This document shows positions 1-64,000 of a stretch of 64,000 nt of DNA, one piece after another. The translations under genes were made by a program, and so were the position numbers. How positions within the stretch are numbered: position 1 is the stretch's first letter; each line of letters starts with the position of its first letter. The stretch comes from an uncultured virus (IMG/VR IMGVR_UViG_3300050134_000033) (taxonomy: Duplodnaviria > Heunggongvirae > Uroviricota > Caudoviricetes), in the IMG/VR virus record IMGVR_UViG_3300050134_000033, one strand, 5' to 3'. The notes under the pieces were generated by a model that saw nothing but the letters and a program-made list of their open reading frames with translations, had not been told where the DNA came from and searched no databases.

Positions 1-156
1 CTGCTTGAAAAGGGGCTTACACGCAGGCGAGTATCGCCGCAAGCATCAGAAGACCGATACCCAGACCACCGTCCCACTCGCCCATCTTATTGCGACCGAA
101 GCTGAGTGCCAGTCCGAGGGTGCCGATGAAGCCAACGATTAAGATTGTCATGTTCA

Positions 157-189
157 ATTATACCCAAGCGGGCATCCCCATTCGATAGG
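157..189 (-). promoter_or_regulatory. Recurrent phage promoter
   Basis: CCTATC-N21-TATAAT-N5-ATG. Confidence 0.65.
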
Positions 190-213
190 AATGCCCGCCT
201 TTCTTTGGTAACG

Positions 214-633
214 TTACCCCCACACCGCCTCAATTTTCGTCTGCATGACATCACAGCCCAACAACGCCAGATAACGAAGCGTCGTTTTGATGCTGGAATG
301 CCCGAGTTGATTCGCCACGTCTACGATAGGGAATCCTGCCCGTAGAAGATGCGTGGCGTATGTGGCTCTAAATTTGTGCAACCAAGCATCGGCAGGGTCG
401 AGTCCCGCACGCATGGCTGTACGCTTCAAAGTACGAAGCAGGTGATTGTTGATGTGACCCTTCGCCGTGGGGAATACGAGATTGGAATCTCCGATGCGTG
501 GAAGCAATCGCAGGTTCTCAATCAACTGGCGGGGCACACGGACAATGCGTTCTTCCGAGTCCTTCGGGGTCCAGTTGCCATGAGTACGAATCTCAACTCC
601 CGTGTCGAGCAGGTTGTCGAAGGTCAAAGTCAT
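214..633 (-). pseudogene. Tyrosine recombinase/integrase, C-terminal fragment only
   Basis: Has HKFRATYAT, LGHSS and TTLRY (H-x-x-R, H, Y catalytic motifs). Lacks the N-terminal domain and the first catalytic Arg box. Confidence 0.75.
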
Positions 634-935
634 TTCTGTTCTTTCGTCCAGCCCGCAAAGCCGCAGCCAATCTGGGTGACCTTGAACCACTCCTCGCGAT
701 CCACGGCGGCTACCTGATCGGCGTACATCAAGAAGCACGATATGTAGAACTGGACTTTGCCGAACGGAATCTGCCAGCCCGGGCGACCCACGGGTACGTG
801 GCAAGTCGGGATACCGAAGCAGTTGCCCTGCGGCCCGAAGCCCTGATGCAGGATGGCTCCGTGTTGCTCACGGGCGACTTTTGCCGCCCCGCCGCCGTGG
901 ATGCCCTGCTCGTTGCTGCCGAATGTGAAGATCAT
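630..935 (-). CDS. Phage protein of the IFxFGSN...HGxGAA family (macro-domain-like), C-terminally truncated
   Basis: IFTFGSNEQGIHGGGAA, FGIPT and VTQIGCGFAG motifs. Ends abruptly at the integrase junction. Confidence 0.65.
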   Translation of the reverse strand: MIFTFGSNEQGIHGGGAAKVAREQHGAILHQGFGPQGNCFGIPTCHVPVGRPGWQIPFGKVQFYISCFLMYADQVAAVDREEWFKVTQIGCGFAGWTKEQK

Positions 936-2325
936 CGTGCTGTCTGCCTGTCGGTCACGATGTAAGGTTCGCGGTACATGGTCTGGCACTTGTCCAGTGC
1001 GTAGCCATCATTCGTGGCGATGGTGTGCCGGGGAGCCTTCTGCAACCGTTTCAGGAATTCCTTCGCTGAGGCGCTGCTGTAGACCCGCAGTCCGAGGGCG
1101 ACAATCATGAAGCCGCCGAAAATACCCACGATGCCGCTCGACCATGGACTGTCGAGGTAGGGCTGGAGAATGAATCCGTGCTGCGTTCCGACCATGACGA
1201 CGATTAGCGACCAGCAAACAGCCGCCACGATGAAGACCAAGAACAACAGTTTAGCTTTCACATTCGCCTCCCATGTTCAAAAGATAAGCCATCGCTTCCA
1301 CGACGGTCGGTGTGACGTTACGGTCGAGAGCAATCGCCGACATCAGTTTGTACCGCTTGGCGTAGTCCACTAGCTGGTGCTTGGAGCCACGACCAGCTTG
1401 GTACTCGAATTCCACCCACTCGACGCGGCGGTCAATAATGTCGAACGGATTGTCCTTGCTCTGCTTTGCTTTCATTCGCCTGCTCCAGCACTCTTGGCTT
1501 TGTCCTGTTCCCAACACGGCTTGCTGCTGGCAAACATCAGCGTGGCTTCCGTCGCCAGTATCGCCAGCACTTCCGCATCGGACAGTGGTTTTGGCTCGGG
1601 TTTCGGTACAGCGTCAAGCAGCCGATCCAAAAATTCGTTCATCTGTTTTTCGATTTCCCGATTGCTGACCTGTGAAGAAATTCTCGGGCCGAATTGCTGG
1701 CTCACGACGGACTTGCGAACTGGCGGTGCGACTGGCACTTCGTAGAACGAGGACAACGGAACCACAGTTTCCTCGCTTTTGCGTCGATCAGCTTTGCGCC
1801 GATCTTCCGCACGCCGTTCGTTTATTTCTTCAAGAAAAGGCATATTGTCCTCAGGCTGTCGCGTGCTTTCTGACAGGCTTACCCGTCGATGTCGTCAATT
1901 TCGCCAGCGTTGCAATCTCTTGCGGATACAGCCAGCCGCGTTTGGTGCCCAAGCTGAGCACTTTCAGGATGCCGACCGCTGCGATCAGAGGTTTCTTGCC
2001 GATGGGCGTGCCGTACAGGTAGAGAGCGGCCTTACGCAATTTCTTGGCGTAACGCGCCTGCCGTGCTTTCGCTCGACGTAATTCGTTTTTGGTCATACCA
2101 ACTCCAAAAGATGGACTGTGGCTCTTGCCGTGATGCGACCTGCGTTGGGGGCGGTGATTGGACGGAACTCCGTGCCCTTCACCCAGACGTGACCGCCAAG
2201 GTGATTGACACAAACGTAGAATGGTGTGCCGCGCTCTTTCTTGAAGGGTGCAACGGCAGAGGGCAGATCGTTGCCTTCGTAATCTACGCTGTCGTACCAA
2301 GTGCCAAGCTTAATTCTCATACCCC

Positions 2326-2357
2326 ATTATACCCAAACGGAGAGGTAAATCGATAGG
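2326..2357 (-). promoter_or_regulatory. Recurrent phage promoter
   Basis: CCTATC-N20-TATAAT-N5-ATG. Confidence 0.75.
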
Positions 2358-2377
2358 AATTATGCCTTTGTTTTCAA

Positions 2378-2920
2378 CTACTTGGGGGTCCACAAAGGGA
2401 GGTAGTCGAGGTAGCCCTGAACTTGCTCCTTGCTTACGGGCACCGTAGCGAATGCCGTGGTGACTTCGCCCTTGCATGGCTGGCTGCAACCGACGCAGTA
2501 AACAGCCGCGTTCGTGTCATTGAACTTGAAAGCCAGTACACCCGCGTGATCGCGAAGCAGGTTGTAAGCGTGCTCCAGTTCGAAGCTGTCGCGGCACGAG
2601 AGGATGATGGTTGTGATGGGTTCGTAAACGACCAAGCTGCCCAACGCACGAATCGCCTGCTTGAGTTTCTTCAAGCTGACGATGTTGGCGAAGCTGAGCA
2701 AATCCTTCACGGCGTCGATCACCATGTGGTGCCCCATGCGACGAACCGCGTGGCACGCCTGAGCCGCGAGGCGACCCGGAATCTGCACGATGTCGCGAGT
2801 CTTGTTGCCGCAGGGAACTCCAGAGAGACGGACGAGGCGTTGACCGACGATTGTAGTCGTCGTCGGGTGCTGGACAGTCTCCGCGACCACAACGTAGATT
2901 ATTTTTTCTTCGGTGACCAA
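2378..2920 (-). CDS. Peptidyl-tRNA hydrolase Pth2-like protein
   Basis: YVVV...PGRLAAQACHA...TIIL...TTAFA...YLPLW fits the PTH2 family layout. Confidence 0.7.
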   Translation of the reverse strand: MVTEEKIIYVVVAETVQHPTTTTIVGQRLVRLSGVPCGNKTRDIVQIPGRLAAQACHAVRRMGHHMVIDAVKDLLSFANIVSLKKLKQAIRALGSLVVYEPITTIILSCRDSFELEHAYNLLRDHAGVLAFKFNDTNAAVYCVGCSQPCKGEVTTAFATVPVSKEQVQGYLDYLPLWTPK

Positions 2921-3164
2921 AATTCACGCTCCTTGTCGTTCGCCTTTTTGTAGTCGTCGATGATCTTGTACAGGTCTTTAGTCAGCTTCCGCAGCTTTGT
3001 CGCCCTGCAATCGAACGGGGCGATTGGGCTCCCACGCAGGCCATGCCCTTCGCCGAGGTTGAAGCCGACGTTATCTTTGCAGCCCACACAAAGGTTGCCA
3101 GCCTCGATATGCAAGAGAGCGGCGAGGGCTTCCAACGCGGCGGTGTCGATATAGCGTGACTGTT

Positions 3165-3717
3165 TCATTTGATTTTGTAGGTCTGGATCACGGCGTTTAT
3201 CTTCGACATGATGTCGTCGTTTTCCTTGGATATGGGAACGACTCCCTCGAACTCTATCACGCTGTGACTCTTGGTGTCCAGCTTATCACCAGCGAAAGAC
3301 CATCTGCCGATCACAAAGTCCCTGCCCTTGTCGTTTTGTGCGGTGTAGGCGAACAGCACGCCGTACTCGTCGCCCGCTTGGTATTCCTTCATGGAGAGAG
3401 TTGCCACGCCTTTTTCATCCTGAGTTTTGGCTATGCGGCTGGCGATTATACCAGCCGCGTCCATCTCGTCCGTCGCTGGGATGATCGTCACATTCAGGGC
3501 TACGTCTGCACGCGGTGCCTTGTCTTTATCCATCAGGAGGAGCACCTGCGAGTCGTCCATTGTCCCCAGCTTCCAGACGGTGGGGTCGTACTGCACGCTC
3601 GCGGTTGGGGTGACTTGCCAGACCGCCAGCTTTGGGACACCGGGCGACGGTTTAGCAGTCTGGGCAATCAGGCTGACGGCGAGCAAGAGCAAGGGCAACA
3701 GGGCGAGTTTTCTCATG
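3165..3717 (-). CDS. Secreted hypothetical protein
   Basis: Signal peptide MRKLALLPLLLLAVSLIA. Confidence 0.6.
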
Positions 3718-6102
3718 CGATCACATCCAGCGGTAGTCCCGCTTGTTCTACGCGATCCCGCACGCCCGGGTAGCAGTAAGCGTACCACGGATTCTCCGTG
3801 CGGTTGTCGGGTTCGTACATGATCGCCCGCTTGTGGTTGGGGTTGATCTCAACCAGTTCGATCTTCTCCTCGGGCTTGGTCTCGGTGATGATCGCAGGCC
3901 CCTTATCACGGTCGTAAGAGTAGCCGTGCTTCACGAGCAGAGCGTTCAGTTGCTCGTAGGAGTTCATCTGATCGGCGGCACGCCACACGCAGCGACCATC
4001 CTTCTCGGCTTTCTCCACGTACTTGAGAAGCACCCGATGCGTTGCCTGAGCCTCAGTGGTATCCTTGAAAATCCACATGAGTTCGTTCGATTCGCCCTGT
4101 GTTCCGGGCTCGAACGCATGGCGGCGGGTACAGCCGAAGTAATACAGGCCGCGCTCCAAGTCCTTCTCGGTGACCCTATCGTTTTTGATCTCCCGCAACA
4201 GAGCGGTGAACGACACGAATAATTTACGGTTCATCGGGGTTTCCTTTTCATCTCTTTTCGGTACGCCTCTGGCTGACACTCAGGGCAGGGGACCGCCCGT
4301 AACGGGTGCTTGGGGTCGGCTGTGCCGATGATCGCGTTCTTGCTGCCGCCGCAGTACACGCAGCGACGACGAACGTCAGGAATCGCCAGCCTCTTCGCCG
4401 CCGTCATGATGAAGTGCCGCAGGTCCGCGCTGTTCTCGATCAGCCCATAGGACGTGTTCCTGCCCGTATGGAAGTTGATGCAGGCGGTCTTGCCCTTGCC
4501 GATGACCTTGAGGACGCCGCCCTCGCTAGTTTCGATTCTGACTGGCCGTTCGCGCACGTTTCCCCCTTGCTTTGATTGCCGCATTGAGCAACTCGGCATT
4601 CGCCAGCGTGTCGAGTAATTGGATGGCGAGTTCGAAGTTGTTCATCACGTAGTCGTGGTCGGATTCCATGTATCCCGCCATCGTCTCGTGTTCCCTACGC
4701 GGGCGTATTTTCAGGTTTGACATCTGTAATCTTCACTTTCCAGCCGTTTGCTTCGCAGAAACCCAGAACGGTGTCTGCGCTCACGTTCGTGAAGAAGCAA
4801 TCGGCCCAATGGTGCTCGTTACCCTCGAAAATGTCCCCGTCTTCCACGACTATCCACATAATGGTTGCTCCCCACACAGGATGTCCAGAGCCAGTTCCGC
4901 CAGCCCTTTCCGTACCGCGTCGAGGCTCCGGTCCTTAGCGCCCCGCCCGAACCTATTCTCGATCACGATCATCGGGTACGTGTCGCCCGCGATAGCCGCC
5001 TTGAGCACGTCAATCGCTGCCGTGGTCCGCTTCGCCAGATCGTCCATTAGTCTTTCCCCAAGCATCGCCAGCAGGCTTTGACGTTGAAGTTGCCAATGCG
5101 ATTCTCGCCGAACGGAATATCGTGCACAATGCAGCGATTCCCCTCGGGCACACCGCCCGCTTTCTGTGCCTCGGCGAATGCGATCTCTTTCTTGGTCGCC
5201 AGCCGTTGGACACCGAACCCGCCCGTGTGCATGATGGGTTTCTTCTCGCGCCACTTTGATACCTCATGAGCGCGATACTTCTGGGGGCTGTTAAAATTCC
5301 ACGACGCCCTCACCCACTGCCCCGCAGGGTCGATCTCGATGATCTTGATGGCGAATGCGGAGGTCGTCCGCAGGGTGGTGTTGCCCATGCCCCGGCGTTC
5401 CAGATTGTAGACCGTCTGCCCGACCTGTAGCTTCTCGATCTTCACTAGCAGCCTCCCATGGCTTCGTGCTCAGCGGTATGAATGGCTTCGATGTCGTCCT
5501 CTTCGGCTTCGGTCTCGAAGCCGTACAGGTATCGCATCCGGTCTGCCAGCCATTTTGCACTGCTGGTGTGGACGCTTTCGTAAAGCTTCTGGTAGGTCAT
5601 GATACCACAACCTTTCGCTTGAACCAACCGAAGTTCAGACCGTAGGGCTCGAACTCGATCTCGTCACCTACCTGAACATTATCCTCAGGGCCTGCGATGA
5701 CGTGGAAGTTCGGGCTCTTGCCGTACAGGAGAACTCGGTCTCCCTGATCGTCCACTCGGCTGACATTGATGAATTTGCTCATAAATTTGCTGGCGGCTCT
5801 CGTATTAACGACCTTCGCTCTTATCTCGTGGAACGGTCATGCACGCGACCAGCTTAGTTAATCGAATAGTCCCCACTCCTCAGCTTGCTCCTCGGTGATC
5901 CCGAGTTCAGCACGGGCAAGTTGCGACTGTCGTGCGTTGTACCGACCAACCTCACAACCCCCATTGTGAGCGGAGACAAGAGCCCGCTTGATTTCAGCGA
6001 GAATCTCCTTAGCGACTTGCGGAGGGACATTCGCTCGTATTTTTTTCGCCAACTCTTTTGATACCGTCGTTCTTATCTCCATATCCTCTCCCTCAAATCT
6101 GC

Positions 6103-6247
6103 GTAGGGCGGTTCGGCTTCTAACCGTTCCTTCCCGCATCACCTGCGAGTGCTTGTCGCTAAGCCCTCCCCGCTGCTACAGGGTGTCGTCTTCCGTGGGC
6201 CGCTCTGTTGCGGAACCCGCCCTACCGCCGCACCAGTTAGGGTGCGG
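6103..6247 (-). ncRNA. Candidate structured intergenic RNA
   Basis: A 9-bp closing stem GTAGGGCGG/CCGCCCTAC encloses several hairpins. It is preceded by a CCGCACC/GGTGCGG hairpin. Confidence 0.5.
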
Positions 6248-6508
6248 TCTCTTCTCGTCAATTCTTAGCGATCAACTCTACCCGAGCAACAGATCGCCAG
6301 TCTGAATCTGGCGCTGTGCTCCCTGCTGAAAATCCGTTGTCGTAGGTCTTGACCTTGAAGCCAATCCAGTTGACGGGGGCGAACCAACGCTTGCCAGCAT
6401 AGTCGTTTCCGACAGCGGCAAGGGAGGAGCCTCCGCTCTTCCAGAAAATGCGGTACACGCCCAAAGGTAGTTTCTGAACGGCTTCTCTTGTCATAGCTCC
6501 TCAAATTC

Positions 6509-6617
6509 TTTGCAGGACCGTCTTCGAGACGGCACCTTCCCGACTTTTACGCGACCCGGCAGCCTTCGTTGGCAAGCCGAGGAACATCGGGTGTTCTCAA
6601 GTTAAACTACCCGCAAG
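6509..6617 (-). ncRNA. tRNA-like RNA with an expanded anticodon arm
   Basis: Acceptor TTGCGGG/CCTGCAA, D arm GTTT/GAAC, stem CCCGA/TCGGG with an insert of about 43 nt, T arm GCCGT-CTCGAAG-ACGGT. No CCA. Confidence 0.55.
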
Positions 6618-6896
6618 CCTTTTATCGTCCCGTGACGGTAATCCGTTGGAGATTATCTTTCTTTCGCCGGGGAGCACGACCTGTCATGATGCTGATACGG
6701 CCGGTGCCCGCTCTCGCTGCTAACTGCAACGCATCACTCAGTCGAAGTGCTTGGGCGGCGGAAGAGAACACAATTGCTACGCATTTATCCGTCCGCGACA
6801 AGCTAGATTGGAACGCATCCCCAAAATACAGATTCTTTGCCATAACTCCTCCTCAGAGCCTAATCGTGAACCGTGCTTCAATCGCAGTATGGCTTC

Positions 6897-7041
6897 GTCG
6901 TGGCGATGACACTGCCGCTTTACACCCCCGCTTTACACACGGTCCACAAGTCTTAGTGGCGGGCGCTACTTGCGTCTGCGTGGGCACTCACTGCCGACTG
7001 CGCCAGACTTAGTGCAACCCTTGCGGGTACGCACGCCACGA
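6897..7041 (-). ncRNA. Candidate multi-stem ncRNA downstream of Ku
   Basis: Closing stem TCGTGGCG/CGCCACGA, GCAA tetraloop hairpins, GGCGC/GCGCC stem and tandem GTGTAAAGCGG. Confidence 0.5.
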
Positions 7042-7045
7042 ACTT

Positions 7046-8062
7046 TTACTTGCCAGCAGCCCTCGCGTTGCTCAGGGCCTTCTTCAAGCTACCCATCAGA
7101 TCGACAGTCGCCTTCGGCGCGGCATCGGGCTTCACGGCGGCGATAGTTACGCCAGCGGCTTTCGCCTTGATTAGTTTGCGAACGCCCTGCAAATACGGGT
7201 CAACCGCCGCTGGCGCGAACTTCACTGTCTTGGCTTCTATCAGGCCCGCCATCACCTGAACCAACTCGGGGTTCGCATCGCCCTGCGGAATCTTGTCGCA
7301 CTCTCGGACCTCGTACTCCGCGAACAGGTAGTGCATCATGAGCACCCTGCCCTCGGGACGGAGAATGAAAGACTGCTCACGTCCGCTCTTGATGCGAATG
7401 CCACGACCGAACCTGTTCTGCACCTTGAGGGCATCGACCAGTGCGAGGTAGGGCTCTTCCACACCCTCTTCGGGTACGATGTATTCCGAACTCTCGACGT
7501 AGGTCATGCTGACTTCGGTGGGGTCCACAAACTCGGTCAGCTTCATCGTCTTGTCGCCCATGGCGGGCTTCATGGTAGCCATTTCTTCGTCGCTCAGTAG
7601 GACGAAAGTGTTCTTCGTGGTCTCGACGCCCTTCACGATGGTTTCAGCGGGGACGTTGCAGGTCGGGCAGGTCATTTTGCCCCGCTTCAATTGGCAGCCA
7701 CACAGACGCATCTTCGGGGTCATGTGCACCGTTACGCCGTCCGCTTCAAACCCGTCCTCCTCCATCACAGGCTTGCCGTCTACAATGACGGGCACCATGC
7801 CGTGAAGTTGGTTGCGTTCGATTTTGTCCACGTCGGTTGCGACGTAACCACGAATGGGGATGATACACAGGCCGTCAAACGCAATCAGGTGACCCTTAAA
7901 CCCGGCAACCTTGGTGACTTTCTTGGAGGGCACGGGAATGTCTTCGATGCCCTCGATGGCGGACTTGTTCAATAGGGAACTGAGTTGGGTGCTTAGGGCT
8001 TCGACGGAGGGCTTTGCTTCGACCGCCGCTTCGACTACGGGTGCCAGCTTTGCTTTTGCCAT
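7046..8062 (-). CDS. ku: Ku (NHEJ DNA end-binding) homologue
   Basis: FKGHLIAFDGLCIIPIRGYVAT, NQLH, IVKGVE, EFVDPTEV, LMMHYLFAEYEVR and VDLMGSLKKAL match prokaryotic Ku. Confidence 0.85.
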   Translation of the reverse strand: MAKAKLAPVVEAAVEAKPSVEALSTQLSSLLNKSAIEGIEDIPVPSKKVTKVAGFKGHLIAFDGLCIIPIRGYVATDVDKIERNQLHGMVPVIVDGKPVMEEDGFEADGVTVHMTPKMRLCGCQLKRGKMTCPTCNVPAETIVKGVETTKNTFVLLSDEEMATMKPAMGDKTMKLTEFVDPTEVSMTYVESSEYIVPEEGVEEPYLALVDALKVQNRFGRGIRIKSGREQSFILRPEGRVLMMHYLFAEYEVRECDKIPQGDANPELVQVMAGLIEAKTVKFAPAAVDPYLQGVRKLIKAKAAGVTIAAVKPDAAPKATVDLMGSLKKALSNARAAGK

Positions 8063-8068
8063 GTCCCT

Positions 8069-8100
8069 ATTATACCAACCTTTCTTGGAAAAACGGTAGC
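8069..8100 (-). promoter_or_regulatory. Recurrent phage promoter (ku)
   Basis: GCTACC-N20-TATAAT-N6-ATG. Confidence 0.75.
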
Positions 8101-8103
8101 TTT

Positions 8104-9051
8104 TTAGCCGTTATTTTCAGCGCCATCCAATAACCACTCGGTTGACATGAAACCACTGTCCGTCGCAGCCAGCCTGTCCAAAATTAGGGACATAGCCGCA
8201 TCCGACTCTTCGTACAGTGGACGATCTACAATCCACCCCGCTCGACGTAATTCGTTTGCGGAATCCTCGCGAGAGCGATCCATGGGTGATAAATGTACTA
8301 CTCGCAGCCATTCAGCCATGCTCGCTTTTTCTTCTTCCCGCTCAGTGGGCGTCTGCCTCGCCAGCCTATTCGCCGCACGGACTGCGACACTACGACGAGC
8401 CCACTCTTTTCTTTCTTCTGGTGAAGCTACGTGGAGCCCGTACCGACCGTGCGGAGCCCGTACCGACCGCTGGAGTCGATTTGTGGCGTTACGTTCTCGC
8501 ATTGCAGTTTGTTTTTCATCTAACGGTGAGGGACTTTTCTTGGGCTGTAATTTCGTGGTCTCTTCCGCCGCTTCCAACATCCCTGCGAATTCTATTGGGG
8601 TGGGTTTGTAAAATTCGGGAGCCCCCAAACCCGCCCAATAGTTTTCTCCGTCTTTCTGTAGCCACTCGTCGGCGGATAATAATGTCCCCGCTGCCAACTC
8701 TGATTTGGGTATCGTGCCGTTGACAAACGCTGTAATCAAGGTGCGGTCATCATTCACTGGAAGTATCTTGATCCGTTTGTGTTGCTTGGCGGTGAGATCG
8801 CCGAAGGGAATTTCGGCCTCTGCCCGCAAAGTGTCGAGGATCGATTGGGCGGACGCCTGAGGAGGGGGATTCAGCACCAGTTGCATGAGCGAAAAACAGA
8901 GATCGGCATAGTAGGCGTTTTCCAGCGCCTTCCAATCTTTGCTTGAAAATTGTTTTCTCTTGGGCACATATTCCCGCCCATCCCTAATGACGGTGCCCTC
9001 GCTGAGCACCTGAGCGTCCAGCTTTGCGGTCTTTGTCCCTGTCGCATTCAT
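8104..9051 (-). CDS. Hypothetical protein (leaderless)
   Basis: 315-aa ORF with ATG 6 nt after TATAAT. Confidence 0.65.
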   Translation of the reverse strand: MNATGTKTAKLDAQVLSEGTVIRDGREYVPKRKQFSSKDWKALENAYYADLCFSLMQLVLNPPPQASAQSILDTLRAEAEIPFGDLTAKQHKRIKILPVNDDRTLITAFVNGTIPKSELAAGTLLSADEWLQKDGENYWAGLGAPEFYKPTPIEFAGMLEAAEETTKLQPKKSPSPLDEKQTAMRERNATNRLQRSVRAPHGRYGLHVASPEERKEWARRSVAVRAANRLARQTPTEREEEKASMAEWLRVVHLSPMDRSREDSANELRRAGWIVDRPLYEESDAAMSLILDRLAATDSGFMSTEWLLDGAENNG

Positions 9052-9057
9052 ACCCCT

Positions 9058-9089
9058 ATTATACCCAAAAGAGCGGCGAAATCGGTAGG
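9058..9089 (-). promoter_or_regulatory. Recurrent phage promoter
   Basis: CCTACC-N20-TATAAT-N6-ATG. Confidence 0.75.
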
Positions 9090-9098
9090 AATTTGTGA

Positions 9099-9947
9099 CT
9101 ATATTTGGTTTGTTTTCAATGGGTTATTACGCACTTCTTCGAGTAGGGTATTTAACCTTCGCGGATCAACGAGGTCTTTTGGAAAGATCGATACGAGCCG
9201 AACTCCGTGTCGCGCCAAAAGCTTCTGTTTTTCGTTCGTTTTTGTATCATACGCCGCGTTCCCCGTCAATCCAAAGTATTCAATAAACACGCCGAAGACA
9301 TCGAAATCGGCTCTAAAATTTCCCTCGGGATAGGCGGGTTCTTTTTTGTGAGGTATTCCTAGAGCGAAGAGAGCGTCATCGATCATTTTCTCTCCCAAGG
9401 AAAGACATACATGTCCGTCCTTTGCGAGACATCGAATTCCACGGCCCATCTGCTGTGCTCCCCCATCAAGTACCCCCGCAACTACAAGAGCCCGAAACCA
9501 AGAACCGAAAATTACTTTCACACGTCGTACCGTGGGTCTTCGTTCTAGCACCTTTAACAAGGCCAATCTTTCTTGTGGGTTCAATCCTCGAAGATCATAC
9601 CGCCTCTCGCCGAACCCTTGATGAGGAGGAATTCGATCCAACACTTTTGTCAAATCGCAAATATAGCTCAATATCTGCGCTTTTGAACAAGAATTGTTGC
9701 CTGTGGTATTATAGCAGGTTCGACTTATGCAGCAAAGACAAAAATCAACCTGATTTCCCAAAATCTCCGCGACATCCCACGGCGGAAGAGACTCCTCAAG
9801 AAATAAACTACCGCAGAGAAGACAGGTTCTTTCAGGGCGGAACGGGTAGTGCATTCGTTGTGCGAGTCGGACATTCTCCTGCTCCGCTTTAATCACCGCA
9901 CGCTCTATGCGTTGTTGAAGTTGCGTCATACCAACCCCGCCATACAA
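9099..9947 (-). CDS. Putative PD-(D/E)XK endonuclease with a homing-endonuclease-associated repeat
   Basis: FGSWFRALVVAG repeat, then DGHVCLSLGEKMIDD...RADF...IEYFG. Lower GC than its neighbours. Confidence 0.6.
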   Translation of the reverse strand: MYGGVGMTQLQQRIERAVIKAEQENVRLAQRMHYPFRPERTCLLCGSLFLEESLPPWDVAEILGNQVDFCLCCISRTCYNTTGNNSCSKAQILSYICDLTKVLDRIPPHQGFGERRYDLRGLNPQERLALLKVLERRPTVRRVKVIFGSWFRALVVAGVLDGGAQQMGRGIRCLAKDGHVCLSLGEKMIDDALFALGIPHKKEPAYPEGNFRADFDVFGVFIEYFGLTGNAAYDTKTNEKQKLLARHGVRLVSIFPKDLVDPRRLNTLLEEVRNNPLKTNQI

Positions 9948-10618
9948 AACTCACAACCCGCTTTGACAAAGCCCTTGTTGACGTGCCAACGGGTGTGCCG
10001 CCCCTTGGGTCCACCGCGACGACCGCCTCTAGCGCAATCTTCCTTAGACCCAAAAAGCGGATGTCCCTTCAAAGCTTCGGAAATTTTATCATTGTGGGTT
10101 TCGGAGTTCGTCTGACCCAGACGGTGCCGGTTGCCGAGGTTGGCTTCCCGCAACTTCTGGTTGTGTGCTTCGGAGTTTTTCAAGCCGAGTCGAGCCTGAT
10201 TCCCCATCTTTGCCACGCTGAGGTTTGCTTTGTGCCCCTCGGTAAGAACTTTTCCCCTTCCAGCACGCCCTCCCACCGCACTCATACCTGCGTCTATGTA
10301 TCGTGCCCGACTACGATTAAATTTGTTTGGAGTTCGAAAAGTGCCATAGGTGTTACACACGTCCATCCATTGATCCTCACGGGCTATACTTGCACTCAAA
10401 GCCGTAGGTTTGGTTTCCGCTACAAACGCCTCTAAGATTTCAACGGGTCCGAATACCTCACGTCCATACCGCTTGATTGCACGGTCGAATGGGATGTCAC
10501 TTCTGCTGGAATGAGCCCGATCCCGTTTCTCAGGGTCAAAAGATGAACCGACGTAGGCGTAGAGCCCCGTATAAGGACCCCGTACCCATTTGTAGGCGTA
10601 AATGAAGCGGATAGTCAT
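9926..10618 (-). CDS. GIY-YIG/NUMOD3-type homing endonuclease
   Basis: FIYAY...AYVGSS...R..H, followed by NSEAHNQKL/NSETHNDKIS repeats. Confidence 0.7.
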   Translation of the reverse strand: MTIRFIYAYKWVRGPYTGLYAYVGSSFDPEKRDRAHSSRSDIPFDRAIKRYGREVFGPVEILEAFVAETKPTALSASIAREDQWMDVCNTYGTFRTPNKFNRSRARYIDAGMSAVGGRAGRGKVLTEGHKANLSVAKMGNQARLGLKNSEAHNQKLREANLGNRHRLGQTNSETHNDKISEALKGHPLFGSKEDCARGGRRGGPKGRHTRWHVNKGFVKAGCEFCMAGLV

Positions 10619-12327
10619 TACGCCCCCAACCCCGCCAACACGCTCAACACCCGCACCATCGCTATCGTGTCTTGTCCACAGTAGGTAAACAGGGCAGTAC
10701 GAAGCTGCAATCGCCCCTCAGGGGTCATGCTCTTGTCGTTCAGCAAGCGTTCCCACGCAGGTAGCACTTCAAGCCCACTACCAATAGCCAAGTCCGTGTA
10801 GTTCATCTCGGGCACCAACGCAGGCAGCACTTTCTTGATGGAGAAGCTTCCTCGAAACTCAGGGTGGTAGGTAGTGTCACGGACAACCTCGCACAAGTCC
10901 CAAGCTCGCGCCTTGAGCGCCCGCAGGCGCTCGGCGTACTGCGGATACTGCTTCGCTAAGGGCTCGTTCACATTGTTGAATTCGTACATCGAGTAGGTGA
11001 TGATGGTGCCCTCGGTGCCGACCGCAGCCAACAGCGCCTCAATGAACGGCACGCGGGGATCGGTTCCGTCCGCCTCGCCGAGGAACTCTTGATGTGTGAA
11101 CGTGCCATCCACATCCAAGCGGTCGTTAGATAGCTGCATCGCGATGGCATCCCACGGCTTGGTATTGGGACAATTCGGGAGGGCGTAAGCTACCGTCTCA
11201 TAGTCGAGAAAATTGAGCGGGTACGTCAGCTTATTTTGCCATTCGCTAAGCCTCGGCAAATCAGCTACAACGCCGCCGCTCTTGAGGGCCTTCTGCACGC
11301 GGTCAATCTTCTCTCGATATTGAAGGGCGAATTTGCTGCTGTCGATGTCACAGATCGAAGTGACCCCCTGTCCTCGCATCCCATCAATAGGAGCCCATTT
11401 GCCCGCACCGAGAATGTTAGGTATGTTGCTGATGTCGTCGAGCGGCAAGCCCTTGTGACAGTGCTCGCTGAATTCACATTCGTATGGCTTCGTGCATTGT
11501 CCGCCCACGGCAATCTCAGGAGCACTCGGCTGTCCGAGAATAACAAACAGCGGATTGAGTTGGGCAATCAACTGACTGTCGGGTAGTGGCGTAATCGGCA
11601 CGGGGATGAACAGTTCAGCGAAATTATACTTGCGGGTTCCATCGGCGTCCACCGCACCGTCCCATACATACCCTTCGCCCAGATGAGCGTAGGTGTCTGC
11701 CGCTACATACGTAGCTACATCGCCTGTGATCTCTGTGTTACACCCTTTACGGTTCAGGTGCATGATGGTCACGTCGGTCACGTTGACGCCGCATCGCCGC
11801 AGGACGAATGCCTGAAAACTAGCGTCCTCGATATGGTGCTTTTTCACTTTGGTGGATGCTTTGACCTCGCCAACGATGGCACCGACAGCGTAATCACCGT
11901 CCTCATCTACGGGAGTGTGCTGCACCGACCACCCGTCGCCTTTGCGGACGAGGATATCAACTCGAACGATCAATCCGTTATAGTAGAATGCAGCCTCGAA
12001 AATGATGCTAACCTTCGGATCGGCCATGGCAGCCTTAGTTGCCGCAACAGCCTCTTCCCGCTTGTAACTTGGGATATCGATGAGGATACCACCGGGGAAC
12101 GCCTCTTGAGCGGCTAGTCCAACTTGCGTGCCTTGTTCTTTGATACTCAGAGCGGTCTTGACGGCAAATTCAGGGTGATTTTTCTGTAACCACAGGCGTT
12201 TTTCACATTGGAGGCCCGCGATGAAAGAACTCTTGGAGATTTGGTGTGCCGAGGGATTGACGATATCCACCACGTTTAGGAGGGCTTCCAACTGAGCCGA
12301 TAGTTGAGCTACCTTTGCTGTACTCAT
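10618..12327 (-). CDS. DUF2779-domain nuclease (Cas4/RecB-like plus RNase H-like)
   Basis: ISKSSFIAGLQCEKRLWL, VDIL, EVKAST, FLDYET, GSFSIKKVLPAL and YCGQDT motifs. Confidence 0.85.
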   Translation of the reverse strand: MSTAKVAQLSAQLEALLNVVDIVNPSAHQISKSSFIAGLQCEKRLWLQKNHPEFAVKTALSIKEQGTQVGLAAQEAFPGGILIDIPSYKREEAVAATKAAMADPKVSIIFEAAFYYNGLIVRVDILVRKGDGWSVQHTPVDEDGDYAVGAIVGEVKASTKVKKHHIEDASFQAFVLRRCGVNVTDVTIMHLNRKGCNTEITGDVATYVAADTYAHLGEGYVWDGAVDADGTRKYNFAELFIPVPITPLPDSQLIAQLNPLFVILGQPSAPEIAVGGQCTKPYECEFSEHCHKGLPLDDISNIPNILGAGKWAPIDGMRGQGVTSICDIDSSKFALQYREKIDRVQKALKSGGVVADLPRLSEWQNKLTYPLNFLDYETVAYALPNCPNTKPWDAIAMQLSNDRLDVDGTFTHQEFLGEADGTDPRVPFIEALLAAVGTEGTIITYSMYEFNNVNEPLAKQYPQYAERLRALKARAWDLCEVVRDTTYHPEFRGSFSIKKVLPALVPEMNYTDLAIGSGLEVLPAWERLLNDKSMTPEGRLQLRTALFTYCGQDTIAMVRVLSVLAGLGA

Positions 12328-12333
12328 ACCCCT

Positions 12334-12365
12334 ATTATACCCAAAAATGAGGACAAATCGATAGG
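12334..12365 (-). promoter_or_regulatory. Recurrent phage promoter (DUF2779)
   Basis: CCTATC-N20-TATAAT-N6-ATG. Confidence 0.75.
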
Positions 12366-12391
12366 ATTTTTGGGGTTTATTGGGTTTATTT

Positions 12392-12751
12392 TCAAAGACT
12401 TAACCCTCGTCTATTTACTTCTATGAGCAACTGTTCATTGGTTGCTGACCGTAATGTGGGGGTGGGTCTTCTCGGTCGTTTATTTTTAACCTGTTCTTCC
12501 CATGTAGCCCATCGAACATTGCCTGCCTCATAGTGACCGTCATTATTTGGAAAGCGGTCAATGGTGTGTTTCGGGCTGGGGCGAGGACCCATCACTTTGA
12601 AAAATTCGTAGAAAGATGCAAATCGAAACTCGATGCCTCGTTCAGCGTAATATTCAGCTTTGACCCAATCGGGCTGGCATCGTCTCTTCGCCACTTTGTA
12701 GCAATCGTATTCGGTTCGATGTACGACTGTGGGGGCACGTTTCGGTCGCAT
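12392..12751 (-). CDS. HNH endonuclease
   Basis: YYAERGI...F...MGPRPS..HTIDR..NNDGHYEAGNVRWAT. Confidence 0.85.
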   Translation of the reverse strand: MRPKRAPTVVHRTEYDCYKVAKRRCQPDWVKAEYYAERGIEFRFASFYEFFKVMGPRPSPKHTIDRFPNNDGHYEAGNVRWATWEEQVKNKRPRRPTPTLRSATNEQLLIEVNRRGLSL

Positions 12752-12777
12752 TGGTCTATTTTATCACAGAAATAGAG

Positions 12778-12809
12778 AACGGGAGTCGCTGGCAATAGCG
12801 ACTCCCGTT
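12778..12809. terminator. 13-bp hairpin, probable terminator
   Basis: AACGGGAGTCGCT-N6-AGCGACTCCCGTT with a pyrimidine tail on the minus strand. Confidence 0.5.
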
Positions 12810-13664
12810 AAGGGGTGATTCCGTTTAGATGCAACCGCCTATTAAGGGCGGGGAGAGAAGCTCACGACAGAATCGAGTCCCCTATCTTAGAGAACGTTAG
12901 TCCTGATCCTCGTCCTCTTCAATGCCGTACCCATACGGGTCCTCGTAGGCATCTTCGGCTTCGCCGCCGTCGAAGTCTTCCTCGCGGAAGGTCTCCTCGG
13001 CACCCGCCGCCACACCGCGAGCTTTCGCACCCGTGGGGTAAGAGACCATGTTGCAGCCCCCTACCTTGGTGCCCTTCAACAGGATGAAGGCCGCGAGGTT
13101 ATCCGCCGCTCGCCAGAATTTATACTGGTCGGTGTGGCAGTAATGGGTGCAGTTCGGGCGGCTACACAAACCGCATTCGGTGTCGGTCTCCGCGTAGAAA
13201 CATTCTCGGGAGAGGGTGGAGTCTATCTGCTGTTCGTAGGTGATCTCGCTCATACTCAGATTATAGCACGGGGGAGATGGGAGGGGAAGTGAGAGTGGCG
13301 ATGTCTTCCAAGACCATCTCCATCCAACGTTCTTGCGTGCCTTTGTAACCAGCAGCCTTAGCCCGGACGAACGACGGTCCAATCATGCCCTTGCAGACCA
13401 TCTTGTGCGGCAGGCGTAGCATCTGTCCGCCGACCATACGCAAACGTGGGAGATCGGGATTCTTGGGGTCGGTGTTCGCCTTGATGAGCTTGTCGAAGAC
13501 TCCGCGAGTCTCGTCGATGAGCTTACAGATTTCCATGATGTTGCCGAGGTTCGGCTCGTAGTTCGGCGGAAGCTCAGGCATGACGATGGGTGCCCCGCAG
13601 TCGATGCACTTATCATCCTCGTCGGGGATCAAATGTGGGCAGTCTTTGTCCATGGAAATCCTCC

Positions 13665-14102
13665 CTATTCTAGGGGAGCAAAGTTCCGAACTTCGCCTTG
13701 TTCTACCCGCTTGATCCAGTTGTGATTCGCGCATAGTAATTGGTAGCTCTTACCGCCGTCTTTGAGAACTTTTCTCAGAAGCCCCGTGCCCATTATGCCG
13801 TTGGCTCTTTCCTTGTTTCCATCTCCGTTTTTATGGTCAATCTGTAAGGCTCGGGAGTCGATCCAATCACACCCTAACCATGCACATTTTCCACCTAATA
13901 AAGCAAAAACCTCAGCCTTTAATTTCGCACGCCACGATCTTTTGTAGGCTCGATTTTCTTCTCTATTTCCCTCACGGCGGGCCGTAGCCCGAGCTTTAAC
14001 AGCTTCTTTATTTCGTTCGTAGTATCGACTATTCGCTGCGATACACGCCGAACATCGATTCTTGCCTTCCTGTGCGGGACGAGTGCATTGAGCGCATTTC
14101 AT
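13665..14102 (-). CDS. HNH-family endonuclease
   Basis: LGGKC...C...LQIDH.NGDG...YQLLCANHN. Confidence 0.75.
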   Translation of the reverse strand: MKCAQCTRPAQEGKNRCSACIAANSRYYERNKEAVKARATARREGNREENRAYKRSWRAKLKAEVFALLGGKCAWLGCDWIDSRALQIDHKNGDGNKERANGIMGTGLLRKVLKDGGKSYQLLCANHNWIKRVEQGEVRNFAPLE

Positions 14103-14765
14103 GGAAACCCCCTAAATGAGTGTTTCCATAGTCCCTAAACGACTGCATTTTTCTTGGCCTCTCGGTGGGCTTTGGTCTGCCCAACGATGAATTCGCTGAT
14201 CTCGCCCATGCAAACTTCCTCGAATCGAGTACCTGCGGCGGGTGAGAAATCGTACTTACGCCACGCCCCGTACCAGCGGACTTCGCCCAGCTTGAACTCG
14301 ATCCAATCGTCTTTCAGGGTCCAGACCTCGAAGACGTGGGTCTTCATACCCTTTGGGATGCCTTGATCGACGAAAACGATGTACGACCCACGGGCGACTT
14401 CGATGCCGTTCGGTATCTGCTTCTCACCGGGGAAGTGGGCGGCGGAATAGGCGATCTCGATTTTGTTGGGGTAGGTGGTGTTCAGCATACGGGGACATCC
14501 TCAATGGAAAGTACGGCGCTGGTGATGATCGCACGCCCATCCGCTTTTTCGTGGTAAGGCGAGCACATCATTGCGAGGGACTTGCCTATCTCCAGAGGAC
14601 TGATGTCGATGAACTGACCGCCATCGGAGCGAAGCTCGCCCGAATCCTCGCCTGCCTTGTAACGCTCCCACGTCTGGTTATCGTAGTCGATGAGGTATCG
14701 GCTGCCAGTCGCGGTGTGGACAATTTTCTTCACGAGGCTATCATACCACATTCCGTCGTAACCGT

Positions 14766-16379
14766 CTATCGCGACGGCTCGTCTGGGTCTATCGGGTCGA
14801 TGTAACCCTCGTCGATCTCGGGATTGTCCCAACTGATCTTGCGGTTGGGGTCGATGATGTCCTCGGGACGCATGTTGAGCGGGTCGCCAGTCGGAGCGGG
14901 ATTAAAATCCCCTTCATGGGTCGCCCCGGTCTTCTTGTCGAAGAATCCTGTCGCCTGAACATCCTGCATGAACTTGGTGTAGCCCTCTTCGCTCAGCGGG
15001 AAATCTGGTGCCGAGAAAATGGGAGCCAAGATGTCAATGACCTGCTTGGGGATGACGCAAGCCACGCAATTCGGGTTTTTGCAGAGCCCGTCGTCGCCTA
15101 CATTGTCCAGACCCTCAGCCGCGAGAGAACTTGCTGCCAGAATGCCCGTAACGTGCCCCTGATCGTGCATGGTGCGCTTCTCAGCTTCGGCGTAGATCAG
15201 GAACAGCCCTTGCTTGAGCGGGTTCTTAATGATAGCTTCAACTAGATTCGCGTGCTCGTCTTGCGGTACTTCGACGCCGGGATCGGTGTAGCGATTGATG
15301 CACTCGGCCTTGCCCGTCTTGAGATCGGAGATAACCTGCTTCGATTGCTCGGAGGCACGGGAAACCTGATCCGCCAGCCGCACGTCGTATGGATCGCGGA
15401 GAACCTGAGAAACGTAGTTGCTGAGGTTGGCTACCAACAGCGGCTTGTCGCTCGGCCAGTTCGACTGATAGATCATGCGGAGAAGCGTGTCCATCTCGCC
15501 ATCGGTGAGCAGCGGCTCATGGCTGGGGTACTTCTCAGCCAGCCTGTCCAGATAGCCGTCGAAACCAAGCTGCTTCAGAATCTTTGCAGCCGTAGCCCGC
15601 AGCGTTGCCCGGTAGGTCAGAGCCTTTTCCAGCAGGTCCACTTCCATGAACACCTGCGGCGGCACATCCAGAAGGTCGGGATTGTTGTTTTGCTCGATGA
15701 TGTCGCCCGTATCCAGCAGCGTCCATTCGTCCACCAGCGGGGTCTCCGCGTAATCGTCGATCATGCCGAGGAGATCGGACTTCATGAGATCAAACAGGCG
15801 GGTAGCGATGTAGTTCGGCTTGCCTTCGCGGGTGAAGTAGTTGGGGCATTCCTGCTTGACCAACGCCCAGACTTCTTCCTTCGACCAGTCCTTGACGCTC
15901 TTGGGATTCTCTTTCGCATTGCCGTCGCAGATGCACAGAAGGTCGGCGTTCGGCTTAGCCTGCGTCGGCGTGTGAATGCGTTCGAGCCACTTGCGGATGG
16001 GGCACTTCAGATTAGGGTGCACCAGCACATTGTGAAAGTGGCGTCCTTCGCCGAGGATTTCCGCGTACTGCTCAAGGTCGGCGACCGTGGAACTGAACGT
16101 GCCGTCCGAGGAAATGTACTGCTTGCCCACGCGGGCATCACCTCCGAACATGCTCTTGCGGTTGATGATGAACGTGTTCTCGATCTTGTTGAAACGTGGG
16201 TCGTGGATCATGTTCCACGTTGGCCCAATGGTCTCCACGTAGCCCTTCGGCCCGAAAACCAGTTGGTCGATGATCTGACAATATTCGAATTCTTCGCGGT
16301 CTACTTCACCCTCTTCGATCTTGTAGATGCGCTTGCCCTCATCGAGCATTCCCAGAATGTTTCTGATCCTGTCTGCCAT
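14766..16379 (-). CDS. Large hypothetical protein
   Basis: 537-aa ORF packed between neighbouring genes. No family recognised. Confidence 0.75.
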   Translation of the reverse strand: MADRIRNILGMLDEGKRIYKIEEGEVDREEFEYCQIIDQLVFGPKGYVETIGPTWNMIHDPRFNKIENTFIINRKSMFGGDARVGKQYISSDGTFSSTVADLEQYAEILGEGRHFHNVLVHPNLKCPIRKWLERIHTPTQAKPNADLLCICDGNAKENPKSVKDWSKEEVWALVKQECPNYFTREGKPNYIATRLFDLMKSDLLGMIDDYAETPLVDEWTLLDTGDIIEQNNNPDLLDVPPQVFMEVDLLEKALTYRATLRATAAKILKQLGFDGYLDRLAEKYPSHEPLLTDGEMDTLLRMIYQSNWPSDKPLLVANLSNYVSQVLRDPYDVRLADQVSRASEQSKQVISDLKTGKAECINRYTDPGVEVPQDEHANLVEAIIKNPLKQGLFLIYAEAEKRTMHDQGHVTGILAASSLAAEGLDNVGDDGLCKNPNCVACVIPKQVIDILAPIFSAPDFPLSEEGYTKFMQDVQATGFFDKKTGATHEGDFNPAPTGDPLNMRPEDIIDPNRKISWDNPEIDEGYIDPIDPDEPSR

Positions 16380-16380
16380 T

Positions 16381-17414
16381 TTATGCTTCCTCTTTCACTT
16401 TAATACTGGCTTCCCATGTTCTTTTCGCAAGTCCATCGAGATAATCACGCAGTTCGATTCGCGTCCGCCAGTATTCGGCAATCCATCGTTGCCCACCCGA
16501 GCCCCCATGATGGTGCCCGCTATGGCGGTGGTAGTGTCGCAGTCGCCCGTGTTATTCACGCAGTTCAGAACCACATTGCGGTAGGTGTCATATCGTGCGT
16601 TAAAGAACACGGCTGCGGCTACCGCTGGGATGACGGCGAAGTCGTCCCCATTCCACTTATTAAAGGCTCCGATATTGACCCTTTTCCCATTTCCAAAGCA
16701 AAAAGCGGCCGCAATATGCCCGATAGCGTACCACGGGTTCTGGTCGGCTTCCCCGGGTCCGAGGCGTACTTGCTGGGGATAATGGGCTACCACGGTCATG
16801 TCGTCGAACTCGGAGGCGAGCTTCAGCGCACACCCCATGGCGGTTGAAAATTCGATTCCCTTTATGCTCGCGGCGACCAGATAGCTGACAATGCCCGCTC
16901 CAAGGATGGGCTCCAGATTGTAATGGGTGTTTACGGCGGTCAGGCAGCCGATCCTGAAGGCGTAGTCAGGCATTTGCCAATAGTAGGCTCCCACGACGCC
17001 GGAACGCATCGCTGTGCCGTCTCCCTTGGCTTGTAAGCCCCCTGATTCGAGCCAAGGCACCCCAGCCCCCAATTTGCGGACTCCAGCCATGCAGGAGCCT
17101 CCGGGAGCCCTGTGCGAGCCCCCTAGCGGGGTATCCCGCCAGACCACGAAGTTCTGGCTGACAGCCTCCATGAACCGACTTTCGTCGATGTGCGGGGGAT
17201 TGGAGAGCAGGGCTTCGCCGATACAGCAGAACATCTGGGTATCGTCGGTGAACGTGTTGTTGGGAAGCAGGTCTTCGATCACCAGAGGTGACCAGACCTT
17301 GACGCCGAGGTCGTTCATCACCAATTTGGAGTTAGCGAACTCCCGAGGATGTCCCAGCGCATCGCCTATTGCCTCTCCGAAGATTGCGCCGTAAACTTTG
17401 TCTTGTTGGGTCAA
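16381..17414 (-). CDS. ADP-ribosylglycohydrolase (DraG/ARH family), frameshifted near the C-terminus
   Basis: GEAIGDALG, FTDDTQM, GDGTAMR and GDCDTT..IAG motifs. The family-like tail continues in another frame after about 16478. Confidence 0.88.
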
Positions 17415-17500
17415 ATTTCACCGCTACCGAGATCACTTAATAGAGCAACACAAGGGGGTAAGCCCCCATACAACTTAATACTCCCCAAGGAGGACTTTGC

Positions 17501-17575
17501 ATGAACATCGCGTTCTTTGGATCAACCACCGTGACAACCACAGGAGGTTGTCGGCAAACAAAAGTCCAACCATAA
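17501..17575 (+). CDS. Candidate 24-aa Thr-rich small peptide
   Basis: Strong SD AAGGAGG before the ATG. Peptide MNIAFFGSTTVTTTGGCRQTKVQP, followed by a terminator. Confidence 0.4.
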   Translation: MNIAFFGSTTVTTTGGCRQTKVQP

Positions 17576-17599
17576 GGGGAGGTGATCTAGAATCTACGC

Positions 17600-17626
17600 A
17601 AAGCCCACCTGAGATGGTGGGCTTTT
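17600..17626. terminator. Bidirectional intrinsic terminator
   Basis: AAAGCCCACC-TGAGAT-GGTGGGCTTTT. Confidence 0.7.
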
Positions 17627-19483
17627 GTGTTTGTAGATTAGCTGATCTGGAGTGTGGAGGGAACTTCTTCTACCTTCGATACCGCACGGTCGCTCAGTTT
17701 CGATTTCTTGGTGAATTTCTTCAGGGCGGACTTTGCGTCTGCCGCAAAGATTACCGCGTGTTTTGGGCTGTACTGGCCTGGGGCGTCGTATGATACTTGC
17801 CAAGCTCTCATGATTGTCTCCTACAGATTTCCCAGCCGTTCCACTTCCAGATAGATCATACGCGCACAGTCAGCGGTGTGAGTACCACCTTCGTAGCATT
17901 TTTGACCGCAAGCTGGGATTGTGGTAACGAATTCTTCGGGGGTGATGGTGCAGCCGTCGTCATCGAAAACGACGGATTTTTTCGATTTGGGCGTGAGTTG
18001 GTGATACATTGCCTGCATGGATTCGAGAGTGATGTCTCCCGCACCCGACACAGGCTCGGGCATATAGAATATGCCGACCTCGGCTTCTCGTTCTCGAAGA
18101 TCGGCTTCTCTGGCGTCCAGTTCGGCAGTCTCTTTCTTGAGACCCCGCTCCCAGAGTGTGAGAGCCCGCTCGTAGCGTTGTAGTTCGTCTTGCGTCAATG
18201 GTTTCTCTGTACGTTTCATGTCTTTAGACCATGCGTCTCGGTCTAAAGGATAATACTGAGTTTTGGAGATTATCTACGGTTATAACTTTTCCACCAGCCA
18301 TCGGGTGCTGACGGGATCGTCTTGACGGCGGGCGGGGGTTCGTTAGAGACCATCACCGCAACACCCCCAAGCATAACCGTGAAGAACGCGGTCAGGAGGA
18401 TGATGCAGAAAAGGGTGAATGCCCGCGCACCGATGCGGTATATCTTGATCGGCTGCTTACGCTCTTGCCGCCAGCCGATGACACCTATGCAGCCAAAGGC
18501 GATCCACATCAGCACGATCATGCCGCAAAGAACCTCGAATTGAGATACGGGAGGAGTCATTATTCCCTCAGTTTCACAATGGCTCGGTCACCAGAGCAGA
18601 ATGTAGCGATCTTCATGAGGTTGCCATCTGGACCGGGAATCATCCGCTGCGGGCCGTAGCAGTAGATCGCATGACCGTCGTCCGCCATGTACCACTTGCC
18701 GCCCTTATGATTTTTTTGAATGGTACTCACCAGTTCTTTTTGTGGAAGAGGTGGGCGAGGTGAAGGAATGTCGGCGTGAGCCTTGCAAGCGTGCAAGACC
18801 AGAAGGATGATGCCCGTAATGACGACGAGACGTAGGATGGTGATTTTCATCAGTACCCCAATGACGACCGAATGTCGTCTTGAAATTTGGCTTCGACTGG
18901 ATCAACTTCTCGCGGGGTCAAATCCGCCTTTACTGCCTCGACAATTCGACGCAGGTATTTTTCCGTCGTCTTCGTCTGCTTCGGGCGTGAGAGTTTGTTG
19001 GTCAGGTAGTCCACGCCTGCGGTACTGACGAACTGGCGAATCGTGTTGCCGCCCATCGCGTCGAAGTAGGCTGTCCACGCTTCACCGAAGCACTCGACTA
19101 CCACGCGACCTTGACCCGGGTTGAAATCTTGAAAGAACACTGTGATAGCGTCCAACGTCGGATTACCGTCAACCACATGAACCGATACCGTGCCTGCCGT
19201 CATACTGTCACCAGTTTTTCTCCGTATGCCTTGATGATGAAGGCATCGCGGGTTATCAGACCAAAGAAACAATCTACGATGTCCACAGCCGACCACATGC
19301 TCATCGTCGGGTGAACGCACTGCTCGGTGATTGTCTCCTCACCTTTCTTAGCCTCGACCCTGACCACCAAGTTGCCCCAGCGGCCGTCGCCCACGGATGC
19401 CTTTACCACCACGTCATTGTAGCCAGCCTGAATGAGCTTACTGGCTAACTCGGTTTGAACGAAAGCGAGGACTTGTTCCCTGC

Positions 19484-20230
19484 TCATTTGATCGTCACCG
19501 TCTTCTCAAAGTGTGCCGCGATACCGCCGCCGATGATCTGGAGTGTCCAGCCATCCGCCGCCGTCTTGACGAACCCTCGCTTGGAAGCGAACATAGGCTC
19601 GATGGCGATACGCATTCCCGACGTGAGTTTCACGGGCTCATCCACGGGAGTCTCGCCGTCTTCCTTGTACAGCATCTCATTCGCGATGTGCGGCTCCATG
19701 TGAAGCTCGGTGCCGATACCGTGCCCACCGTAGCCATGAACCACCGCGAAACCATCCCGCTTGGCAACCGCTTCGATTGCCTTGGTGATGTCGTGGTTCG
19801 TCTTGCCAGCCTTTGCCTGCTTGATGCCAGCTTCGAGAGCTTCCTTGGTGCTCTTGACCAGTTTGCGGGCGGTAGCGGAGCAGTCACCTACCAGCACCGT
19901 CGTCGCCCCGTCGTCGTACTGACCATCGGGCATCTTGATGCCGCAATCCAGCTTGACCACATCGCCGTCTTGGAGGATTTTGTCATCGGAGGGAATGCCG
20001 TGGATCACTTCGCCGTTGATGCTGACGCACATCACGGCTGGGTAGCCGCCCAGACCGGCCTTACCTGTGGGCGTGAAGCCAAGGAACGCGGGCTCGCACT
20101 TGTGGATACGGATGAGGTCGGCAGCCATCTTGTCCAGATAGCTAGTCGGCATACCGCCTTGACGAGCGTAATCCGCTACGATGGCGATGATCTTTTCGAG
20201 TGTAGTTAGGTTGGAATCAAGCTCTAGCAT
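19484..20230 (-). CDS. map: Methionine aminopeptidase type I
   Basis: CVSINGEVIHGIP, GDVVKLD, DGAT, GHGIG..LHMEP, IEPM and AAHFE motifs. Confidence 0.92.
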   Translation of the reverse strand: MLELDSNLTTLEKIIAIVADYARQGGMPTSYLDKMAADLIRIHKCEPAFLGFTPTGKAGLGGYPAVMCVSINGEVIHGIPSDDKILQDGDVVKLDCGIKMPDGQYDDGATTVLVGDCSATARKLVKSTKEALEAGIKQAKAGKTNHDITKAIEAVAKRDGFAVVHGYGGHGIGTELHMEPHIANEMLYKEDGETPVDEPVKLTSGMRIAIEPMFASKRGFVKTAADGWTLQIIGGGIAAHFEKTVTIK

Positions 20231-22123
20231 TTAGTTCCCCCATCAATCGTTTGTTTTGCACCCGCTGAATCCCCGCAACCACCCTGTCAAACCCAAAACG
20301 CCCGACCATGCGACAGAGGAACATGTCGAGTGTTGGCTGATTATACCCCCGCCGTCGCATCTCGTCCACACCACGCTTAATCTCGTCCGCTTCGATGTAC
20401 CCGAGACGGGGTTCGAGAGAAGATTCGATGGCGGCATGGATGGCGGCTTCCACTAGAACGGCACCCACATGTTGCAACGAGAGCACTTGGTGTTAGCCGT
20501 CTCGCTGCTGTCGTAATGATACTCGCGTTCGTACTCCACAAAGGTGTGTCCACCAGATATCCAACAGAAGTATGACTTGAGCCCACCATTGCAGAGGCGG
20601 TCAAGAATGCCATACGGCCATGAGCCGCCGCAGCTTGCTTTGCGGGGGTCCTCAGTCTGGAGCAGAGCGAGAGTGTACGGTCCACAGGGACCTTTTTCGC
20701 GGGCAATGAAAAACGGATTCGGTGCTGGTGATGTCATGATTGTTCCCATTCGTGGTTGCAATACTGATTGCCGCACAGATGTTTGCCCGTGTGACTCGGC
20801 AGGCGGACACAGGTGTGCTGGTGTCGATTGACGGTCGTCTTGCTGAACTCGCCAAAGAACGAGCCATCACCGCCGTTCGCCAAGCATTGAGGTTGATCGT
20901 ATTCTTGTGGCGTGCTGTAATAGCAACCGTTCTCGCTCTGATAGACGCCCATTAAAGTCCCTTCACAGTGCACGTCTCTTCATGTGTATCACGGCACTTG
21001 GTCTTGTTGCAAACATGCACCGTGTTGCCAGTGTCGATAGCACAGTCCGAGCAAGCCCACTCCGTATACCGTCCGCACACAACGCACGCATCACCCCACT
21101 TGTGCCACGTCCCATCGGGGTACTTGATGCCCCACGAACCGTCCTCTTTGTGCGTCTTGACGAACGCCAGCGCCTCTTCCAGCGTGGGAAAAGTCTCGTC
21201 GGGATGCTCGCCGCCGCCCTGACCTTGCGTTCCATAGACTTCGTAGCTCATGGTCTCACTTTTTCACAATACAGAATACGATCCAACTGACCAGAGCGAC
21301 GATGTAAATGCCGAACTGGACGTTTGGTTCGCGTAGTTTGAACCGCAAGTCTTCGAAGCTCATATCACATCCACGTTTCCGCCGACTGAGACTGAGCGCG
21401 AACCGCGTGCTCGGATGTCGGCAAAGAATTTCCTGATGTTCCTCTCGCGGCAGTACCCCAGAAAGTATTGCGCTGTCCCGAGAAGAACTATCGTCAGTGA
21501 CCCGCCCACGATTTGGACGAGTCGCCCATTATGGGTTCTCGCGACCAGACCGACATACGGGCCGCAGATTAGCAGGGTGAACGGGATGACGCTTTGCAGC
21601 GGGATCAGGATAGCGTACTTTAACTTGAGATTCATTTTTCCTCTGGGATTCTCATTACCAGCCTCCGCGTATTCCAAAACGGGCAGATTTTAATTTTCGA
21701 CGACATTGGGCTCCGTCCTGATCTCTTCTCCCGAACCATTCTGATACAACTGTGAGGCGAGAGTTGCAAATCGTTCCAAGGCGATCTCAAGTTCGGGGAG
21801 AGCTATTGTGGGGTTGGGGTACTCCCCGAGGTATTGCTTCTGGTTGTCGCGGAGCCAAATAAGGACATCTAAAGCGGGAAATTTATCGGGCATGAGGCAG
21901 AAGATGGCTTTGACGCCGAAGGTTGCAGCGTAGCTCAGTCCGGGCATCCATGGACCGTTGGTTGCGCGACGATCTTTCAGGATGGATTGGTAGAAGTCCC
22001 GCAATCGATCTTCACGGGCTGTGAAGTAGTAGTACGTGTTGTTCTCGGAGTTGAGAACTCGGACATCGACCACGTTGGGCTCGCGTTCGCGCATACCTCA
22101 TAATACCAAAGAAACTCGAAAAG

Positions 22124-22154
22124 AAAAAGCCCCGATTTTAGGTCGGGGCTTTTT
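22124..22154. terminator. Bidirectional intrinsic terminator
   Basis: AAAAAGCCCCGA-loop-TCGGGGCTTTTT. Confidence 0.85.
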
Positions 22155-22170
22155 CTGACCGCCTCAGAAA

Positions 22171-22569
22171 TTACCTGTGTCCGCCATGCCCACCGCCGTG
22201 CGATCCGCCGCCGCCATGGTATCCACCGCCGCCACGAACTGCACCACCGCGATAGCCGCCGCGCCCATTACCGCGATACCGACCGCCGCCAGCACCGTAG
22301 AAGCGATGCCCGCCCCAACCGTGTCCGTAGCCCCAGCCCCACCAAGGACCGACGCCGAGGAAAATGCCGTTGTAGAAGTACCCCGGGCCGTAAAAGCCAT
22401 CGGGCGCACATTCGTAAGGGTAGTAGTCATAGTAGCCGTACTCGCACACAGGCGGTACGCCAATTTCGACAGCGATCTGAGCCGCCGCCGTTGGGGTCGT
22501 TGCTGGGATTACTGTAACGCCCACGAACATCGCGAATGCAACAAGGAGAGAAGCCAAAAATTTACGCAT
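22171..22569 (-). CDS. Secreted Gly/Tyr-rich protein (Acidobacteriota-like)
   Basis: Signal peptide, PPVCEYGYYDYYPYECAPDGFYGP..F..GIF.GVGPW core and a Gly-rich tail. Confidence 0.7.
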   Translation of the reverse strand: MRKFLASLLVAFAMFVGVTVIPATTPTAAAQIAVEIGVPPVCEYGYYDYYPYECAPDGFYGPGYFYNGIFLGVGPWWGWGYGHGWGGHRFYGAGGGRYRGNGRGGYRGGAVRGGGGYHGGGGSHGGGHGGHR

Positions 22570-23655
22570 TTTGTTACCTCACTTTGATCTAACCCGAGTT
22601 ATCGGGCAAAGTTATAATACATGAGATGCATAGTCAAAGAATTTAGATTCCATCTTTACAACACTTTACAGATCATCCTTGCGCCTGCTTGATTTCCTTC
22701 TGAATTTTCTTCACTTCTTCGTCGTGATCCGCGAGAAAGGTTTTCTTCTTCATACTCAGATGGATGAGATGAGATTTCTTCTCGTTGACGTACTCCTGTG
22801 GAAAGCAGATCGCCCGCCAGTCCGTCTGGTTGTACTGGTAGGGGCTGATCTGGAACTTATTCAAGGCGTCCAGCGTTTTCTTGCCGTGAGAACCTGACGA
22901 AGACCCGAGCGCCCGTCCGTTGCAACACAGGCTCCAGTCGAACATATCGTAGTTGCCCATGTAGTCGGGCTCGCCGCCGTGCCGCTGGGTCTCGGTCCAC
23001 TTGTAGGGAGCCTTGAATTCCGCGCACTTTTTAAGGTGGTTCTTGGCTGGCCAATATTCGCTGTCCTGTTGCTTCATGCCGCAGTTGGAACAAACCAGTT
23101 CGACCATCTCGACCTTAGTGCCGTCCGTCCGCTTGAACGTGAAGGACTTTTTAATGAGACGTGGGCGGTAGCTCATTTTGCACCGCCGACTTTCCAGCAC
23201 GACCCGGGCACCTTGGTGACTTCACCGTCTCGGGCGAGGGCGTAATCGCAGCCATCGGGACCGTGGGTCAGATCGGTTGTCACGTCGCCAGCGGTGAGGG
23301 GATGCTTGCGACCGCATTCGCGGGCTTGCTTTGATCCCAGCACCAAAAGCTTACTGTGCTGGGTGATCTCGTACAGACAGTCATCCGTTCCCAGCGTGGT
23401 AAGGGTTTTGCCGTCATTTGAGACGGGACAGGAACCCGCTGTGACGGTGATGATTCCCTCGGGGGTGATTTGGTACTGGCAGGCTTCGTCTGTGGTGCCG
23501 TAGACTGTGCCCAGCTTCGTGTCTTCGGGGCTGGGACGGGAGTCAATCTTGGCTCGGACACCGACCTCGCAGGCAGCCATGAGGACTACTACAAAAATCG
23601 CGGCGAGCAGTTTGGTGAGGTTCATGCTTCTATAATACCACAGCTTGAGGAAAAT

Positions 23656-23739
23656 TGGTCCCAGCAGAGGGAGTCGAACCCCCGTTGACCCTTGCGAGTC
23701 TCCGATTAGTCGGGTGCATAACCGTTCTGCCATACTGGG
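23656..23739 (-). ncRNA. Type II tRNA-like RNA lacking the anticodon triplet
   Basis: Full acceptor, D, V and T arms with an A73-CCA end, but the anticodon loop is only CTAA. Confidence 0.8.
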
Positions 23740-23745
23740 AAAGTT

Positions 23746-23822
23746 TGGTGAGAGCGGTGGGGTACGATCCCACATGGTCATCGCTTAAAAGGCGAGTGCA
23801 TTACCCAGTCTGCCACGCTCCC
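23746..23822 (-). tRNA. tRNA-Lys(UUU), atypical T loop
   Basis: CTCGC-CT TTT AA-GCGAT; T loop ATCGTAC; CCA end. Confidence 0.85.
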
Positions 23823-23837
23823 ATTTGAAAAGAAGTT

Positions 23838-23918
23838 TGGGGGGCGTGGTGAGGGTCGAACTCACATTTTCAGTCCATTACAGTGATCGGGTTTAGAAGG
23901 CCCGTCCGCTACACGCCC
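23838..23918 (-). tRNA. D-armless tRNA-Arg(UCU)-like
   Basis: Acceptor GGGCGTG/CACGCCC, no D arm, CGGGC-CT TCT AA-ACCCG, 22-nt variable region, T arm and CCA. Confidence 0.7.
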
Positions 23919-24294
23919 ACACGAATTGTGGTTAACGTTTTCGTCTGGTGAAGAGGATCGGCGTAGCTTCGCAAATGAGCAGGAGGGCTCCTGCGGCGAA
24001 GGCTGGTAACAAGTTTTGAATCAGTGTAGTCATAGTTATTCTGCTTCGTGGATGACCTGCAACAGATATGCGAGGTACATCGCGGTACGTGTGATCTTTA
24101 GTGTAACCATTGCTGTTCGTCCGCTTTCATCCTGTCGAACCGCTGTTCGACGTACTGTCTAAAATCTTCTTTTTCTGCGTCATAGCTGGCGAATTTGTAC
24201 AGCCATATCAACGACGCACCGGGAATGACTACCCCGAGCCCGACAAGTAGAACGTTTTTTAACGTTCGATTCACAACTACTACTTTCTAAAACT

Positions 24295-24368
24295 TGGCTG
24301 GCACACAGGGATTCGAACCCCGATACCTTGCTCCAGAGGCAAGGGTCCTGCCGTTGAACGATGTGCCA
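24295..24368 (-). tRNA. tRNA-Gln(CUG)
   Basis: CTTGC-CT CTG GA-GCAAG; U1-A72; CCA. Confidence 0.95.
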
Positions 24369-24527
24369 ATCTTTACTTCTCGGTCACGCTCTTGACCCGC
24401 CATAGCGGGAACCGAGCTTCAAACTGTTTCAGGGCCGTTTCATCATCAACAGCGAACTCCGTGTACTCCGACTCTAAAGTCGAGTTCGGGAACGGCAACG
24501 CTATGATGAGAAACTCTTTCAACTCCA

Positions 24528-24752
24528 CTACGGCACCATGACTTCTTTCAGAATCACATCTTCACTGTTGCGAATCACCAACCGCTTCGGCACCAAATCA
24601 TCCTTGCGGCGGCAGTGAAGCTCGTTGGTGATGTACTTGTACAGCGCCACAGCCCGACGAAGGATGTCCACCTTGGTGCAACCCTTCTTATCTGCTAACT
24701 CTTGCAGGATGTCGTTCATCCTGTCGTTGAACTCTACCGTCAGCACTGGCAT
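24528..24752 (-). CDS. Ribbon-helix-helix (CopG-like) DNA-binding protein
   Basis: LTVEF...L.ELADKKG.TKVDILRRAVALY. Confidence 0.75.
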   Translation of the reverse strand: MPVLTVEFNDRMNDILQELADKKGCTKVDILRRAVALYKYITNELHCRRKDDLVPKRLVIRNSEDVILKEVMVP

Positions 24753-25056
24753 CTTTGTTCTCCGTGACCGACATGGCGATCTGTAATCTAATACCCTCTT
24801 CGCCAGTCAATTGAGCAAGAAATTCGTCGAGCACGCCGTCAAACTTTACGTCGAGCATGTGATCCTCCTAGAACCAGTCCGCTCCCGACTCCATCTTACC
24901 ACAAGCATCACAGCAACGGTCAAACGCACATGCTGTAACCCCGCCGCACTCAGGCCATAAAGCCTTCAACCTCGTGTATGTCCAAGCGTGCATGTCATGC
25001 TCGCACAGCCAGCGGCTCAACTTTTGCATCCACTTCGCTTTGAACGTCATAAAATA

Positions 25057-25134
25057 TGGTGACCCGAGTGAGATTCGAACTCACGACCTTCTCTTTAGGA
25101 GAGAGACGCTCTAGTCCAACTGAGCTACCGAGTC
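25057..25134 (-). tRNA. tRNA-Arg(CCU)
   Basis: TCTCT-CT CCT AA-AGAGA; CCA. Confidence 0.95.
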
Positions 25135-25762
25135 AAACTTTTCTGGTTACCCGATACGGGCAACCGCGAAACGTGACGATTGTCTGTCCGTCCCGATTCA
25201 ATTCCTCTTCGATCCGAGCCCGATCCTTCAGGATGAGGTCGGCTAATTCTTTCTCAGATGCCCTATCGTAGGCAGCGGCACCCCATGTTAATGCTTTCGA
25301 TAGTGCCTGAAGATCATTTACCATCAGGCAGTACCCTGTCCAAAAGCCCCGACCAGCCATCTATCAACTTCGGCACCACGCTGATAGCCACGAGAGCTAT
25401 GAAGTAACCCACCAAATCCTTTGCCGCCGTCAGATAGTGATGATGGGCCGCATCCCAGACCATGGCACAGACGCAAACAATCCCAATCGCGGCGAATCCA
25501 AGGGTCGCCATCAGCTTATTCAGGAAGCAAAACCAGCAGCCTCGGATATGCGGTACGCCTGCCATTATGCCTTCACAATCCACGCCCCAATTGCGGCGAT
25601 TCCTAAAACGATCTCCAGAGCCAGCATACCCCAGAGCTTCTTCGTGTCGGTCATCTGAGTGCTAATTGCCAGCACCAGACCTACACCCATGAGGGGAAGA
25701 CTGCGTAATCCGAACTCGACGCCGCCAATCTCCCTCGCCATAGTTATATCCTGTGCACGAAA

Positions 25763-25877
25763 TGTTCCCTGTCGGGCAACCTATTGTGCATCCAATCTCA
25801 TTCCCGGAATGTTCCCGTTCGGGAATATTTGGGTGTCACCGAACGGCGACATTCGTAAATGTTACCGTTCGGTGTCA
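25763..25877. repeat. Four imperfect 18-bp palindromes (consensus about TGTYMCCG-NN-CGGKRACA)
   Basis: Copies start at 25763, 25810, 25834 and 25860 in an intergenic gap. Confidence 0.6.
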
Positions 25878-25879
25878 TC

Positions 25880-26434
25880 CTACTTGTCTAACTCCACGTT
25901 CCAGTAGAGCCAGCCCCCATCAGCCCACTCCTTCCACTCGGGACGGAGCTTCTTGATGTGCAGCTTGAAGTTGTAACGCGGGTCGGTTGCCTTCGGCTCC
26001 ATGGGCTTCTTACGGAGCGTCATGCCAGACTCGGCCAACGTGTGGTTGTTCTTCATCTTGTTGCACTTGATGCAAGCCAAGACCAAGTTCAGCCACGTGG
26101 ACAATCCACCCTTCGAACGCGGGATCACGTGATCCAGAGTGTACTCGTGACTGTGCAAGAACTTGCCACAATACTGACACTCGCTGTTGTCACGCAGGGC
26201 GATGTTACGACGAGAGAACGGCACGCTCAACTTCAGCCGCTTGACGACGTAGTTCTTCGCCTTGATGACACGAGGCATGTTCATCTCGATGGACGGGGAG
26301 TGCAGGAAAACGTGCGGGTCTTCCTTCACGATTTCGGCACGGTCTTCCCAGTACATCTTGACGGCACGCTGCCAACTCACAAACCCGATGGGCCTGTTCG
26401 AGAGGTCAAGAACTAATGTGTCTGCCATTCCCAT
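25880..26434 (-). CDS. McrA-like HNH endonuclease
   Basis: SRRNIALRD...CQYCG...TLDHVIPRSKGG..TW.NLV.AC..CN..K. Confidence 0.9.
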   Translation of the reverse strand: MGMADTLVLDLSNRPIGFVSWQRAVKMYWEDRAEIVKEDPHVFLHSPSIEMNMPRVIKAKNYVVKRLKLSVPFSRRNIALRDNSECQYCGKFLHSHEYTLDHVIPRSKGGLSTWLNLVLACIKCNKMKNNHTLAESGMTLRKKPMEPKATDPRYNFKLHIKKLRPEWKEWADGGWLYWNVELDK

Positions 26435-26470
26435 AAATCACGTTGTCTCCCTTCTTATCAGTCTAAAAGA

Positions 26471-26547
26471 TGGTTTAGGGGGCGGGAGTCGAACCCGCCA
26501 GTCTTCCGCTTGCGCGGCTGCTCTGCCTAAGCTTGAGCTAACCCGAA
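26471..26547 (-). ncRNA. tRNA-like RNA with a GCAA tetraloop in place of the anticodon loop
   Basis: D arm GCTC/GAGC, CCGC-GCAA-GCGG, T arm GCGGG-TTCGACT-CCCGC, mismatched acceptor stem, CCA. Confidence 0.75.
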
Positions 26548-27292
26548 TCTGCGTTCCTTAATCTCTTGGATGTCTATGATCTGCGTCGGATACCACAGAT
26601 ACACCCTCATCCGTCCATCCGCTGGATCAATCTTGCCGTTATCGGCGGGGCCGGGGCACATGTGAGTCAGCCAGCGACCCTCAAACCCGCACACATCGCA
26701 TTTCTTCATACCCTTACGCCCTTCGCTTGATCCCTGAACTTCTGCCACTCGGCGTCACCCGTCTGCCAGCGCCAGATCATGTCCACGAAGGACCCACAGT
26801 ACGTGCAGTAGATTTCGACGGTGCCGTAGAGGGGGTCAAAGTTCCGACCTTCACGCTCTGCCGCGTCATCGCCGAGACATCGGGGGCACGCTTGCCGCAT
26901 TTTATGCTTCCACAGTAGTCGCGATATTGTCTGGGTGTACCAGCGCGTGGTTTCCACCCCCACCTTTCGGGCATTGCTCCATAGGAGCGGTCTGGGTTTC
27001 GCCATCCTCAAACATCCTTTTGCACTGCACGCACTGCATCTGCGGCACCACGGTCAACTGGTAGTCGCAAAACTCTTCCGTCTCCGCTCTACCGTTCTTT
27101 AGTTCATCCATCAATACTGTGTACCAGAGCGTGTCAGGGTTAAACCCCCTCGGATTCCGAACAGGGTTTCCATATCGGGTTGTTGGCGGATCGTGGCGAT
27201 AAGGTCCTCGAATAACGGTGCCTTTTTCTCCGTGCCGTCCGCCTTGATGCACTCGAACTCGATTTGTTTGCAGCATAAATTACCTCGAATCT

Positions 27293-27368
<76 letters not shown>

Positions 27369-27394
27369 ATCTCTACTTACAATACTCCAAAACT

Positions 27395-27470
27395 TGGTGA
27401 GCGGCAAGGGAATCGAACCCTCGTAGTCTCGGGTAAGAGCCGAGTGCATATCCAGTTCTGCCAACCGCCC
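27395..27470 (-). tRNA. tRNA-Lys(CUU), divergent second copy
   Basis: CTCGG-CT CTT AC-CCGAG; CCA. Confidence 0.9.
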
Positions 27471-27683
27471 AAACTTCAGTATTCATTAGTATGAAGCAAG
27501 CTGGAGCCTACACTGCCCGCGAGGGCGACGAGGAGTGTTTCTTCACTGTCCTCGAATGCGGCTGCACTTACCGAGTCGCTGTCGAAACCCTGTTCGATGC
27601 CGACATCCCTTGCCCGCTCCATGAGGAGCACCGTTTTACGGGTGACCCTCCACCGCCGAACAAACCACACGTTGAGACTTAAT

Positions 27684-27763
27684 TGGCTGTCGCCGCCCGA
27701 CTCTCACGGACATTACCCACTAGCGCGTGGGCGAGACGAACCCGCCTCCCGTTTCGCAACAGC
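27684..27763 (-). ncRNA. Highly divergent CCA-ended cloverleaf RNA
   Basis: CTGTTGC/GCGACAG-CCA, hairpins GAGGCG/CGTCTC and CCCAC/GTGGG, T-like arm GTCCG-TGAGAGT-CGGGC. Confidence 0.55.
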
Positions 27764-27769
27764 TTACTA

Positions 27770-27844
<75 letters not shown>

Positions 27845-27910
27845 ATGTCTAATAACCTTTCGCTTCGTACTTGAGCCTGCGTTTCGTGCTCGTATACGTC
27901 TTTCGTTTCG

Positions 27911-27986
27911 TGGCAGGAGCACTAGGATTCGAACCTAGAAGTCTCGTTTTGGAGACGAGCAGTTTGGCCGTTAAGCTTATGCTCCC
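27911..27986 (-). tRNA. tRNA-Trp(CCA)
   Basis: CTCGT-CT CCA AA-ACGAG; G73; CCA. Confidence 0.92.
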
Positions 27987-27997
27987 GCATCTAAAAT

Positions 27998-28083
27998 TGG
28001 CTGGGAAGGAAGGAGTCGAACCTTCAGTGCCCTAAGGCGGTGGATTCAGAATCCACTGGGGTTGCCAATTTTCCTACTTCCCA
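27998..28083 (-). tRNA. tRNA-Gln(CUG) with a long variable arm
   Basis: GTGGA-TT CTG AA-TCCAC; V arm GCC-TTAG-GGC. Confidence 0.88.
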
Positions 28084-28246
28084 ATCTTTCAACAAACTCA
28101 ATCTTCTCGCGGCATTCCTGAGCCCATCTCATGAACTCCTCGGAGAGGTCGATCATTCCCCGGGCTGCCGCTTCGAAAGCTGTGTCGAGGCACTGTTGCT
28201 CACACCGTGCGTTCCACTCGACGATCAGTTCTTTCGTCAACATATT

Positions 28247-28332
28247 TGGCTGGGACGGTAGGACTCGAACCTACAAGGGCTTTCGCCACACGATTAACAG
28301 TCGTGCACGCTACCATTACGCTCTACATCCCA
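28247..28332 (-). tRNA. tRNA-Asn(GUU) with a long variable arm
   Basis: CACGA-CT GTT AA-TCGTG; V arm GGC-GAAA-GCC. Confidence 0.88.
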
Positions 28333-28496
28333 AAACTTATGCTTTCGTAAAACCTGCCTTACAGAATCCGCAGGGACAACCCACTGCGTGAACCGTCGAG
28401 CCTTCCTTGGCTTGCTCCTGCTTCTTGCGTTCATGCCAGCCGAGGGCATTGCTCCGACTATCGACCCCTTCGTTTTGTTTCTGTTCTTCCATAAAC

Positions 28497-28583
28497 TGGA
28501 GCAAGTGACAGGACTCGAACCTGCATTCCCCGAAGGGCTGGGCGTTCGTAGCGCCCGTGGCGTCCATTTGCCGACACGCCCGC
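28497..28583 (-). tRNA. tRNA-Arg(ACG) with a long variable arm
   Basis: GGGCG-CT ACG AA-CGCCC; V arm CCC-TTCG-GGG. Confidence 0.85.
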
Positions 28584-28589
28584 AAAATT

Positions 28590-28666
28590 TGGTGATCCTA
28601 GTAGGATTCGAACCTACACTGATCCGCGTTCGAAGCGCAGGTGACTATCCAGTTGCCGATAGGACC
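28590..28666 (-). tRNA. tRNA-Arg(UCG)
   Basis: CTGCG-CT TCG AA-CGCGG. Confidence 0.9.
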
Positions 28667-28734
28667 AATCTAAAATCCGGAGGGCTTGAGGGATTTCACG
28701 TCGTTCCAGCCGTCGCTGTCTATCCTCTGCCCTT

Positions 28735-28828
28735 AGAACGTTTCGGCGTATGGCTGGCGGGATTCGAACCCGCATCTCCTCGCAATGAGGTGCTCTGCCA
28801 ATTGAGCTACAGCCGACCTCTACGTTCC
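28735..28828 (-). ncRNA. tRNA-like domain on an extended bulged stem, no CCA
   Basis: Canonical D and T arms, short CCTC-ATTGC-GAGG arm, acceptor GGCTG/CAGCC extended by GGAACGT/ACGTTCT. Confidence 0.65.
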
Positions 28829-28833
28829 AAACT

Positions 28834-28910
28834 TGGTGCACATGGCAGGATTCGAACCTGCGACCCCCGGTTTCGTAGACCGATGCTCTGTTCCGCTGAG
28901 CTACACGTGC
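28834..28910 (-). tRNA. tRNA-Arg(ACG)
   Basis: TCGGT-CT ACG AA-ACCGG; canonical. Confidence 0.95.
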
Positions 28911-29308
28911 AAAAATTTTAACCAGTACCAACCTTGCTGTTTCGCTGTTCGACGCCGATGACAGTTACTACATCGCACATCGCATTTTTCAATTTCCAGC
29001 TTTGCAGCGTGGTATTTCTTACAACAGATCAATCGTGAAATTATATCGTCTTTCTTGACACCATCACGATGATCGAAATCCAGAACTACGGGATCAGGTT
29101 CCCCGCAATCTACGCATGGATGATTCCTGAAATACGCCATCAGCCATTCGTACATCTCTCGCTTGTAACGTTCGCCATTCCTCTTTGCTTTAGCGATGTA
29201 CACCGCTTTGTTCTTAACGTAATCGCCGCGAGTAAACTCTCGTTGGCATTCCCGACAGTACGAGGCCGACGCGACCTCTTTTTCTTTCCCGCATTTGGGA
29301 CAGTTCAT
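28901..29308 (-). CDS. HNH-family endonuclease within the tRNA array
   Basis: PCVDCGE.DPVVLDFDH...KCDVRCSNCHRRRT. Confidence 0.8.
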   Translation of the reverse strand: MNCPKCGKEKEVASASYCRECQREFTRGDYVKNKAVYIAKAKRNGERYKREMYEWLMAYFRNHPCVDCGEPDPVVLDFDHRDGVKKDDIISRLICCKKYHAAKLEIEKCDVRCSNCHRRRTAKQQGWYWLKFLHV

Positions 29309-29355
29309 AGTGCCTCTATTATAGCACTACGAAGTCTGGATTACGCCTTCGTAAC

Positions 29356-29432
29356 TGGTAGTCCCGGTGGGATTCGAACCCACGACTTCCAGCTTCGGAG
29401 GCTGGCACTCTATTCCGCTGAGTTACGGGACT
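29356..29432 (-). tRNA. tRNA-Arg(CCG)
   Basis: CCAGC-CT CCG AA-GCTGG. Confidence 0.95.
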
Positions 29433-29720
29433 AAATTCTAATCAACCTCACGCGGTCGTAATGCGTTGTTGCTGACCTGCAAGCCACGCCTTTCGGCGCT
29501 TCACACGCTGGGCACTCATGATCCAGTGGGCTGCCAACAACCGTCGCTAAAGTTTTACCCTTTGAAGACGGAAGCTCGATGTGCACATCGGACCAATCTT
29601 GCCCCGAGGGGGCGACTAATCCTGTTCTCCGCTGCACGCTGGGCGAGCTTCCGTCCCCGCTGTTCAATATCTTGGTCCCTCCTTCAATCATCTCTGTCGT
29701 GCTCTCTCGCCTTAAAAACT

Positions 29721-29796
29721 TGGGGTGGACAGTGGGATTCGAACCCTCGACTACAGGAGCCACAATCCTGCGTTCTGCCGCTGAACTACGCCCACC
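29721..29796 (-). tRNA. tRNA-His(GUG) with encoded G-1
   Basis: CAGGA-TT GTG GC-TCCTG; G-1:C73. Confidence 0.95.
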
Positions 29797-29805
29797 ACAT
29801 CTAAT

Positions 29806-29885
29806 TGGGGTGACAGGTGGGAATTGAACCCACGAGACGACAGCTTCACAGGCTGCGGGTACATACCAACACTACCGACTGTCAC
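29806..29885 (-). tRNA. tRNA-His(GUG), divergent, no encoded G-1
   Basis: GCAGC-CT GTG AA-GCTGT; C73; the base at -1 is T. Confidence 0.85.
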
Positions 29886-30195
29886 AGTCTGCACATCCGG
29901 CAGATTCACGGATGCGACTTAATCTCTCGGCGTGGTGACGAATCTTGTGGCAATTTGCACACCGAACGTCACACTTCGCAATCTCTTCCAGCAGGCACTC
30001 GATAGTCATTAGCCCCTGCATCCCAACGCAAAACTTCTTTTCCCCTCTGACATGATCGAACTCAAGAACTCGAATGTCAGAATTTCCGCAATCAACGCAT
30101 GGATGGCTTTGAAGGTACTCCCTGATAAACGCTTCAAGCAACTCCCTGCGCCGTTGGTCAAAAGCTCGTCTGTCGGCCTTATCCTTGTACGGCAT
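29872..30195 (-). CDS. HNH-family endonuclease (paralogue of 28901..29308)
   Basis: PCVDCGNSDIRVLEFDH...KCDVRCANCHKIR. Confidence 0.8.
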   Translation of the reverse strand: MPYKDKADRRAFDQRRRELLEAFIREYLQSHPCVDCGNSDIRVLEFDHVRGEKKFCVGMQGLMTIECLLEEIAKCDVRCANCHKIRHHAERLSRIRESAGCADCDSR

Positions 30196-30213
30196 CCAGC
30201 AACCTTTCAAATT

Positions 30214-30301
30214 TGGCAGGGGTGGTGGGATTTGAACCCACAATGACCGAAGTCGGCGGTTTTGGAGACCGCTGGGCCGAACCGGGTTGCCCTTCACCCC
30301 T
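30214..30301 (-). tRNA. tRNA-Trp(CCA) with a long variable arm
   Basis: GCGGT-CT CCA AA-ACCGC; V arm GAC-TTCG-GTC. Confidence 0.88.
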
Positions 30302-30323
30302 ACAGAAAACCCACTAAAAATGC

Positions 30324-30348
30324 AAAAACCCACCAACTTTGGCGGGTC
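30324..30348 (-). terminator. Attenuator terminator before tRNA array 1
   Basis: GACCCGCCAA-AG-TTGGTGGGTT-TTT, 22 nt before the first tRNA. Confidence 0.85.
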
Positions 30349-30377
30349 TGTTTGATCTCGATTTGGAGTCTCTTGCT

Positions 30378-30509
30378 TTAGATTCCTACGACTCCAACTG
30401 AGCAGACCTGCCCACCGACCGACCAGCGATTATTCCGCTGGCGCTTACCGCCCACGCCCTGATGTTCTGGGGTCGCGGCGACGTTCGAGTTGGCTTTATT
30501 AAAGGTCAT
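30378..30509 (-). CDS. Leader peptide (43 aa) of tRNA array 1
   Basis: SD GAGGA; MTFNKANSNVAATPEHQGVGGKRQRNNRWSVGGQVCSVGVVGI. Its 3' part pairs with the terminator 5' arm. Confidence 0.8.
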   Translation of the reverse strand: MTFNKANSNVAATPEHQGVGGKRQRNNRWSVGGQVCSVGVVGI

Positions 30510-30527
30510 GTGTTCCTCAGCTTCTAT

Positions 30528-30559
30528 ATACTACCATGAAAGTCAGAGTTTTCGATAGG
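30528..30559 (-). promoter_or_regulatory. Phage promoter of tRNA array 1
   Basis: CCTATC-N20-TAGTAT, a member of the recurrent motif. Confidence 0.75.
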
Positions 30560-31293
30560 AAAATCAAAATTTATTTTTGCAATTGTTTTCGGGCGGCTAC
30601 CATTGCCTCGGTAGCGTCGTATTCATGGTAGTGTTCGGGACCCGGTTTGGTCAAGTAAATTCCTTTGAGCAGATATCGCCTCTCAAGCTGTTTGATGCTC
30701 ACAGGACCGCTGGCGTCGAACAGGGTGCCATCAGGTTTCTGGACAACGCAGTGGACGTATTCCGTGTACACAGTGCGGCTCAGACCGTTAACGAAGCGCA
30801 CAGGCCATCCTGTGAGGTCTTCGAGGGCTCGGGCGTATCGCCAGCAGTAGCCGAACAGCCATTGCCCGTTCGCTTTGGTCACCCTACCCATGGATTGTCT
30901 GCGTTTCGCCTCTGTGCGGGTCGAAAATCTTCTCGTCCTTGTAGAAGAAATGCTCGTCCATTTCGTGTAGTTCGAAGCTTCGGATAGCGCGGTACGCCGT
31001 CTGGAGAATCCACTCGTCCTTCATCTCGGGGTGAACTACGATTGGCGGCATGAACAAACTGATCGACTCGCCGCTCTGCACGTCTTTAAGGTTGCTGACC
31101 ATGATGCGAAAGCTGATGGGGCGGTATTCATCCATGAGTCCGCCGCCCGCGTACCAAGCGATATTGCCCGAGATCATCCACGTGACGTCCCGCTGGGTAT
31201 ACCGGATGTCGTTGAGGATGGCGTAGATTCGTTTGGCGAGGGGATGGTGCCAGAGGTAGCCTTCTTCCTCTGCAATGATGATGTTGGTCGGCA

Positions 31294-31848
31294 TTACCCC
31301 ATTGTACCAAAAACCCAGTCAAAGATGGGGACAAAAATGTTGAATTTGGTCTTTCCGCCAGTGGGGGTGTCGCCCATGGCGTGGTGGGACAAGTGATAGC
31401 TCTTGATCCACTGAGGCACGTAGCCGCCCATGTGTACTCGCCAGTGGACCTCTTCCATAACGAGGACGTAGATGACGAAGGCGACCATCACAGGAGCGGA
31501 GAAGCCCTTCTGATACCAGATGTCTGCACAAACGACTGGTGTGCAGTTGACGATGAACATCATGAACGTGTCGAAGGGGGTACTGCCGAGGTTGACGTGT
31601 GTCTCATCGAGCGGAGCCTTGTGGTGCTCGCGGTGGAGCTTCTCCCAGCGGAGACCCGGTGTATGATCCAGCCAGCGGTGGTAGGCGTACTCGAACCAGT
31701 TAGCCCAGAGCAACCCGGCGAACAGCCCAATGATCCAAGTTGAAGCACTCGGATGGAAAAATGATGCAAGGATGTATGCGGGGATAAGAAAAAAAGCAGA
31801 GATCGAACAGTTGAGCCACTTCAAACGACGCCCGGGAGTCATAGACAC
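31294..31848 (-). CDS. Fatty acid hydroxylase/sterol desaturase family membrane protein
   Basis: His boxes EYAYHRWLDH, HREHH, EEVHWRVH and YHLSHH. Confidence 0.8.
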   Translation of the reverse strand: MSMTPGRRLKWLNCSISAFFLIPAYILASFFHPSASTWIIGLFAGLLWANWFEYAYHRWLDHTPGLRWEKLHREHHKAPLDETHVNLGSTPFDTFMMFIVNCTPVVCADIWYQKGFSAPVMVAFVIYVLVMEEVHWRVHMGGYVPQWIKSYHLSHHAMGDTPTGGKTKFNIFVPIFDWVFGTMG

Positions 31849-32818
31849 GTCCTATTTTGCCGATCACTTGCATGGGAGCATACATGAAAAAGAAATCAAA
31901 TACCAGAAGATTTCTTAGTTAGCGATCTGGCGATGAGACGGCAGGTGCAACCGGGGATGTTGTCGATCAGATGACCACAGCAGTCGGGGTTGGTGTCTAC
32001 GGCAGCTTCAGGTAGAGGGCCTTCTTCCAACATGGCTTGGAGAGACTCTAGACGGCGGATGGCTTTCTTGAACTCACTCTTGAGATAGCCCGCTCGACCG
32101 AAGCCATCCCCACGAATCTCATCCATGGCTTGCCGCATGTAATGCACGTCAGCCCGAATGCGACCGATCATATCGCTGTACATTATAGCTGGCTCTGCTG
32201 TTTCTGCTGCCAGACCTTGATGAAGGGGATGAGGATGGTCTCGTCGCCGTCGAACTGATCCGAAATCAGCCTCTCGATGTCCGAGTCTTCGTCTGCTAAA
32301 CTGATGGCGACATCGGCAGGATCGGATGGACTCTCGTCATAGCCATTCTCAGCGGCCTGATCGAGTGCCGTGTTTACCAATGCTTGGATTTCGTTGTCCA
32401 TTAGATGCCTGCCTTTCCGCACCTACCGCAAATCATGCCGTTCACGGAGTTAGTTCCGTGAAAATGCCAATGCGGTTTTATTTGACCACTTCCCCAGCCC
32501 AATGCACGGGCAATTTCCGTACCCAACTGGTCCCCCGCACTGGCGTACCAGTGATACCACTCCTTTTGATGACCGAGTATCTGGCAAAGCCAAGCCCAAG
32601 TAGGACCGTCTCGCCATCTCCGTTTATACGGCCATGATCCAGTTCCTATCTTAAGCCTCGGCATTATACTTCCCTCCCAAGCCAGCACTGTACCGTACCG
32701 TCTTTGCGAGGCACCCGCTTGACGATGATGTACTCGGCACCATTGTGCACGACCGAATCCCCAACTGGATGCTCTTCGGGTTTGCAGATGATGGCTAAAA
32801 ATGGATCGACTTCCAGCA

Positions 32819-33094
32819 TCAGAATGTCTTCTTTCCGACCCATGCGATCCATTTCTGGACCTCGGGATGAGCCTTCAATTTCTCAATCGTGTTGTAGTGC
32901 CAGCCCAACACTTTCTCCGTAAAGAACTCGTGTATCTGCTTGTGGCACGGCTTGCACAACGGAGCGGTCTTTTTCAGGAGTTCCTTAGGGAACGCCGCCT
33001 TGACCCGCTTGTTGCCATGAAGGGTGCGGGGAATCAGGTGGTGATCCGTGATATCGTGCCGTTCACGGTCACAGAGTTCACAGACGCCCGTCAT
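32819..33094 (-). CDS. Small HNH protein
   Basis: CELC...HHLIPR...LCKPCHKQIH. Confidence 0.75.
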   Translation of the reverse strand: MTGVCELCDRERHDITDHHLIPRTLHGNKRVKAAFPKELLKKTAPLCKPCHKQIHEFFTEKVLGWHYNTIEKLKAHPEVQKWIAWVGKKTF

Positions 33095-33185
33095 CACGCG
33101 CCCCAATATGGTGCCGTCAAGCCCTCAATCTCGGCTTGCATCAGGCACATCCAGCAGTCCTCACCCACACATGGTACTTGAGGCA

Positions 33186-34127
33186 TTAGTCCTCCGCTCG
33201 CATTGCCATGTCGATCATGGCGACCTTAACAACCGACTCGTCACGCCATTCTTCCCACGCCGGGTGCCCGTCCGCCCGCTCATCGGCCCGCAGGTGCCCA
33301 GCAATCCAGCGACAGGCGAGCCCCAGCCCCCGTGCCAAGATACGGTTGGTCGCACAATCGTCTCTTCCCCAGACTTTGAGATAGAACTTGGTCAAGAACC
33401 GTGAGATAGCCTCACGATCAACTTGATCGGGCAGGTTGGATTCCGCCTGTGCCTTGTCCAGATCGGCAAATAGGATGTCGGTCGCATCCTTGAGGAATGC
33501 CTGATCGTACTTGCCCTCTCGAACGGCAATCAGCAGGCTCTTGTTCGGACGCGGGTAGGTGATCTCACCAGCCTGCATGAGTTCAATCCCCTCGCCGAGG
33601 AGTCGCATCACGTGCATGGCGGCCTTGGTGTCAAAGCCGAACTTCTCCTCAAGCTCGGGACGTTGCCCATGCTTACCCTGCCCACGCTCACCCATGTACC
33701 GCTGGCGCTGAGCCATAGCAAATCCACGGAACTGCTCCGCACATGCCTTGCTCAGGAAGAGGGTCCGCATGTTCCGTACCTCTTGCCATAGATCAGTGGT
33801 AGGTAACGTATTGTCGGCAAAGAGGTATGACAGGCAAGTTGGATTCCCACCCGAGGCGAGCTTCGCCCACTTCCGCAGCGAATAGAAGCAGATGTCCATG
33901 TCGCCGGGAACGTTCCGCTTCGTGTCGCCCGCAGACGACCACACGTAGTGAGGGTAGTCCTTTAGCCCGATGACCATCTCTGGCGGCTCGACGTAAACGC
34001 CGTACCAGTCGTCATCGTGCTTGTTCACAAGTTGCGCCCCATGGAGGTCAGACCCACCCCGGAACAGATGGATGAGGTTGTCCGTGTAGGGGAACTTGTT
34101 CGCCTTGAGTTGTTCAAAGAGGTCCAT
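33186..34127 (-). CDS. Pol-beta superfamily nucleotidyltransferase (RlaP/YcgL-like)
   Basis: GGSDLHG...DDDWYGVY, GNPT, RPELEEKFGFDTKAAMHVMRLL. Confidence 0.82.
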   Translation of the reverse strand: MDLFEQLKANKFPYTDNLIHLFRGGSDLHGAQLVNKHDDDWYGVYVEPPEMVIGLKDYPHYVWSSAGDTKRNVPGDMDICFYSLRKWAKLASGGNPTCLSYLFADNTLPTTDLWQEVRNMRTLFLSKACAEQFRGFAMAQRQRYMGERGQGKHGQRPELEEKFGFDTKAAMHVMRLLGEGIELMQAGEITYPRPNKSLLIAVREGKYDQAFLKDATDILFADLDKAQAESNLPDQVDREAISRFLTKFYLKVWGRDDCATNRILARGLGLACRWIAGHLRADERADGHPAWEEWRDESVVKVAMIDMAMRAED

Positions 34128-36045
34128 TAGTGCGCCTTTTTCCTCGCGAGAACAGTATACCTCGCGGACTCCTTGAATACAAATTTAATTTCGTAGCCCT
34201 CAGCCTCGATGATTTCGAGTTGAGCTTCGACGGGCCTGCCATTGGTTGAGGCCCCGTCCGAAGGCGGTTCATAGAGGGTGAAAGTCTTCCACGCCATGTT
34301 ACTCCTCTTTCTCTTCCTCTTTTTCGATCATGTCCGCCAACAGTTCAATCACCTGATCGTCGTCGCAGTCGTGTCCGTCAGGCTGCGGCAACTCGATGAT
34401 GTCTTGGAGGGCTCTCTTGAGTACGGCTAGGCACCCCTTTGTCATGCGGCCTACGGTAATAGACATTAGTCCTTCGGGAAGAGCCAGCTTAGTGAGCGTC
34501 TCCAACTGCAATTTGGTAGGCTTCGAGGTGTTAGGAAACATCAGGCTCCCCCGCTTCGTTGATCCTCGCGGCTTCTTCCTGTTTCTTTTTCTCTTCTCGC
34601 TGGTGGTCGTGCTCGCCGATTTCCGCGACCTTCTGCCCCAGATAGGCGAACAACGCCTTTGAGAACTCAGGACCGCTGAACTCGTCCTGCACTTCGATCT
34701 TGCCATCGGTGCCGAACTTCACCGAATATTCACCGAAGCCATAATTCTTGACGCCCCAGCGAATCAGGAAGCCGAAATGCCCCGGCATGATGTCCTTCTG
34801 CTCGCTGCCGTCCATCCGCACGAACGTCTCTGGCGACATGTACCAACTACCTACGATGTCGGCGTAGACAAACTCAAAACCCTCGCGTTTCTTTCTGGTT
34901 TCGCCTCCCTTGGGAACATCGGGAAAGCACTCGTCGGTTGCTTTTGCGGGCCAATCCACACCACCACGTTCTTCGTTTTCCATGACTACCTCAGCCAGTT
35001 CGAGTTGACCCCGAGGACGCTCTTCTCTTTCGCCAGTTCAACTGCGCCACGGATAATGGCGGGCGAAACGAAGAACACGATCATCTTGAGGGTCTCGCCC
35101 ATGTTCTCGATGTCTTCCTGCGAAATGACCAACCTGCTGTGCAGGCCGATGTCTTGCGGGAACGAGCGTTTGACCTGTTGATATTTGTGGGACTGCGTGA
35201 GTTCGAGCAGCACTTCGGGAGTCATCTCCCGAACGTCGGTGTACGGTTCTACGAGTTCCATCAGAGCTTCCTTCCCAGAGCCGATTCCGCCTGCTCGACG
35301 AGACGGTCGGTCTGATACCTGTCGAGCGTGTTGATTGCTCGGCTCGCGCCCCGGATAGCGTCTTCGCATTGAGCCAACAGATGGCGAACGCGATGGCACT
35401 CGCGGCAGGTGCACCCTTCTCCGTGTCCGAAGTTCATTTCCGTCCCTCCAGTGTCAGTACGCAGTCGAACACCAGTACGTCCACTAAGTCATCGTCGGCG
35501 GGTATTTGAAGTGCCGCCGACTTCGGCCTAATTTGTGTCAGGCGCATTTGCTCTGGCGTAACTTCGTACTTCTTGCCCTCGTCCGTCTCAAAGATGACTT
35601 TCACAGTCTAAACCCACATGGGAAGTTAACCAGCGGCCTGCACATTCTCTCTTCCTTCGCTGGAATGGTGAGCGTCGTTTGACCCGGGTACACCAGCCGC
35701 AGTTTGAATTCCTGCGGCGTCGTTTCGATCTCTTCGCCGTCATCCGTTATGAAGGTGACTTTCACAAATTTCATATCGGTATTCCGAGCGCGGCCTCGCG
35801 GTCTTTCAACAGATGGGTGAGGCGGTCGGACTTCTGCTGCTTCATCGCTTCCAGTTCGTGGTGAAGCCCACAAACCTTGGATTCCAGCGCACAGATGTAG
35901 TTGTGGGCGTCGGCGGCATCCTGCTTCGACAGCGTTTTCGTGCCCTCCGCGTAATCCCCAAGGGCGTTGATAAGCTCTCGCGCTCCGGGCGGACGCTGAT
36001 CCATGTTCTTCTCACGGGGCGTGAATCGAATTTCGAAATCGGTCA

Positions 36046-36972
36046 TCATAGCTCGTCGTCGATAATCCCTTTCTTGATGTCCGCTAACTTCTTGGTGTAG
36101 GTCGGTAGGTCGTGCTCAAGTACGGTCTCTTTGTCGTACTTGCCTTCGAGTGTTCGCTTGGTCAAAGAGAGCAGACTCTCGTAGTGTAGCACAAGTTCGC
36201 TGATGACGTTTTGGGCCTTCTGAATATTGGTCGGACGAACCGTCCTGTCGCTGATCTTCTCGACGGGGTTGTCACCCAAATCCTGAATGAAGCCCTCCGC
36301 ACTACCGATTGATCGACGCTGCCACGCGGCAAGATTCTTGCCCAGCGGCATCTTCTCGGGGAACATGGTGTAGTAGAGGGTCAGCCGCATGTAGTTCATG
36401 TGCGACAGGAGTTCGGTCGTGGTTTTCTCGAAATCACGGTCGCGGCCCAGCTTCTCGTAGAACGAATCAACCAAGAAGTGGGGAATGATATGGCCGTTTG
36501 ACCAGTCATTGCGGGTCGTGCTGATCGGCAGGTAAGCGAATTCAATCTCTTCGCCATTGCTGAGTTGGAACGAATATCGCCCCGTATCGGACTGGCGGCG
36601 GATGTCCTTCACGAAGACTTTGCCGGGTTTCTTGCTGAGAACCATCTTGGGCTCACCGTCCCCCGACTTGGGGACAGCGACGATTCGCCAGTTCTCGTAC
36701 TCGTAGTCGATACGCATCCTGAGCAACCGCTCGGCAGCCTCGGCATCACCATCGGAGGCAAGGCGGTAGAGTTCCTTCTGCTGGGCGATCTCAGCCTTAG
36801 TCGCACCCCAATAGTCGCAGGTGTAGACCACCCACTCTTTCTTGAGGTACTTGAACAGTTCGAGGAACGCCTTCGCCCGCAGTTCGGGCGTGCTGATGTC
36901 CCACTTCATATCGGGCTGTTTGCGGTTTCCGTAAACCAGCGTGTTGCCCGCGAGTTTCGCTTTAGCTGTCAT
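36046..36972 (-). CDS. Hypothetical protein
   Basis: 308-aa ORF translationally coupled to its neighbours. Confidence 0.7.
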   Translation of the reverse strand: MTAKAKLAGNTLVYGNRKQPDMKWDISTPELRAKAFLELFKYLKKEWVVYTCDYWGATKAEIAQQKELYRLASDGDAEAAERLLRMRIDYEYENWRIVAVPKSGDGEPKMVLSKKPGKVFVKDIRRQSDTGRYSFQLSNGEEIEFAYLPISTTRNDWSNGHIIPHFLVDSFYEKLGRDRDFEKTTTELLSHMNYMRLTLYYTMFPEKMPLGKNLAAWQRRSIGSAEGFIQDLGDNPVEKISDRTVRPTNIQKAQNVISELVLHYESLLSLTKRTLEGKYDKETVLEHDLPTYTKKLADIKKGIIDDEL

Positions 36973-38186
36973 CGGTAGACCTCTCCTGTGAAACGGTCGA
37001 TTTCTGGAACGTCGTTGAAGGCCATCATCAGCTTGGTTTTCTTGTACAGACGAAGCTTTTTTGCAAGTCCTCGGAACGTCTTGATCGCGACATCCACGTG
37101 GAAGACCAGCGTCTTTTCCTTGCCCTTGGCGTCGTACTGAGTAAGGAACACCATCGGCGCTTCCTTGGAGCCAAGCGCCTGCATGTTGAGGAAGTCCACC
37201 CGCAGCTTGTCCAAATCGGGGTGGTTCTCCGCGAAGGTCTTTTTACGCCGTGGCATCGGGGAGTCCTCCTACGAGATCGTTCATCGTCCAGCTTCCGTGC
37301 AGGGTTTCAGTCCGCAGCTTGCCGCAGACCTTGCAGACCTGCAAAACTTGCGTGACAGGTTCGGGCTTGGTCTGTCGGCTGTCAAATCCCCACATAGCCC
37401 CTACAACGGGCGAGACCTGCGCCAGCATTGGCTGCACATTCCTGATCTCCTACTTGCAAGTGAGGAAATGATCGATCCATGCGAAGAATGATCTCATGCT
37501 GCCGCCGCCGAAGCTTCCTCCGTCACATCCAGTATGGCGACTTCTTCCCACATGGGGAGCCAGTAACGGATGGTGACGGGCATGAATTGAGTGGGGTCAA
37601 CCGCGATGGACTGCACGATGCCTCGGTTGTGGTGCATGACGGAGATACACGCCGCCACGCAATTGAGGGTCATGTTCTCGACCATCGGAAGGTAACCCGT
37701 AATTTTTTCCTTCTTGATCCGTGTAATCATTATGTTTGCTCGTTGTCGTGCCCGCACTTGGGGCAGAAATGATTTCCTGCTGACAATAGTGTATCACATT
37801 CGTCGCAGAATTCATCACGATTAAAAGCATTTCCCCGCATCGTTCGCAGGAACTCCGCGACCTGATCGTCAGTCAACAGGTTGAAAAGGTATTGTACGGC
37901 CTCGTCGGTGCCGAACATGGCGAGAACGTGGTCATCGTCGCCGACCCACGCCTTCCGCATCACCGTCATCTTCGCTGGTTCTACCAGTTTCGGTGCCATA
38001 GTTATTCCTTGTCCGTGTAGCTCAGCCAGATTCGCCGCTCGTCCTCGGCGGTCGCGAACTGTTCGCGGATGATCTTGGAGCAGACGATTAGCTCCATCAT
38101 CTCCGCGTCCCAACGAACTGACTTGCGGATGTGTTCAAACACCCGCAAGCAGGTCTTGACCGCTCGATCTCCCATGATGTTCGCCA

Positions 38187-38540
38187 CTACTGTCCTTGCT
38201 GATTCCAGACACGAACAGCCTTCTCGGCCGTCGCGTGTTCCTTGCGGTACACACGTGCCACGTCGCCAAGTGGCGTCGGCGGCGGGAGGCTAGGACCAAA
38301 CTCCCACATGGGGCGCTCACCCTGAGCATACGTGATGTTGTTATTACCGAGCAAGCTAACCTCAGGCCGTGAAGTGCCTTGGTCGGCGTGCATCGGGTGA
38401 TCGGGCACCGAGTACGTCGGACCCGTAGGAGCCTGAATGCCTCCCCCGCCGCCAGCGATAGACTGAGCGTGACCCAGACTGGCGAACAGGAAGATGATCG
38501 TCAGAATGCAAAACACCCCTGTGATAATGCATGATTTCAT
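38187..38540 (-). CDS. Secreted protein (Acidobacteriota-like)
   Basis: Signal peptide; DHPMHA...YAQGERPMWEF...PLGDVAR.YRKEH. Confidence 0.6.
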   Translation of the reverse strand: MKSCIITGVFCILTIIFLFASLGHAQSIAGGGGGIQAPTGPTYSVPDHPMHADQGTSRPEVSLLGNNNITYAQGERPMWEFGPSLPPPTPLGDVARVYRKEHATAEKAVRVWNQQGQ

Positions 38541-38549
38541 ACTGCCTCC

Positions 38550-39149
38550 TTATTCCCAATAGTTGCGATAGTCCGCACCGAATTTTTCGTTCAACTTCTT
38601 CAAGTACGCATACGTCTTGATCTTCACCATGAAGTCGTTGCCCTTAGCGATTACGCCCTCATTCACCGGGTACAGCCCCATGCGAACATCTTCGATGAAC
38701 TGGCGGTTCAGATTGCCTCGGTAGACCACCTGAGCCGCGTAAGGCAGGTCGCCGAACGTATCGACGAACAGCTTGGGTGACATGATGCCTCGCTTGAACA
38801 GGTTGACATCGAACAGCCGAAGCTCTTTCGGTTCCTTCTCGTCATGCAAGCCCGCGAAGCTGCTCGGCCCGAGGAACTCGGTGAACACGTTGATGCGTTG
38901 GACGCCACGTTCAACCTTCTTGCATCGCTTCACAATCTCGTCCGCCATCGTGTCCATGAAGATTGGAATCGCCTGCCCGAACAGCGGGTGAGTCGCATTG
39001 AACATCTCGTGCCGGGTGCCGAACTTGTGCCAGCCCTGCTTCGGCGACCACTCCCAGCGCAGGTTGCTTCCATCGTACTTGTAGAAAGCGATGCACGGGA
39101 CTCCCAGAGGAGCCTTAGCGGGGCCTTCGATATGTGGGTATTGTTTCAT
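38550..39149 (-). CDS. RNA ligase-like nucleotidyltransferase
   Basis: Motif I YKYDGSN, FTEF, LFDV, EGVI and VKIK. Confidence 0.7.
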   Translation of the reverse strand: MKQYPHIEGPAKAPLGVPCIAFYKYDGSNLRWEWSPKQGWHKFGTRHEMFNATHPLFGQAIPIFMDTMADEIVKRCKKVERGVQRINVFTEFLGPSSFAGLHDEKEPKELRLFDVNLFKRGIMSPKLFVDTFGDLPYAAQVVYRGNLNRQFIEDVRMGLYPVNEGVIAKGNDFMVKIKTYAYLKKLNEKFGADYRNYWE

Positions 39150-41061
39150 TTGCCTCGATAGAACTTGCTTCGCACCGCACCAGTCCAGTCAGTCACTTCT
39201 GGAATGTCCGTGGTGTCGATACCCTCTTCGACCATGATCTCAGCCGTCCGTGGCACGTTCACAAAGATCGGGTCCATACCCGCAATCTGCGTGAAAAACT
39301 TTTCGACATGAATCATGTGCTCCGCGAGGCGGCGTTCCTGCTCTTCTGGTGGGAGGACGCTGATGTCTGCCCGACGTAGGAAGGCTGCCCTGATACTATC
39401 CGCAGGGTGGAGTTTGTGTATCTGCTCCAGAGCCGCATCCCGCTTCTCAAGTTGCTTGAGAGTCGCCATAGTTTGGGCGATGCGTGTGGCTGCCTGCTTG
39501 GGCCGCGACTTCGATACTGAACGACGGTTACGTTTTGTGACGCCGTGATTCTTTGCCATTATCCCCTCGACGGGTAGAAAACCATACCCTGCTTGCACTC
39601 GGTGCAGGTTGCGTGAGCAAACGGCCCGTCGCGTTGGTCGTCGGTCACGTTGAGTTCGCCACGTTGAGCTTCGAACTTTGACTTGCAGTTCGTGCAGGTC
39701 GCCGACCAGATTTCGGTCTTCGGGTCTTTTCCCTTCTTAACGAGTCGCATTGGTTCCCCCCGACCCCGATTGTACCACAATGGGGTGCTTACGTTCGGCG
39801 GCTGCCATCTGTTTGAACAGCTTGGCTTCGGCTTTCGCACTGAACGGCTCAGGCGTCTCGCCACGTCCAATCAAGATGTAATGGATGATGCGTTTGAGGA
39901 ATGGGCTCTCCTCAACCTGCCGCTGGTTTTTCAAGATCATTTGCAGGTGATCGCTGTCGCAATCAATCAGCTTTTTGAAACGAAGCTGGTGCTCAGGACA
40001 GCGGCCCGCGCAGTGTTCAACGCCGCCCTTGCCGAAGGTGCCCCACTTGGCCGTCCGCACGTAGGTTTCAAAACTGTATACGTTTCCGCTCATTTTCGTA
40101 TCTCACCCTTCTTGATGACTTCGAGACCGTCCTCGGTGATCGCGTACTCCATGTTTCGCCACGCCATCTCGGGATCGCCTACGGGCTTCAACCAGTCCCA
40201 CGAAACGAACTTGCCCAGAGTACCGTGGTTCATGACCAATGTAGGCGTGCAGCCCACCGCGAGTCTCCGACCATTCATGGACGGTGACTCCGGGAAGAGC
40301 CAGCTTAGTGAGCGTCTCCAATTGCTTCGCTGTTGGCTTCGGTCCCATCAGTACCGATCCTCCTCGTACTCGTTGGCGTAGAGGCGAGGATTGCCGAATA
40401 TGTCCATGTGCGAACGGAACTGTTTGATGAACGGAGCGGAGTTCCCGCTGTAGCGAGCGAACTTGGATTTCTGAATGACGCCCATGAGAACGGGGCACGG
40501 ATAACCGCTGCTCACGTTCGTCATGCGAACCATCAGAGCGCCAGTGAGCGGTAAGGGTTCAATCTCTTCGGCGGCAGCAACTTCGGCCCACTCACGAGTC
40601 TTGATGCGAAGATCGAGGTTGCCGTAGCCGTCAGCGTCCAGACCAGCCAGAGCCATCGAGCCTTGAAGCTCTGCGAGGCGGCTGAGGTATTTGTTGGAGT
40701 AACGATAGGCGTTTTGAACGATCTCGTCGCCCGTAATCGTGCGAGGCGTGTTGAGGATGGCGAACAGCTTGCCAGCGAATCGCAGGAACTCCCTGTCGGA
40801 GACACCAGCCCACCACGCATCGCCCGTCTGTGTGCTCGGGATGTCGCGTGAGGCCGCGTGCCATTGCGTGTACGCACGGTCCACGTAGATGTCGAAATGT
40901 TGATCGACCGCCGAGTCCATCTTGGCGGGATAGTCCGTCATCTTGAGGACCATGTTCTGGAGGCTGTACTTTTTGTCGCCGTAGAGTTGCATACTCGAAA
41001 ATGGAGTAAGCTCCATATCGAATTCGTGGACGGTGGATGAGGTTTTCTTCGCCATACCCCC

Positions 41062-41093
41062 ATTCTACCGTAAAAGTTCGGGTTTTGGCTAGG
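41062..41093 (-). promoter_or_regulatory. Recurrent phage promoter
   Basis: CCTAGC-N20-TAGAAT-N6-ATG. Confidence 0.75.
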
Positions 41094-41324
41094 TTTTAAC
41101 GTTGTGGAATCAACGGGTTAGCCGACCATGGCGTCGATGATCTGATCTTTTTGGATAATCAGGATAACGCGGAGTGGGTCGTAGTCAGGTTTGTAAGGGG
41201 TTTGGAATTGAATCACGCGGACATCGTACCCGTGATCCGTGATGTCGCGGCGGGCTGCTTCCATGGACATCCCAATGTAGACCTTGGGATCGTCAATACG
41301 AATGATAGGCATTGAACCCTCCCT

Positions 41325-41627
41325 CTATGAGAGGATTCCGTATTCGTGCAGTAATTCAACAAGTACGTCGCCGTGGCAGGAGAGAGGCTTGCACCAGCAA
41401 CCTAAAATTTTGTCCTTTAACTCGGGCAGCCGAGCGAGAAGTTGCGGCTGGTTCACAATCCACCCTCGGTATTTCCTCAAAACTTCTTTGCGATTTCCAT
41501 CAGGGCCGACATGGAAAGGATTTCCCCAGCCCTCATCTTTGAACTCAAGGTAGTCGCGTCCGATGTAGACGCAATTAGGTGCAAATTGGACGAAAGGAAA
41601 TTTGCGGACATGTACAACTTGGGTCAC
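41325..41627 (-). CDS. DUF4326 family protein
   Basis: VYIGR...WGNPF...LGCWCKP..CHGDVL. Confidence 0.85.
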   Translation of the reverse strand: MTQVVHVRKFPFVQFAPNCVYIGRDYLEFKDEGWGNPFHVGPDGNRKEVLRKYRGWIVNQPQLLARLPELKDKILGCWCKPLSCHGDVLVELLHEYGILS

Positions 41628-43783
41628 AACTTGGCTAACTTTTCGAGGTCGGCAACCTCGCACATCTCACGAGTGGGGATACGGAATCCACCCGGCGTGT
41701 CGATGGTGCCGTCCGCATTCGGTTCGATGCCGAACTTCTTCCAGTATGCGGCGTCGGGGAACGGAATCCAGTGAGCCATCATCTCGCGGATGATGCTGGT
41801 ATCCATCTGGGGCTTCTGTTCGTCGCTCATGAACGCTTTAACTGGAGCCCGACCGTCGCCATCTCGACGTAATTCTTGTCGGTCAGCCGACCCTCTTCTG
41901 CCCGGGCGGTGAGAGCCGCACGGCGGTACATGCTTTGGGCATTCTTGTACTCGATGCCCGAGTTGATTTCAGCCTTCCGCTTCTGCCACGCGGCAAAGCC
42001 TGTGTGATTCCGAGTGTTGTCTTCTTTCTTAGCCATGAGGCTCCTTATTCAATTGGGACGCTGGCGTGGAATAAAACGGCCAACACCATCAGCACTGCAT
42101 AGATTATGGTGAACGTTGCAAACAGCCACACCAGCCCGCCCACGAAGAACGATGCCGTCCAGCCGAGGACTGGGTGGTTGTGCATGAAGTTGCGGTACGA
42201 TTCGGATTCTCGATGGATCAAAGCCCCAACACCAGTGATGAATCCTGCTACGAACAGCATCACGAGAAAAAACAGAAAATCGATCATTGCCAATTCCCCC
42301 TACCCATCATTGCCAAAGGCGTTTCACTTGCCGCACTTGCAGTTGCAGCTTCCGCCGCCGTTCAAGCAAATGACCGCAAGAAGGGCGATGACCAACCATT
42401 CGAAATCGTGGTTGCTGAGATTGGGCAGGTTGAGTTGAATCCCGCCGAACCAGTGGGCCGAGGCTCGAATGCCGTAGTACAACAGGACGCCGACGACGAT
42501 AAACACGCCTGTCGTTATGATCCTGCGGATGGTTTTTTCAAAGCCGCTTTCGTAGCTCATGACAACCTCTTGACGAGAGTCTTCTCGCGTTCGGTCAACT
42601 CTCGGTTCAGAATCCGTTTCACTGCCTTGTCCAGACCAAAATATTCCACTCGGCCGTGGCGGGCGTCTTCCGAAGCATTCAGTATCCTGCGGATACTTTC
42701 CTCATTCGGGTGCTCCCGAAGTTCGTTGAGCAACCGCATCACTCTGTCCTGCGGCTTGCGTGCTACTTGGGCTTTTACCATTGAAACTCCTCATATTGCC
42801 CTCCAAAAGTCCCACGAATGCTTCATGCGGTGACGGTTCGGGAGGGTGGTCAATCTCCACACGTAATTGCGGAGACCGAAGAAACGATTTGGAACCAACC
42901 GATGCACCTGATCCAGCCTTAGCGGGATAGATGGCACGTGGTTGTCTTTCAGGAACTTTTCTTGGACGCCCCAATCCACATATATTTCGCGGATGTACTC
43001 TAACCTGCCGCGATAGGGCTCGGGAATCTCGGGACCCGGAATCCCGTTTTCGTAGAGGATTGTGCGGAACAAACTGCACGCTCCCCAAAAGCTGTGGTAG
43101 CTGTTGTGGTCGAACGAACCGTCTGGGTGTTGTGCTTGAATGTCTTCCAGCAGGTAGGGGATTGCCCGCATCCCAAGCTGATTCTTGATGTACTGGTAGC
43201 TAGGGTGGTCGGTCTTCGTCATGCTCAGGACAGCGGTGTCGTCCGTGTACTGATCCATGTGGGCGTTGTACAACTCCCGAGTGGTCAACTGATATGGTTT
43301 CTTCGGCTCGTCCGTGACGTTCCCCCAAAACCTTCCGTATTTTTCAAGCCATTCTGCGCTCGGGTCCATTTACTTCTCCATCCACGATCAGTATATCATA
43401 CCTGCTGGTAATCTTTGTCAGGCCAAGGCTTTCCGCAAGTCTTACAGCCCCGGCGTGACGGCTGTGCCAATGCCACATCCTCAGCTTTCACGATGTGCCA
43501 CGTCTGGATGCGGGCGGTCTCCTCGGTTTTGAACTCTTCCATGATGCACGAGCGGGCGATGCCGAGGTTGGCATTCTTGGTGATGAACCGATGCGGCACT
43601 TCGATGTCCACCGTCATCGTGACGCGGATTACTTTGCTCGGCCCGACGATCTTGGGCTGTTCATCGGTCAGGTAGCAGCGGTAGGGATCGAGCCCCACGT
43701 AGTGCTTCCACAACGCCATGAACCACTTCGGCACTTTTATTTCACCAATCATTATAGGATAATACCACGTGGCGGGGGAAAAG

Positions 43784-43877
43784 TGGTAGAGGGTACGGGA
43801 ATCGAACCCGTCCGAGTACGGTAATCAGCCGCGATTGCAGGTTTATAAGGCCCACCCGCACACCAATGCTACCCTCT
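43784..43877 (-). tRNA. Atypical tRNA-Ile(UAU) with a short D arm and long variable region
   Basis: Acceptor AGAGGGT/ACCCTCT-A-CCA; GTGGGC-CT TAT AA-ACCTGC. Confidence 0.8.
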
Positions 43878-43881
43878 AAAC

Positions 43882-43959
43882 TGGTGCCCGGGAGGAGACT
43901 CGAACTCCCAAAAATTCCCGTTTTAAGTGGGAAATGTCTGCCAGTTGCATCACCCGGGC
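43882..43959 (-). tRNA. tRNA-Leu(UAA) without the long variable arm
   Basis: TCCCA-CT TAA AA-CGGGA; Leu-like D arm; A73. Confidence 0.88.
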
Positions 43960-44358
43960 AAAATCCAATGAATCACGAAGTAGGCTACCAGCAAAAGTCC
44001 GCTGATAATCAGGATGCGGTGACGATACAACCGCAACCGAAGCGACTTGCTCGGTCGCCGTGTGGCGTACCTCAGAGCTTCTCGCTTCTCGTATGCCGCG
44101 TACTTGCGGTACTCCTCTTCGCTCTCCGCTGCTGTTGACGGCGGACACACACTGCAAAATATCTTCGAGTACGGAACAAACTTCCCCGTGCTCTCGTGTG
44201 TCTCCCAATCAACATGGATATGTGCTGTGGCGTCTTCGACGCATGGTTCGTAAGGCTTCATACCCTTATGATACTGCAATATTTGATCTTCTGCTTCTCA
44301 TATCCCTTGCGGGTCACGAGGCCAAACATCGGCACACATTAGGCACGTGAGTCAAATC

Positions 44359-44452
44359 TGGCGGTGAGCGGCAGAGTTGAACTGCCAATGCCCCATCTCT
44401 GAAGCATAGCCGTTTTCAAGACGGTCGGACTTGCCCATGTACCAAGCTCACC
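44359..44452 (-). tRNA. tRNA-Ser(UGA)
   Basis: CCGT-CT TGA AA-ACGG; long V arm; G73. Confidence 0.9.
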
Positions 44453-44943
44453 GAACTGGCGGTAGGAGGGAGAGTTGAACTCCCAATGCCCGTAGGCATA
44501 ACTGTTTTCGAGACAGTCGGACTTGCCAATGTGCCAACCCTACCAAACTTTTTCTTACGCAATCCCTTTTGCCAACGCCATTCGTTGTTATAAGCAACGT
44601 GAGCGTCTGTGCACGGCTTACAACGACAACCCAGAGTATACAGGCCGTGTGTTCCATGCCTGCCAGTCTTTGGCGTCCTTCGAGCCGCCTTGTTGCACTT
44701 ACGGTGCGAGTACGCAATGTTGTCTTCCGCCCAGAAAAGCTGCGGATCAACGTCGAGCCAATCCTTCTTGTGCTCAATGGAAAGCTCGCTGGCCTTCTCG
44801 ATCAGTTTGCCGCATTTGAAACAAACGTTGTCGCCTAGCTTTACCAGCAGTCCGAAAAACAGGCGTTGCTTGAGGCGGTTACTCGCTGTGCCGAACGGCA
44901 TTCCAAGTTGCTCGGCTTTCTTACAATTCGCATTAGTATCCAT
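44416..44943 (-). CDS. HNH-like endonuclease whose 3' end reads through tRNA-Ser genes
   Basis: CFKCG...SIEHKK.W...NIAYSHRKCN; HGT...Y..GCRC..C. Confidence 0.7.
   Translation of the reverse strand: MDTNANCKKAEQLGMPFGTASNRLKQRLFFGLLVKLGDNVCFKCGKLIEKASELSIEHKKDWLDVDPQLFWAEDNIAYSHRKCNKAARRTPKTGRHGTHGLYTLGCRCKPCTDAHVAYNNEWRWQKGLRKKKFGRVGTLASPTVSKTVMPTGIGSSTLPPTASSVSLVHGQVRPS
44457..44544 (-). tRNA. tRNA-Ser(CGA)
   Basis: ACTGT-CT CGA AA-ACAGT; long V arm. Confidence 0.9.
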
Positions 44944-44962
44944 GCGATTTAATACTCAAATT

Positions 44963-45054
44963 TGGCGGAGAGTAGAGGATTCGAACCTCTGATCCCGCTT
45001 GCGCGGGATACACGCTTTCCAAGCGTGCGGCATAAACCACTCGCCCAACTCTCC
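44963..45054 (-). tRNA. tRNA-Ser(GGA)
   Basis: CACGC-TT GGA AA-GCGTG; long V arm. Confidence 0.95.
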
Positions 45055-45055
45055 A

Positions 45056-45148
45056 TGGCGGAAGCGCCGAGATTCGAACTCGGACTCCCGAGGTAAACTC
45101 GGGAGGACAGGGTAGCAACCTGCTGCGATACCGTTACGCCACGCTTCC
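45056..45148 (-). tRNA. tRNA-Ser(GCU)
   Basis: GCAGG-TT GCT AC-CCTGT; long V arm. Confidence 0.92.
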
Positions 45149-45161
45149 GTACTTTATGTCC

Positions 45162-45194
45162 AAAAACACAAAAGCCGCCCAATTTCTGGCGGCT
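45162..45194 (-). terminator. Attenuator terminator before tRNA array 2
   Basis: AGCCGCC-AGAAATTG-GGCGGCT-TTTGTGTTTTT. Confidence 0.85.
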
Positions 45195-45228
45195 GCTCGG
45201 TGAATCTAATCTGCTTGTTTTCAGATAC

Positions 45229-45303
45229 TTACAAGCACACACCGATGCCGTCGCCCCGTGAGGAGCTACTAGACGATAACGATGATATGCTGATAGCGAT
45301 CAT
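45229..45303 (-). CDS. Ser-rich leader peptide (24 aa) of tRNA array 2
   Basis: MIAISISSLSSSSSSRGDGIGVCL, using all six Ser codons plus ATA and TTA. Confidence 0.85.
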   Translation of the reverse strand: MIAISISSLSSSSSSRGDGIGVCL

Positions 45304-45342
45304 TTTGTGTGTCCGGGTCACCTTCTTGCGGTGAGCCAACTT

Positions 45343-45825
45343 CTATATAATACCACGGAATTCCGAATTTTGGATAGGATTATCGAAATTTTTTGAAGCT
45401 AGGTAGTTTTCGATGTACCTCGCCGCCTCTCTGAGGGTTTCGGGATTGTCCATCGCCATGCCCAACATGGTGTTGCATCGGCTACAGAGGAGGCCACGAA
45501 TGCACTCCCCGCAAGACCAATAACCCGAACAGCATGAATGGTCATGGTCGATGCCCAGATACCTTCTGGATGGAGCTTGCCGACAGATAGCACAGACGCC
45601 CGCTTGATCCGCCATCCGAGCCGCATACTGTTCAGGAGTTATATGGTGCTTGTTGAGAACGAGGTACTTGCGAACGCGGTCGGGACGGTTCTTGATGAGA
45701 TGCTGGCACGCTTTGCAGTAAGTCTGAACACCAGATCGACGGTTCTTATGAGTATCGAACTTGGTTAAATCTTTCTCCCCACAGCTTGGACAACCCTTGA
45801 ATTCGTAGTTTTTCCATTGACCCAT
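45343..45825 (-). CDS. Endonuclease VII-family homing endonuclease
   Basis: CAIC...IDHDH...IRGLLCSRCN..LG...D. Confidence 0.85.
   Translation of the reverse strand: MGQWKNYEFKGCPSCGEKDLTKFDTHKNRRSGVQTYCKACQHLIKNRPDRVRKYLVLNKHHITPEQYAARMADQAGVCAICRQAPSRRYLGIDHDHSCCSGYWSCGECIRGLLCSRCNTMLGMAMDNPETLREAARYIENYLASKNFDNPIQNSEFRGII
45347..45378 (-). promoter_or_regulatory. Phage promoter of tRNA array 2
   Basis: CCTATC-N20-TATTAT. Confidence 0.75.
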
Positions 45826-48338
45826 TTTTTGACTACCCTATGTACAATACTGCGGTAGTCAAATTATTTGTGAAGAAATTTTTCGATGACGGCATGATGG
45901 CCTAGCAGCCACTCGATTCCCAGCCACCCCAAGATGCCCCACGTTGTCACCAATATCGCGACTGATCCCAAGATGAACCACCAACACGCCATCGTTGCAA
46001 CGTGACGAATGATGTTGATGATCGTCCCCGCTGGATCATCTATGAATGACCGAATGAAGTAGTACGAGAAGGTGTACTTGCTCACCCGTTCGACATGCTG
46101 ATTGAGCAGCTTAACGTGTTCGGTCAGTGCGGGAATGTTCATCAGGACCAGATCACGTTCTTTTCCATGAGCCCGCACTGCTCACAGTGGCGAACCTGAT
46201 TAGTCACGTAATGGGCGAAGCAGCCAGCTTTCGTCCATGGGTAGGCGACGGCGAACCTTTGTCCATCCACCCACGGTCCCCACGTGTGCACCCAATGCCA
46301 CTCGTGCATCTTCCTGCGAATGAGTTCAGCGGGGCGCATGAAGCCGTAGTAGGTCACCCACCACACGGCAAGACGAAGCGGTGTCTCTTTTGGCGTGCTG
46401 CGATTACTCGGGTGCGAAGGGCAGATGACTTGCTTTTCCGATCCGTCGCACATTCCCGTGTTGATGAGTTCGCACAAGCAATTACTCATTCGGTTCCTCC
46501 GTGCCGTCACTCAAGAAATCGATGGCTTCGCGCACGTTGCCGCCCTCGTTCTCGATACGCCAATACACTTCCTTGAGTCGTTGAGTGTTGGCGTCGAGCC
46601 AGTCGAACCTCTGACTGTCACTCATCATACTTTCAGTCCTCGGTACTTCTCGGGTCGCTGCTCTGGGTCGGGGTGATTCCAGTTTATGAGTTCTTCCCAC
46701 GTCTCGGGAGCGGGGATGCTCGGGTCATACTTGGTGTTGGCGCAACGGCAGATGGGACATTCCTCGACCCAAGGGTTGAGCCCGCGTTCGTGGCAGACGT
46801 GATCGCAGCGATTCATTAGAACATCGATTCTGACGGCGGTACGCCGCCCTTTGGGACTAAGATGATGTGAGCCGTCGTTCCCGCTTTGCCACGGGTCGGC
46901 AATTTGTCGGCGTGCCACAAATAGCGGCACGCAAAGTCGTGGCCCTCATTGTGTCCAAAACCGCAGTAAAAACAGCGGAGCGTAGCGCCCGACACGACAC
47001 AGGGCTCAGCCTCAATGTAGACGGCAAGCCAACAGCCGCCTATCTTCTCCTGTTTTTCGCGTATCACGGTATTCGGATGTGCGTTCATGGTTTTACTTCC
47101 TCGCAATCGTCAAGATAGACGTGCCGCCAGCCTTTCGGGGCGGTGTCTTTCATAAGCATGAACATGCGCTGACGTTCTCCAATCGGCTTCTTACATACCT
47201 CACAGACGGTGCCGAGGCTCTTCATTGACTCGGGGGTAGTGATGAACGCCCCGGGCTCCTCTTGAATTGCAAAGTCTATGGTTCGCAGGTCGGTGCTCAT
47301 AAAACGTGCCTGTACCCCACGGAGACGATTTTGTCGATGCCGTGCTCCACGTAGAAGTATACGGCCCAGACGGTGTGAAACTCTTTCGGGAATGCAATTG
47401 GTTCCCGCCGCCCGTGGAGAATAACAGTGTCATCCTTACGCGGAACAATTTCCATCTCCTCCACTGCGTAAGGCGTGTATTTGTATCCGACGAGGGCGTC
47501 TGCGTGCAGCCCTTGCGGTAGCGTAGATTGATCGACGAAGTGAATTTTCATAGTTTCCCCGATAACGCACTCAATTTGATCGCGGCAGAGATCATTTCGT
47601 ACAGAGCTCAACCCACCAAGATTACCCACACAAACCCAATCCGGGTGTGCGCCTGCCCCGTCTTTCGGTCGCCAAAACAAAGACCACAGTCGGCAACCCA
47701 GAACTGCCACTTACGCTTTGTACTTGTCTCCACTGTTCGCTCCGTGATTCGCGATATCTGAAAACTTGCAAGCAATGTTGAAATGCTCCCAATACTCTTT
47801 GCTCAGGCTGCACTGCTGACACTGCGTTAACCCGCTGCTGATTTTGGTGATGGGTGAGTGCCCCATGTTTTCCTGTTGCAACTGATCCAGCCGCTTGCCG
47901 TTGCCATCATGGATGATTCGGGTGTGCTTGCCCGCACAATGAACCTTACGGCAGTCTTGTAGGTTCTTGAAGATCGTGAGCGACCCCGTGTTGTACCAGC
48001 GGAGAACGACCTGCCCGTCGTCGAACTCAACGCCCTCAGCGACGAGGCCAGTGCCGCTGATCTTCGTGCTATCCTTGGTGCGATCTAATTGAAAATGTCT
48101 CATAGCATGGGGTGGAGCGTAAAGAATCCATCGATCAAGTGTAACGCACGGTCGTGGTTCTTGTCATCCAGTACATCGAAATCCAGCCGCGTGCGTCCCC
48201 ACCCGTCGTTGTAAATCCTGAATGCACAGTTTTCGCCGAATGCCCTCTTGATCGTGGGCATAACCGCCCTGACTGCGGCGTCGATCTTTTTCTTAACCCA
48301 CGGCTTTTCGTAGTTCGGTACGAAGTAGGCGACCATTC

Positions 48339-48566
48339 TCATATCTTCTTCACTTCCATGACACCTACAATACCGTTCCACGCCCGCTTGAGTTGCGCTT
48401 CCTGCTTCTCATTCGCTACGAACTGCACGTGGCACATGTGCCCCATCTGGGGATCGAAACGCGAAGTGCCGTAGATGCTTTCCACATCAATACTCCGCGC
48501 TGTTAGGGCGGCGAGAATTCGACTCAGGACGCCCTGCTCATTTCGATATGAAATCAGATAATCCAT
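48339..48566 (-). CDS. Stand-alone ACT-domain protein (IlvN-like)
   Basis: NEQGVLSRILAALTARSIDVESI resembles the ACT consensus N.PGVL.RI...F..R..NIES. Confidence 0.6.
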   Translation of the reverse strand: MDYLISYRNEQGVLSRILAALTARSIDVESIYGTSRFDPQMGHMCHVQFVANEKQEAQLKRAWNGIVGVMEVKKI

Positions 48567-49990
48567 CAGTCTGCCGAGGGCTTGTTCATGTCGGTCAAAG
48601 CAACGTCGCGAGGAGCGAAAGTCATACGCTTCGACGCCTCAATCGCTTCTACATATTGCGCCCGCTGCGCTTCCGTGCGAACCGTGATGATCATACTGTC
48701 GGTCACGGAGTAATGATCGATGCCATAATCATTCGGCACATTGTGACGGCGACGAATCTCTGCTCGCGTTCCGTCTTGATCCGCATTGACCCGAACTTCA
48801 ACAGCGTTCACTGGAGCACAGTAATTGCGAATCTCCATTGAGTTAGGATCGTAGTGAATCGGGTTAGGGAGGATGTCAACGCAAACCGTTGTCTTCTGAA
48901 CGGTCGCTGACTCGATGCCCGCGTTGATGGTTTGGTCTGTTGTCTCAAGCTGCTTCGTGACTCCACGGCCCGCGTAGCCGAAGACAATCGCACCGATGAT
49001 AAAAACAACAGCGATAACTAACAACCCGCCGACCTGTAATTTACGTTTCATAGACACTCCTCAGTGGTGAATTTCTCTCCGTACCATGACCTTCGCTTCT
49101 TCCGCCGACTCCTGCAAACTGGTGAGGCGGCTCATAAAGCCGATGTTCTGAGCTACCATGAGATAGTCACCCGTCAGCTTGCCCTTGACCCTGTGGATGG
49201 CGTCCAGCAGTTCGTTCAAACGGGCGTAAAGCTGCACTGGCGTGATGTCCTCGGAAATGGGTCGCGAGAAGAACAGCGCCATAGTGGTGATTTCGAGTTC
49301 AGCGATGGTGACGACACTCTTCACCTTACGGATGAACTCGTCCATGTACTGAGCCTTGTCGCCCAAGTCCATAAACGAACCCGCGTTCTTCATTACGACG
49401 TTCGTTGTTTCAGTGCTCATTGAACCACCGCCTGCCCCTTGGATACGACCACGTTCGACGCCAGCCCACGCATCGTCGCCCTTGGCTGCTTACCGTCAGG
49501 CACAAAGCGAGTGACCGTTGGAACCTTGAACTCGATGCCCTCGACCTGATAGCAGGTGCCTCGGAAATGCACCGTCCAGACCTGAGGCAGCTTCCGCTGC
49601 ATGTTGACGCGATTGAAGTGAGCGAAAAATGCGTAACGCTTCGCCGCCATCACAAACTCCCATGCCACGGACAATAGGCGTGGTCATCGCACATATCCCG
49701 CCGATGCAGTTCCGACAGGTTGTGCCAGCCCATGTAATCGTGGAAGTAGAAATGCCGCCGCCCGCCATGTTGGAACCCGAATCCCCAATGAGGCCCAAAA
49801 AGTCCGTCCTGAGTGTGGATGCTGAACGACTTTAGCGTGCTCATCTTGTCCTTCTCGGGACTCCACGTGAGTCTCTTGTGTGCGAAAAGAAGCAGGAGCT
49901 TGAAAAAGTATCCGAGGATTTGGCTCCCGAACGTCCACATGAAGAGCAGGCCGACCACCGCTATGATGATGCGAAACCCAATTAGGGGGT

Positions 49991-50827
49991 TCATGCTTTG
50001 ACCTTCTCAATCTTCTCTTGCCGATCCACGTCGTAGTAGTCGTGGATCGTGTGGTAGCCGTCCAATTCCGTCAGCCAGTGCAGGGGTTTGTTCGGGTCCC
50101 CCATGCGGGGCTTCTCGTCTTCTTCGGGCACCATGAACGAGCGGAGGTAGGTGACCATCTTGTAGAAATTCTCGACATCGGTGATGTAGCGGTCGTTGTT
50201 GTCTTCACCCGTGTGGGTGACGACGGCAAGGGGGTTGCTGGCAAACCAGACAGTGGCGATCTCGAAGCTCTCGTCGCTGCCCATGTACTCGTCCACCAGA
50301 TACTTGAGTTTAATCAGCCCCGCTTGCTCGATCTCTTCCCATCTCTTGTAGTCGTGCAGGCAAATCTCTTCTTCGCCCAACCATTTCTCCAATCGGTCGA
50401 TACGGGAGAAACCATCGGTGATGGGTTTCAAGGCGTAGAGTTCGTTCGGCGTGAAGACCTTCTTGGCGTACTGCGCCTGCAACTCGGCGACATACTCATT
50501 GGCTTCCTTCGTAGAGCTTAGCCCACCAGCCACGATGCGACCACGGAAGGGATCGTCCCAAGCCCGATAGTGAAGCTCGATACGCTGAGGCTGCAAATCT
50601 TCCAGCCTGTGTCCGCTGCGACGTGCCTCCTCGGGGCTGGCCTGAGCATCACACCACATCATGCCCGCGAAATAGCCCTCATTCTTGAGTTTGGCGCAGA
50701 TGAAGTTGCGGGCTTCTTCGAAATCGTCAATGGTACGGGTAAAGCTGGGGGCGGTTGAGCCGCCAAGCCCACCGTTCCACTCGCCTTCTTTCCACAGCCA
50801 AATGTTCAGCGGCCAGCGGGTTGCCAT
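49991..50827 (-). CDS. Hypothetical protein
   Basis: 278-aa ORF. Confidence 0.65.
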   Translation of the reverse strand: MATRWPLNIWLWKEGEWNGGLGGSTAPSFTRTIDDFEEARNFICAKLKNEGYFAGMMWCDAQASPEEARRSGHRLEDLQPQRIELHYRAWDDPFRGRIVAGGLSSTKEANEYVAELQAQYAKKVFTPNELYALKPITDGFSRIDRLEKWLGEEEICLHDYKRWEEIEQAGLIKLKYLVDEYMGSDESFEIATVWFASNPLAVVTHTGEDNNDRYITDVENFYKMVTYLRSFMVPEEDEKPRMGDPNKPLHWLTELDGYHTIHDYYDVDRQEKIEKVKA

Positions 50828-51132
50828 TTATGCCCTCTTCCCCAGCAGGTTGTATCCCCGCTCGGTGATGTGAAACTGCGTGATGCCATCTTGAGGCGAA
50901 AGGGAGCCTTTGTACTTCGACGGCGTGATGAGGTTGTGTTTGAACAGGAACCAGAATGTCTTGTACCCAACCCGCTTCGTTGTCTGGTCGGTCAGCACGT
51001 AGTTCAGTTTCGCGTGAACCTTGTCGCCCAGCGTGCGAAAGAATAGACGGTCGCGGTCGGGCGTCAGGTACTCGCAGAACGGCGCTCCGTTTCGGATAGC
51101 TGTCAGAATCTCGCGTTGTGCCTTGGTTAGTT

Positions 51133-53289
51133 TCATGCTTCCTCTGGCTCAAAGCCGCCATTGCCCTTCAACTCCATGCCATTTTCAGTGAGGGTTTGGA
51201 CGAGCCACTCTTTGCCGACTTGCTTGATGCCGAGTTGAGTCGCCTTGCTCAGCTTCGTCTTGCCTGCCGAGTCTCCGACGATCAGCAGGTTGCACTTCGA
51301 CGTGACACCCGACTTTGATACCCCGCCAAGGCGTACCAGCTTCTCTGCAATGCTATCACGATCTTCGGTGAACTCGCCAGTGATACAGAAGGCAACACCC
51401 TTAAGGGGCTCGCCTGCCACGGTCGCGACCGTTGTGTTCGTAGGCTGGACACCGTTCAGGGAGAGCGTAATGCAAATCTCGATGTTGCGCTGCTCCTTCG
51501 CCCACGTGTGGATCATGTCCAGCTTGACATCGCCGATACCTTCGACTTCTCCCGGCAACAGGCTGGCAAGCAGATTGGGCAGGTTTTGCATATTCTGTGC
51601 ATCCAGCTTCAATTTAGCCGCAAGCACCTTACCAAGCGTCCGACCGATCATCGGAATGCCGAGGCAGGCTATCCAGCGTTCCCACGGGGCTTTCTTTGCC
51701 TTCTCCATCGAACGGAGCATCCTCGGGAGTGTGGCGTCGAAGCCTTTCTTACGCATCTTGGCAATGAATGCCTCTTCGCCGAATTTTGCCAGCCCCGACA
51801 TAGCTTCCGTGTGGAATTCAAACAACTCGCCGATGTCGCGGGCATAGCCGCCAGTCACGATCTTGGTCGCCATCTCAGGTCCGAGGTTGTCGATCTCCAG
51901 AACGTCGCGGCTGCTTATGAATGAGAACAGATCGCGCACGCGGCCCACGCATTCGTAGTTCTGGCACCAGTGGGTGATGATGCCGCTGCGCTCCTCGTCC
52001 AGCACTTCCAGCTTGGAGAAGCACTCGGGGCAGACGGTCGGCGTTACGATCTTGGTATCGCCCTCGTCGATCACCTTGACGATCTGCGGGATGACATCGC
52101 CTGAGCGGAGCATCTCGACCTTGGCTCCGAGCTTCAATCCCATTGTGTCAATCCACGTGATGTTGTTCAGGGTCGCATGGGTCACCATAGCGCCCGCCAG
52201 AGGCACGGGATCGCACGTGGCGACGGGCGTTAGCTTGCCCTGACGACCAACCTGCCATTCGATGCTGCGGAGATAGGTGGTGCCGCTTGCCGACTGCGGC
52301 TTGAAGCACACTTGGTAATTGGCAACCTTGCTGCCGTTGCCCATCCGTGCCCGGTCCTTATGGCTCTCAGCCTTAACAACCACGCCATCCGCGATAACGT
52401 CAGATTCCTTATTCGCGGCCAAAATTTGATCCAGCACCTTGATGACGTTATCCGCACCGTCGATTATGAACCCTTCGTACTTGGCGAAGCCTACGCCTGT
52501 GAGCATCAGCATTCGCGCATAGCCGCTGTCAGGGAGAGCCGCGTCATCGCTGCCGTAAACTTCCCACGGGATGAACATGATTTCACGCTTGGCAACCTCA
52601 GCGAGGTCTTTCAGCTTCATGGTGCCTGCGGTCAGGTTGCGGGTGCTGGCGTATTCCTTCTCGCCTTTGGCACGGGCAGCCTTGTTGATGCGCTCCAGTT
52701 CGGACTTCCGCATCACGAGTTCGCCGCGAACGTTGGTGTCGGCGGGGAAAGCCGAATGTCGCACGTAAACGCCCGGGCTGTTCTCCATCAACAGGGTCTT
52801 GGGAACACTCAGGAGCACCTTGACTTGTGCCGTCATGTCCTCGCCCTCGGAACCGCTACCACGGGACAACGCCTGCACCAGATGACCGTCACGGTAGCGA
52901 AGTTCGCAAGAGATGCCGTCCCGCTTCGGCTCAGCCAACATGAGAGGCGTAGGCAGGGTGAGGAAAAACTCGGTGATTTCGTCCTTGGTGTATTTGTTCT
53001 CGATGCTGAGCATCGGGCGAATATGGCGGACACGTCCACTCGCGTTTGCCGTCAGATCGCTGCCGACCGTTGACAATACCGTGGCGGCGTAAGCCAGTTT
53101 CGGAGCACGGGTGATGATGTCTTTGAGATGCTTCTCCATCGCATCGTATTCGGCGTCCGTCATGATGGGAGTCGCCTTCTTGTAATAGGCGTCCCGAGCC
53201 TCTTCCAGCTTGCGGTTATATTGCTGGACGGCGAGAAGTGTCGTGGGGTTATCGGCGAACGATACCCCGTGTGGATCGATGATATCCAT
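51133..53289 (-). CDS. ligA: NAD-dependent DNA ligase
   Basis: YY...P.MTDAEYD, PMLSI, EPKRDG, SRGSG.EGEDMT, VRGE, WQVGR.G.LTP, RSGDVIP, Zn finger and BRCT domain. Confidence 0.96.
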   Translation of the reverse strand: MDIIDPHGVSFADNPTTLLAVQQYNRKLEEARDAYYKKATPIMTDAEYDAMEKHLKDIITRAPKLAYAATVLSTVGSDLTANASGRVRHIRPMLSIENKYTKDEITEFFLTLPTPLMLAEPKRDGISCELRYRDGHLVQALSRGSGSEGEDMTAQVKVLLSVPKTLLMENSPGVYVRHSAFPADTNVRGELVMRKSELERINKAARAKGEKEYASTRNLTAGTMKLKDLAEVAKREIMFIPWEVYGSDDAALPDSGYARMLMLTGVGFAKYEGFIIDGADNVIKVLDQILAANKESDVIADGVVVKAESHKDRARMGNGSKVANYQVCFKPQSASGTTYLRSIEWQVGRQGKLTPVATCDPVPLAGAMVTHATLNNITWIDTMGLKLGAKVEMLRSGDVIPQIVKVIDEGDTKIVTPTVCPECFSKLEVLDEERSGIITHWCQNYECVGRVRDLFSFISSRDVLEIDNLGPEMATKIVTGGYARDIGELFEFHTEAMSGLAKFGEEAFIAKMRKKGFDATLPRMLRSMEKAKKAPWERWIACLGIPMIGRTLGKVLAAKLKLDAQNMQNLPNLLASLLPGEVEGIGDVKLDMIHTWAKEQRNIEICITLSLNGVQPTNTTVATVAGEPLKGVAFCITGEFTEDRDSIAEKLVRLGGVSKSGVTSKCNLLIVGDSAGKTKLSKATQLGIKQVGKEWLVQTLTENGMELKGNGGFEPEEA

Positions 53290-53296
53290 AGTCGCT

Positions 53297-53328
53297 ATTC
53301 TACCAGATTTTCTGGGACTCTGGCTAGG
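53297..53328 (-). promoter_or_regulatory. Recurrent phage promoter (ligA)
   Basis: CCTAGC-N20-TAGAAT-N7-ATG. Confidence 0.75.
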
Positions 53329-54643
53329 TTTTTGTAAGGAAGTTTCAGCTTGGAATTCAGGCTATTCTGCCGTATTTCCCTGAACTTGATGGCCCGCCAT
53401 TTCCGCATGAGACGGCTGATCTCGCCGTGGTTGAATCGGAACTGTTTCCACTCAGGTGATCGCCATTCCCCGCGCTCCGTGTTGGTCGGCTCTTCGCAGT
53501 CGGGGGGTTTACGAGCCAAGACCTTGACCTTCGCTCGGTCGTAAGCCATAACCACGGCTCCGCGATAGAGCCGCTGAGCATCTTTCAGGTCGCCTTCGTG
53601 GAGAGCGATAATACGAATCTTGAGATTCGAACAGAACTGATCGAACCCTTCAACTTCGGGATACCGCTCTTCCTGCAAGTTCCCGTACTCATCCATTAGT
53701 TAAAGCCTTCGATGAACTTTCGCATCTCGACGGGCGTGCCGAGGAATCCGCCGACCAGCAGCATCATTCCCAATTCACAGGCGGGATGGTTTTGTGTCTC
53801 GGGGTGCTTGTTCAGATCGGACCCCATTGAGGCGAACGCACCGTTGAGATCGCCAGCATCGACGAGTTCGAGTGCGCGTTGTTTGCACCATGCTACGTGT
53901 TCACTGCGAGATACTGTTGTTTCCATTAAAATCCTCCATTCGGATCGCCAGAGTAGCCGTAATCTGGATCGGGACAAGCGAACTCTTTGCCGTGACGTTT
54001 CATGAGTTCCTTCTGTTCAGGAAAGAGGAACTGTGTCCAGTTGCCGCCACGGTCGTGTTGAGCGATTTCGATAAACTTGCACTTCGGGTCACCGCCGCTC
54101 ATGCTGTCGTACACGCGAGTGACCATCGCGAGACCACCTTGAACGTCATCCTCACCGTGGTCGATGCTCATCATGGTGCGGACATAAATCCACTCGCCAA
54201 CCTTCGGCACCCAAAACTTGCCGCTCTTGATCTTGCGCTTAAGGTCAGCGAACGCTTCTTCGGAGATTTTGTTCTCCGAGGCACGGGCCAGCTCTTCGTA
54301 CTCAAACGATTGCCCTGTACGCTGGCACACGTAACGTTTCGCAGTAGCAGTTTTCATTGTAGCCCCTGAGTCTTCTGATTCTCCAGCCGATGCCCCGCCA
54401 GCACGTCGTAGTATTCCCCGTCGTCAGGCGTCTCGTGCATCTCTTCGCTCGGGTCGTCGATAAATCCGTTCACCCTGTCCTTCATCATCTTGATCCACGT
54501 CCGAACGGTGTCATTGTCGTCGCAGTACCCGCTCGTCATTTCGTAACCGTCCGACTTACGGAAGACCGAATAGTAGGTCAGCTTGTAGCCAGCCATACTC
54601 TTCGCCTTCGTTACGTCGATGTCAAACCCACGGTACTGAACCT

Positions 54644-55330
54644 TCACGCGCCTGCCCCCATCACCTTCTTGAACTCTTCCTCGGTGATCTCAATCTTCTT
54701 GCCATTGGGGTCAGCCATGAAATACTTGCCGCCCGAGAAGTTCCACGAGACTTGCTCCCACGTGACGGGCTCCTCAGCCAGCAAGACGCGGAGGGCGATG
54801 TCGTACTTGTACTCCAGCTTGTTTCGCCATTTTGCCTTTGACTCTGGGATTGTGCTGGTGCGACGGCGGTTCACGCCGAGGTCCGCGACTTTGAGGATTT
54901 TCGAGGCGGGATTCTCCGCAGATCGATAAATGAAATCGCGATAGGTTTCCTTGCCGTGCTCTTGGCAGTTGGCAATCTTGCAGAGATGGTCTCCATGACG
55001 CCGCGTGACACCATCAACAATGTCGGCAACTGTCTTGCCAAAGTCTTTACGGATGTCTTCAAGGGTCAGGGGGGTGTCCTCAGGCACGTCATGAAGGACG
55101 GCGGCGACCAGCATATCTTCGATGGTTACACCCTTGGGCAGGTGTAGAGGATCGGTGCCGCGAATCCCTGCGGCATAGGGGCCTCGGTCAAACTCCCGTT
55201 TGACAGCGAACATGACTTCGAGGGAGTGGACGATGTGCGGCTGGCCGTCTTCGTCGATCTGCCCCTGATGGGCAAGCACGGCGGTAAGGATCGCCTGCTC
55301 AAGACGAGACATGGGTTTACGTTCGACCAT
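54644..55330 (-). CDS. HD-domain (RelA/SpoT hydrolase, Mesh1-like) protein
   Basis: AH.GQ....G.P...H..EV, AAVLHDVPEDT, VDGVTR, KVADL..N. Confidence 0.8.
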   Translation of the reverse strand: MVERKPMSRLEQAILTAVLAHQGQIDEDGQPHIVHSLEVMFAVKREFDRGPYAAGIRGTDPLHLPKGVTIEDMLVAAVLHDVPEDTPLTLEDIRKDFGKTVADIVDGVTRRHGDHLCKIANCQEHGKETYRDFIYRSAENPASKILKVADLGVNRRRTSTIPESKAKWRNKLEYKYDIALRVLLAEEPVTWEQVSWNFSGGKYFMADPNGKKIEITEEEFKKVMGAGA

Positions 55331-55336
55331 GCTGCT

Positions 55337-55368
55337 ATTATACCGAAAATAATGGAAAAACGGATAGC
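55337..55368 (-). promoter_or_regulatory. Recurrent phage promoter (HD hydrolase)
   Basis: GCTATC-N20-TATAAT-N6-ATG. Confidence 0.75.
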
Positions 55369-56509
55369 TTTATTTACTTTGAATTGAGGCGGTTGAGACG
55401 GGGCGGGCTTTTACCTCAAATGGAGCGGCGAAAAGCTGCTTGCTGACGGATTTGGCGGTCAGGTTGGGTAGGCGGACGGCTTTGCTGACATCGGAGCCAA
55501 ACTTAAAGCTGGCGACCGTCAGACCATCCCATTCGATGGCGGTGACGTACATGGTAGCCGTCTTGGAGGCTTCCTTGCGGCTTGTAGCGGCTATGGCGAT
55601 CACGTACTGAGCCGATGCACCCTTGGAATTCGCTCTATTAAGCTCGGACGTGTAGGAATCGCTTTCCCCATAGTCTGGACGCCTACGGAGCCCTGTCGTC
55701 GCTCCAGCGTCGTCCTGCATGGGCTGGCGTGCCTGTTTAGGGGCTTCTTCGCCTCCAACCCGGTGTTCAAGGAGGGGATTGCCCTCGATCTCGTCGTGGT
55801 GGTTCCCCGGGGCGGACTTGACGGTAGGTCCCATAGCCTCGTGGGGCATGTTGTGCCCGCTGAGGTAGGGCTGCTTTTCCTTGGCTGGCGGCGGGGAGAA
55901 ATCGTGACGGTGTTTCCACCCGATGGAGTGCCGATGGCTGTTTTCGTACTGGTCGCAGATCGTGCACCGCTCGTCCGTTGGCTTCTTGGGGTAGTTCTGG
56001 GTGGGGATGACGTGATCCCCCGGGCCTGCCGCCTCTTTGGGGATGAAATAGTAGCCGTCGTCGGTTGCTGTAAAGACTCGTTCCATGGGGTCCTATAAAA
56101 GAGACCCGAATTCGGGATTATCCCTTGGCTAGTTCTCGAACGGCTTGGTCGTACTCGGCTGGGATGACATCTATGGGGTAAAGCTGACCATCAGATTCCC
56201 GCTCGTCAAGCCACGATTCGGCCTGATCCTTGATGAAAATCTGCTTGTAGGCGTCGATGCGTTTACGGACTTCGCGCACGTCCTCAACGATCTTGAAGAC
56301 GCAGGTTTCCTTACCGCCGCCCGTGCCGTCATCAGGGCAGGTAACCCAGCCCATCTGCATCATCTGGTAAAACATGTCATGGGAGTTGATTTCAGGGACA
56401 AGATCGCCGAGATGCTTCCTGCGAATCTCGATAACTTCGGCCATGAGTTGGTCATACGTCAGCGTCAGACCATCAAGATGAGCGAACGCGGTTTTGAAGC
56501 TGAATCCCA

Positions 56510-57118
56510 TTAGGCTATGTCCTCATCATCGGCGATGAACGGTGTCGGCTTTGCCCCACTCGGATTTGGGTTCGGGTCAACGGGCAGTGGCGTGATTTTA
56601 ACCGACTTCGGTTGAGTGATGACCTCTTTGTCTTCGGCGGGTTTCGGAAGCACACCCTTAAACGTGAGCCACTCGATCTCCCGAGGGGATAACGGAGAAG
56701 GCGGTTCGTCCCCGGGCTTCCAGTTACCACGATGATTCGGCAGCTTGTTGAGGTCCTTGGGGCGGGTGCCGAGAAGGACCCAGATGGAAGTCTGGAGGTA
56801 GTTCAGAAGGTTCCAGATCGCCTGAGAGATATGCGGCTCACTGCGGTCACCTGAGATATGGGCGGTGATGTGATTCAACGCACTGTGAAGGAAGTCGATG
56901 AGAGGCATCCCGTTTTCCCAATTACGGTCGTTGCCATCCCCTGTCTTGCTGCGTCCCTTGTTGCCTAGCTCATAAATGTTGGAGACGCAGAACACGGCGT
57001 CCCAAGGCATCCAGTGGAAAGCTCCCTTGCCCGAACGACTATCGCGTTGGGCTCCGGTGCTGTATTGGGTTTCTGCGGCGGCGGTTTTCTTGAAGTTTAC
57101 GTCTTGCGGTGCGCTCAT
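56510..57118 (-). CDS. dATP/dGTP diphosphohydrolase (DUF5664) domain protein
   Basis: TGAQRD...GKG.FHWMP...YELG...RNWENGMP...SA..H...H...A.WN. Confidence 0.75.
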   Translation of the reverse strand: MSAPQDVNFKKTAAAETQYSTGAQRDSRSGKGAFHWMPWDAVFCVSNIYELGNKGRSKTGDGNDRNWENGMPLIDFLHSALNHITAHISGDRSEPHISQAIWNLLNYLQTSIWVLLGTRPKDLNKLPNHRGNWKPGDEPPSPLSPREIEWLTFKGVLPKPAEDKEVITQPKSVKITPLPVDPNPNPSGAKPTPFIADDEDIA

Positions 57119-57138
57119 ACAGCTTAATACCGCAGGAA

Positions 57139-57528
57139 TTAGTCGGCGTCGATCAATTCTTTTGCTTTCGCGACAAATTCTTTCGGGTCCCAATAGCCGT
57201 TGAATGCGCCACTGCACACCAGTTCGGCGGTCGGTGATATGCCGTAGGGTCGGGTGATCTTGAACCCGAGGGAATCGACTTTCTGCTCTTCCCAATCGCG
57301 GGCGGTCGGCACCCAGCCACAATCTTTCAGGATATGGATGATGGCAGCTTTACGGGCCTGATTACCCCACAGGTTTCCACATTCGTCAACGCCCCGCCAG
57401 TGGTGTCGGGCGAAGCGGTGCAGCGGTCCATACTGGCGGAACTTTTCGTCCAGCCAGTGGTTGACCTGTTCAAAGCGGTTACCAAGCAGCCGCTCGCAGT
57501 CTCGACAGTGTTCTTCGAATGCCGCCAT
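57139..57528 (-). CDS. DUF6915-like His-rich phage protein
   Basis: HWLDE, HRFARHH..G, HIL.DCG.VPT..DW. Confidence 0.55.
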   Translation of the reverse strand: MAAFEEHCRDCERLLGNRFEQVNHWLDEKFRQYGPLHRFARHHWRGVDECGNLWGNQARKAAIIHILKDCGWVPTARDWEEQKVDSLGFKITRPYGISPTAELVCSGAFNGYWDPKEFVAKAKELIDAD

Positions 57529-58096
57529 TTAGTCGGAACTTCCGCCGCCGTCCCCACCACCATCGCCGCCAGAATCCCCACCCGAATCACTCGGGCTGGA
57601 ATCGCTCGGTGTCGAAGGCTCAGACGATGGCTCAACGGTGTTTTCTGGCTCCACGGACTGGTTCTCGATGTCGGTCTGGTTCTCGGTCTGCCATGCAGAC
57701 TCAGTTTCAGGCACGTCGGTGTCGGTCTCGGCGATCTCTTCGTTTTCCTGCTCAACAACCTCGTCCTCATCGGGCTCAGTAACTTTTGCCCACTGCCCGC
57801 CAGATGGCAACACATAGCCAGTCAACGGGGGAGGGGTGGAATACGAATAGCGGGAGTTATCGGTCATCATCCAGTAGTAGATGTACCAGTCCCCGCCGTC
57901 GTTCTGATAGGCGTAGCGACCCCGACCGTCCTGCGTGGGCGTGAGAAACTCGCCCTTGACGACGGTATGCTTGCCATGGCGACGGCTGTGGCTGTGTTTG
58001 TCGCCATTGTGGTTGAGGGCGATGGCAGCGATAATGAACACGATGGCAACCGCCACAAGGACGAATATGAGCCCCGTATTCCCTTGTCCGCGTTGT

Positions 58097-58612
58097 TTAT
58101 TGGTGTGCATGTTCTTGCTCCTGTGTTGGGTGTGTGACCCGCCAAATCAACGCCATCAGCAGGGCCGAAAGCAGCGCCATGCCATGAATAGCCATTCGGT
58201 GGACGATCAGGGTCCATTCCACCTTTTCGATGTTGACGAAATCCTTCAAAATCTGGATCAAGGTGATGCCCGCAATCGACTGTGCGGTCTTGACCTTGAG
58301 CAGCCCGGAGTCGATATGGTCGAGCCACTGTGCCCGTTCATCTTCGTGCGGCAGTTCGAACTTGTGGATGAAAATCTGGTGCCCGCCCTGCACGATCATG
58401 ATAATCAGGTTGGCGACCATTGCCGCATCCACGAAGCCGAGGAGCAGCACCATCAGGGATTCCATTTCCCACGTGAACTGATGCACAATGAACACATAGT
58501 CGTTCCGCAGGAAGGCGATCACGTACATCAGCAGCACCGCCAGCAGCCCGAGTTCAATCGGGAATAGAATCCAGCGAGTGGCGTAAACGAATTTTCCGAG
58601 GAACTTTCTCAT
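58097..58612 (-). CDS. yqhA: UPF0114/YqhA family membrane protein
   Basis: TRW.L.P..LGL, VD..MVANL.IMI..GG..IF, WLDHIDSG.LKVK.A.SI. Confidence 0.8.
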   Translation of the reverse strand: MRKFLGKFVYATRWILFPIELGLLAVLLMYVIAFLRNDYVFIVHQFTWEMESLMVLLLGFVDAAMVANLIIMIVQGGHQIFIHKFELPHEDERAQWLDHIDSGLLKVKTAQSIAGITLIQILKDFVNIEKVEWTLIVHRMAIHGMALLSALLMALIWRVTHPTQEQEHAHQ

Positions 58613-58894
58613 GGCGTTGTCAAAAAATCCAGATAGTCGGCGGTCAATTCAGGCCCAGACTTCGGTTGATTCTCGGGCGGCAAGGTTTTGAGCAACTCAA
58701 TGTACCTAGTCGCCTGCCGCGAATGGAAGGCGTCGAGAATCCGACGCTGTTCATCCGCTGCGCGGTCTGCGTTGCTTCGCCAAGTTCGTCCTGCGATTGG
58801 TTTGCTCATGGCTTCAATAAAGGCAACAGGGCGATCATGATAATGAAACAGACCGACCCGAGGATCAGGTTGAGTTTGATGTTGAAGTTCATGG

Positions 58895-59422
58895 CTATTT
58901 GCAACCCTCGGGCAGGAAGCACCCGTAGAACTTGAACGACTCCTGAAAGGCGTTCATCTTATCGAAGTCAAGCTGCTCGGCAGTTCTATCGGAACCGAAG
59001 ATGATCTGGTAGAACTTGTTGCCCTTGGCGGTGATCCAGTTCGCCATCTTGTGCTGCACCCCACCCTCCGTCACACGCACCATGCGAAGGACGGCATATT
59101 GCCCATCAATCTCCAGATCGTTTTTGCTCATGTAGATTTCGCCCTTCTGCGAGTTAGCGAGCGCGATAAGGCGATCCTTGGTGATGTCGCGGTCGTAGGT
59201 GGTCACTTCGACGATGTAATCGCCCTGTGAGTCGGTGCCTGCGTAGGCTGTCGTAGTGAAAGGGAAGCCGTCAGCCGTTGTGCCACTCGACGTATCCACC
59301 TGCCCGAATTTCGCTGTGGGTGCGGTTATTTGGAAACCATCGCGGGCGGATTTGAACGTGGTGGTCTGAGCTACGGCTGCTACCGAAGCCAGAAGTACGA
59401 GAGCGATCAGAGTGTTTTTCAT
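58895..59422 (-). CDS. Secreted PsbP-like protein
   Basis: Signal peptide, IDGQYA, GNKFYQI, AFQESFKF. Confidence 0.5.
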   Translation of the reverse strand: MKNTLIALVLLASVAAVAQTTTFKSARDGFQITAPTAKFGQVDTSSGTTADGFPFTTTAYAGTDSQGDYIVEVTTYDRDITKDRLIALANSQKGEIYMSKNDLEIDGQYAVLRMVRVTEGGVQHKMANWITAKGNKFYQIIFGSDRTAEQLDFDKMNAFQESFKFYGCFLPEGCK

Positions 59423-59501
59423 AGTGGTTTCCCCTTGTTGATTTTTGATACCGTTGGGGGAGGTTACCCTCCCCCATTCCGCCAGTGGAGCGGCGGTCAA
59501 C

Positions 59502-60122
59502 TTATTTCGGGCCTGCCTGCTGGCTCGTAGTGCCTTGCGGCTTGAGCAGGTTCAGGGGCTCGGACTTGTGGTTCTGGAAGTCCGTCTGAGTTTTGTCGCT
59601 GGTGACGATCTGATAGTCGTCAGCCGAGCCAGCGGGGACACCGCAGCGAATGTGTGGGTAGCCGCCGATCATGTTGTAGATACGTCCCTCGGTCGTCGCC
59701 GTAATCAGCTTGCTGTATGACTGCTTGTAGGCGATGATCTGCGTCTGGGACGCTTGAAATTCGTTGTGGAAGGTCTCGATGGTCTGCTGAATCTTCGTGT
59801 ACAACGCAGGATCGAGCGTCGGGTTCTGCTCCTTGATGAACTGAAGCATCGCCTGAGAGCCGTTGGCTCCGTAGCGACCCTTCATCACACCGTCGTAAAC
59901 GTCTTTGTAAGCGGCCTGTTGCATCGCGGGAACCTGAGCGGTCTCCACGACCTTCTTCCAGCCGTTGTCATAGGCGTTCTGCATCTGCGTGTACTGAGCG
60001 GGAATGTCCGCCTCAAAGGTCCGAGCGTCGTTCGACCAACCCATATAGCCGAAGAACAGCTCGCCAACGACAAGCACCAAAATCAGAGCTAGTGCGGCAG
60101 CAACTAAATCAAATGTTTTCAT
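59502..60122 (-). CDS. LemA-like membrane-anchored phage protein
   Basis: N-terminal TM helix; E.AQVP, GRYG..GS.AM.QFIKEQNP. Confidence 0.55.
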   Translation of the reverse strand: MKTFDLVAAALALILVLVVGELFFGYMGWSNDARTFEADIPAQYTQMQNAYDNGWKKVVETAQVPAMQQAAYKDVYDGVMKGRYGANGSQAMLQFIKEQNPTLDPALYTKIQQTIETFHNEFQASQTQIIAYKQSYSKLITATTEGRIYNMIGGYPHIRCGVPAGSADDYQIVTSDKTQTDFQNHKSEPLNLLKPQGTTSQQAGPK

Positions 60123-60171
60123 ACCTTCTCCTCGAAACTATATTTTACAGCAACAGCAAACTTTGTGCAAC

Positions 60172-61316
60172 TCAATACCGACCGTACTTGAACCGAGCCG
60201 CGTAGCGACGGTGGCCCCAAGCGTCATCGCCCAGATCGTCTTCGCCGAGATCAGCCATAACCGCCCATACCGAAAGACCGATGGATATGAGTGCGGCGAG
60301 GATGAAAATGACAATCATGGAAGTGCCCGAAGGCTGGAAGGACCGCATGAGAAACTTCATGTCCTTCATGTGCATTCGCACGAATTCGGCGATGATGGTA
60401 TCGTTGATGGCGTTCACCAAGTCGTCTTTTTCTGGAGATCGCCGATAGTTTGAAGCTGGTCCCGTAGATCAACCGCCATGGCTTTGTTGGTAGACCAACT
60501 CATTACGTCGGCAAAGTCGATGGTCTTGCCGTCCTTGGAGCCGATCACCACGTCCACGTCGTTCTTCTTGCCGCCTATCCACGCATCCTTGAGAGCCAGC
60601 ATGTAGGCGCGGTCATCGGTAGGCACCAGAATCACGATGATATGAACCTGCTTTTTAGGTCCGAGAGTCTTGTTTTTCTCGCGGATCAGCCAGTTCCACG
60701 TATCGAGACTGACGTTCGGAACGCCCATGTTGATGACGGGGTTGTTGTAGTAATAGTTGTAAATCTCCGAGGGGTACGGAGGGATCATAGCCTTGAACCG
60801 TACAACGTCGCCCTTGGTGCCGAGCAGTACGCTGTCGGGATTGGCCTTGATGTAATTCGTGAACTCATGCTGTGACGCCCACGGTTCGCCGAGGTACGCC
60901 GAGCCCCATCGGGGCGGCATACCGAGTCCCTGACGGTCGATGGTGTCGATGCTCGTGCTCTCGCCTGTGGAAGCATACACGTCCCAATCCACGTCATAGC
61001 GATGCTCGTAGCACGTATCGCAGTGCTCAGTGCAAGATCGATTGCTGCCCGACCCACTGCATGTTGTGTGGCAGTTGCAGGAATAGGAATGGCGGCAGCT
61101 TACCTCATTTCGCTTCTTCTCTGTCACCTGACCGTTCCAGACTTCGGTGTCCGATGTACGACTGTTATACGCGATGCCCAGACCGATGCCGACGAACAGA
61201 GCGACCACGCCGACCTGTGCGGCAAATTCCCAGAACAATATCTTGCCCTTGAACACCAGCAAAGTTGCGAGGGCGATCAAAATCGGGAAGATCATCAGGA
61301 GCAGAAAATTAAGCAC
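60172..61316 (-). CDS. Membrane protein with a Cys-rich segment, split by a frameshift at about 60425
   Basis: TM helices, SC.HSYSCNC...CDTCYEH.YD.DW and W.GGKKND. The C-terminal TM is in the other frame after GAAAAAG. Confidence 0.65.
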
Positions 61317-61676
61317 TGTGAGCCTCCGACAGTTCTGGAGTAGTAGCCTTCGGCGCTTCCCCGGCAACCTGAATGGGTTCGAACATGGGTGTGGTGAGGG
61401 GTGGTAACGGGTCAAATATGTCCGCGTTGCCTTCGACGAATTTCTTGACATCGGACGCCTTGAGGCCGAACTCACTCGACTCCGATTCCTTGGGCTGGTT
61501 GTAATGAATCTCTGGATCGAGATACTCTTCGCGGAAGAACCGTTCCCGCACACCCTTGACATCCCAATTCGGGTACGTCAAGGTCTCGCCGCCCGGGAGA
61601 CGGAATTCAGTTTCCAATTCCCCTATGCGGTACTTGAAAGTTTTCCCGAATGCCGATAGCTGCTTAAGAGCACCCT

Positions 61677-62573
61677 TCATGCTGTGGTCCCCTTTCGATG
61701 ATCTGGAATCCGCGTAACCATGTCATCTTCCCAATGGATAGGGATCATGGTTCGCAGGTAATGACGCTCGCGTGTGAACACGGGAGTGCCTTCATCCATG
61801 AACCAATTGCTTTTCTCAGGCTTCGGAGCCTCCGAAGAAACCAACCCCGAAAAATTCCGAGGCACGAACGCGGGGTGAGCTACGGGGACTGGCGAATAGT
61901 CAACCGCCTGACGGCGAATGATGCCGCCATGCTTGAAGCGAGCGGGATGCTTTTCCCAATTGTCGCCCGCCGCGTGAATGATCTCGTGCTGAGCGGACTG
62001 ATTCTTGCCGTGCAGTTGCTTGTGCGAGGCGTGAGCCCGAGCCAGCATCATGACCGAGTTCCGCACTGCGTCCTGCTGACGCCACACGAAGTAGTTCTCG
62101 ACTTCAACGTGGTCTGGAATCGTCCAGACGCGGGCGTCGAACGTGGCGACTGGCAATTTCTTGGTGATAAGGAGTTCGTTCTCGGTCGGGTTCGACCCCT
62201 TGAGCTTCATCAATTCTGAGTTGAACGTCATGGTCGCGATGGCGGCGGCGACCGAGCACCATTTCTGCACCAGTCCATCGAACCATGCTTGGGTGCCGAT
62301 CTCAAGGAAATCCACGGCAAGTAGGCTGATCTCGTCACTCTGGACGAAAGCGAACTGTGCCCCCGCGATCTCTTCGCACAGAGCGATTGCGGTCTTGTCC
62401 ATCAGGTCCATCAAGAACGTATCGTAAGGTTTTGCGAGTCCCCGCGTCCATGTGTGGAATGCTCGCCCGTCAACACGGATGAGGGTGTAGGTGCGTGGGG
62501 GAAGTTTGTAGCGGGTGATGTCTTCATACCGCTTCATGCGGTCGCCGAGAGCGTCTCTTCGTTGGATAGTCAT
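61677..62573 (-). CDS. tRNA(His) guanylyltransferase Thg1-like protein
   Basis: RMKRYE, IRVDGRAFH, QSDEISL, FDARV, YFVWRQQDA.RNS. Confidence 0.93.
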   Translation of the reverse strand: MTIQRRDALGDRMKRYEDITRYKLPPRTYTLIRVDGRAFHTWTRGLAKPYDTFLMDLMDKTAIALCEEIAGAQFAFVQSDEISLLAVDFLEIGTQAWFDGLVQKWCSVAAAIATMTFNSELMKLKGSNPTENELLITKKLPVATFDARVWTIPDHVEVENYFVWRQQDAVRNSVMMLARAHASHKQLHGKNQSAQHEIIHAAGDNWEKHPARFKHGGIIRRQAVDYSPVPVAHPAFVPRNFSGLVSSEAPKPEKSNWFMDEGTPVFTRERHYLRTMIPIHWEDDMVTRIPDHRKGTTA

Positions 62574-62586
62574 AGACTCGGTGTCT

Positions 62587-62618
62587 ATTCTACCAGAGAG
62601 ATCGGATTTTTGGCTAGG
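62587..62618 (-). promoter_or_regulatory. Recurrent phage promoter (Thg1)
   Basis: CCTAGC-N20-TAGAAT. Confidence 0.75.
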
Positions 62619-63826
62619 AATTAAACAAATATGCGAGGGTCAGGGTATCTTCGTCTAAAACCTTGAATCCTAACAGGTTAGCGGTAGAGTTCACTATGCC
62701 GGCCTCTTGCAGCCGCTCGAAGACTGGGAAGAACGCTTCGAGGATGGAGAAAACCTGCATCCGTGGTAGGAGGACGCAAACGTCTTCGACGAACGGCGGC
62801 TTGACGCTGTAGATTTGCTGCAACATCAGGGAGCGGATATGCTTGGGGTCGTCGGTCAGAAAACTCAAACGAATCTTGGCGTACTCATCTTTGAACGGGT
62901 AGACTTCGGGCCATTTGACCTGAAGTGGGGAGGGGATAACCGTCAGTGCGACTGATTCGCTAACCAAGGATGTCCTCCACCAACCGACTGATGGCGGAAT
63001 CGTTCAACGAGGTCCGTTTTGGAGTCTGGGCTGCTGGTTGAGCGGGCTGGGCTGGTGCCGCTGGTGGAGTTTCCACGGGAACTTGGGGCTCGGCTGGGGT
63101 CGGTACACCCGGTTGAGTTGCTGGTTCCGACCGTTGCACCTTCTTCTTGATCTCGGTGGGGGACACGTTCTTACCGCCCACCTTCTCCAGAAAGTCGTCA
63201 ACCCAAGAGTCCGATGACGCCAGAGCTACGTGCGAGAATGAGTGCATGGTGACTGTGGGGCGATAGCTGGCACTGAAGAAATACCCACGACGAGTACCCT
63301 CGCCGCCCGAACCCGCGTAGGCGAAATATTCATCCTTCAGTCTAATCCCCGATCCTGTTAGAGCGTAGATTGTGTCTGAAGAGATGGGAATGGCGACGGC
63401 TACCTCGCCGATTTGCACGTCCTGCTCGGCGATCTCATCTTCAGAATCCGAAGCGATGGCTTCGCGGGCGGCGTCGAGGATTTGTGGGTCGCTGGATAAT
63501 CCGTAGAGACAAAGGTCAAGCCCCGTGACAGCATCGCGGTCGAGGGTCTCTAAAAGCTCCAACCCTTCGCGGAGCTTGAGTGCCTGATCTTCGGAAATGT
63601 CGAGATAACGTTCCATGGGACCCCTACTAAAGGGTTCAGATACGAAGTTTCCGGAAGAAGTTGCGGAACATGCTATCGATAATCACATCAAACATGTCTT
63701 TTTCGCCATCACGAGTGGAAAGTCGTAATTGGCAAACGTCAGGCGGGATGTTGACAGTGACGGTCTCGCCTCGGTTGAGACGGTCCAACATCTCGGGGGT
63801 GATCTTCGCTTTGGCTACTTTTTTCT

Positions 63827-64000
63827 TCATCGCCCTGTACTCCCAAAGCCATCCGCCTTCCGAGAAGACTCGGGAAGCTCGGCTACCTCGATCATACCAC
63901 AGTGAGTCAGCACGGGGATGGGGACCATCTGGGCGATCTTGCTCCCCGCAGGAATGAAAGCAGGGTCGTCCGTGAAGTTGGCGAGCATTACCATGATCTC
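63827..64000 (-). CDS. dut: dUTPase, C-terminal part (runs off the window)
   Basis: EIMVMLAN...GSKIAQMV...RKADGFGSTG (motifs IV and V). Confidence 0.88.
   Translation of the reverse strand, partial: EIMVMLANFTDDPAFIPAGSKIAQMVPIPVLTHCGMIEVAELPESSRKADGFGSTGR

Follow-up and report, generated by a model that had tools for sequence, protein, structure and literature searches.

Multivalent attenuators are well known from enterobacteria, where the ilvGMEDA leader carries control codons for Ile, Leu and Val and the thr leader for Thr and Ile. Leader-peptide attenuation also acts on the translation apparatus itself, as in the pheM leader of the pheST operon (phenylalanyl-tRNA synthetase). A literature search turned up no report of tRNA genes controlled by leader-peptide attenuation. 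Here, we propose that a locus in the window, i.e., the whole stretch of 64,000 nucleotides of uncultured phage DNA that was analyzed, is a ribosome-mediated (leader-peptide) transcription attenuator controlling a 6.7-kb phage tRNA operon, a reading to which we assign a probability of about 0.72.

None of the leader families in Rfam reaches its gathering score in the window. The highest sub-threshold scores belong to the rnk leader (rnk_pseudo, 21.1 against a cut-off of 55 bits) and to Trp_leader (RF00513, 14.5 against 41). A T-box riboswitch was considered and rejected, as no covariance-model match was obtained, whether across the window at the gathering score or, at E<=5, within 30300-30580, and as a single T-box would be unable to monitor six amino acids.

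At the level of sequence, the parts and their order are in place, all on the minus strand, and support the assignment of the locus as a leader-peptide attenuator gating a phage tRNA array. A promoter is followed by a ribosome-binding site with a short ORF and then by the regulated genes, an intrinsic terminator separates this ORF from those genes, and codons cognate to the operon products are clustered within the leader. The features are, in the direction of transcription:

30528-30560, minus strand: promoter block with a conserved upstream element and an extended -10, TGGTAGTAT, at 30528-30536
30480-30521, minus strand: 5' segment spanning the start codon and the Shine-Dalgarno site, predicted from minimum-energy folds to pair with the antiterminator 5' strand in untranslated full-length RNA
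30514-30518, minus strand: Shine-Dalgarno site GAGGA, 4 nt upstream of the leader ATG
30378-30509, minus strand: leader ORF, ATG start, 43 codons and a TAA stop
30459-30464, minus strand: codons for His16 and Gln17, array-type residues ahead of the control run
30423-30446, minus strand: control run (residues 22-29), eight consecutive Lys/Arg/Gln/Asn/Trp codons, all decoded by array tRNAs
30403-30413, minus strand: antiterminator 5' strand, predicted by folding, within codons 33-36
30363-30397, minus strand: antiterminator inner 8-bp hairpin, predicted by folding, its loop holding the stop codon (30378-30380)
30340-30350, minus strand: shared segment, predicted by folding to act as antiterminator 3' strand and terminator 5' arm
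30316-30348, minus strand: intrinsic terminator, a 9-bp hairpin at 30327-30348 with a T-tract to 30316, -13.8 kcal/mol
23659-30301, minus strand: regulated unit with 16 tRNA genes, two tRNA-like elements, two HNH endonuclease genes and small ORFs
28901-29308 and 25880-26434: the HNH endonuclease genes in the regulated unit
28749-28816 and 23659-23739: the tRNA-like elements (Rfam)
23632-23640, minus strand: next promoter (-10 motif), a few bases ahead of the ATG that starts the downstream gene, marking the 3' boundary of the array unit

The -10 part of the leader promoter matches TGGTAKWAT, a motif with 10 matches in the window where 0.52 would be expected, nine of them on the coding strand, and the 33-nt promoter block is found ahead of 15 distinct metagenome tRNA modules. 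A generic sigma-70 promoter scan did not flag 30528-30559. Transcription presumably starts near 30521. Looser versions of the promoter block also precede ordinary genes. The product of the leader ORF (P0001) has been recorded as a protein by gene callers on nine contigs. A terminator scan delineated a stem at 30349-30326 with 10 pairs, a loop of four and a T-rich tail, and the end of the T-tract lies 14 nt from the tRNA-Trp gene (30214-30301). A previous sequence-only reading of this DNA had placed a promoter at 30528-30559, a GAGGA Shine-Dalgarno site, a 43-residue ORF and a terminator just ahead of tRNA-Trp. All four are borne out by the features above, the terminator as a hairpin of 9-10 bp with its T-tract.

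The same reading had described the array as confined to six amino acids and the leader as using the codons read by the array anticodons, and both statements hold. All 16 tRNAs detected by ARAGORN in 23746-30301 are exclusively specific for Trp, His, Arg, Asn, Gln or Lys, with approximate counts of two, two, six, two, two and three, respectively; the tRNA-like elements could not be assigned because their anticodon loops have just 3-4 nt. All 15 array-type residues of the leader ORF are encoded by codons that array anticodons decode. E.g., its Gln codons are CAG three times and CAA never, and the only Gln tRNA of the array is Gln(CUG). The TGGTAKWAT promoter is absent within the regulated unit, where just one more same-strand terminator-like site, a weak one (25636-25613), is present. 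Since the 14-nt gap between T-tract and tRNA-Trp contains no other promoter, transcription of the array must cross the terminator. Two RNA-repair genes are located nearby, encoding Thg1 (61677-62573) and RlaP (33186-34127).

The phage tRNA set is split by amino acid among at least four paralogous modules. The second module in the window is of the Ser type:

45163-45379, minus strand: Ser sister module with promoter block (45347-45379), Ser-rich leader ORF (45229-45303) and terminator (45174-45194) with T-tract
43784-45148, minus strand: Ser-module array with four Ser tRNAs, Leu(UAA) and a likely Ile(UAU) tRNA at 43784-43876

The sequence-only reading had regarded the two leaders as unrelated in sequence but alike in logic. 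The common layout stands, whereas the unrelatedness does not: the promoter blocks are homologous and, together with the identical layout, indicate that the Ser leader and the six-amino-acid leader are paralogues. It had also predicted further leader-plus-array modules, two of which were indeed found in related contigs, namely a Leu/Tyr leader ahead of two Tyr and six Leu tRNAs, and a Pro/Met/Phe leader ahead of five Pro, one Met, one Leu(CAA) and two Phe tRNAs. In total, 15 distinct promoter-leader modules fall into four types, and the leader type matches the following array in all 13 modules with sufficient downstream sequence. Codons matching the leader's own array account for 11/23 in the Ser leader (0/20,000 random segments), 8/23 in the Pro/Met/Phe leader (p=0.006) and 7/26 in the Leu/Tyr leader (p=0.024), against p>=0.44 in 11 of the 12 off-diagonal leader-array pairings. 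The Ser leader contains TTA and ATA, each below 0.5% of phage codons, and Leu(UAA) and the likely Ile(UAU) tRNA stand at the end of its array (joint chance about 0.0065). The match between codons and array is less than perfect in the sister modules. Ser-array codons are just as frequent in the Leu/Tyr leader as those of its own array (8/26, p=0.0014), and the Pro/Met/Phe leaders have several Thr codons, yet their array has no Thr tRNA. The latter leaders are also without a canonical T-tract terminator. One compensatory pair change each was observed in the Ser and Leu/Tyr terminators.

We propose that the phage probably makes the array tRNAs only when ribosomes slow on the cognate codons. Initiation by host RNA polymerase at the extended -10 would be followed by ribosome loading on the 43-codon leader; translation of the leader and its kinetic coupling to transcription are presumed here, as are the regulated nature of readthrough and its physiological trigger. 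When charged Lys, Arg, Gln, Asn, Trp or His tRNA is scarce, the ribosome would stall at or before codon 29 and the downstream RNA would form a two-tier antiterminator (30413-30341). This structure consumes the terminator 5' arm and would thus allow the polymerase to continue into tRNA-Trp and the remaining array. Under fast reading, the ribosome would cover the antiterminator 5' strand and then, once at the stop codon, open the inner hairpin. The terminator would fold, and transcription would stop 14 nt ahead of the first tRNA. As the array products are the sensed tRNAs, the system would constitute a negative-feedback supply loop.

Folding in silico predicts mutually exclusive structures that depend on the position of the ribosome. 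Both antiterminator helices named in the sequence-only reading are present in the minimum-energy fold of a transcript ending in the terminator loop, a prediction from a single sequence. The full antiterminator is predicted at -25.6 kcal/mol compared to -13.8 for the terminator; with a ribosome at the stop codon the outer antiterminator stem alone is left (-11.1 kcal/mol). The minimum-energy fold of 30521-30398, in which the 5' segment is paired with the antiterminator 5' strand, amounts to -43.2 kcal/mol. In a model in which the free RNA is confined to the part 3' of the ribosome and the transcript ends in the terminator loop, the terminator 5' arm is pre-paired with P=0.78 when the A-site is at codons 2-29 and with P=0.03-0.23 at codons 31-44. 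By this prediction, the control run extends just as far as ribosome stalling remains compatible with antiterminator formation. Folding of the Ser and Leu/Tyr leaders shows the same drop in pairing, 1-3 codons past the last control codon. In a model that permits helices to close around a ribosome at the stop codon, the outer stem is restored (P=0.77). With the terminator 3' arm present, the terminator has an equilibrium probability of about 0.95 at every ribosome position, implying that the switch must be kinetic.

This preference for the terminator in every simulated state would also suit a leaky terminator that sets a constant low array level, with an ORF that is untranslated or irrelevant and owes its codon content to shared module ancestry. 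A clear Shine-Dalgarno site is missing in three of the four leader types (Ser, Leu/Tyr, Pro/Met/Phe), in line with such a fixed setting. An RNA-library contig spanning the terminator (30256-30440) is compatible with constitutive readthrough, regulated readthrough or DNA carry-over alike. However, a fixed setting leaves unexplained why four paralogous leaders have each diverged toward the codons of their own array, why the control core is preserved in four peptide homologues and why the control run stops at a structural boundary. We therefore consider it unlikely. Alternatively, a real terminator/antiterminator pair may be set by a phage or host protein, a small molecule or direct tRNA binding and not by the ribosome, given that the alternative folds are present irrespective of translation and that the Thg1 and RlaP genes are close by. 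Yet, no Rfam family was found at threshold and no T-box, one tRNA-binding RNA would be incapable of sensing six amino acids and the codon match would be left unexplained, making this type of control quite improbable.

Comparison with homologous leader peptides bears on the role of the peptide itself. Three peptides from other metagenomes (P0002, P0004, P0006) share 62-77% identity with the leader peptide of the window. His16 and six of the residues 23-29 are invariant across the four homologues and the flanks vary; at the peptide level, 12 columns are invariant, seven of which hold array amino acids and fall within the control region. The control codons are thus kept in homologous leaders while other positions drift, as judged from the peptides. 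Up to the first Trp, array-type residues make up 17/28 in P0002, 16/28 in P0004 and 14/23 in P0006. Conservation of the core among the four peptides and its basic Arg/Lys/Gln/Asn/Trp composition, resembling arginine-rich RNA-binding motifs, would also be consistent with a peptide that acts itself, e.g., as an antiterminator; phage N-type antiterminator peptides offer a likeness. This is very unlikely, since the sister leaders share the layout but encode Ser-, Leu/Tyr- or Pro/Met/Phe-rich peptides that are unable to share such a function, and since in P0002 the residues around the core have been exchanged for others that still belong to the six types (six of its 10 substitutions yield array-type residues, p=0.015). 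The latter rather suggests that selection acts on the class of codon and not on the sequence of the peptide.

The run of eight array-type residues occurs in none of 200,000 random 42-residue segments from 35 phage proteins and, among the window's 380 small ORFs starting with ATG, in the leader ORF alone. The six array amino acids represent 24% of phage protein residues (background 0.237). Array-type content over the whole ORF is 15/42, a marginal enrichment (p=0.054-0.060); from residue 2 to the first Trp it is 14/28 against the background of 0.237 (p=0.002), a count window that was chosen post hoc with the structure already known. The earlier judgment that chance is improbable is hence sustained by the run, the whole-ORF value being only about 0.05. 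An ORF lying by accident between a promoter and a terminator that belongs to some unrelated small transcript, a view for which this whole-ORF value and the frequency of small ORFs may be cited, is scarcely credible in view of the unique run, the recording of the ORF on nine contigs with three homologues and the repetition of the pattern in four module types. The attenuator as a multi-amino-acid sensor, with the tRNA set in separate modules as initially envisaged, is supported in silico by the fit between run and structural boundary, the peptide homologues and the sister modules.

On a broader scale, large phages might maintain a closed-loop tRNA supply in which each tRNA block is gated by a translated test strip reporting the decodability of its codons. 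Cleavage or depletion by host defence, here of Lys, Arg, His, Asn, Gln or Trp isoacceptors, would then induce only the matching block, which would be turned off once supply is restored, and Thg1 and RlaP may belong to the same tRNA-maintenance programme. We put this forward tentatively, as a view somewhat less likely to be right than wrong; if true, it would represent an on-demand counter-defence on the principle of the trp operon.

Compared to known systems, the proposed attenuator is closest to the ilvGMEDA and thr leaders. They have in common a short leader (its translation being predicted here) in which codons for several amino acids are clustered, and antiterminator and terminator hairpins that exclude each other, here by prediction from folding; ribosome position decides, as is proposed here, and the terminator is the more stable structure in a decision that is kinetic, or would be so in the phage element. 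In contrast, the present element is phage-borne, would sense six amino acids and precedes tRNA genes instead of genes for biosynthetic enzymes. In addition, in untranslated RNA the antiterminator strand is predicted to pair with the Shine-Dalgarno-bearing 5' end and not with the control codons. T-boxes similarly sense tRNA status by a terminator/antiterminator pair ahead of translation-related genes, but bind one uncharged tRNA directly and do not need a ribosome. With pheM, the locus shares leader-peptide attenuation of a translation component handling the sensed amino acid. Whereas pheM serves a synthetase and a single amino acid in a cellular genome, the phage element would control the tRNAs themselves.

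The tRNA array is predicted to be gated by a leader-peptide attenuator, a reading with in silico support to which we assign a probability of about 0.7. The sequence-only reading had claimed a 43-aa leader ORF preceded by a Shine-Dalgarno sequence, a terminator just before tRNA-Trp and an array confined to six amino acids, and all of these elements are borne out:

30378-30509, minus strand: leader ORF of 43 codons starting with ATG, with the Shine-Dalgarno sequence GAGGA 4 nt 5' of the ATG
30348-30327, minus strand: terminator hairpin (-13.8 kcal/mol), followed by a T-tract to 30316
23746-30301: 16 tRNA genes, exclusively for Trp, His, Arg, Asn, Gln and Lys

The tRNA-Trp gene begins 14 nt past the T-tract. 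The promoter claimed ahead of the leader is not flagged by a generic promoter scan, but its -10 part fits an extended -10 motif, TGGTAKWAT, which has ten matches in the window against 0.52 expected, nine of them on the coding strand. No copy is located inside either tRNA array of the window, while the next copies (23632-23640 and 43759-43767) lie just beyond each array's last tRNA, which makes each array look like a single transcription unit that is entered through its leader only. The motif (e.g., 8069-8077, 3445-3453 and 23632-23640, minus strand) often stands only about 7-10 nt ahead of an ATG, so that many phage genes are probably expressed as leaderless mRNAs. Public RNA data are in contig form, from which starts, ends and expression levels cannot be read. 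One RNA-library contig spans 30256-30440, from the control region through the terminator into tRNA-Trp; with DNA carry-over possible, it is weak evidence of expression.

Over the whole leader ORF, array-type residues, i.e., those for amino acids carried by the module's own tRNAs, are marginally enriched (15/42 against a background of 0.237; p = 0.054-0.06). Residues 22-29 are encoded by eight consecutive array-type codons, and it is this clustering, not the overall content, that constitutes the signal of the leader. A run of eight was not obtained in any of 200,000 random 42-residue segments from 35 phage proteins, in which the longest array-type run is five, and among the 380 small ATG ORFs in the six frames of the window it occurs once, in the leader itself. 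All 15 array-type codons of the leader are readable by array anticodons; Gln is encoded three times by CAG and never by CAA, and the only Gln anticodon of the array is CUG. A run of seven array-type residues is present in a 47-aa ORF at 44072-44215, but this frame is rich in Arg and two longer ORFs (43876-44208 and 43950-44279) overlap it.

A search for homologues of the leader peptide with a word index and full HMMER yielded three further small proteins of 37-43 residues with 62-77% identity. The alignment of the four peptides has 12 invariant columns, seven of which are array amino acids of the control region, namely His16 and six of the residues 23-29. Counted as far as the first Trp, the fraction of array-type residues amounts to 14/28, 17/28, 16/28 and 14/23 in the four peptides (p = 0.002 to 3e-5). 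In one homologue (P0002) the stretch preceding the core has been rewritten, and six of the ten substitutions yield array-type residues (p = 0.015); at the peptide level, this points to selection acting on codon class rather than on peptide sequence. Back-translated leader patterns had no match in viral contigs or in bacterial and archaeal genomes, and the promoter pattern had none in bacterial and archaeal genomes.

Single-sequence folding predicts an antiterminator with an outer stem pairing 30413-30403 with 30350-30341 (minus strand) and an inner hairpin of 8 bp that holds the stop codon in its loop, together reaching -25.6 kcal/mol. A ribosome that has reached the stop codon leaves just the outer stem in place (-11.1 kcal/mol), which is weaker than the terminator. 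If the full-length RNA is not translated, its 5' end, which carries the Shine-Dalgarno sequence and the start codon, pairs with the 5' strand of the antiterminator and the terminator forms. Equilibrium folding with ribosome masks did not discriminate between the states, the terminator winning in every one of them; according to these models the decision must be kinetic, as is likewise the case for the classical trp attenuator. Truncated-transcript models were used instead, in which the 3' arm of the terminator has yet to be synthesized and folding is confined to RNA lying 3' of the ribosome. Here, the 5' arm of the terminator is sequestered with P = 0.78 when the A-site is at codons 2-29 and with P = 0.03-0.23 at codons 31-44, so that in the model the control run ends at the last codon at which stalling still favors readthrough. 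The Ser and Leu/Tyr leaders described below show the same step, 1-3 codons past their last control codon. When the model allows helices to close around the ribosome, the outer stem re-forms at the stop codon.

The element belongs to a family of leader-array modules. A second module, for Ser, is encoded in the same window:

45163-45379, minus strand: Ser module, from promoter to terminator
43784-45148, minus strand: Ser-module tRNA array

The remark in the sequence-only reading that the two leaders look unrelated needs correction, since a homologous promoter block is common to both. Scanning for this block retrieved one related viral contig and 22 metagenome loci, and including the window 15 distinct modules of four types can be distinguished: six-amino-acid (1), Ser (3), Leu/Tyr (4) and Pro/Met/Phe (7). 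In the last two types one module each is truncated, the Leu/Tyr one by the end of its contig. A less stringent scan brought the Leu/Tyr leaders to five. All 13 modules with sufficient downstream sequence have an array matching the type of their own leader. The codon match to the own array is 15/42 for the six-amino-acid leader (p = 0.06), 11/23 for Ser (reached in 0/20,000 random trials), 7/26 for Leu/Tyr (p = 0.024) and 8/23 for Pro/Met/Phe (p = 0.006), whereas 11 of the 12 comparisons of a leader with a foreign array give p of at least 0.44. The tracking is nevertheless not entirely clean: the Leu/Tyr leader is equally rich in Ser-array codons (8/26, p = 0.0014), and Pro/Met/Phe leaders contain several Thr codons, yet their arrays are devoid of a Thr tRNA. 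One compensatory pair change is found in the Ser terminators and one in the Leu/Tyr terminators. The upstream promoter block is also present ahead of ordinary genes. A strict 16-nt promoter pattern gave 37 matches in viral contigs, which we regard as chance because none carries the conserved upstream block.

The types differ in their elements. Only the six-amino-acid leader has a clear Shine-Dalgarno sequence, none being seen in the other three types, and no canonical T-tract terminator was found in the Pro/Met/Phe leaders. In the latter (locus L057, 1665-1925; also L060, L069 and L074) the 5' UTR is long and structured, and in L057 the 3' strand of the last hairpin doubles as the 5' acceptor strand of the array's first tRNA-Pro. 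Their mode of control may differ, e.g., via tRNA processing. The Ser leader has 24 codons and comprises all six Ser codons together with TTA and ATA, both among the rarest codons of the phage. Its array consists of four Ser tRNAs and ends with Leu(UAA) and a likely Ile(UAU) tRNA. ARAGORN does not call the latter in the window; the stretch shares 80/93 positions with a tRNA-Ile(UAU) called in another locus (L063).

Many anticodons are doubled in the array at 23659-30301 and in L057 (1833-3176), with a normal version of 74-78 nt and a long one of 80-90 nt (Trp 88/76, Asn 86/75, Gln 86/74, Arg(ACG) 85/77 and Pro(UGG) 87/77). Inspected by eye, the long tRNA-Trp has an additional hairpin in its variable region. 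Rfam adds two tRNA-like elements (28749-28816 and 23659-23739, minus strand; 50 and 39 bits) with anticodon loops of only 3-4 nt, which leaves them unassignable and unable to decode; such elements may serve as decoys or be pseudo-tRNAs. In DNA contigs from two other runs the stretch 29747-30208, which contains one tRNA-His, is replaced by 174 other letters, showing strain-level turnover within the array. Three nuclease genes are associated with the arrays and are probably homing nucleases:

25880-26434, minus strand: HNH endonuclease gene within the tRNA array
28901-29308, minus strand: HNH endonuclease gene within the tRNA array
45343-45825, minus strand: endonuclease VII-like gene just upstream of the Ser promoter

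The window has no relative among GenBank phages at near identity, a distant search matched tRNA-His only, and its DNA ligase shares at most 30% identity with GenBank phage proteins. The leader peptide is recorded from nine contigs, the longest of 171 kb, and the DNA runs containing the stretch are labeled as peat metagenomes; the source is thus an uncultured large phage. Its genes are mostly on the minus strand, and PHROG and Pfam matches include an NAD-dependent DNA ligase, a Ku-like protein, HNH and endonuclease VII-type nucleases, Thg1 and RlaP. Neighboring proteins used as search anchors revealed no syntenic relative. The nearest related virus record (G001, locus L046) overlaps the window from 1 to about 24,500 and stops within the array; outside the overlap it has a single tRNA (12362-12436 of L046) with anticodon CUA, called tRNA-Pyl by ARAGORN and possibly an amber suppressor. 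Three genes sharing the window with the tRNA arrays suggest a tRNA maintenance or repair set:

61677-62573, minus strand: Thg1, tRNA-His guanylyltransferase (PHROG/Pfam)
33186-34127, minus strand: RlaP, RNA-repair nucleotidyltransferase (PHROG/Pfam)
54644-55330, minus strand: HD-domain protein

If attenuation works here as predicted, the sensed quantity is the product molecule, which would create a direct homeostat of decoding capacity. This would account for the separate, amino-acid-specific blocks in which large phages keep their tRNA genes and for the avoided cost of constantly expressing dozens of tRNAs. A recent paper (PMC12409363) describes some viruses as carrying their own tRNAs to counter tRNA-cleaving host defenses. 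Attenuation of this kind would connect phage tRNA arrays with such defenses in a concrete way that can be tested, and the leaders could double as small natural reporters of how fast particular codons are translated.

No T-box was found, and the element is a sequence member of none of the Rfam leader families. The full-text literature searched, which leaves most subscription journals outside its coverage, describes no case in which a leader peptide attenuates tRNA genes. An attenuator-like leader of the E. coli tRNA-Phe genes was considered as a possible precedent and dropped, since no leader ORF is present between promoter and tRNA upstream of pheV. The textbook examples of leader-peptide attenuation concern the synthesis of amino acids or their charging onto tRNA; to our knowledge, it is not known for tRNA genes. 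In layout and logic the element matches the ribosome-mediated attenuators, the closest being the multivalent ilv and thr leaders and the pheST leader, and what would be new is the application of the trp-operon principle to the tRNAs themselves, with six amino acids sensed at once.

Follow-up and report, generated by a model that had tools for sequence, protein, structure and literature searches.

Attenuation by leader peptides is textbook knowledge for genes of amino-acid synthesis and tRNA charging. In the multivalent attenuators of enterobacteria, the ilvGMEDA leader carries Ile, Val and Leu codons and the thr leader carries Thr and Ile codons; the pheST attenuator works through the pheM leader peptide and governs the aminoacyl-tRNA synthetase of a single amino acid. 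T-box riboswitches bind uncharged tRNA directly, without a ribosome, relying on a single specifier codon and on the conserved T-box sequence. The tRNA clusters of phages such as T4 and T5 are thought to supplement or replace host tRNAs. Our literature search found no published leader-peptide control of phage tRNA clusters, and the initial annotation of the DNA studied here likewise knew of no description of such control for phage tRNA operons.

Here we present an analysis of a 64,000-nucleotide stretch of DNA (hereafter the window) from an uncultured peat phage (Caudoviricetes; IMG/VR record IMGVR_UViG_3300050134_000033), in which the same attenuation logic appears to govern the tRNAs themselves, in a virus. 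We put the probability that ribosome-mediated (leader-peptide) attenuation heads each isotype-sorted tRNA block of this phage at roughly 0.65. Because a codon-matched ORF and a transcription stop lie ahead of each block, the tRNAs are probably made only when decoding is slow. The core of this reading, a codon-matched leader coupled to a terminator, had been proposed in the initial annotation and is strongly supported by the finding of a second, paralogous unit in the window, by counterparts in three related phages and by an abundant leader RNA.

The minus strand carries every feature located below. The promoter block of leader 1 (45340–45395) contains an extended −10 element (TGgTATTAT, at 45355–45347) within a block of about 55 nt, a nearly identical copy of which lies ahead of tRNA array 2; the approximately 40 nt upstream of the extended −10 are common to leader 2. 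A 16-nt core of the block has two matches in the window, both at leaders, where 0.25 would be expected; two matches were reached in 3 of 100 shuffles. A sigma-70 consensus scan of positions 42000–47000 returned no promoter-like site. The promoter placed earlier at 45347–45378 is supported by an extended −10 in a conserved paralogous block but not by the consensus, and we infer it from paralogous and orthologous conservation and from the start of an RNA contig at 45331. Transcription is predicted to start at about 45340. A 5′-UTR hairpin (TCACC/GGTGA, 45318–45334) is seen in the computed fold; in the related phage L047 it reads TTACC/GGTAA, with one pair altered on both sides.

Leader ORF 1 (45229–45303; 24 sense codons and TAA; MIAISISSLSSSSSSRGDGIGVCL) runs from the ATG at 45303 to the TAA at 45229, its sequence being exactly that first reported. 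Codons 5–15 (45259–45291) are the control codons AGC ATA TCA TCG TTA TCG TCT AGT AGC TCC TCA. As had been claimed, all six kinds of Ser codon are present, in nine Ser codons, together with TTA and ATA, and the run of 12 Ser, Leu or Ile residues is the longest among the 705 small ORFs of the window. The initial annotation described these as exactly the codons that the downstream tRNAs read. Over leader 1 as a whole (W_L1), the downstream tRNAs can read 12 of 23 codons (background 0.10, binomial p = 7e-7), and the other 11, including three ATC, are unmatched. The intrinsic terminator, reported earlier at 45162–45194, was found at 45160–45194 as a 7-pair stem (six pairs G–C, 45194–45173) followed by a T-run. 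The pair at the foot of this stem is altered on both sides in L047. The count from a terminator scan of the leader 1 region (5) is not above that in shuffles (5.4).

Downstream of the terminator, ARAGORN calls tRNA-Ser(GCU) (45056–45148), tRNA-Ser(GGA) (44963–45054), tRNA-Ser(CGA) (44457–44544), tRNA-Ser(UGA) (44359–44452) and tRNA-Leu(UAA) (43882–43959), so that five of the six tRNAs listed previously stand. The sixth, listed as tRNA-Ile(UAU), is a tRNA-like gene of uncertain identity (43787–43878), whose anticodon loop reads UAU and whose extra arm is long. In the window it is not called by ARAGORN, even at lowered thresholds, and it scores 31.6 bits on the Rfam tRNA-Sec model, under the gathering score of 47. 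Two relatives have counterparts of this gene that are called as tRNA-Ile(tat).

A second unit of promoter, 43-codon ORF and terminator, overlooked by the initial annotation, is present at 30583–30302. Its promoter block (30521–30583) is paralogous and near-identical to that of leader 1. Leader ORF 2 (30378–30509; 43 sense codons; MTFNKANSNVAATPEHQGVGGKRQRNNRWSVGGQVCSVGVVGI), with GAGGA just upstream, includes KRQRNNRW; among the 705 small ORFs, its run of residues served by array 2 is the longest. An intrinsic terminator (10 pairs and a T-run, 30316–30349) separates it from tRNA array 2 (23746–30301), for which ARAGORN gives Trp, His (two), Arg CCG/ACG/UCG/ACG, Asn, Gln, Trp, Asn, Lys CUU (two), Arg CCU, Gln and Lys UUU. 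In leader 2 (W_L2), 15 of 42 codons match the array (background 0.22, p = 0.025); AGG, which tRNA-Arg(CCU) reads, is absent, and by overall matched fraction the leader ranks only 91st of the 705. Leader 1 has 15 Ser, Leu or Ile residues and one Trp, His, Arg, Asn, Gln or Lys, and leader 2 has 4 and 15, respectively (Fisher p = 2e-5).

Seven leaders were compared (n = 7): the two of the window, L047_L1, G003_L1, G003_L2, G002_L1 and G002_L3. The layout of ORF and terminator is found at all seven examinable array heads of these four related phages (ligase 54–85% identical), a short ORF being kept each time between promoter and first structural gene, and in every case a perfect G+C-rich terminator stem is followed by a T-run. 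One examined head has a Leu/Tyr leader before a Tyr/Leu array. Enrichment for codons of the leader's own array is seen in 7/7 leaders (p = 0.034 down to 2e-8), and none is enriched for the other array's codons (0/7, p ≥ 0.2). The matches to the own array are 11/22 in L047_L1, 14/25 in G003_L1 (12/25 without the wobble rule used here, which allows UAU to read ATG), 11/24 in G002_L1, 19/31 in G003_L2 (p = 1.5e-5) and 10/28 in G002_L3 (p = 0.034). ATA, with a background of 0.0044, occurs in 4/4 leaders of the L1 type and in 0/3 others, and TTA occurs in three of the four L1 leaders. G002_L3 contains six Ser codons though its own array has no Ser tRNA.

Leader ORF 1 is conserved as an ORF in L047, G003 and G002. 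Starting 14 nt ahead of the ATG and as far as the spacer, the L047 copy is identical, save for an in-frame deletion of one codon; the DNA upstream diverges. Among related leaders, Ser positions alternate between TCN and AGY, and Lys, Arg, Gln, Asn, His and Trp residues are reshuffled with no conserved order (KRQRNNRW versus RQWQKRNHRR); in the peptide P0002, which is 77% identical, the middle is swapped for other residues of the same set. This evolutionary pattern fits translation of the leader ORFs, as judged from the sequences. The ATG of leader 1 in the window is not preceded by a Shine–Dalgarno sequence. Such sequences precede 26 of 86 genes here, and many genes look leaderless; in the leaders of G002 and G003 about 3 nt separate the predicted start from the ATG, an arrangement also seen in many of the phage's leaderless-looking genes. 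A TTG further upstream was rejected as the start of leader 1, because the same frame in L047 has a TAA five codons upstream of the ATG.

Several further searches for relatives were run. In the phage collection, a distant search for relatives returned tRNA matches only and a near search none. Scanning viral contigs for exact patterns of the leader ORF and of the first tRNA gave 0 matches each, alignment of the leader 2 peptide against viral contigs gave no match, and the 192-aa neighbour protein as query found 0 relatives. Of 18 metagenome loci, 15 were scanned for tRNAs (L052, L060 and L061, ≤1.9 kb, were left out); in their recovered DNA, tRNAs were found only in L045, which is the window's own genome, and in L047. 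G001 is the same phage, ending at window position 24493 and therefore containing neither leader; its remaining 61 kb have no further tRNA array and no copy of the promoter.

A short leader RNA is abundant in one metatranscriptome run (X16), in which a contig with adapter sequence at both sides covers 45193–45331 at a depth of 199, compared with 6.6–8.4 for neighbouring contigs. Its end at 45193 coincides with the foot of the terminator and not with the T-run, and, being a contig from a single run, it cannot prove the RNA ends or regulation. Runs X15, X17 and X18 contain only pieces over an HNH ORF or short 90–95% pieces over the tRNAs, the latter probably from other organisms. No contig of X15–X18 bridges leader and tRNA, and the uncovered parts are uninformative.

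We infer from these features that the leader ORFs are translated and that stalling alters termination, as follows. The phage promoter would give rise to a short transcript, on which ribosomes would translate the small ORF with its run of the downstream tRNAs' codons. Under fast decoding, the ribosome would reach the last third of the ORF and strip it off the 5′ arm of the terminator; the freed arm would allow the terminator hairpin to form, and transcription would end before the tRNAs. Slow decoding of any control codon, its tRNA being scarce, would stall the ribosome upstream, so that the 3′ third of the ORF would remain paired with the 5′ arm and RNA polymerase would read into the tRNA block. 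Build-up of phage tRNAs would then shut the unit off again, in a negative feedback. The trigger of the scarcity may be an anticodon nuclease or starvation, as the initial annotation suggested. As the regulated genes are tRNAs, the signal that can be corrected is tRNA scarcity, not amino-acid scarcity.

The last eight codons of leader ORF 1 and the spacer form a long imperfect hairpin (45195–45255; same sequence in L047) with apical TGCTTGT/ACAAGCA and TCGGTG/CACCGA helices, the modelled basal part of which can be extended onto the terminator 5′ arm and is thereby a candidate antiterminator. Of the three pairings from which the initial annotation built its antiterminator, the two apical helices exist but form alongside the terminator in the minimum-energy fold, and the sole pairing that competes with the terminator is the extension of the basal part onto GCCGCC. 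When a ribosome was placed on the leader, the switch expected at W_L1 did not appear: the predicted equilibrium probability of the terminator was at least 0.97 at every ribosome position. With the ribosome stalled the terminator is favoured by 6.3 kcal/mol, only 3 kcal/mol below the late-ribosome state. With two of three helices non-competing and the terminator this probable, the antiterminator as originally written is unsupported. Complementarity of leader 1 to the terminator arm is also not above chance (p = 0.24 against random windows and 0.57 against shuffles). Blocking of the terminator by a ribosome at the stop codon was considered and rejected, the stop lying 38 nt before the 5′ arm, outside the footprint.

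The other leaders differ. With the ribosome stalled in the Ser run of G003_L1 or G002_L1, the predicted probability of the terminator is 0.00–0.5, and it reaches about 1 at later ribosome positions, a clean predicted switch; W_L2, G003_L2 and G002_L3 display little or no equilibrium switch. Folding of six leaders as transcripts lacking the 3′ arm predicts, for each of them, upstream pairing of the terminator 5′ arm (0.71–0.99, no ribosome), and a ribosome over the last third of the ORF lowers this pairing to 0.08–0.52 in five of the six, G003_L2 staying at 0.72 or above. Combined over six lineages, complementarity to the arm gives p = 4e-4 against random windows and 3e-3 against shuffles. In G003, the altered terminator arm GCCGTCC is matched by GGACGGC in the ORF. 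Because the MAFFT alignment of the four L1 leaders was gapped across the terminator arm, arms were compared by eye and by duplex energies.

The same sensor could also act through another effector, with stalling working via loss of transcription–translation coupling with Rho, via altered RNase processing or stability of the precursor, or via pause release, and with the hairpin and T-run serving as a fixed partial terminator. Strong codon match and ORF conservation beside weak antiterminator support at four of the seven leaders would suit this arrangement, as would an abundant RNA that ends before the terminator stem, at what could be a processing site. We nevertheless consider it unlikely, given the clean predicted switch in two leaders, the mirrored change of arm and ORF in G003 and the above-chance complementarity across the family. 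A smaller chance still is left for a locus without regulation, in which a terminator that is constitutive or leaky, or an element for 5′ processing or stability of the tRNA precursor, would follow ORFs that are untranslated or irrelevant and of incidental composition. Folding that predicts termination in all W_L1 states, the ATG of W_L1 without a Shine–Dalgarno sequence and a regional terminator count no higher than in shuffles all point that way; such a locus, however, cannot explain two codon sets, each matched to its own array but not to the other, the recurrence of the design at 7/7 array heads (the Leu/Tyr leader included), Ser kept through TCN/AGY switches, the in-frame indel of L047 or the same-set replacement in P0002.

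It is most improbable that the terminated leader is the product itself and acts in trans, either as a stable small RNA or as a small peptide (Ser-rich or basic), its position before the tRNAs being secondary. The attenuator RNA rnTrpL, reported in PMC6614838 to act in trans, offers a precedent, and the leader RNA of the window is far above its flanks in one metatranscriptome. On the other hand, the peptides are conserved in composition only and not in order, no target is known, and a role in trans would supplement attenuation rather than replace it.

Attenuation of each tRNA block thus remains our preferred reading. A broader proposal, to which we give somewhat less than an even chance, is that large phages have a modular ‘tRNA on demand’ system: a multivalent codon sensor for each isotype block would read, in real time, which host tRNAs are failing, perhaps through codon mismatch, host shut-off or anticodon-nuclease defence, and would deliver only the matching replacements, under negative feedback. 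Attenuation of the tRNAs themselves would explain how dozens of tRNA genes are dosed in tRNA-rich phages. It would also provide a concrete, testable means of sensing the depletion of host tRNAs, which is a topical subject in phage defence and counter-defence. The leaders would be small natural devices for reading out how fast chosen codons are decoded and, if the design is general, a readable record of the tRNAs that limit each phage in its host. As the design is repeated, with different codon sets, both within one genome and in diverged relatives, it is directly testable by reporter fusions.

Among tRNA-rich phages, the window resembles the T4, T5 and XacN1 clusters in that its tRNA genes are interspersed with homing-endonuclease-like ORFs. 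Xanthomonas phage XacN1, a tRNA-rich jumbo phage with 44% identity in one protein, differs in that its tRNAs are scattered among ORFs and not block-sorted; it has a small Lys/Tyr-rich ORF ahead of Lys, Lys and Tyr genes, at which no canonical terminator was seen. Known leader families did not account for the locus. An Rfam search of 43000–46000 gave no leader family among eight matches at E ≤ 1; a T-box riboswitch was rejected for want of a T-box match at that threshold and region, and the classical Rfam leaders (Trp, His, Leu and Thr) because no model matched and the downstream genes are tRNAs. As in T-box riboswitches, the proposed decision between terminator and antiterminator would report the state of a specific tRNA through a leader codon; unlike them, the phage leaders are ORFs with 8–12 consecutive control codons. 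As in pheST and pheM, a leader peptide would sense given codons and control part of the machinery that decodes them, but the phage units yield as many as 16 tRNA genes, serving six amino acids. With the leaders of amino-acid operons they share a promoter-proximal short ORF, control codons for several amino acids and a terminator before the first structural gene; a predicted alternative pairing between the 3′ part of the ORF and the terminator 5′ arm, a candidate at leader 1 of the window, would be a further likeness. Unlike those leaders, the units described here would regulate tRNAs and not biosynthetic enzymes, and they are phage-borne, one per isotype block, under a common phage promoter.

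In the unit ahead of the Ser/Leu/Ile tRNA array, the minus strand carries, in order, an extended -10 element (TGgTATTAT, 45355-45347) with a small 5' hairpin after it, a leader ORF (MIAISISSLSSSSSSRGDGIGVCL; ATG at 45303 to TAA at 45229; hereafter referred to as L1), a long imperfect hairpin that follows the control run and holds the last codons and stop of the ORF, and an intrinsic terminator with a stem of 7 pairs, 6 of them G-C (45194-45173), followed by a T-run. The array starts at 45148 and is composed of tRNA-Ser GCU and GGA, an HNH endonuclease ORF, tRNA-Ser CGA and UGA, a small ORF, tRNA-Leu UAA and a UAU tRNA-like element. The leader ORF, the terminator and the Ser and Leu tRNAs are all present on the minus strand where the initial annotation had placed them. 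Its promoter is retained as a putative extended -10, recognized by conservation, although a sigma-70 consensus scan detected no promoter at this locus. The element it had called tRNA-Ile(UAU) has a UAU anticodon loop and counterparts called tRNA-Ile(tat) in two relatives, but the window copy received no ARAGORN call, even at lowered thresholds, and scored 31.6 bits against an Rfam tRNA model, which is under the cut-off. In the window (43787-43878) and in the related metagenome contig L047 (9605-9699), this tRNA measures 92-95 nt and its extra arm is long and pairs poorly; the copy in the related phage G003 is 79 nt. Its amino-acid identity is not apparent from sequence.

An endonuclease VII-like gene (45343-45825, minus strand; phrog_2633, 1e-31) lies directly upstream of L1, and the frame of the HNH gene within the array (44416-44943, minus strand; phrog_23251, 4e-27) continues across tRNA-Ser(CGA) and into tRNA-Ser(UGA). 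Both are probably homing endonucleases that shuffle tRNA blocks. An endonuclease-type ORF is also found in G003, between the terminator of its second leader and the first tRNA.

A second unit, overlooked in the initial annotation, starts at 30583 and precedes the other tRNA array of the window. There, a block at 30583-30521 (minus strand) is near-identical to 45395-45340, and the 16-nt core common to both occurs at exactly two places in the 64 kb. On the same strand follow GAGGA and a 43-codon ORF (MTFNKANSNVAATPEHQGVGGKRQRNNRWSVGGQVCSVGVVGI; 30509-30378; L2), a hairpin that includes the stop codon, a terminator of 10 pairs with a T-run (30349-30326), and tRNA-Trp at 30301, the first gene of an array that continues with His, Arg, Asn, Gln, Lys and Trp genes. 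From its residues and the gene content of this array, L2 thus names the amino acids that its own tRNAs carry and not the set of the Ser/Leu/Ile array. Directly after each array is a promoter-like GTGGTATTAT site (43759-43769 and 23632-23642, minus strand) that would serve the next gene; the 11-mer occurs four times at ≤1 mismatch, with 0.53 expected.

The match between leader codons and tRNAs was compared with a background of 705 ORFs of 20-60 codons from the six frames of the window. L1 contains the longest S/L/I run of the set (12) and L2 the longest W/H/R/N/Q/K run (8). By overall fraction L2 is ordinary, 91 of the 705 ORFs being equally high, so its signal lies in the codon cluster. Cross-tabulation of S/L/I against W/H/R/N/Q/K residues gave 15 versus 1 for L1 and 4 versus 15 for L2 (Fisher p=2e-5). 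When readability was scored from anticodons and simple wobble rules, 12/23 L1 codons were readable by their own array (background 0.10, p=7e-7), as were 15/42 L2 codons (background 0.22, p=0.025); neither leader was enriched in codons of the opposite array in this test. The nine Ser codons of L1 span all six Ser codons, alongside TTA and ATA. Such coverage has a probability of 0.12 in nine draws under phage Ser usage and, taken alone, is only suggestive. ATA, a rare codon at 0.44% of the total, occurs in 4/4 L1 leaders and 0/3 other leaders.

No close relative was found by DNA in phage and viral-contig collections; relatives were located through the NAD-dependent ligase encoded 6 kb upstream (54-57% identity in G002 and G003, 85% in L047). 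All three carry a Ser/Ile/Leu array at the matching place, each with a leader ahead. The L047 leader is the window ORF less one Ser codon (an in-frame 3-nt deletion), with an in-frame TAA five codons upstream of its ATG. Apart from this deletion, the two sequences are identical from 14 nt before the ATG through the spacer, with diverged upstream DNA and compensatory stem changes in the first tRNA. The L1 leaders of G003 (MKNMISISSSSSSSSTSGWDGMGVCA) and G002 (MKNTLSISSSSTSSSSWTGGGVVNV, where TTA, ATA and the full set of six Ser codons are likewise present) are part of a set in which Ser is retained even where its codon has moved between TCN and AGY. Ahead of the second G003 array (Trp, His, Arg, Asn, Met, Gln, Lys) stands MTMKQTNSMRQWQKRNHRRATGLCSVMRDIKW, whose residue set is that of window L2 with the order changed. 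G002 has a third block type (two Tyr, Leu UAG/CAG/CAA/GAG, Pro, Met, Phe), and its leader, MNRLSHNTTLGLSLYYLLSSGLVLSDRPS, contains both Tyr codons and eight Leu codons of five kinds; TTA alone among Leu codons is missing, and the TTA tRNA resides in the other block. An ORF and a terminator were present at 7/7 examinable array heads, a count that leaves aside an eighth array truncated where the G002 contig stops. A database peptide with 77% identity to L2 is conserved at its two ends and has other H/K/R/Q/N residues in the middle (18/42 residues in the set versus 15/42 in L2).

L2 has a Shine-Dalgarno sequence and L1 has none before its ATG. A core Shine-Dalgarno precedes only 26/86 long ORFs on the leader strand (0.13 at random positions), and in many window genes a -10 box lies 6-9 nt ahead of the ATG. 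Boxes such as TATAAT, TACAAT, TAGAAT and TATTAT occur, for example, at the gene starts at 55330, 53289, 31294, 29308, 12751, 8062 and 43752. This suggests that many window mRNAs are leaderless, and the phage seems to lean largely on leaderless or Shine-Dalgarno-independent initiation. Since leaderless-looking genes are common and the L1 ATG in G002 and G003 lies ~3 nt past the predicted transcription start, the missing Shine-Dalgarno of L1 is a weak objection to its translation.

A single peat metatranscriptome (X16) yielded a contig over 45193-45331 at a depth of 199, with neighbouring contigs of the run at 6.6-8.4. It starts ~9 nt past the predicted start, reaches the terminator's foot, and derives from a strain variant (codon 3 GCT to GTT; one A fewer ahead of the ATG). 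The sequence flanking it on both sides is what we take to be Illumina adapter, so the insert would be a discrete molecule of ~139 nt. The contig is compatible with promoter activity and an abundant short leader RNA. It is, however, a lone contig from a single run; its end lies ahead of the terminator stem, not at the T-run, and it is silent on regulation.

As first proposed, the antiterminator was not supported. In the minimum-energy fold of window L1, two of the three helices that had been named (TGCTTGT/ACAAGCA and TCGGTG/CACCGA) form alongside the terminator, and its sole competitor is a basal extension (GGCG.C.GC onto GC.G.CGCC). Equilibrium folding with a ribosome footprint placed codon by codon predicted a clean switch in G003 and G002 L1, where P(terminator) was 0.00-0.5 at Ser-run stalls and ~1 at later positions, but none in window L1 (at least 0.97 at every position); both second leaders and the third G002 leader changed little. 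The terminator is favoured by 9.5, 11.9, 11.4 and 12.9 kcal/mol in L1 of the window, L047, G003 and G002, respectively; on stalling this margin shrinks to 6.3, 3.0, -1.6 and 0.2 kcal/mol. For ribosome-free transcripts ending short of the 3' arm, folding predicts upstream pairing of the 5' arm in 6/6 folded leaders (0.71-0.99). A ribosome over the last third of the ORF is predicted to free it in 5/6 (down to 0.08-0.52); in the second G003 leader pairing remains at least 0.72. Complementarity between the last 13 ORF codons and the 5' arm gave p=0.24 for window L1 and 0.016-0.089 for the other five independent leaders (combined p=4e-4 versus random windows, 3e-3 versus shuffles), and the divergent G003 arm GCCGTCC has its counterpart GGACGGC in the G003 ORF. 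An antiterminator is therefore plausible for the leader family on these models, and the window's own copy appears poor.

Two further features were seen in the folds. When the full-length leader is folded, an A/C-rich stretch before the L1 ATG (45306-45319) pairs with the U-rich terminator tail (45160-45173; both on the minus strand); the two stretches are the same in L047, and the pairing might occlude the start codon in terminated transcripts. The L1 folds of the window, G003 and G002 also show a small hairpin where the Ser run ends, immediately ahead of the antiterminator strand (window 45259-45272; L008 ~16295-16313; L007 ~12448-12464), which may be a polymerase pause site; the L047 ORF, absent from the folds displayed, is the same as the window here.

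Other tRNA loci were also inspected. Beyond the window, the same phage has a lone CUA-anticodon tRNA (L005 5163-5237; 'Pyl' in ARAGORN), which from its sequence is amber-suppressor-like; Xanthomonas phage XacN1 (AP018399.1) has two CUA-anticodon tRNA genes. In XacN1, a 13-codon ORF, MNKPYYKRYYAKA (L064 1929-1970; 7/12 residues K or Y), lies directly upstream of tRNA-Lys, tRNA-Lys and tRNA-Tyr, with no canonical terminator seen at the locus, and a 41-codon ORF (L064 17605-17730; 18/40 F/D/I/A residues) precedes tRNA-Phe, Asp and Ile. These ORFs may extend the codon-matched leader idea to a cultured phage.

The codon-matched leader and terminator before a tRNA block is a real and replicated observation. 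Ribosome-mediated attenuation, as initially claimed, is its best explanation, with a probability of roughly two in three. The case is softest at the switch, and the effector step is the least secure. Candidate triggers are a defence nuclease, host shut-off and codon mismatch.

The window L1 region matched no leader family and no T-box in Rfam, and leader-peptide control of tRNA genes was not found in full-text literature that largely excludes subscription journals. In layout and logic, the window leaders are like leader-peptide attenuators. The ilv and thr leaders are multivalent attenuators of this kind and the pheST leader is likewise of the leader-peptide type; these are the closest likenesses. 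Unlike in those systems, the genes that would be regulated here are tRNA genes, borne by a phage, with one sensor per isotype block.
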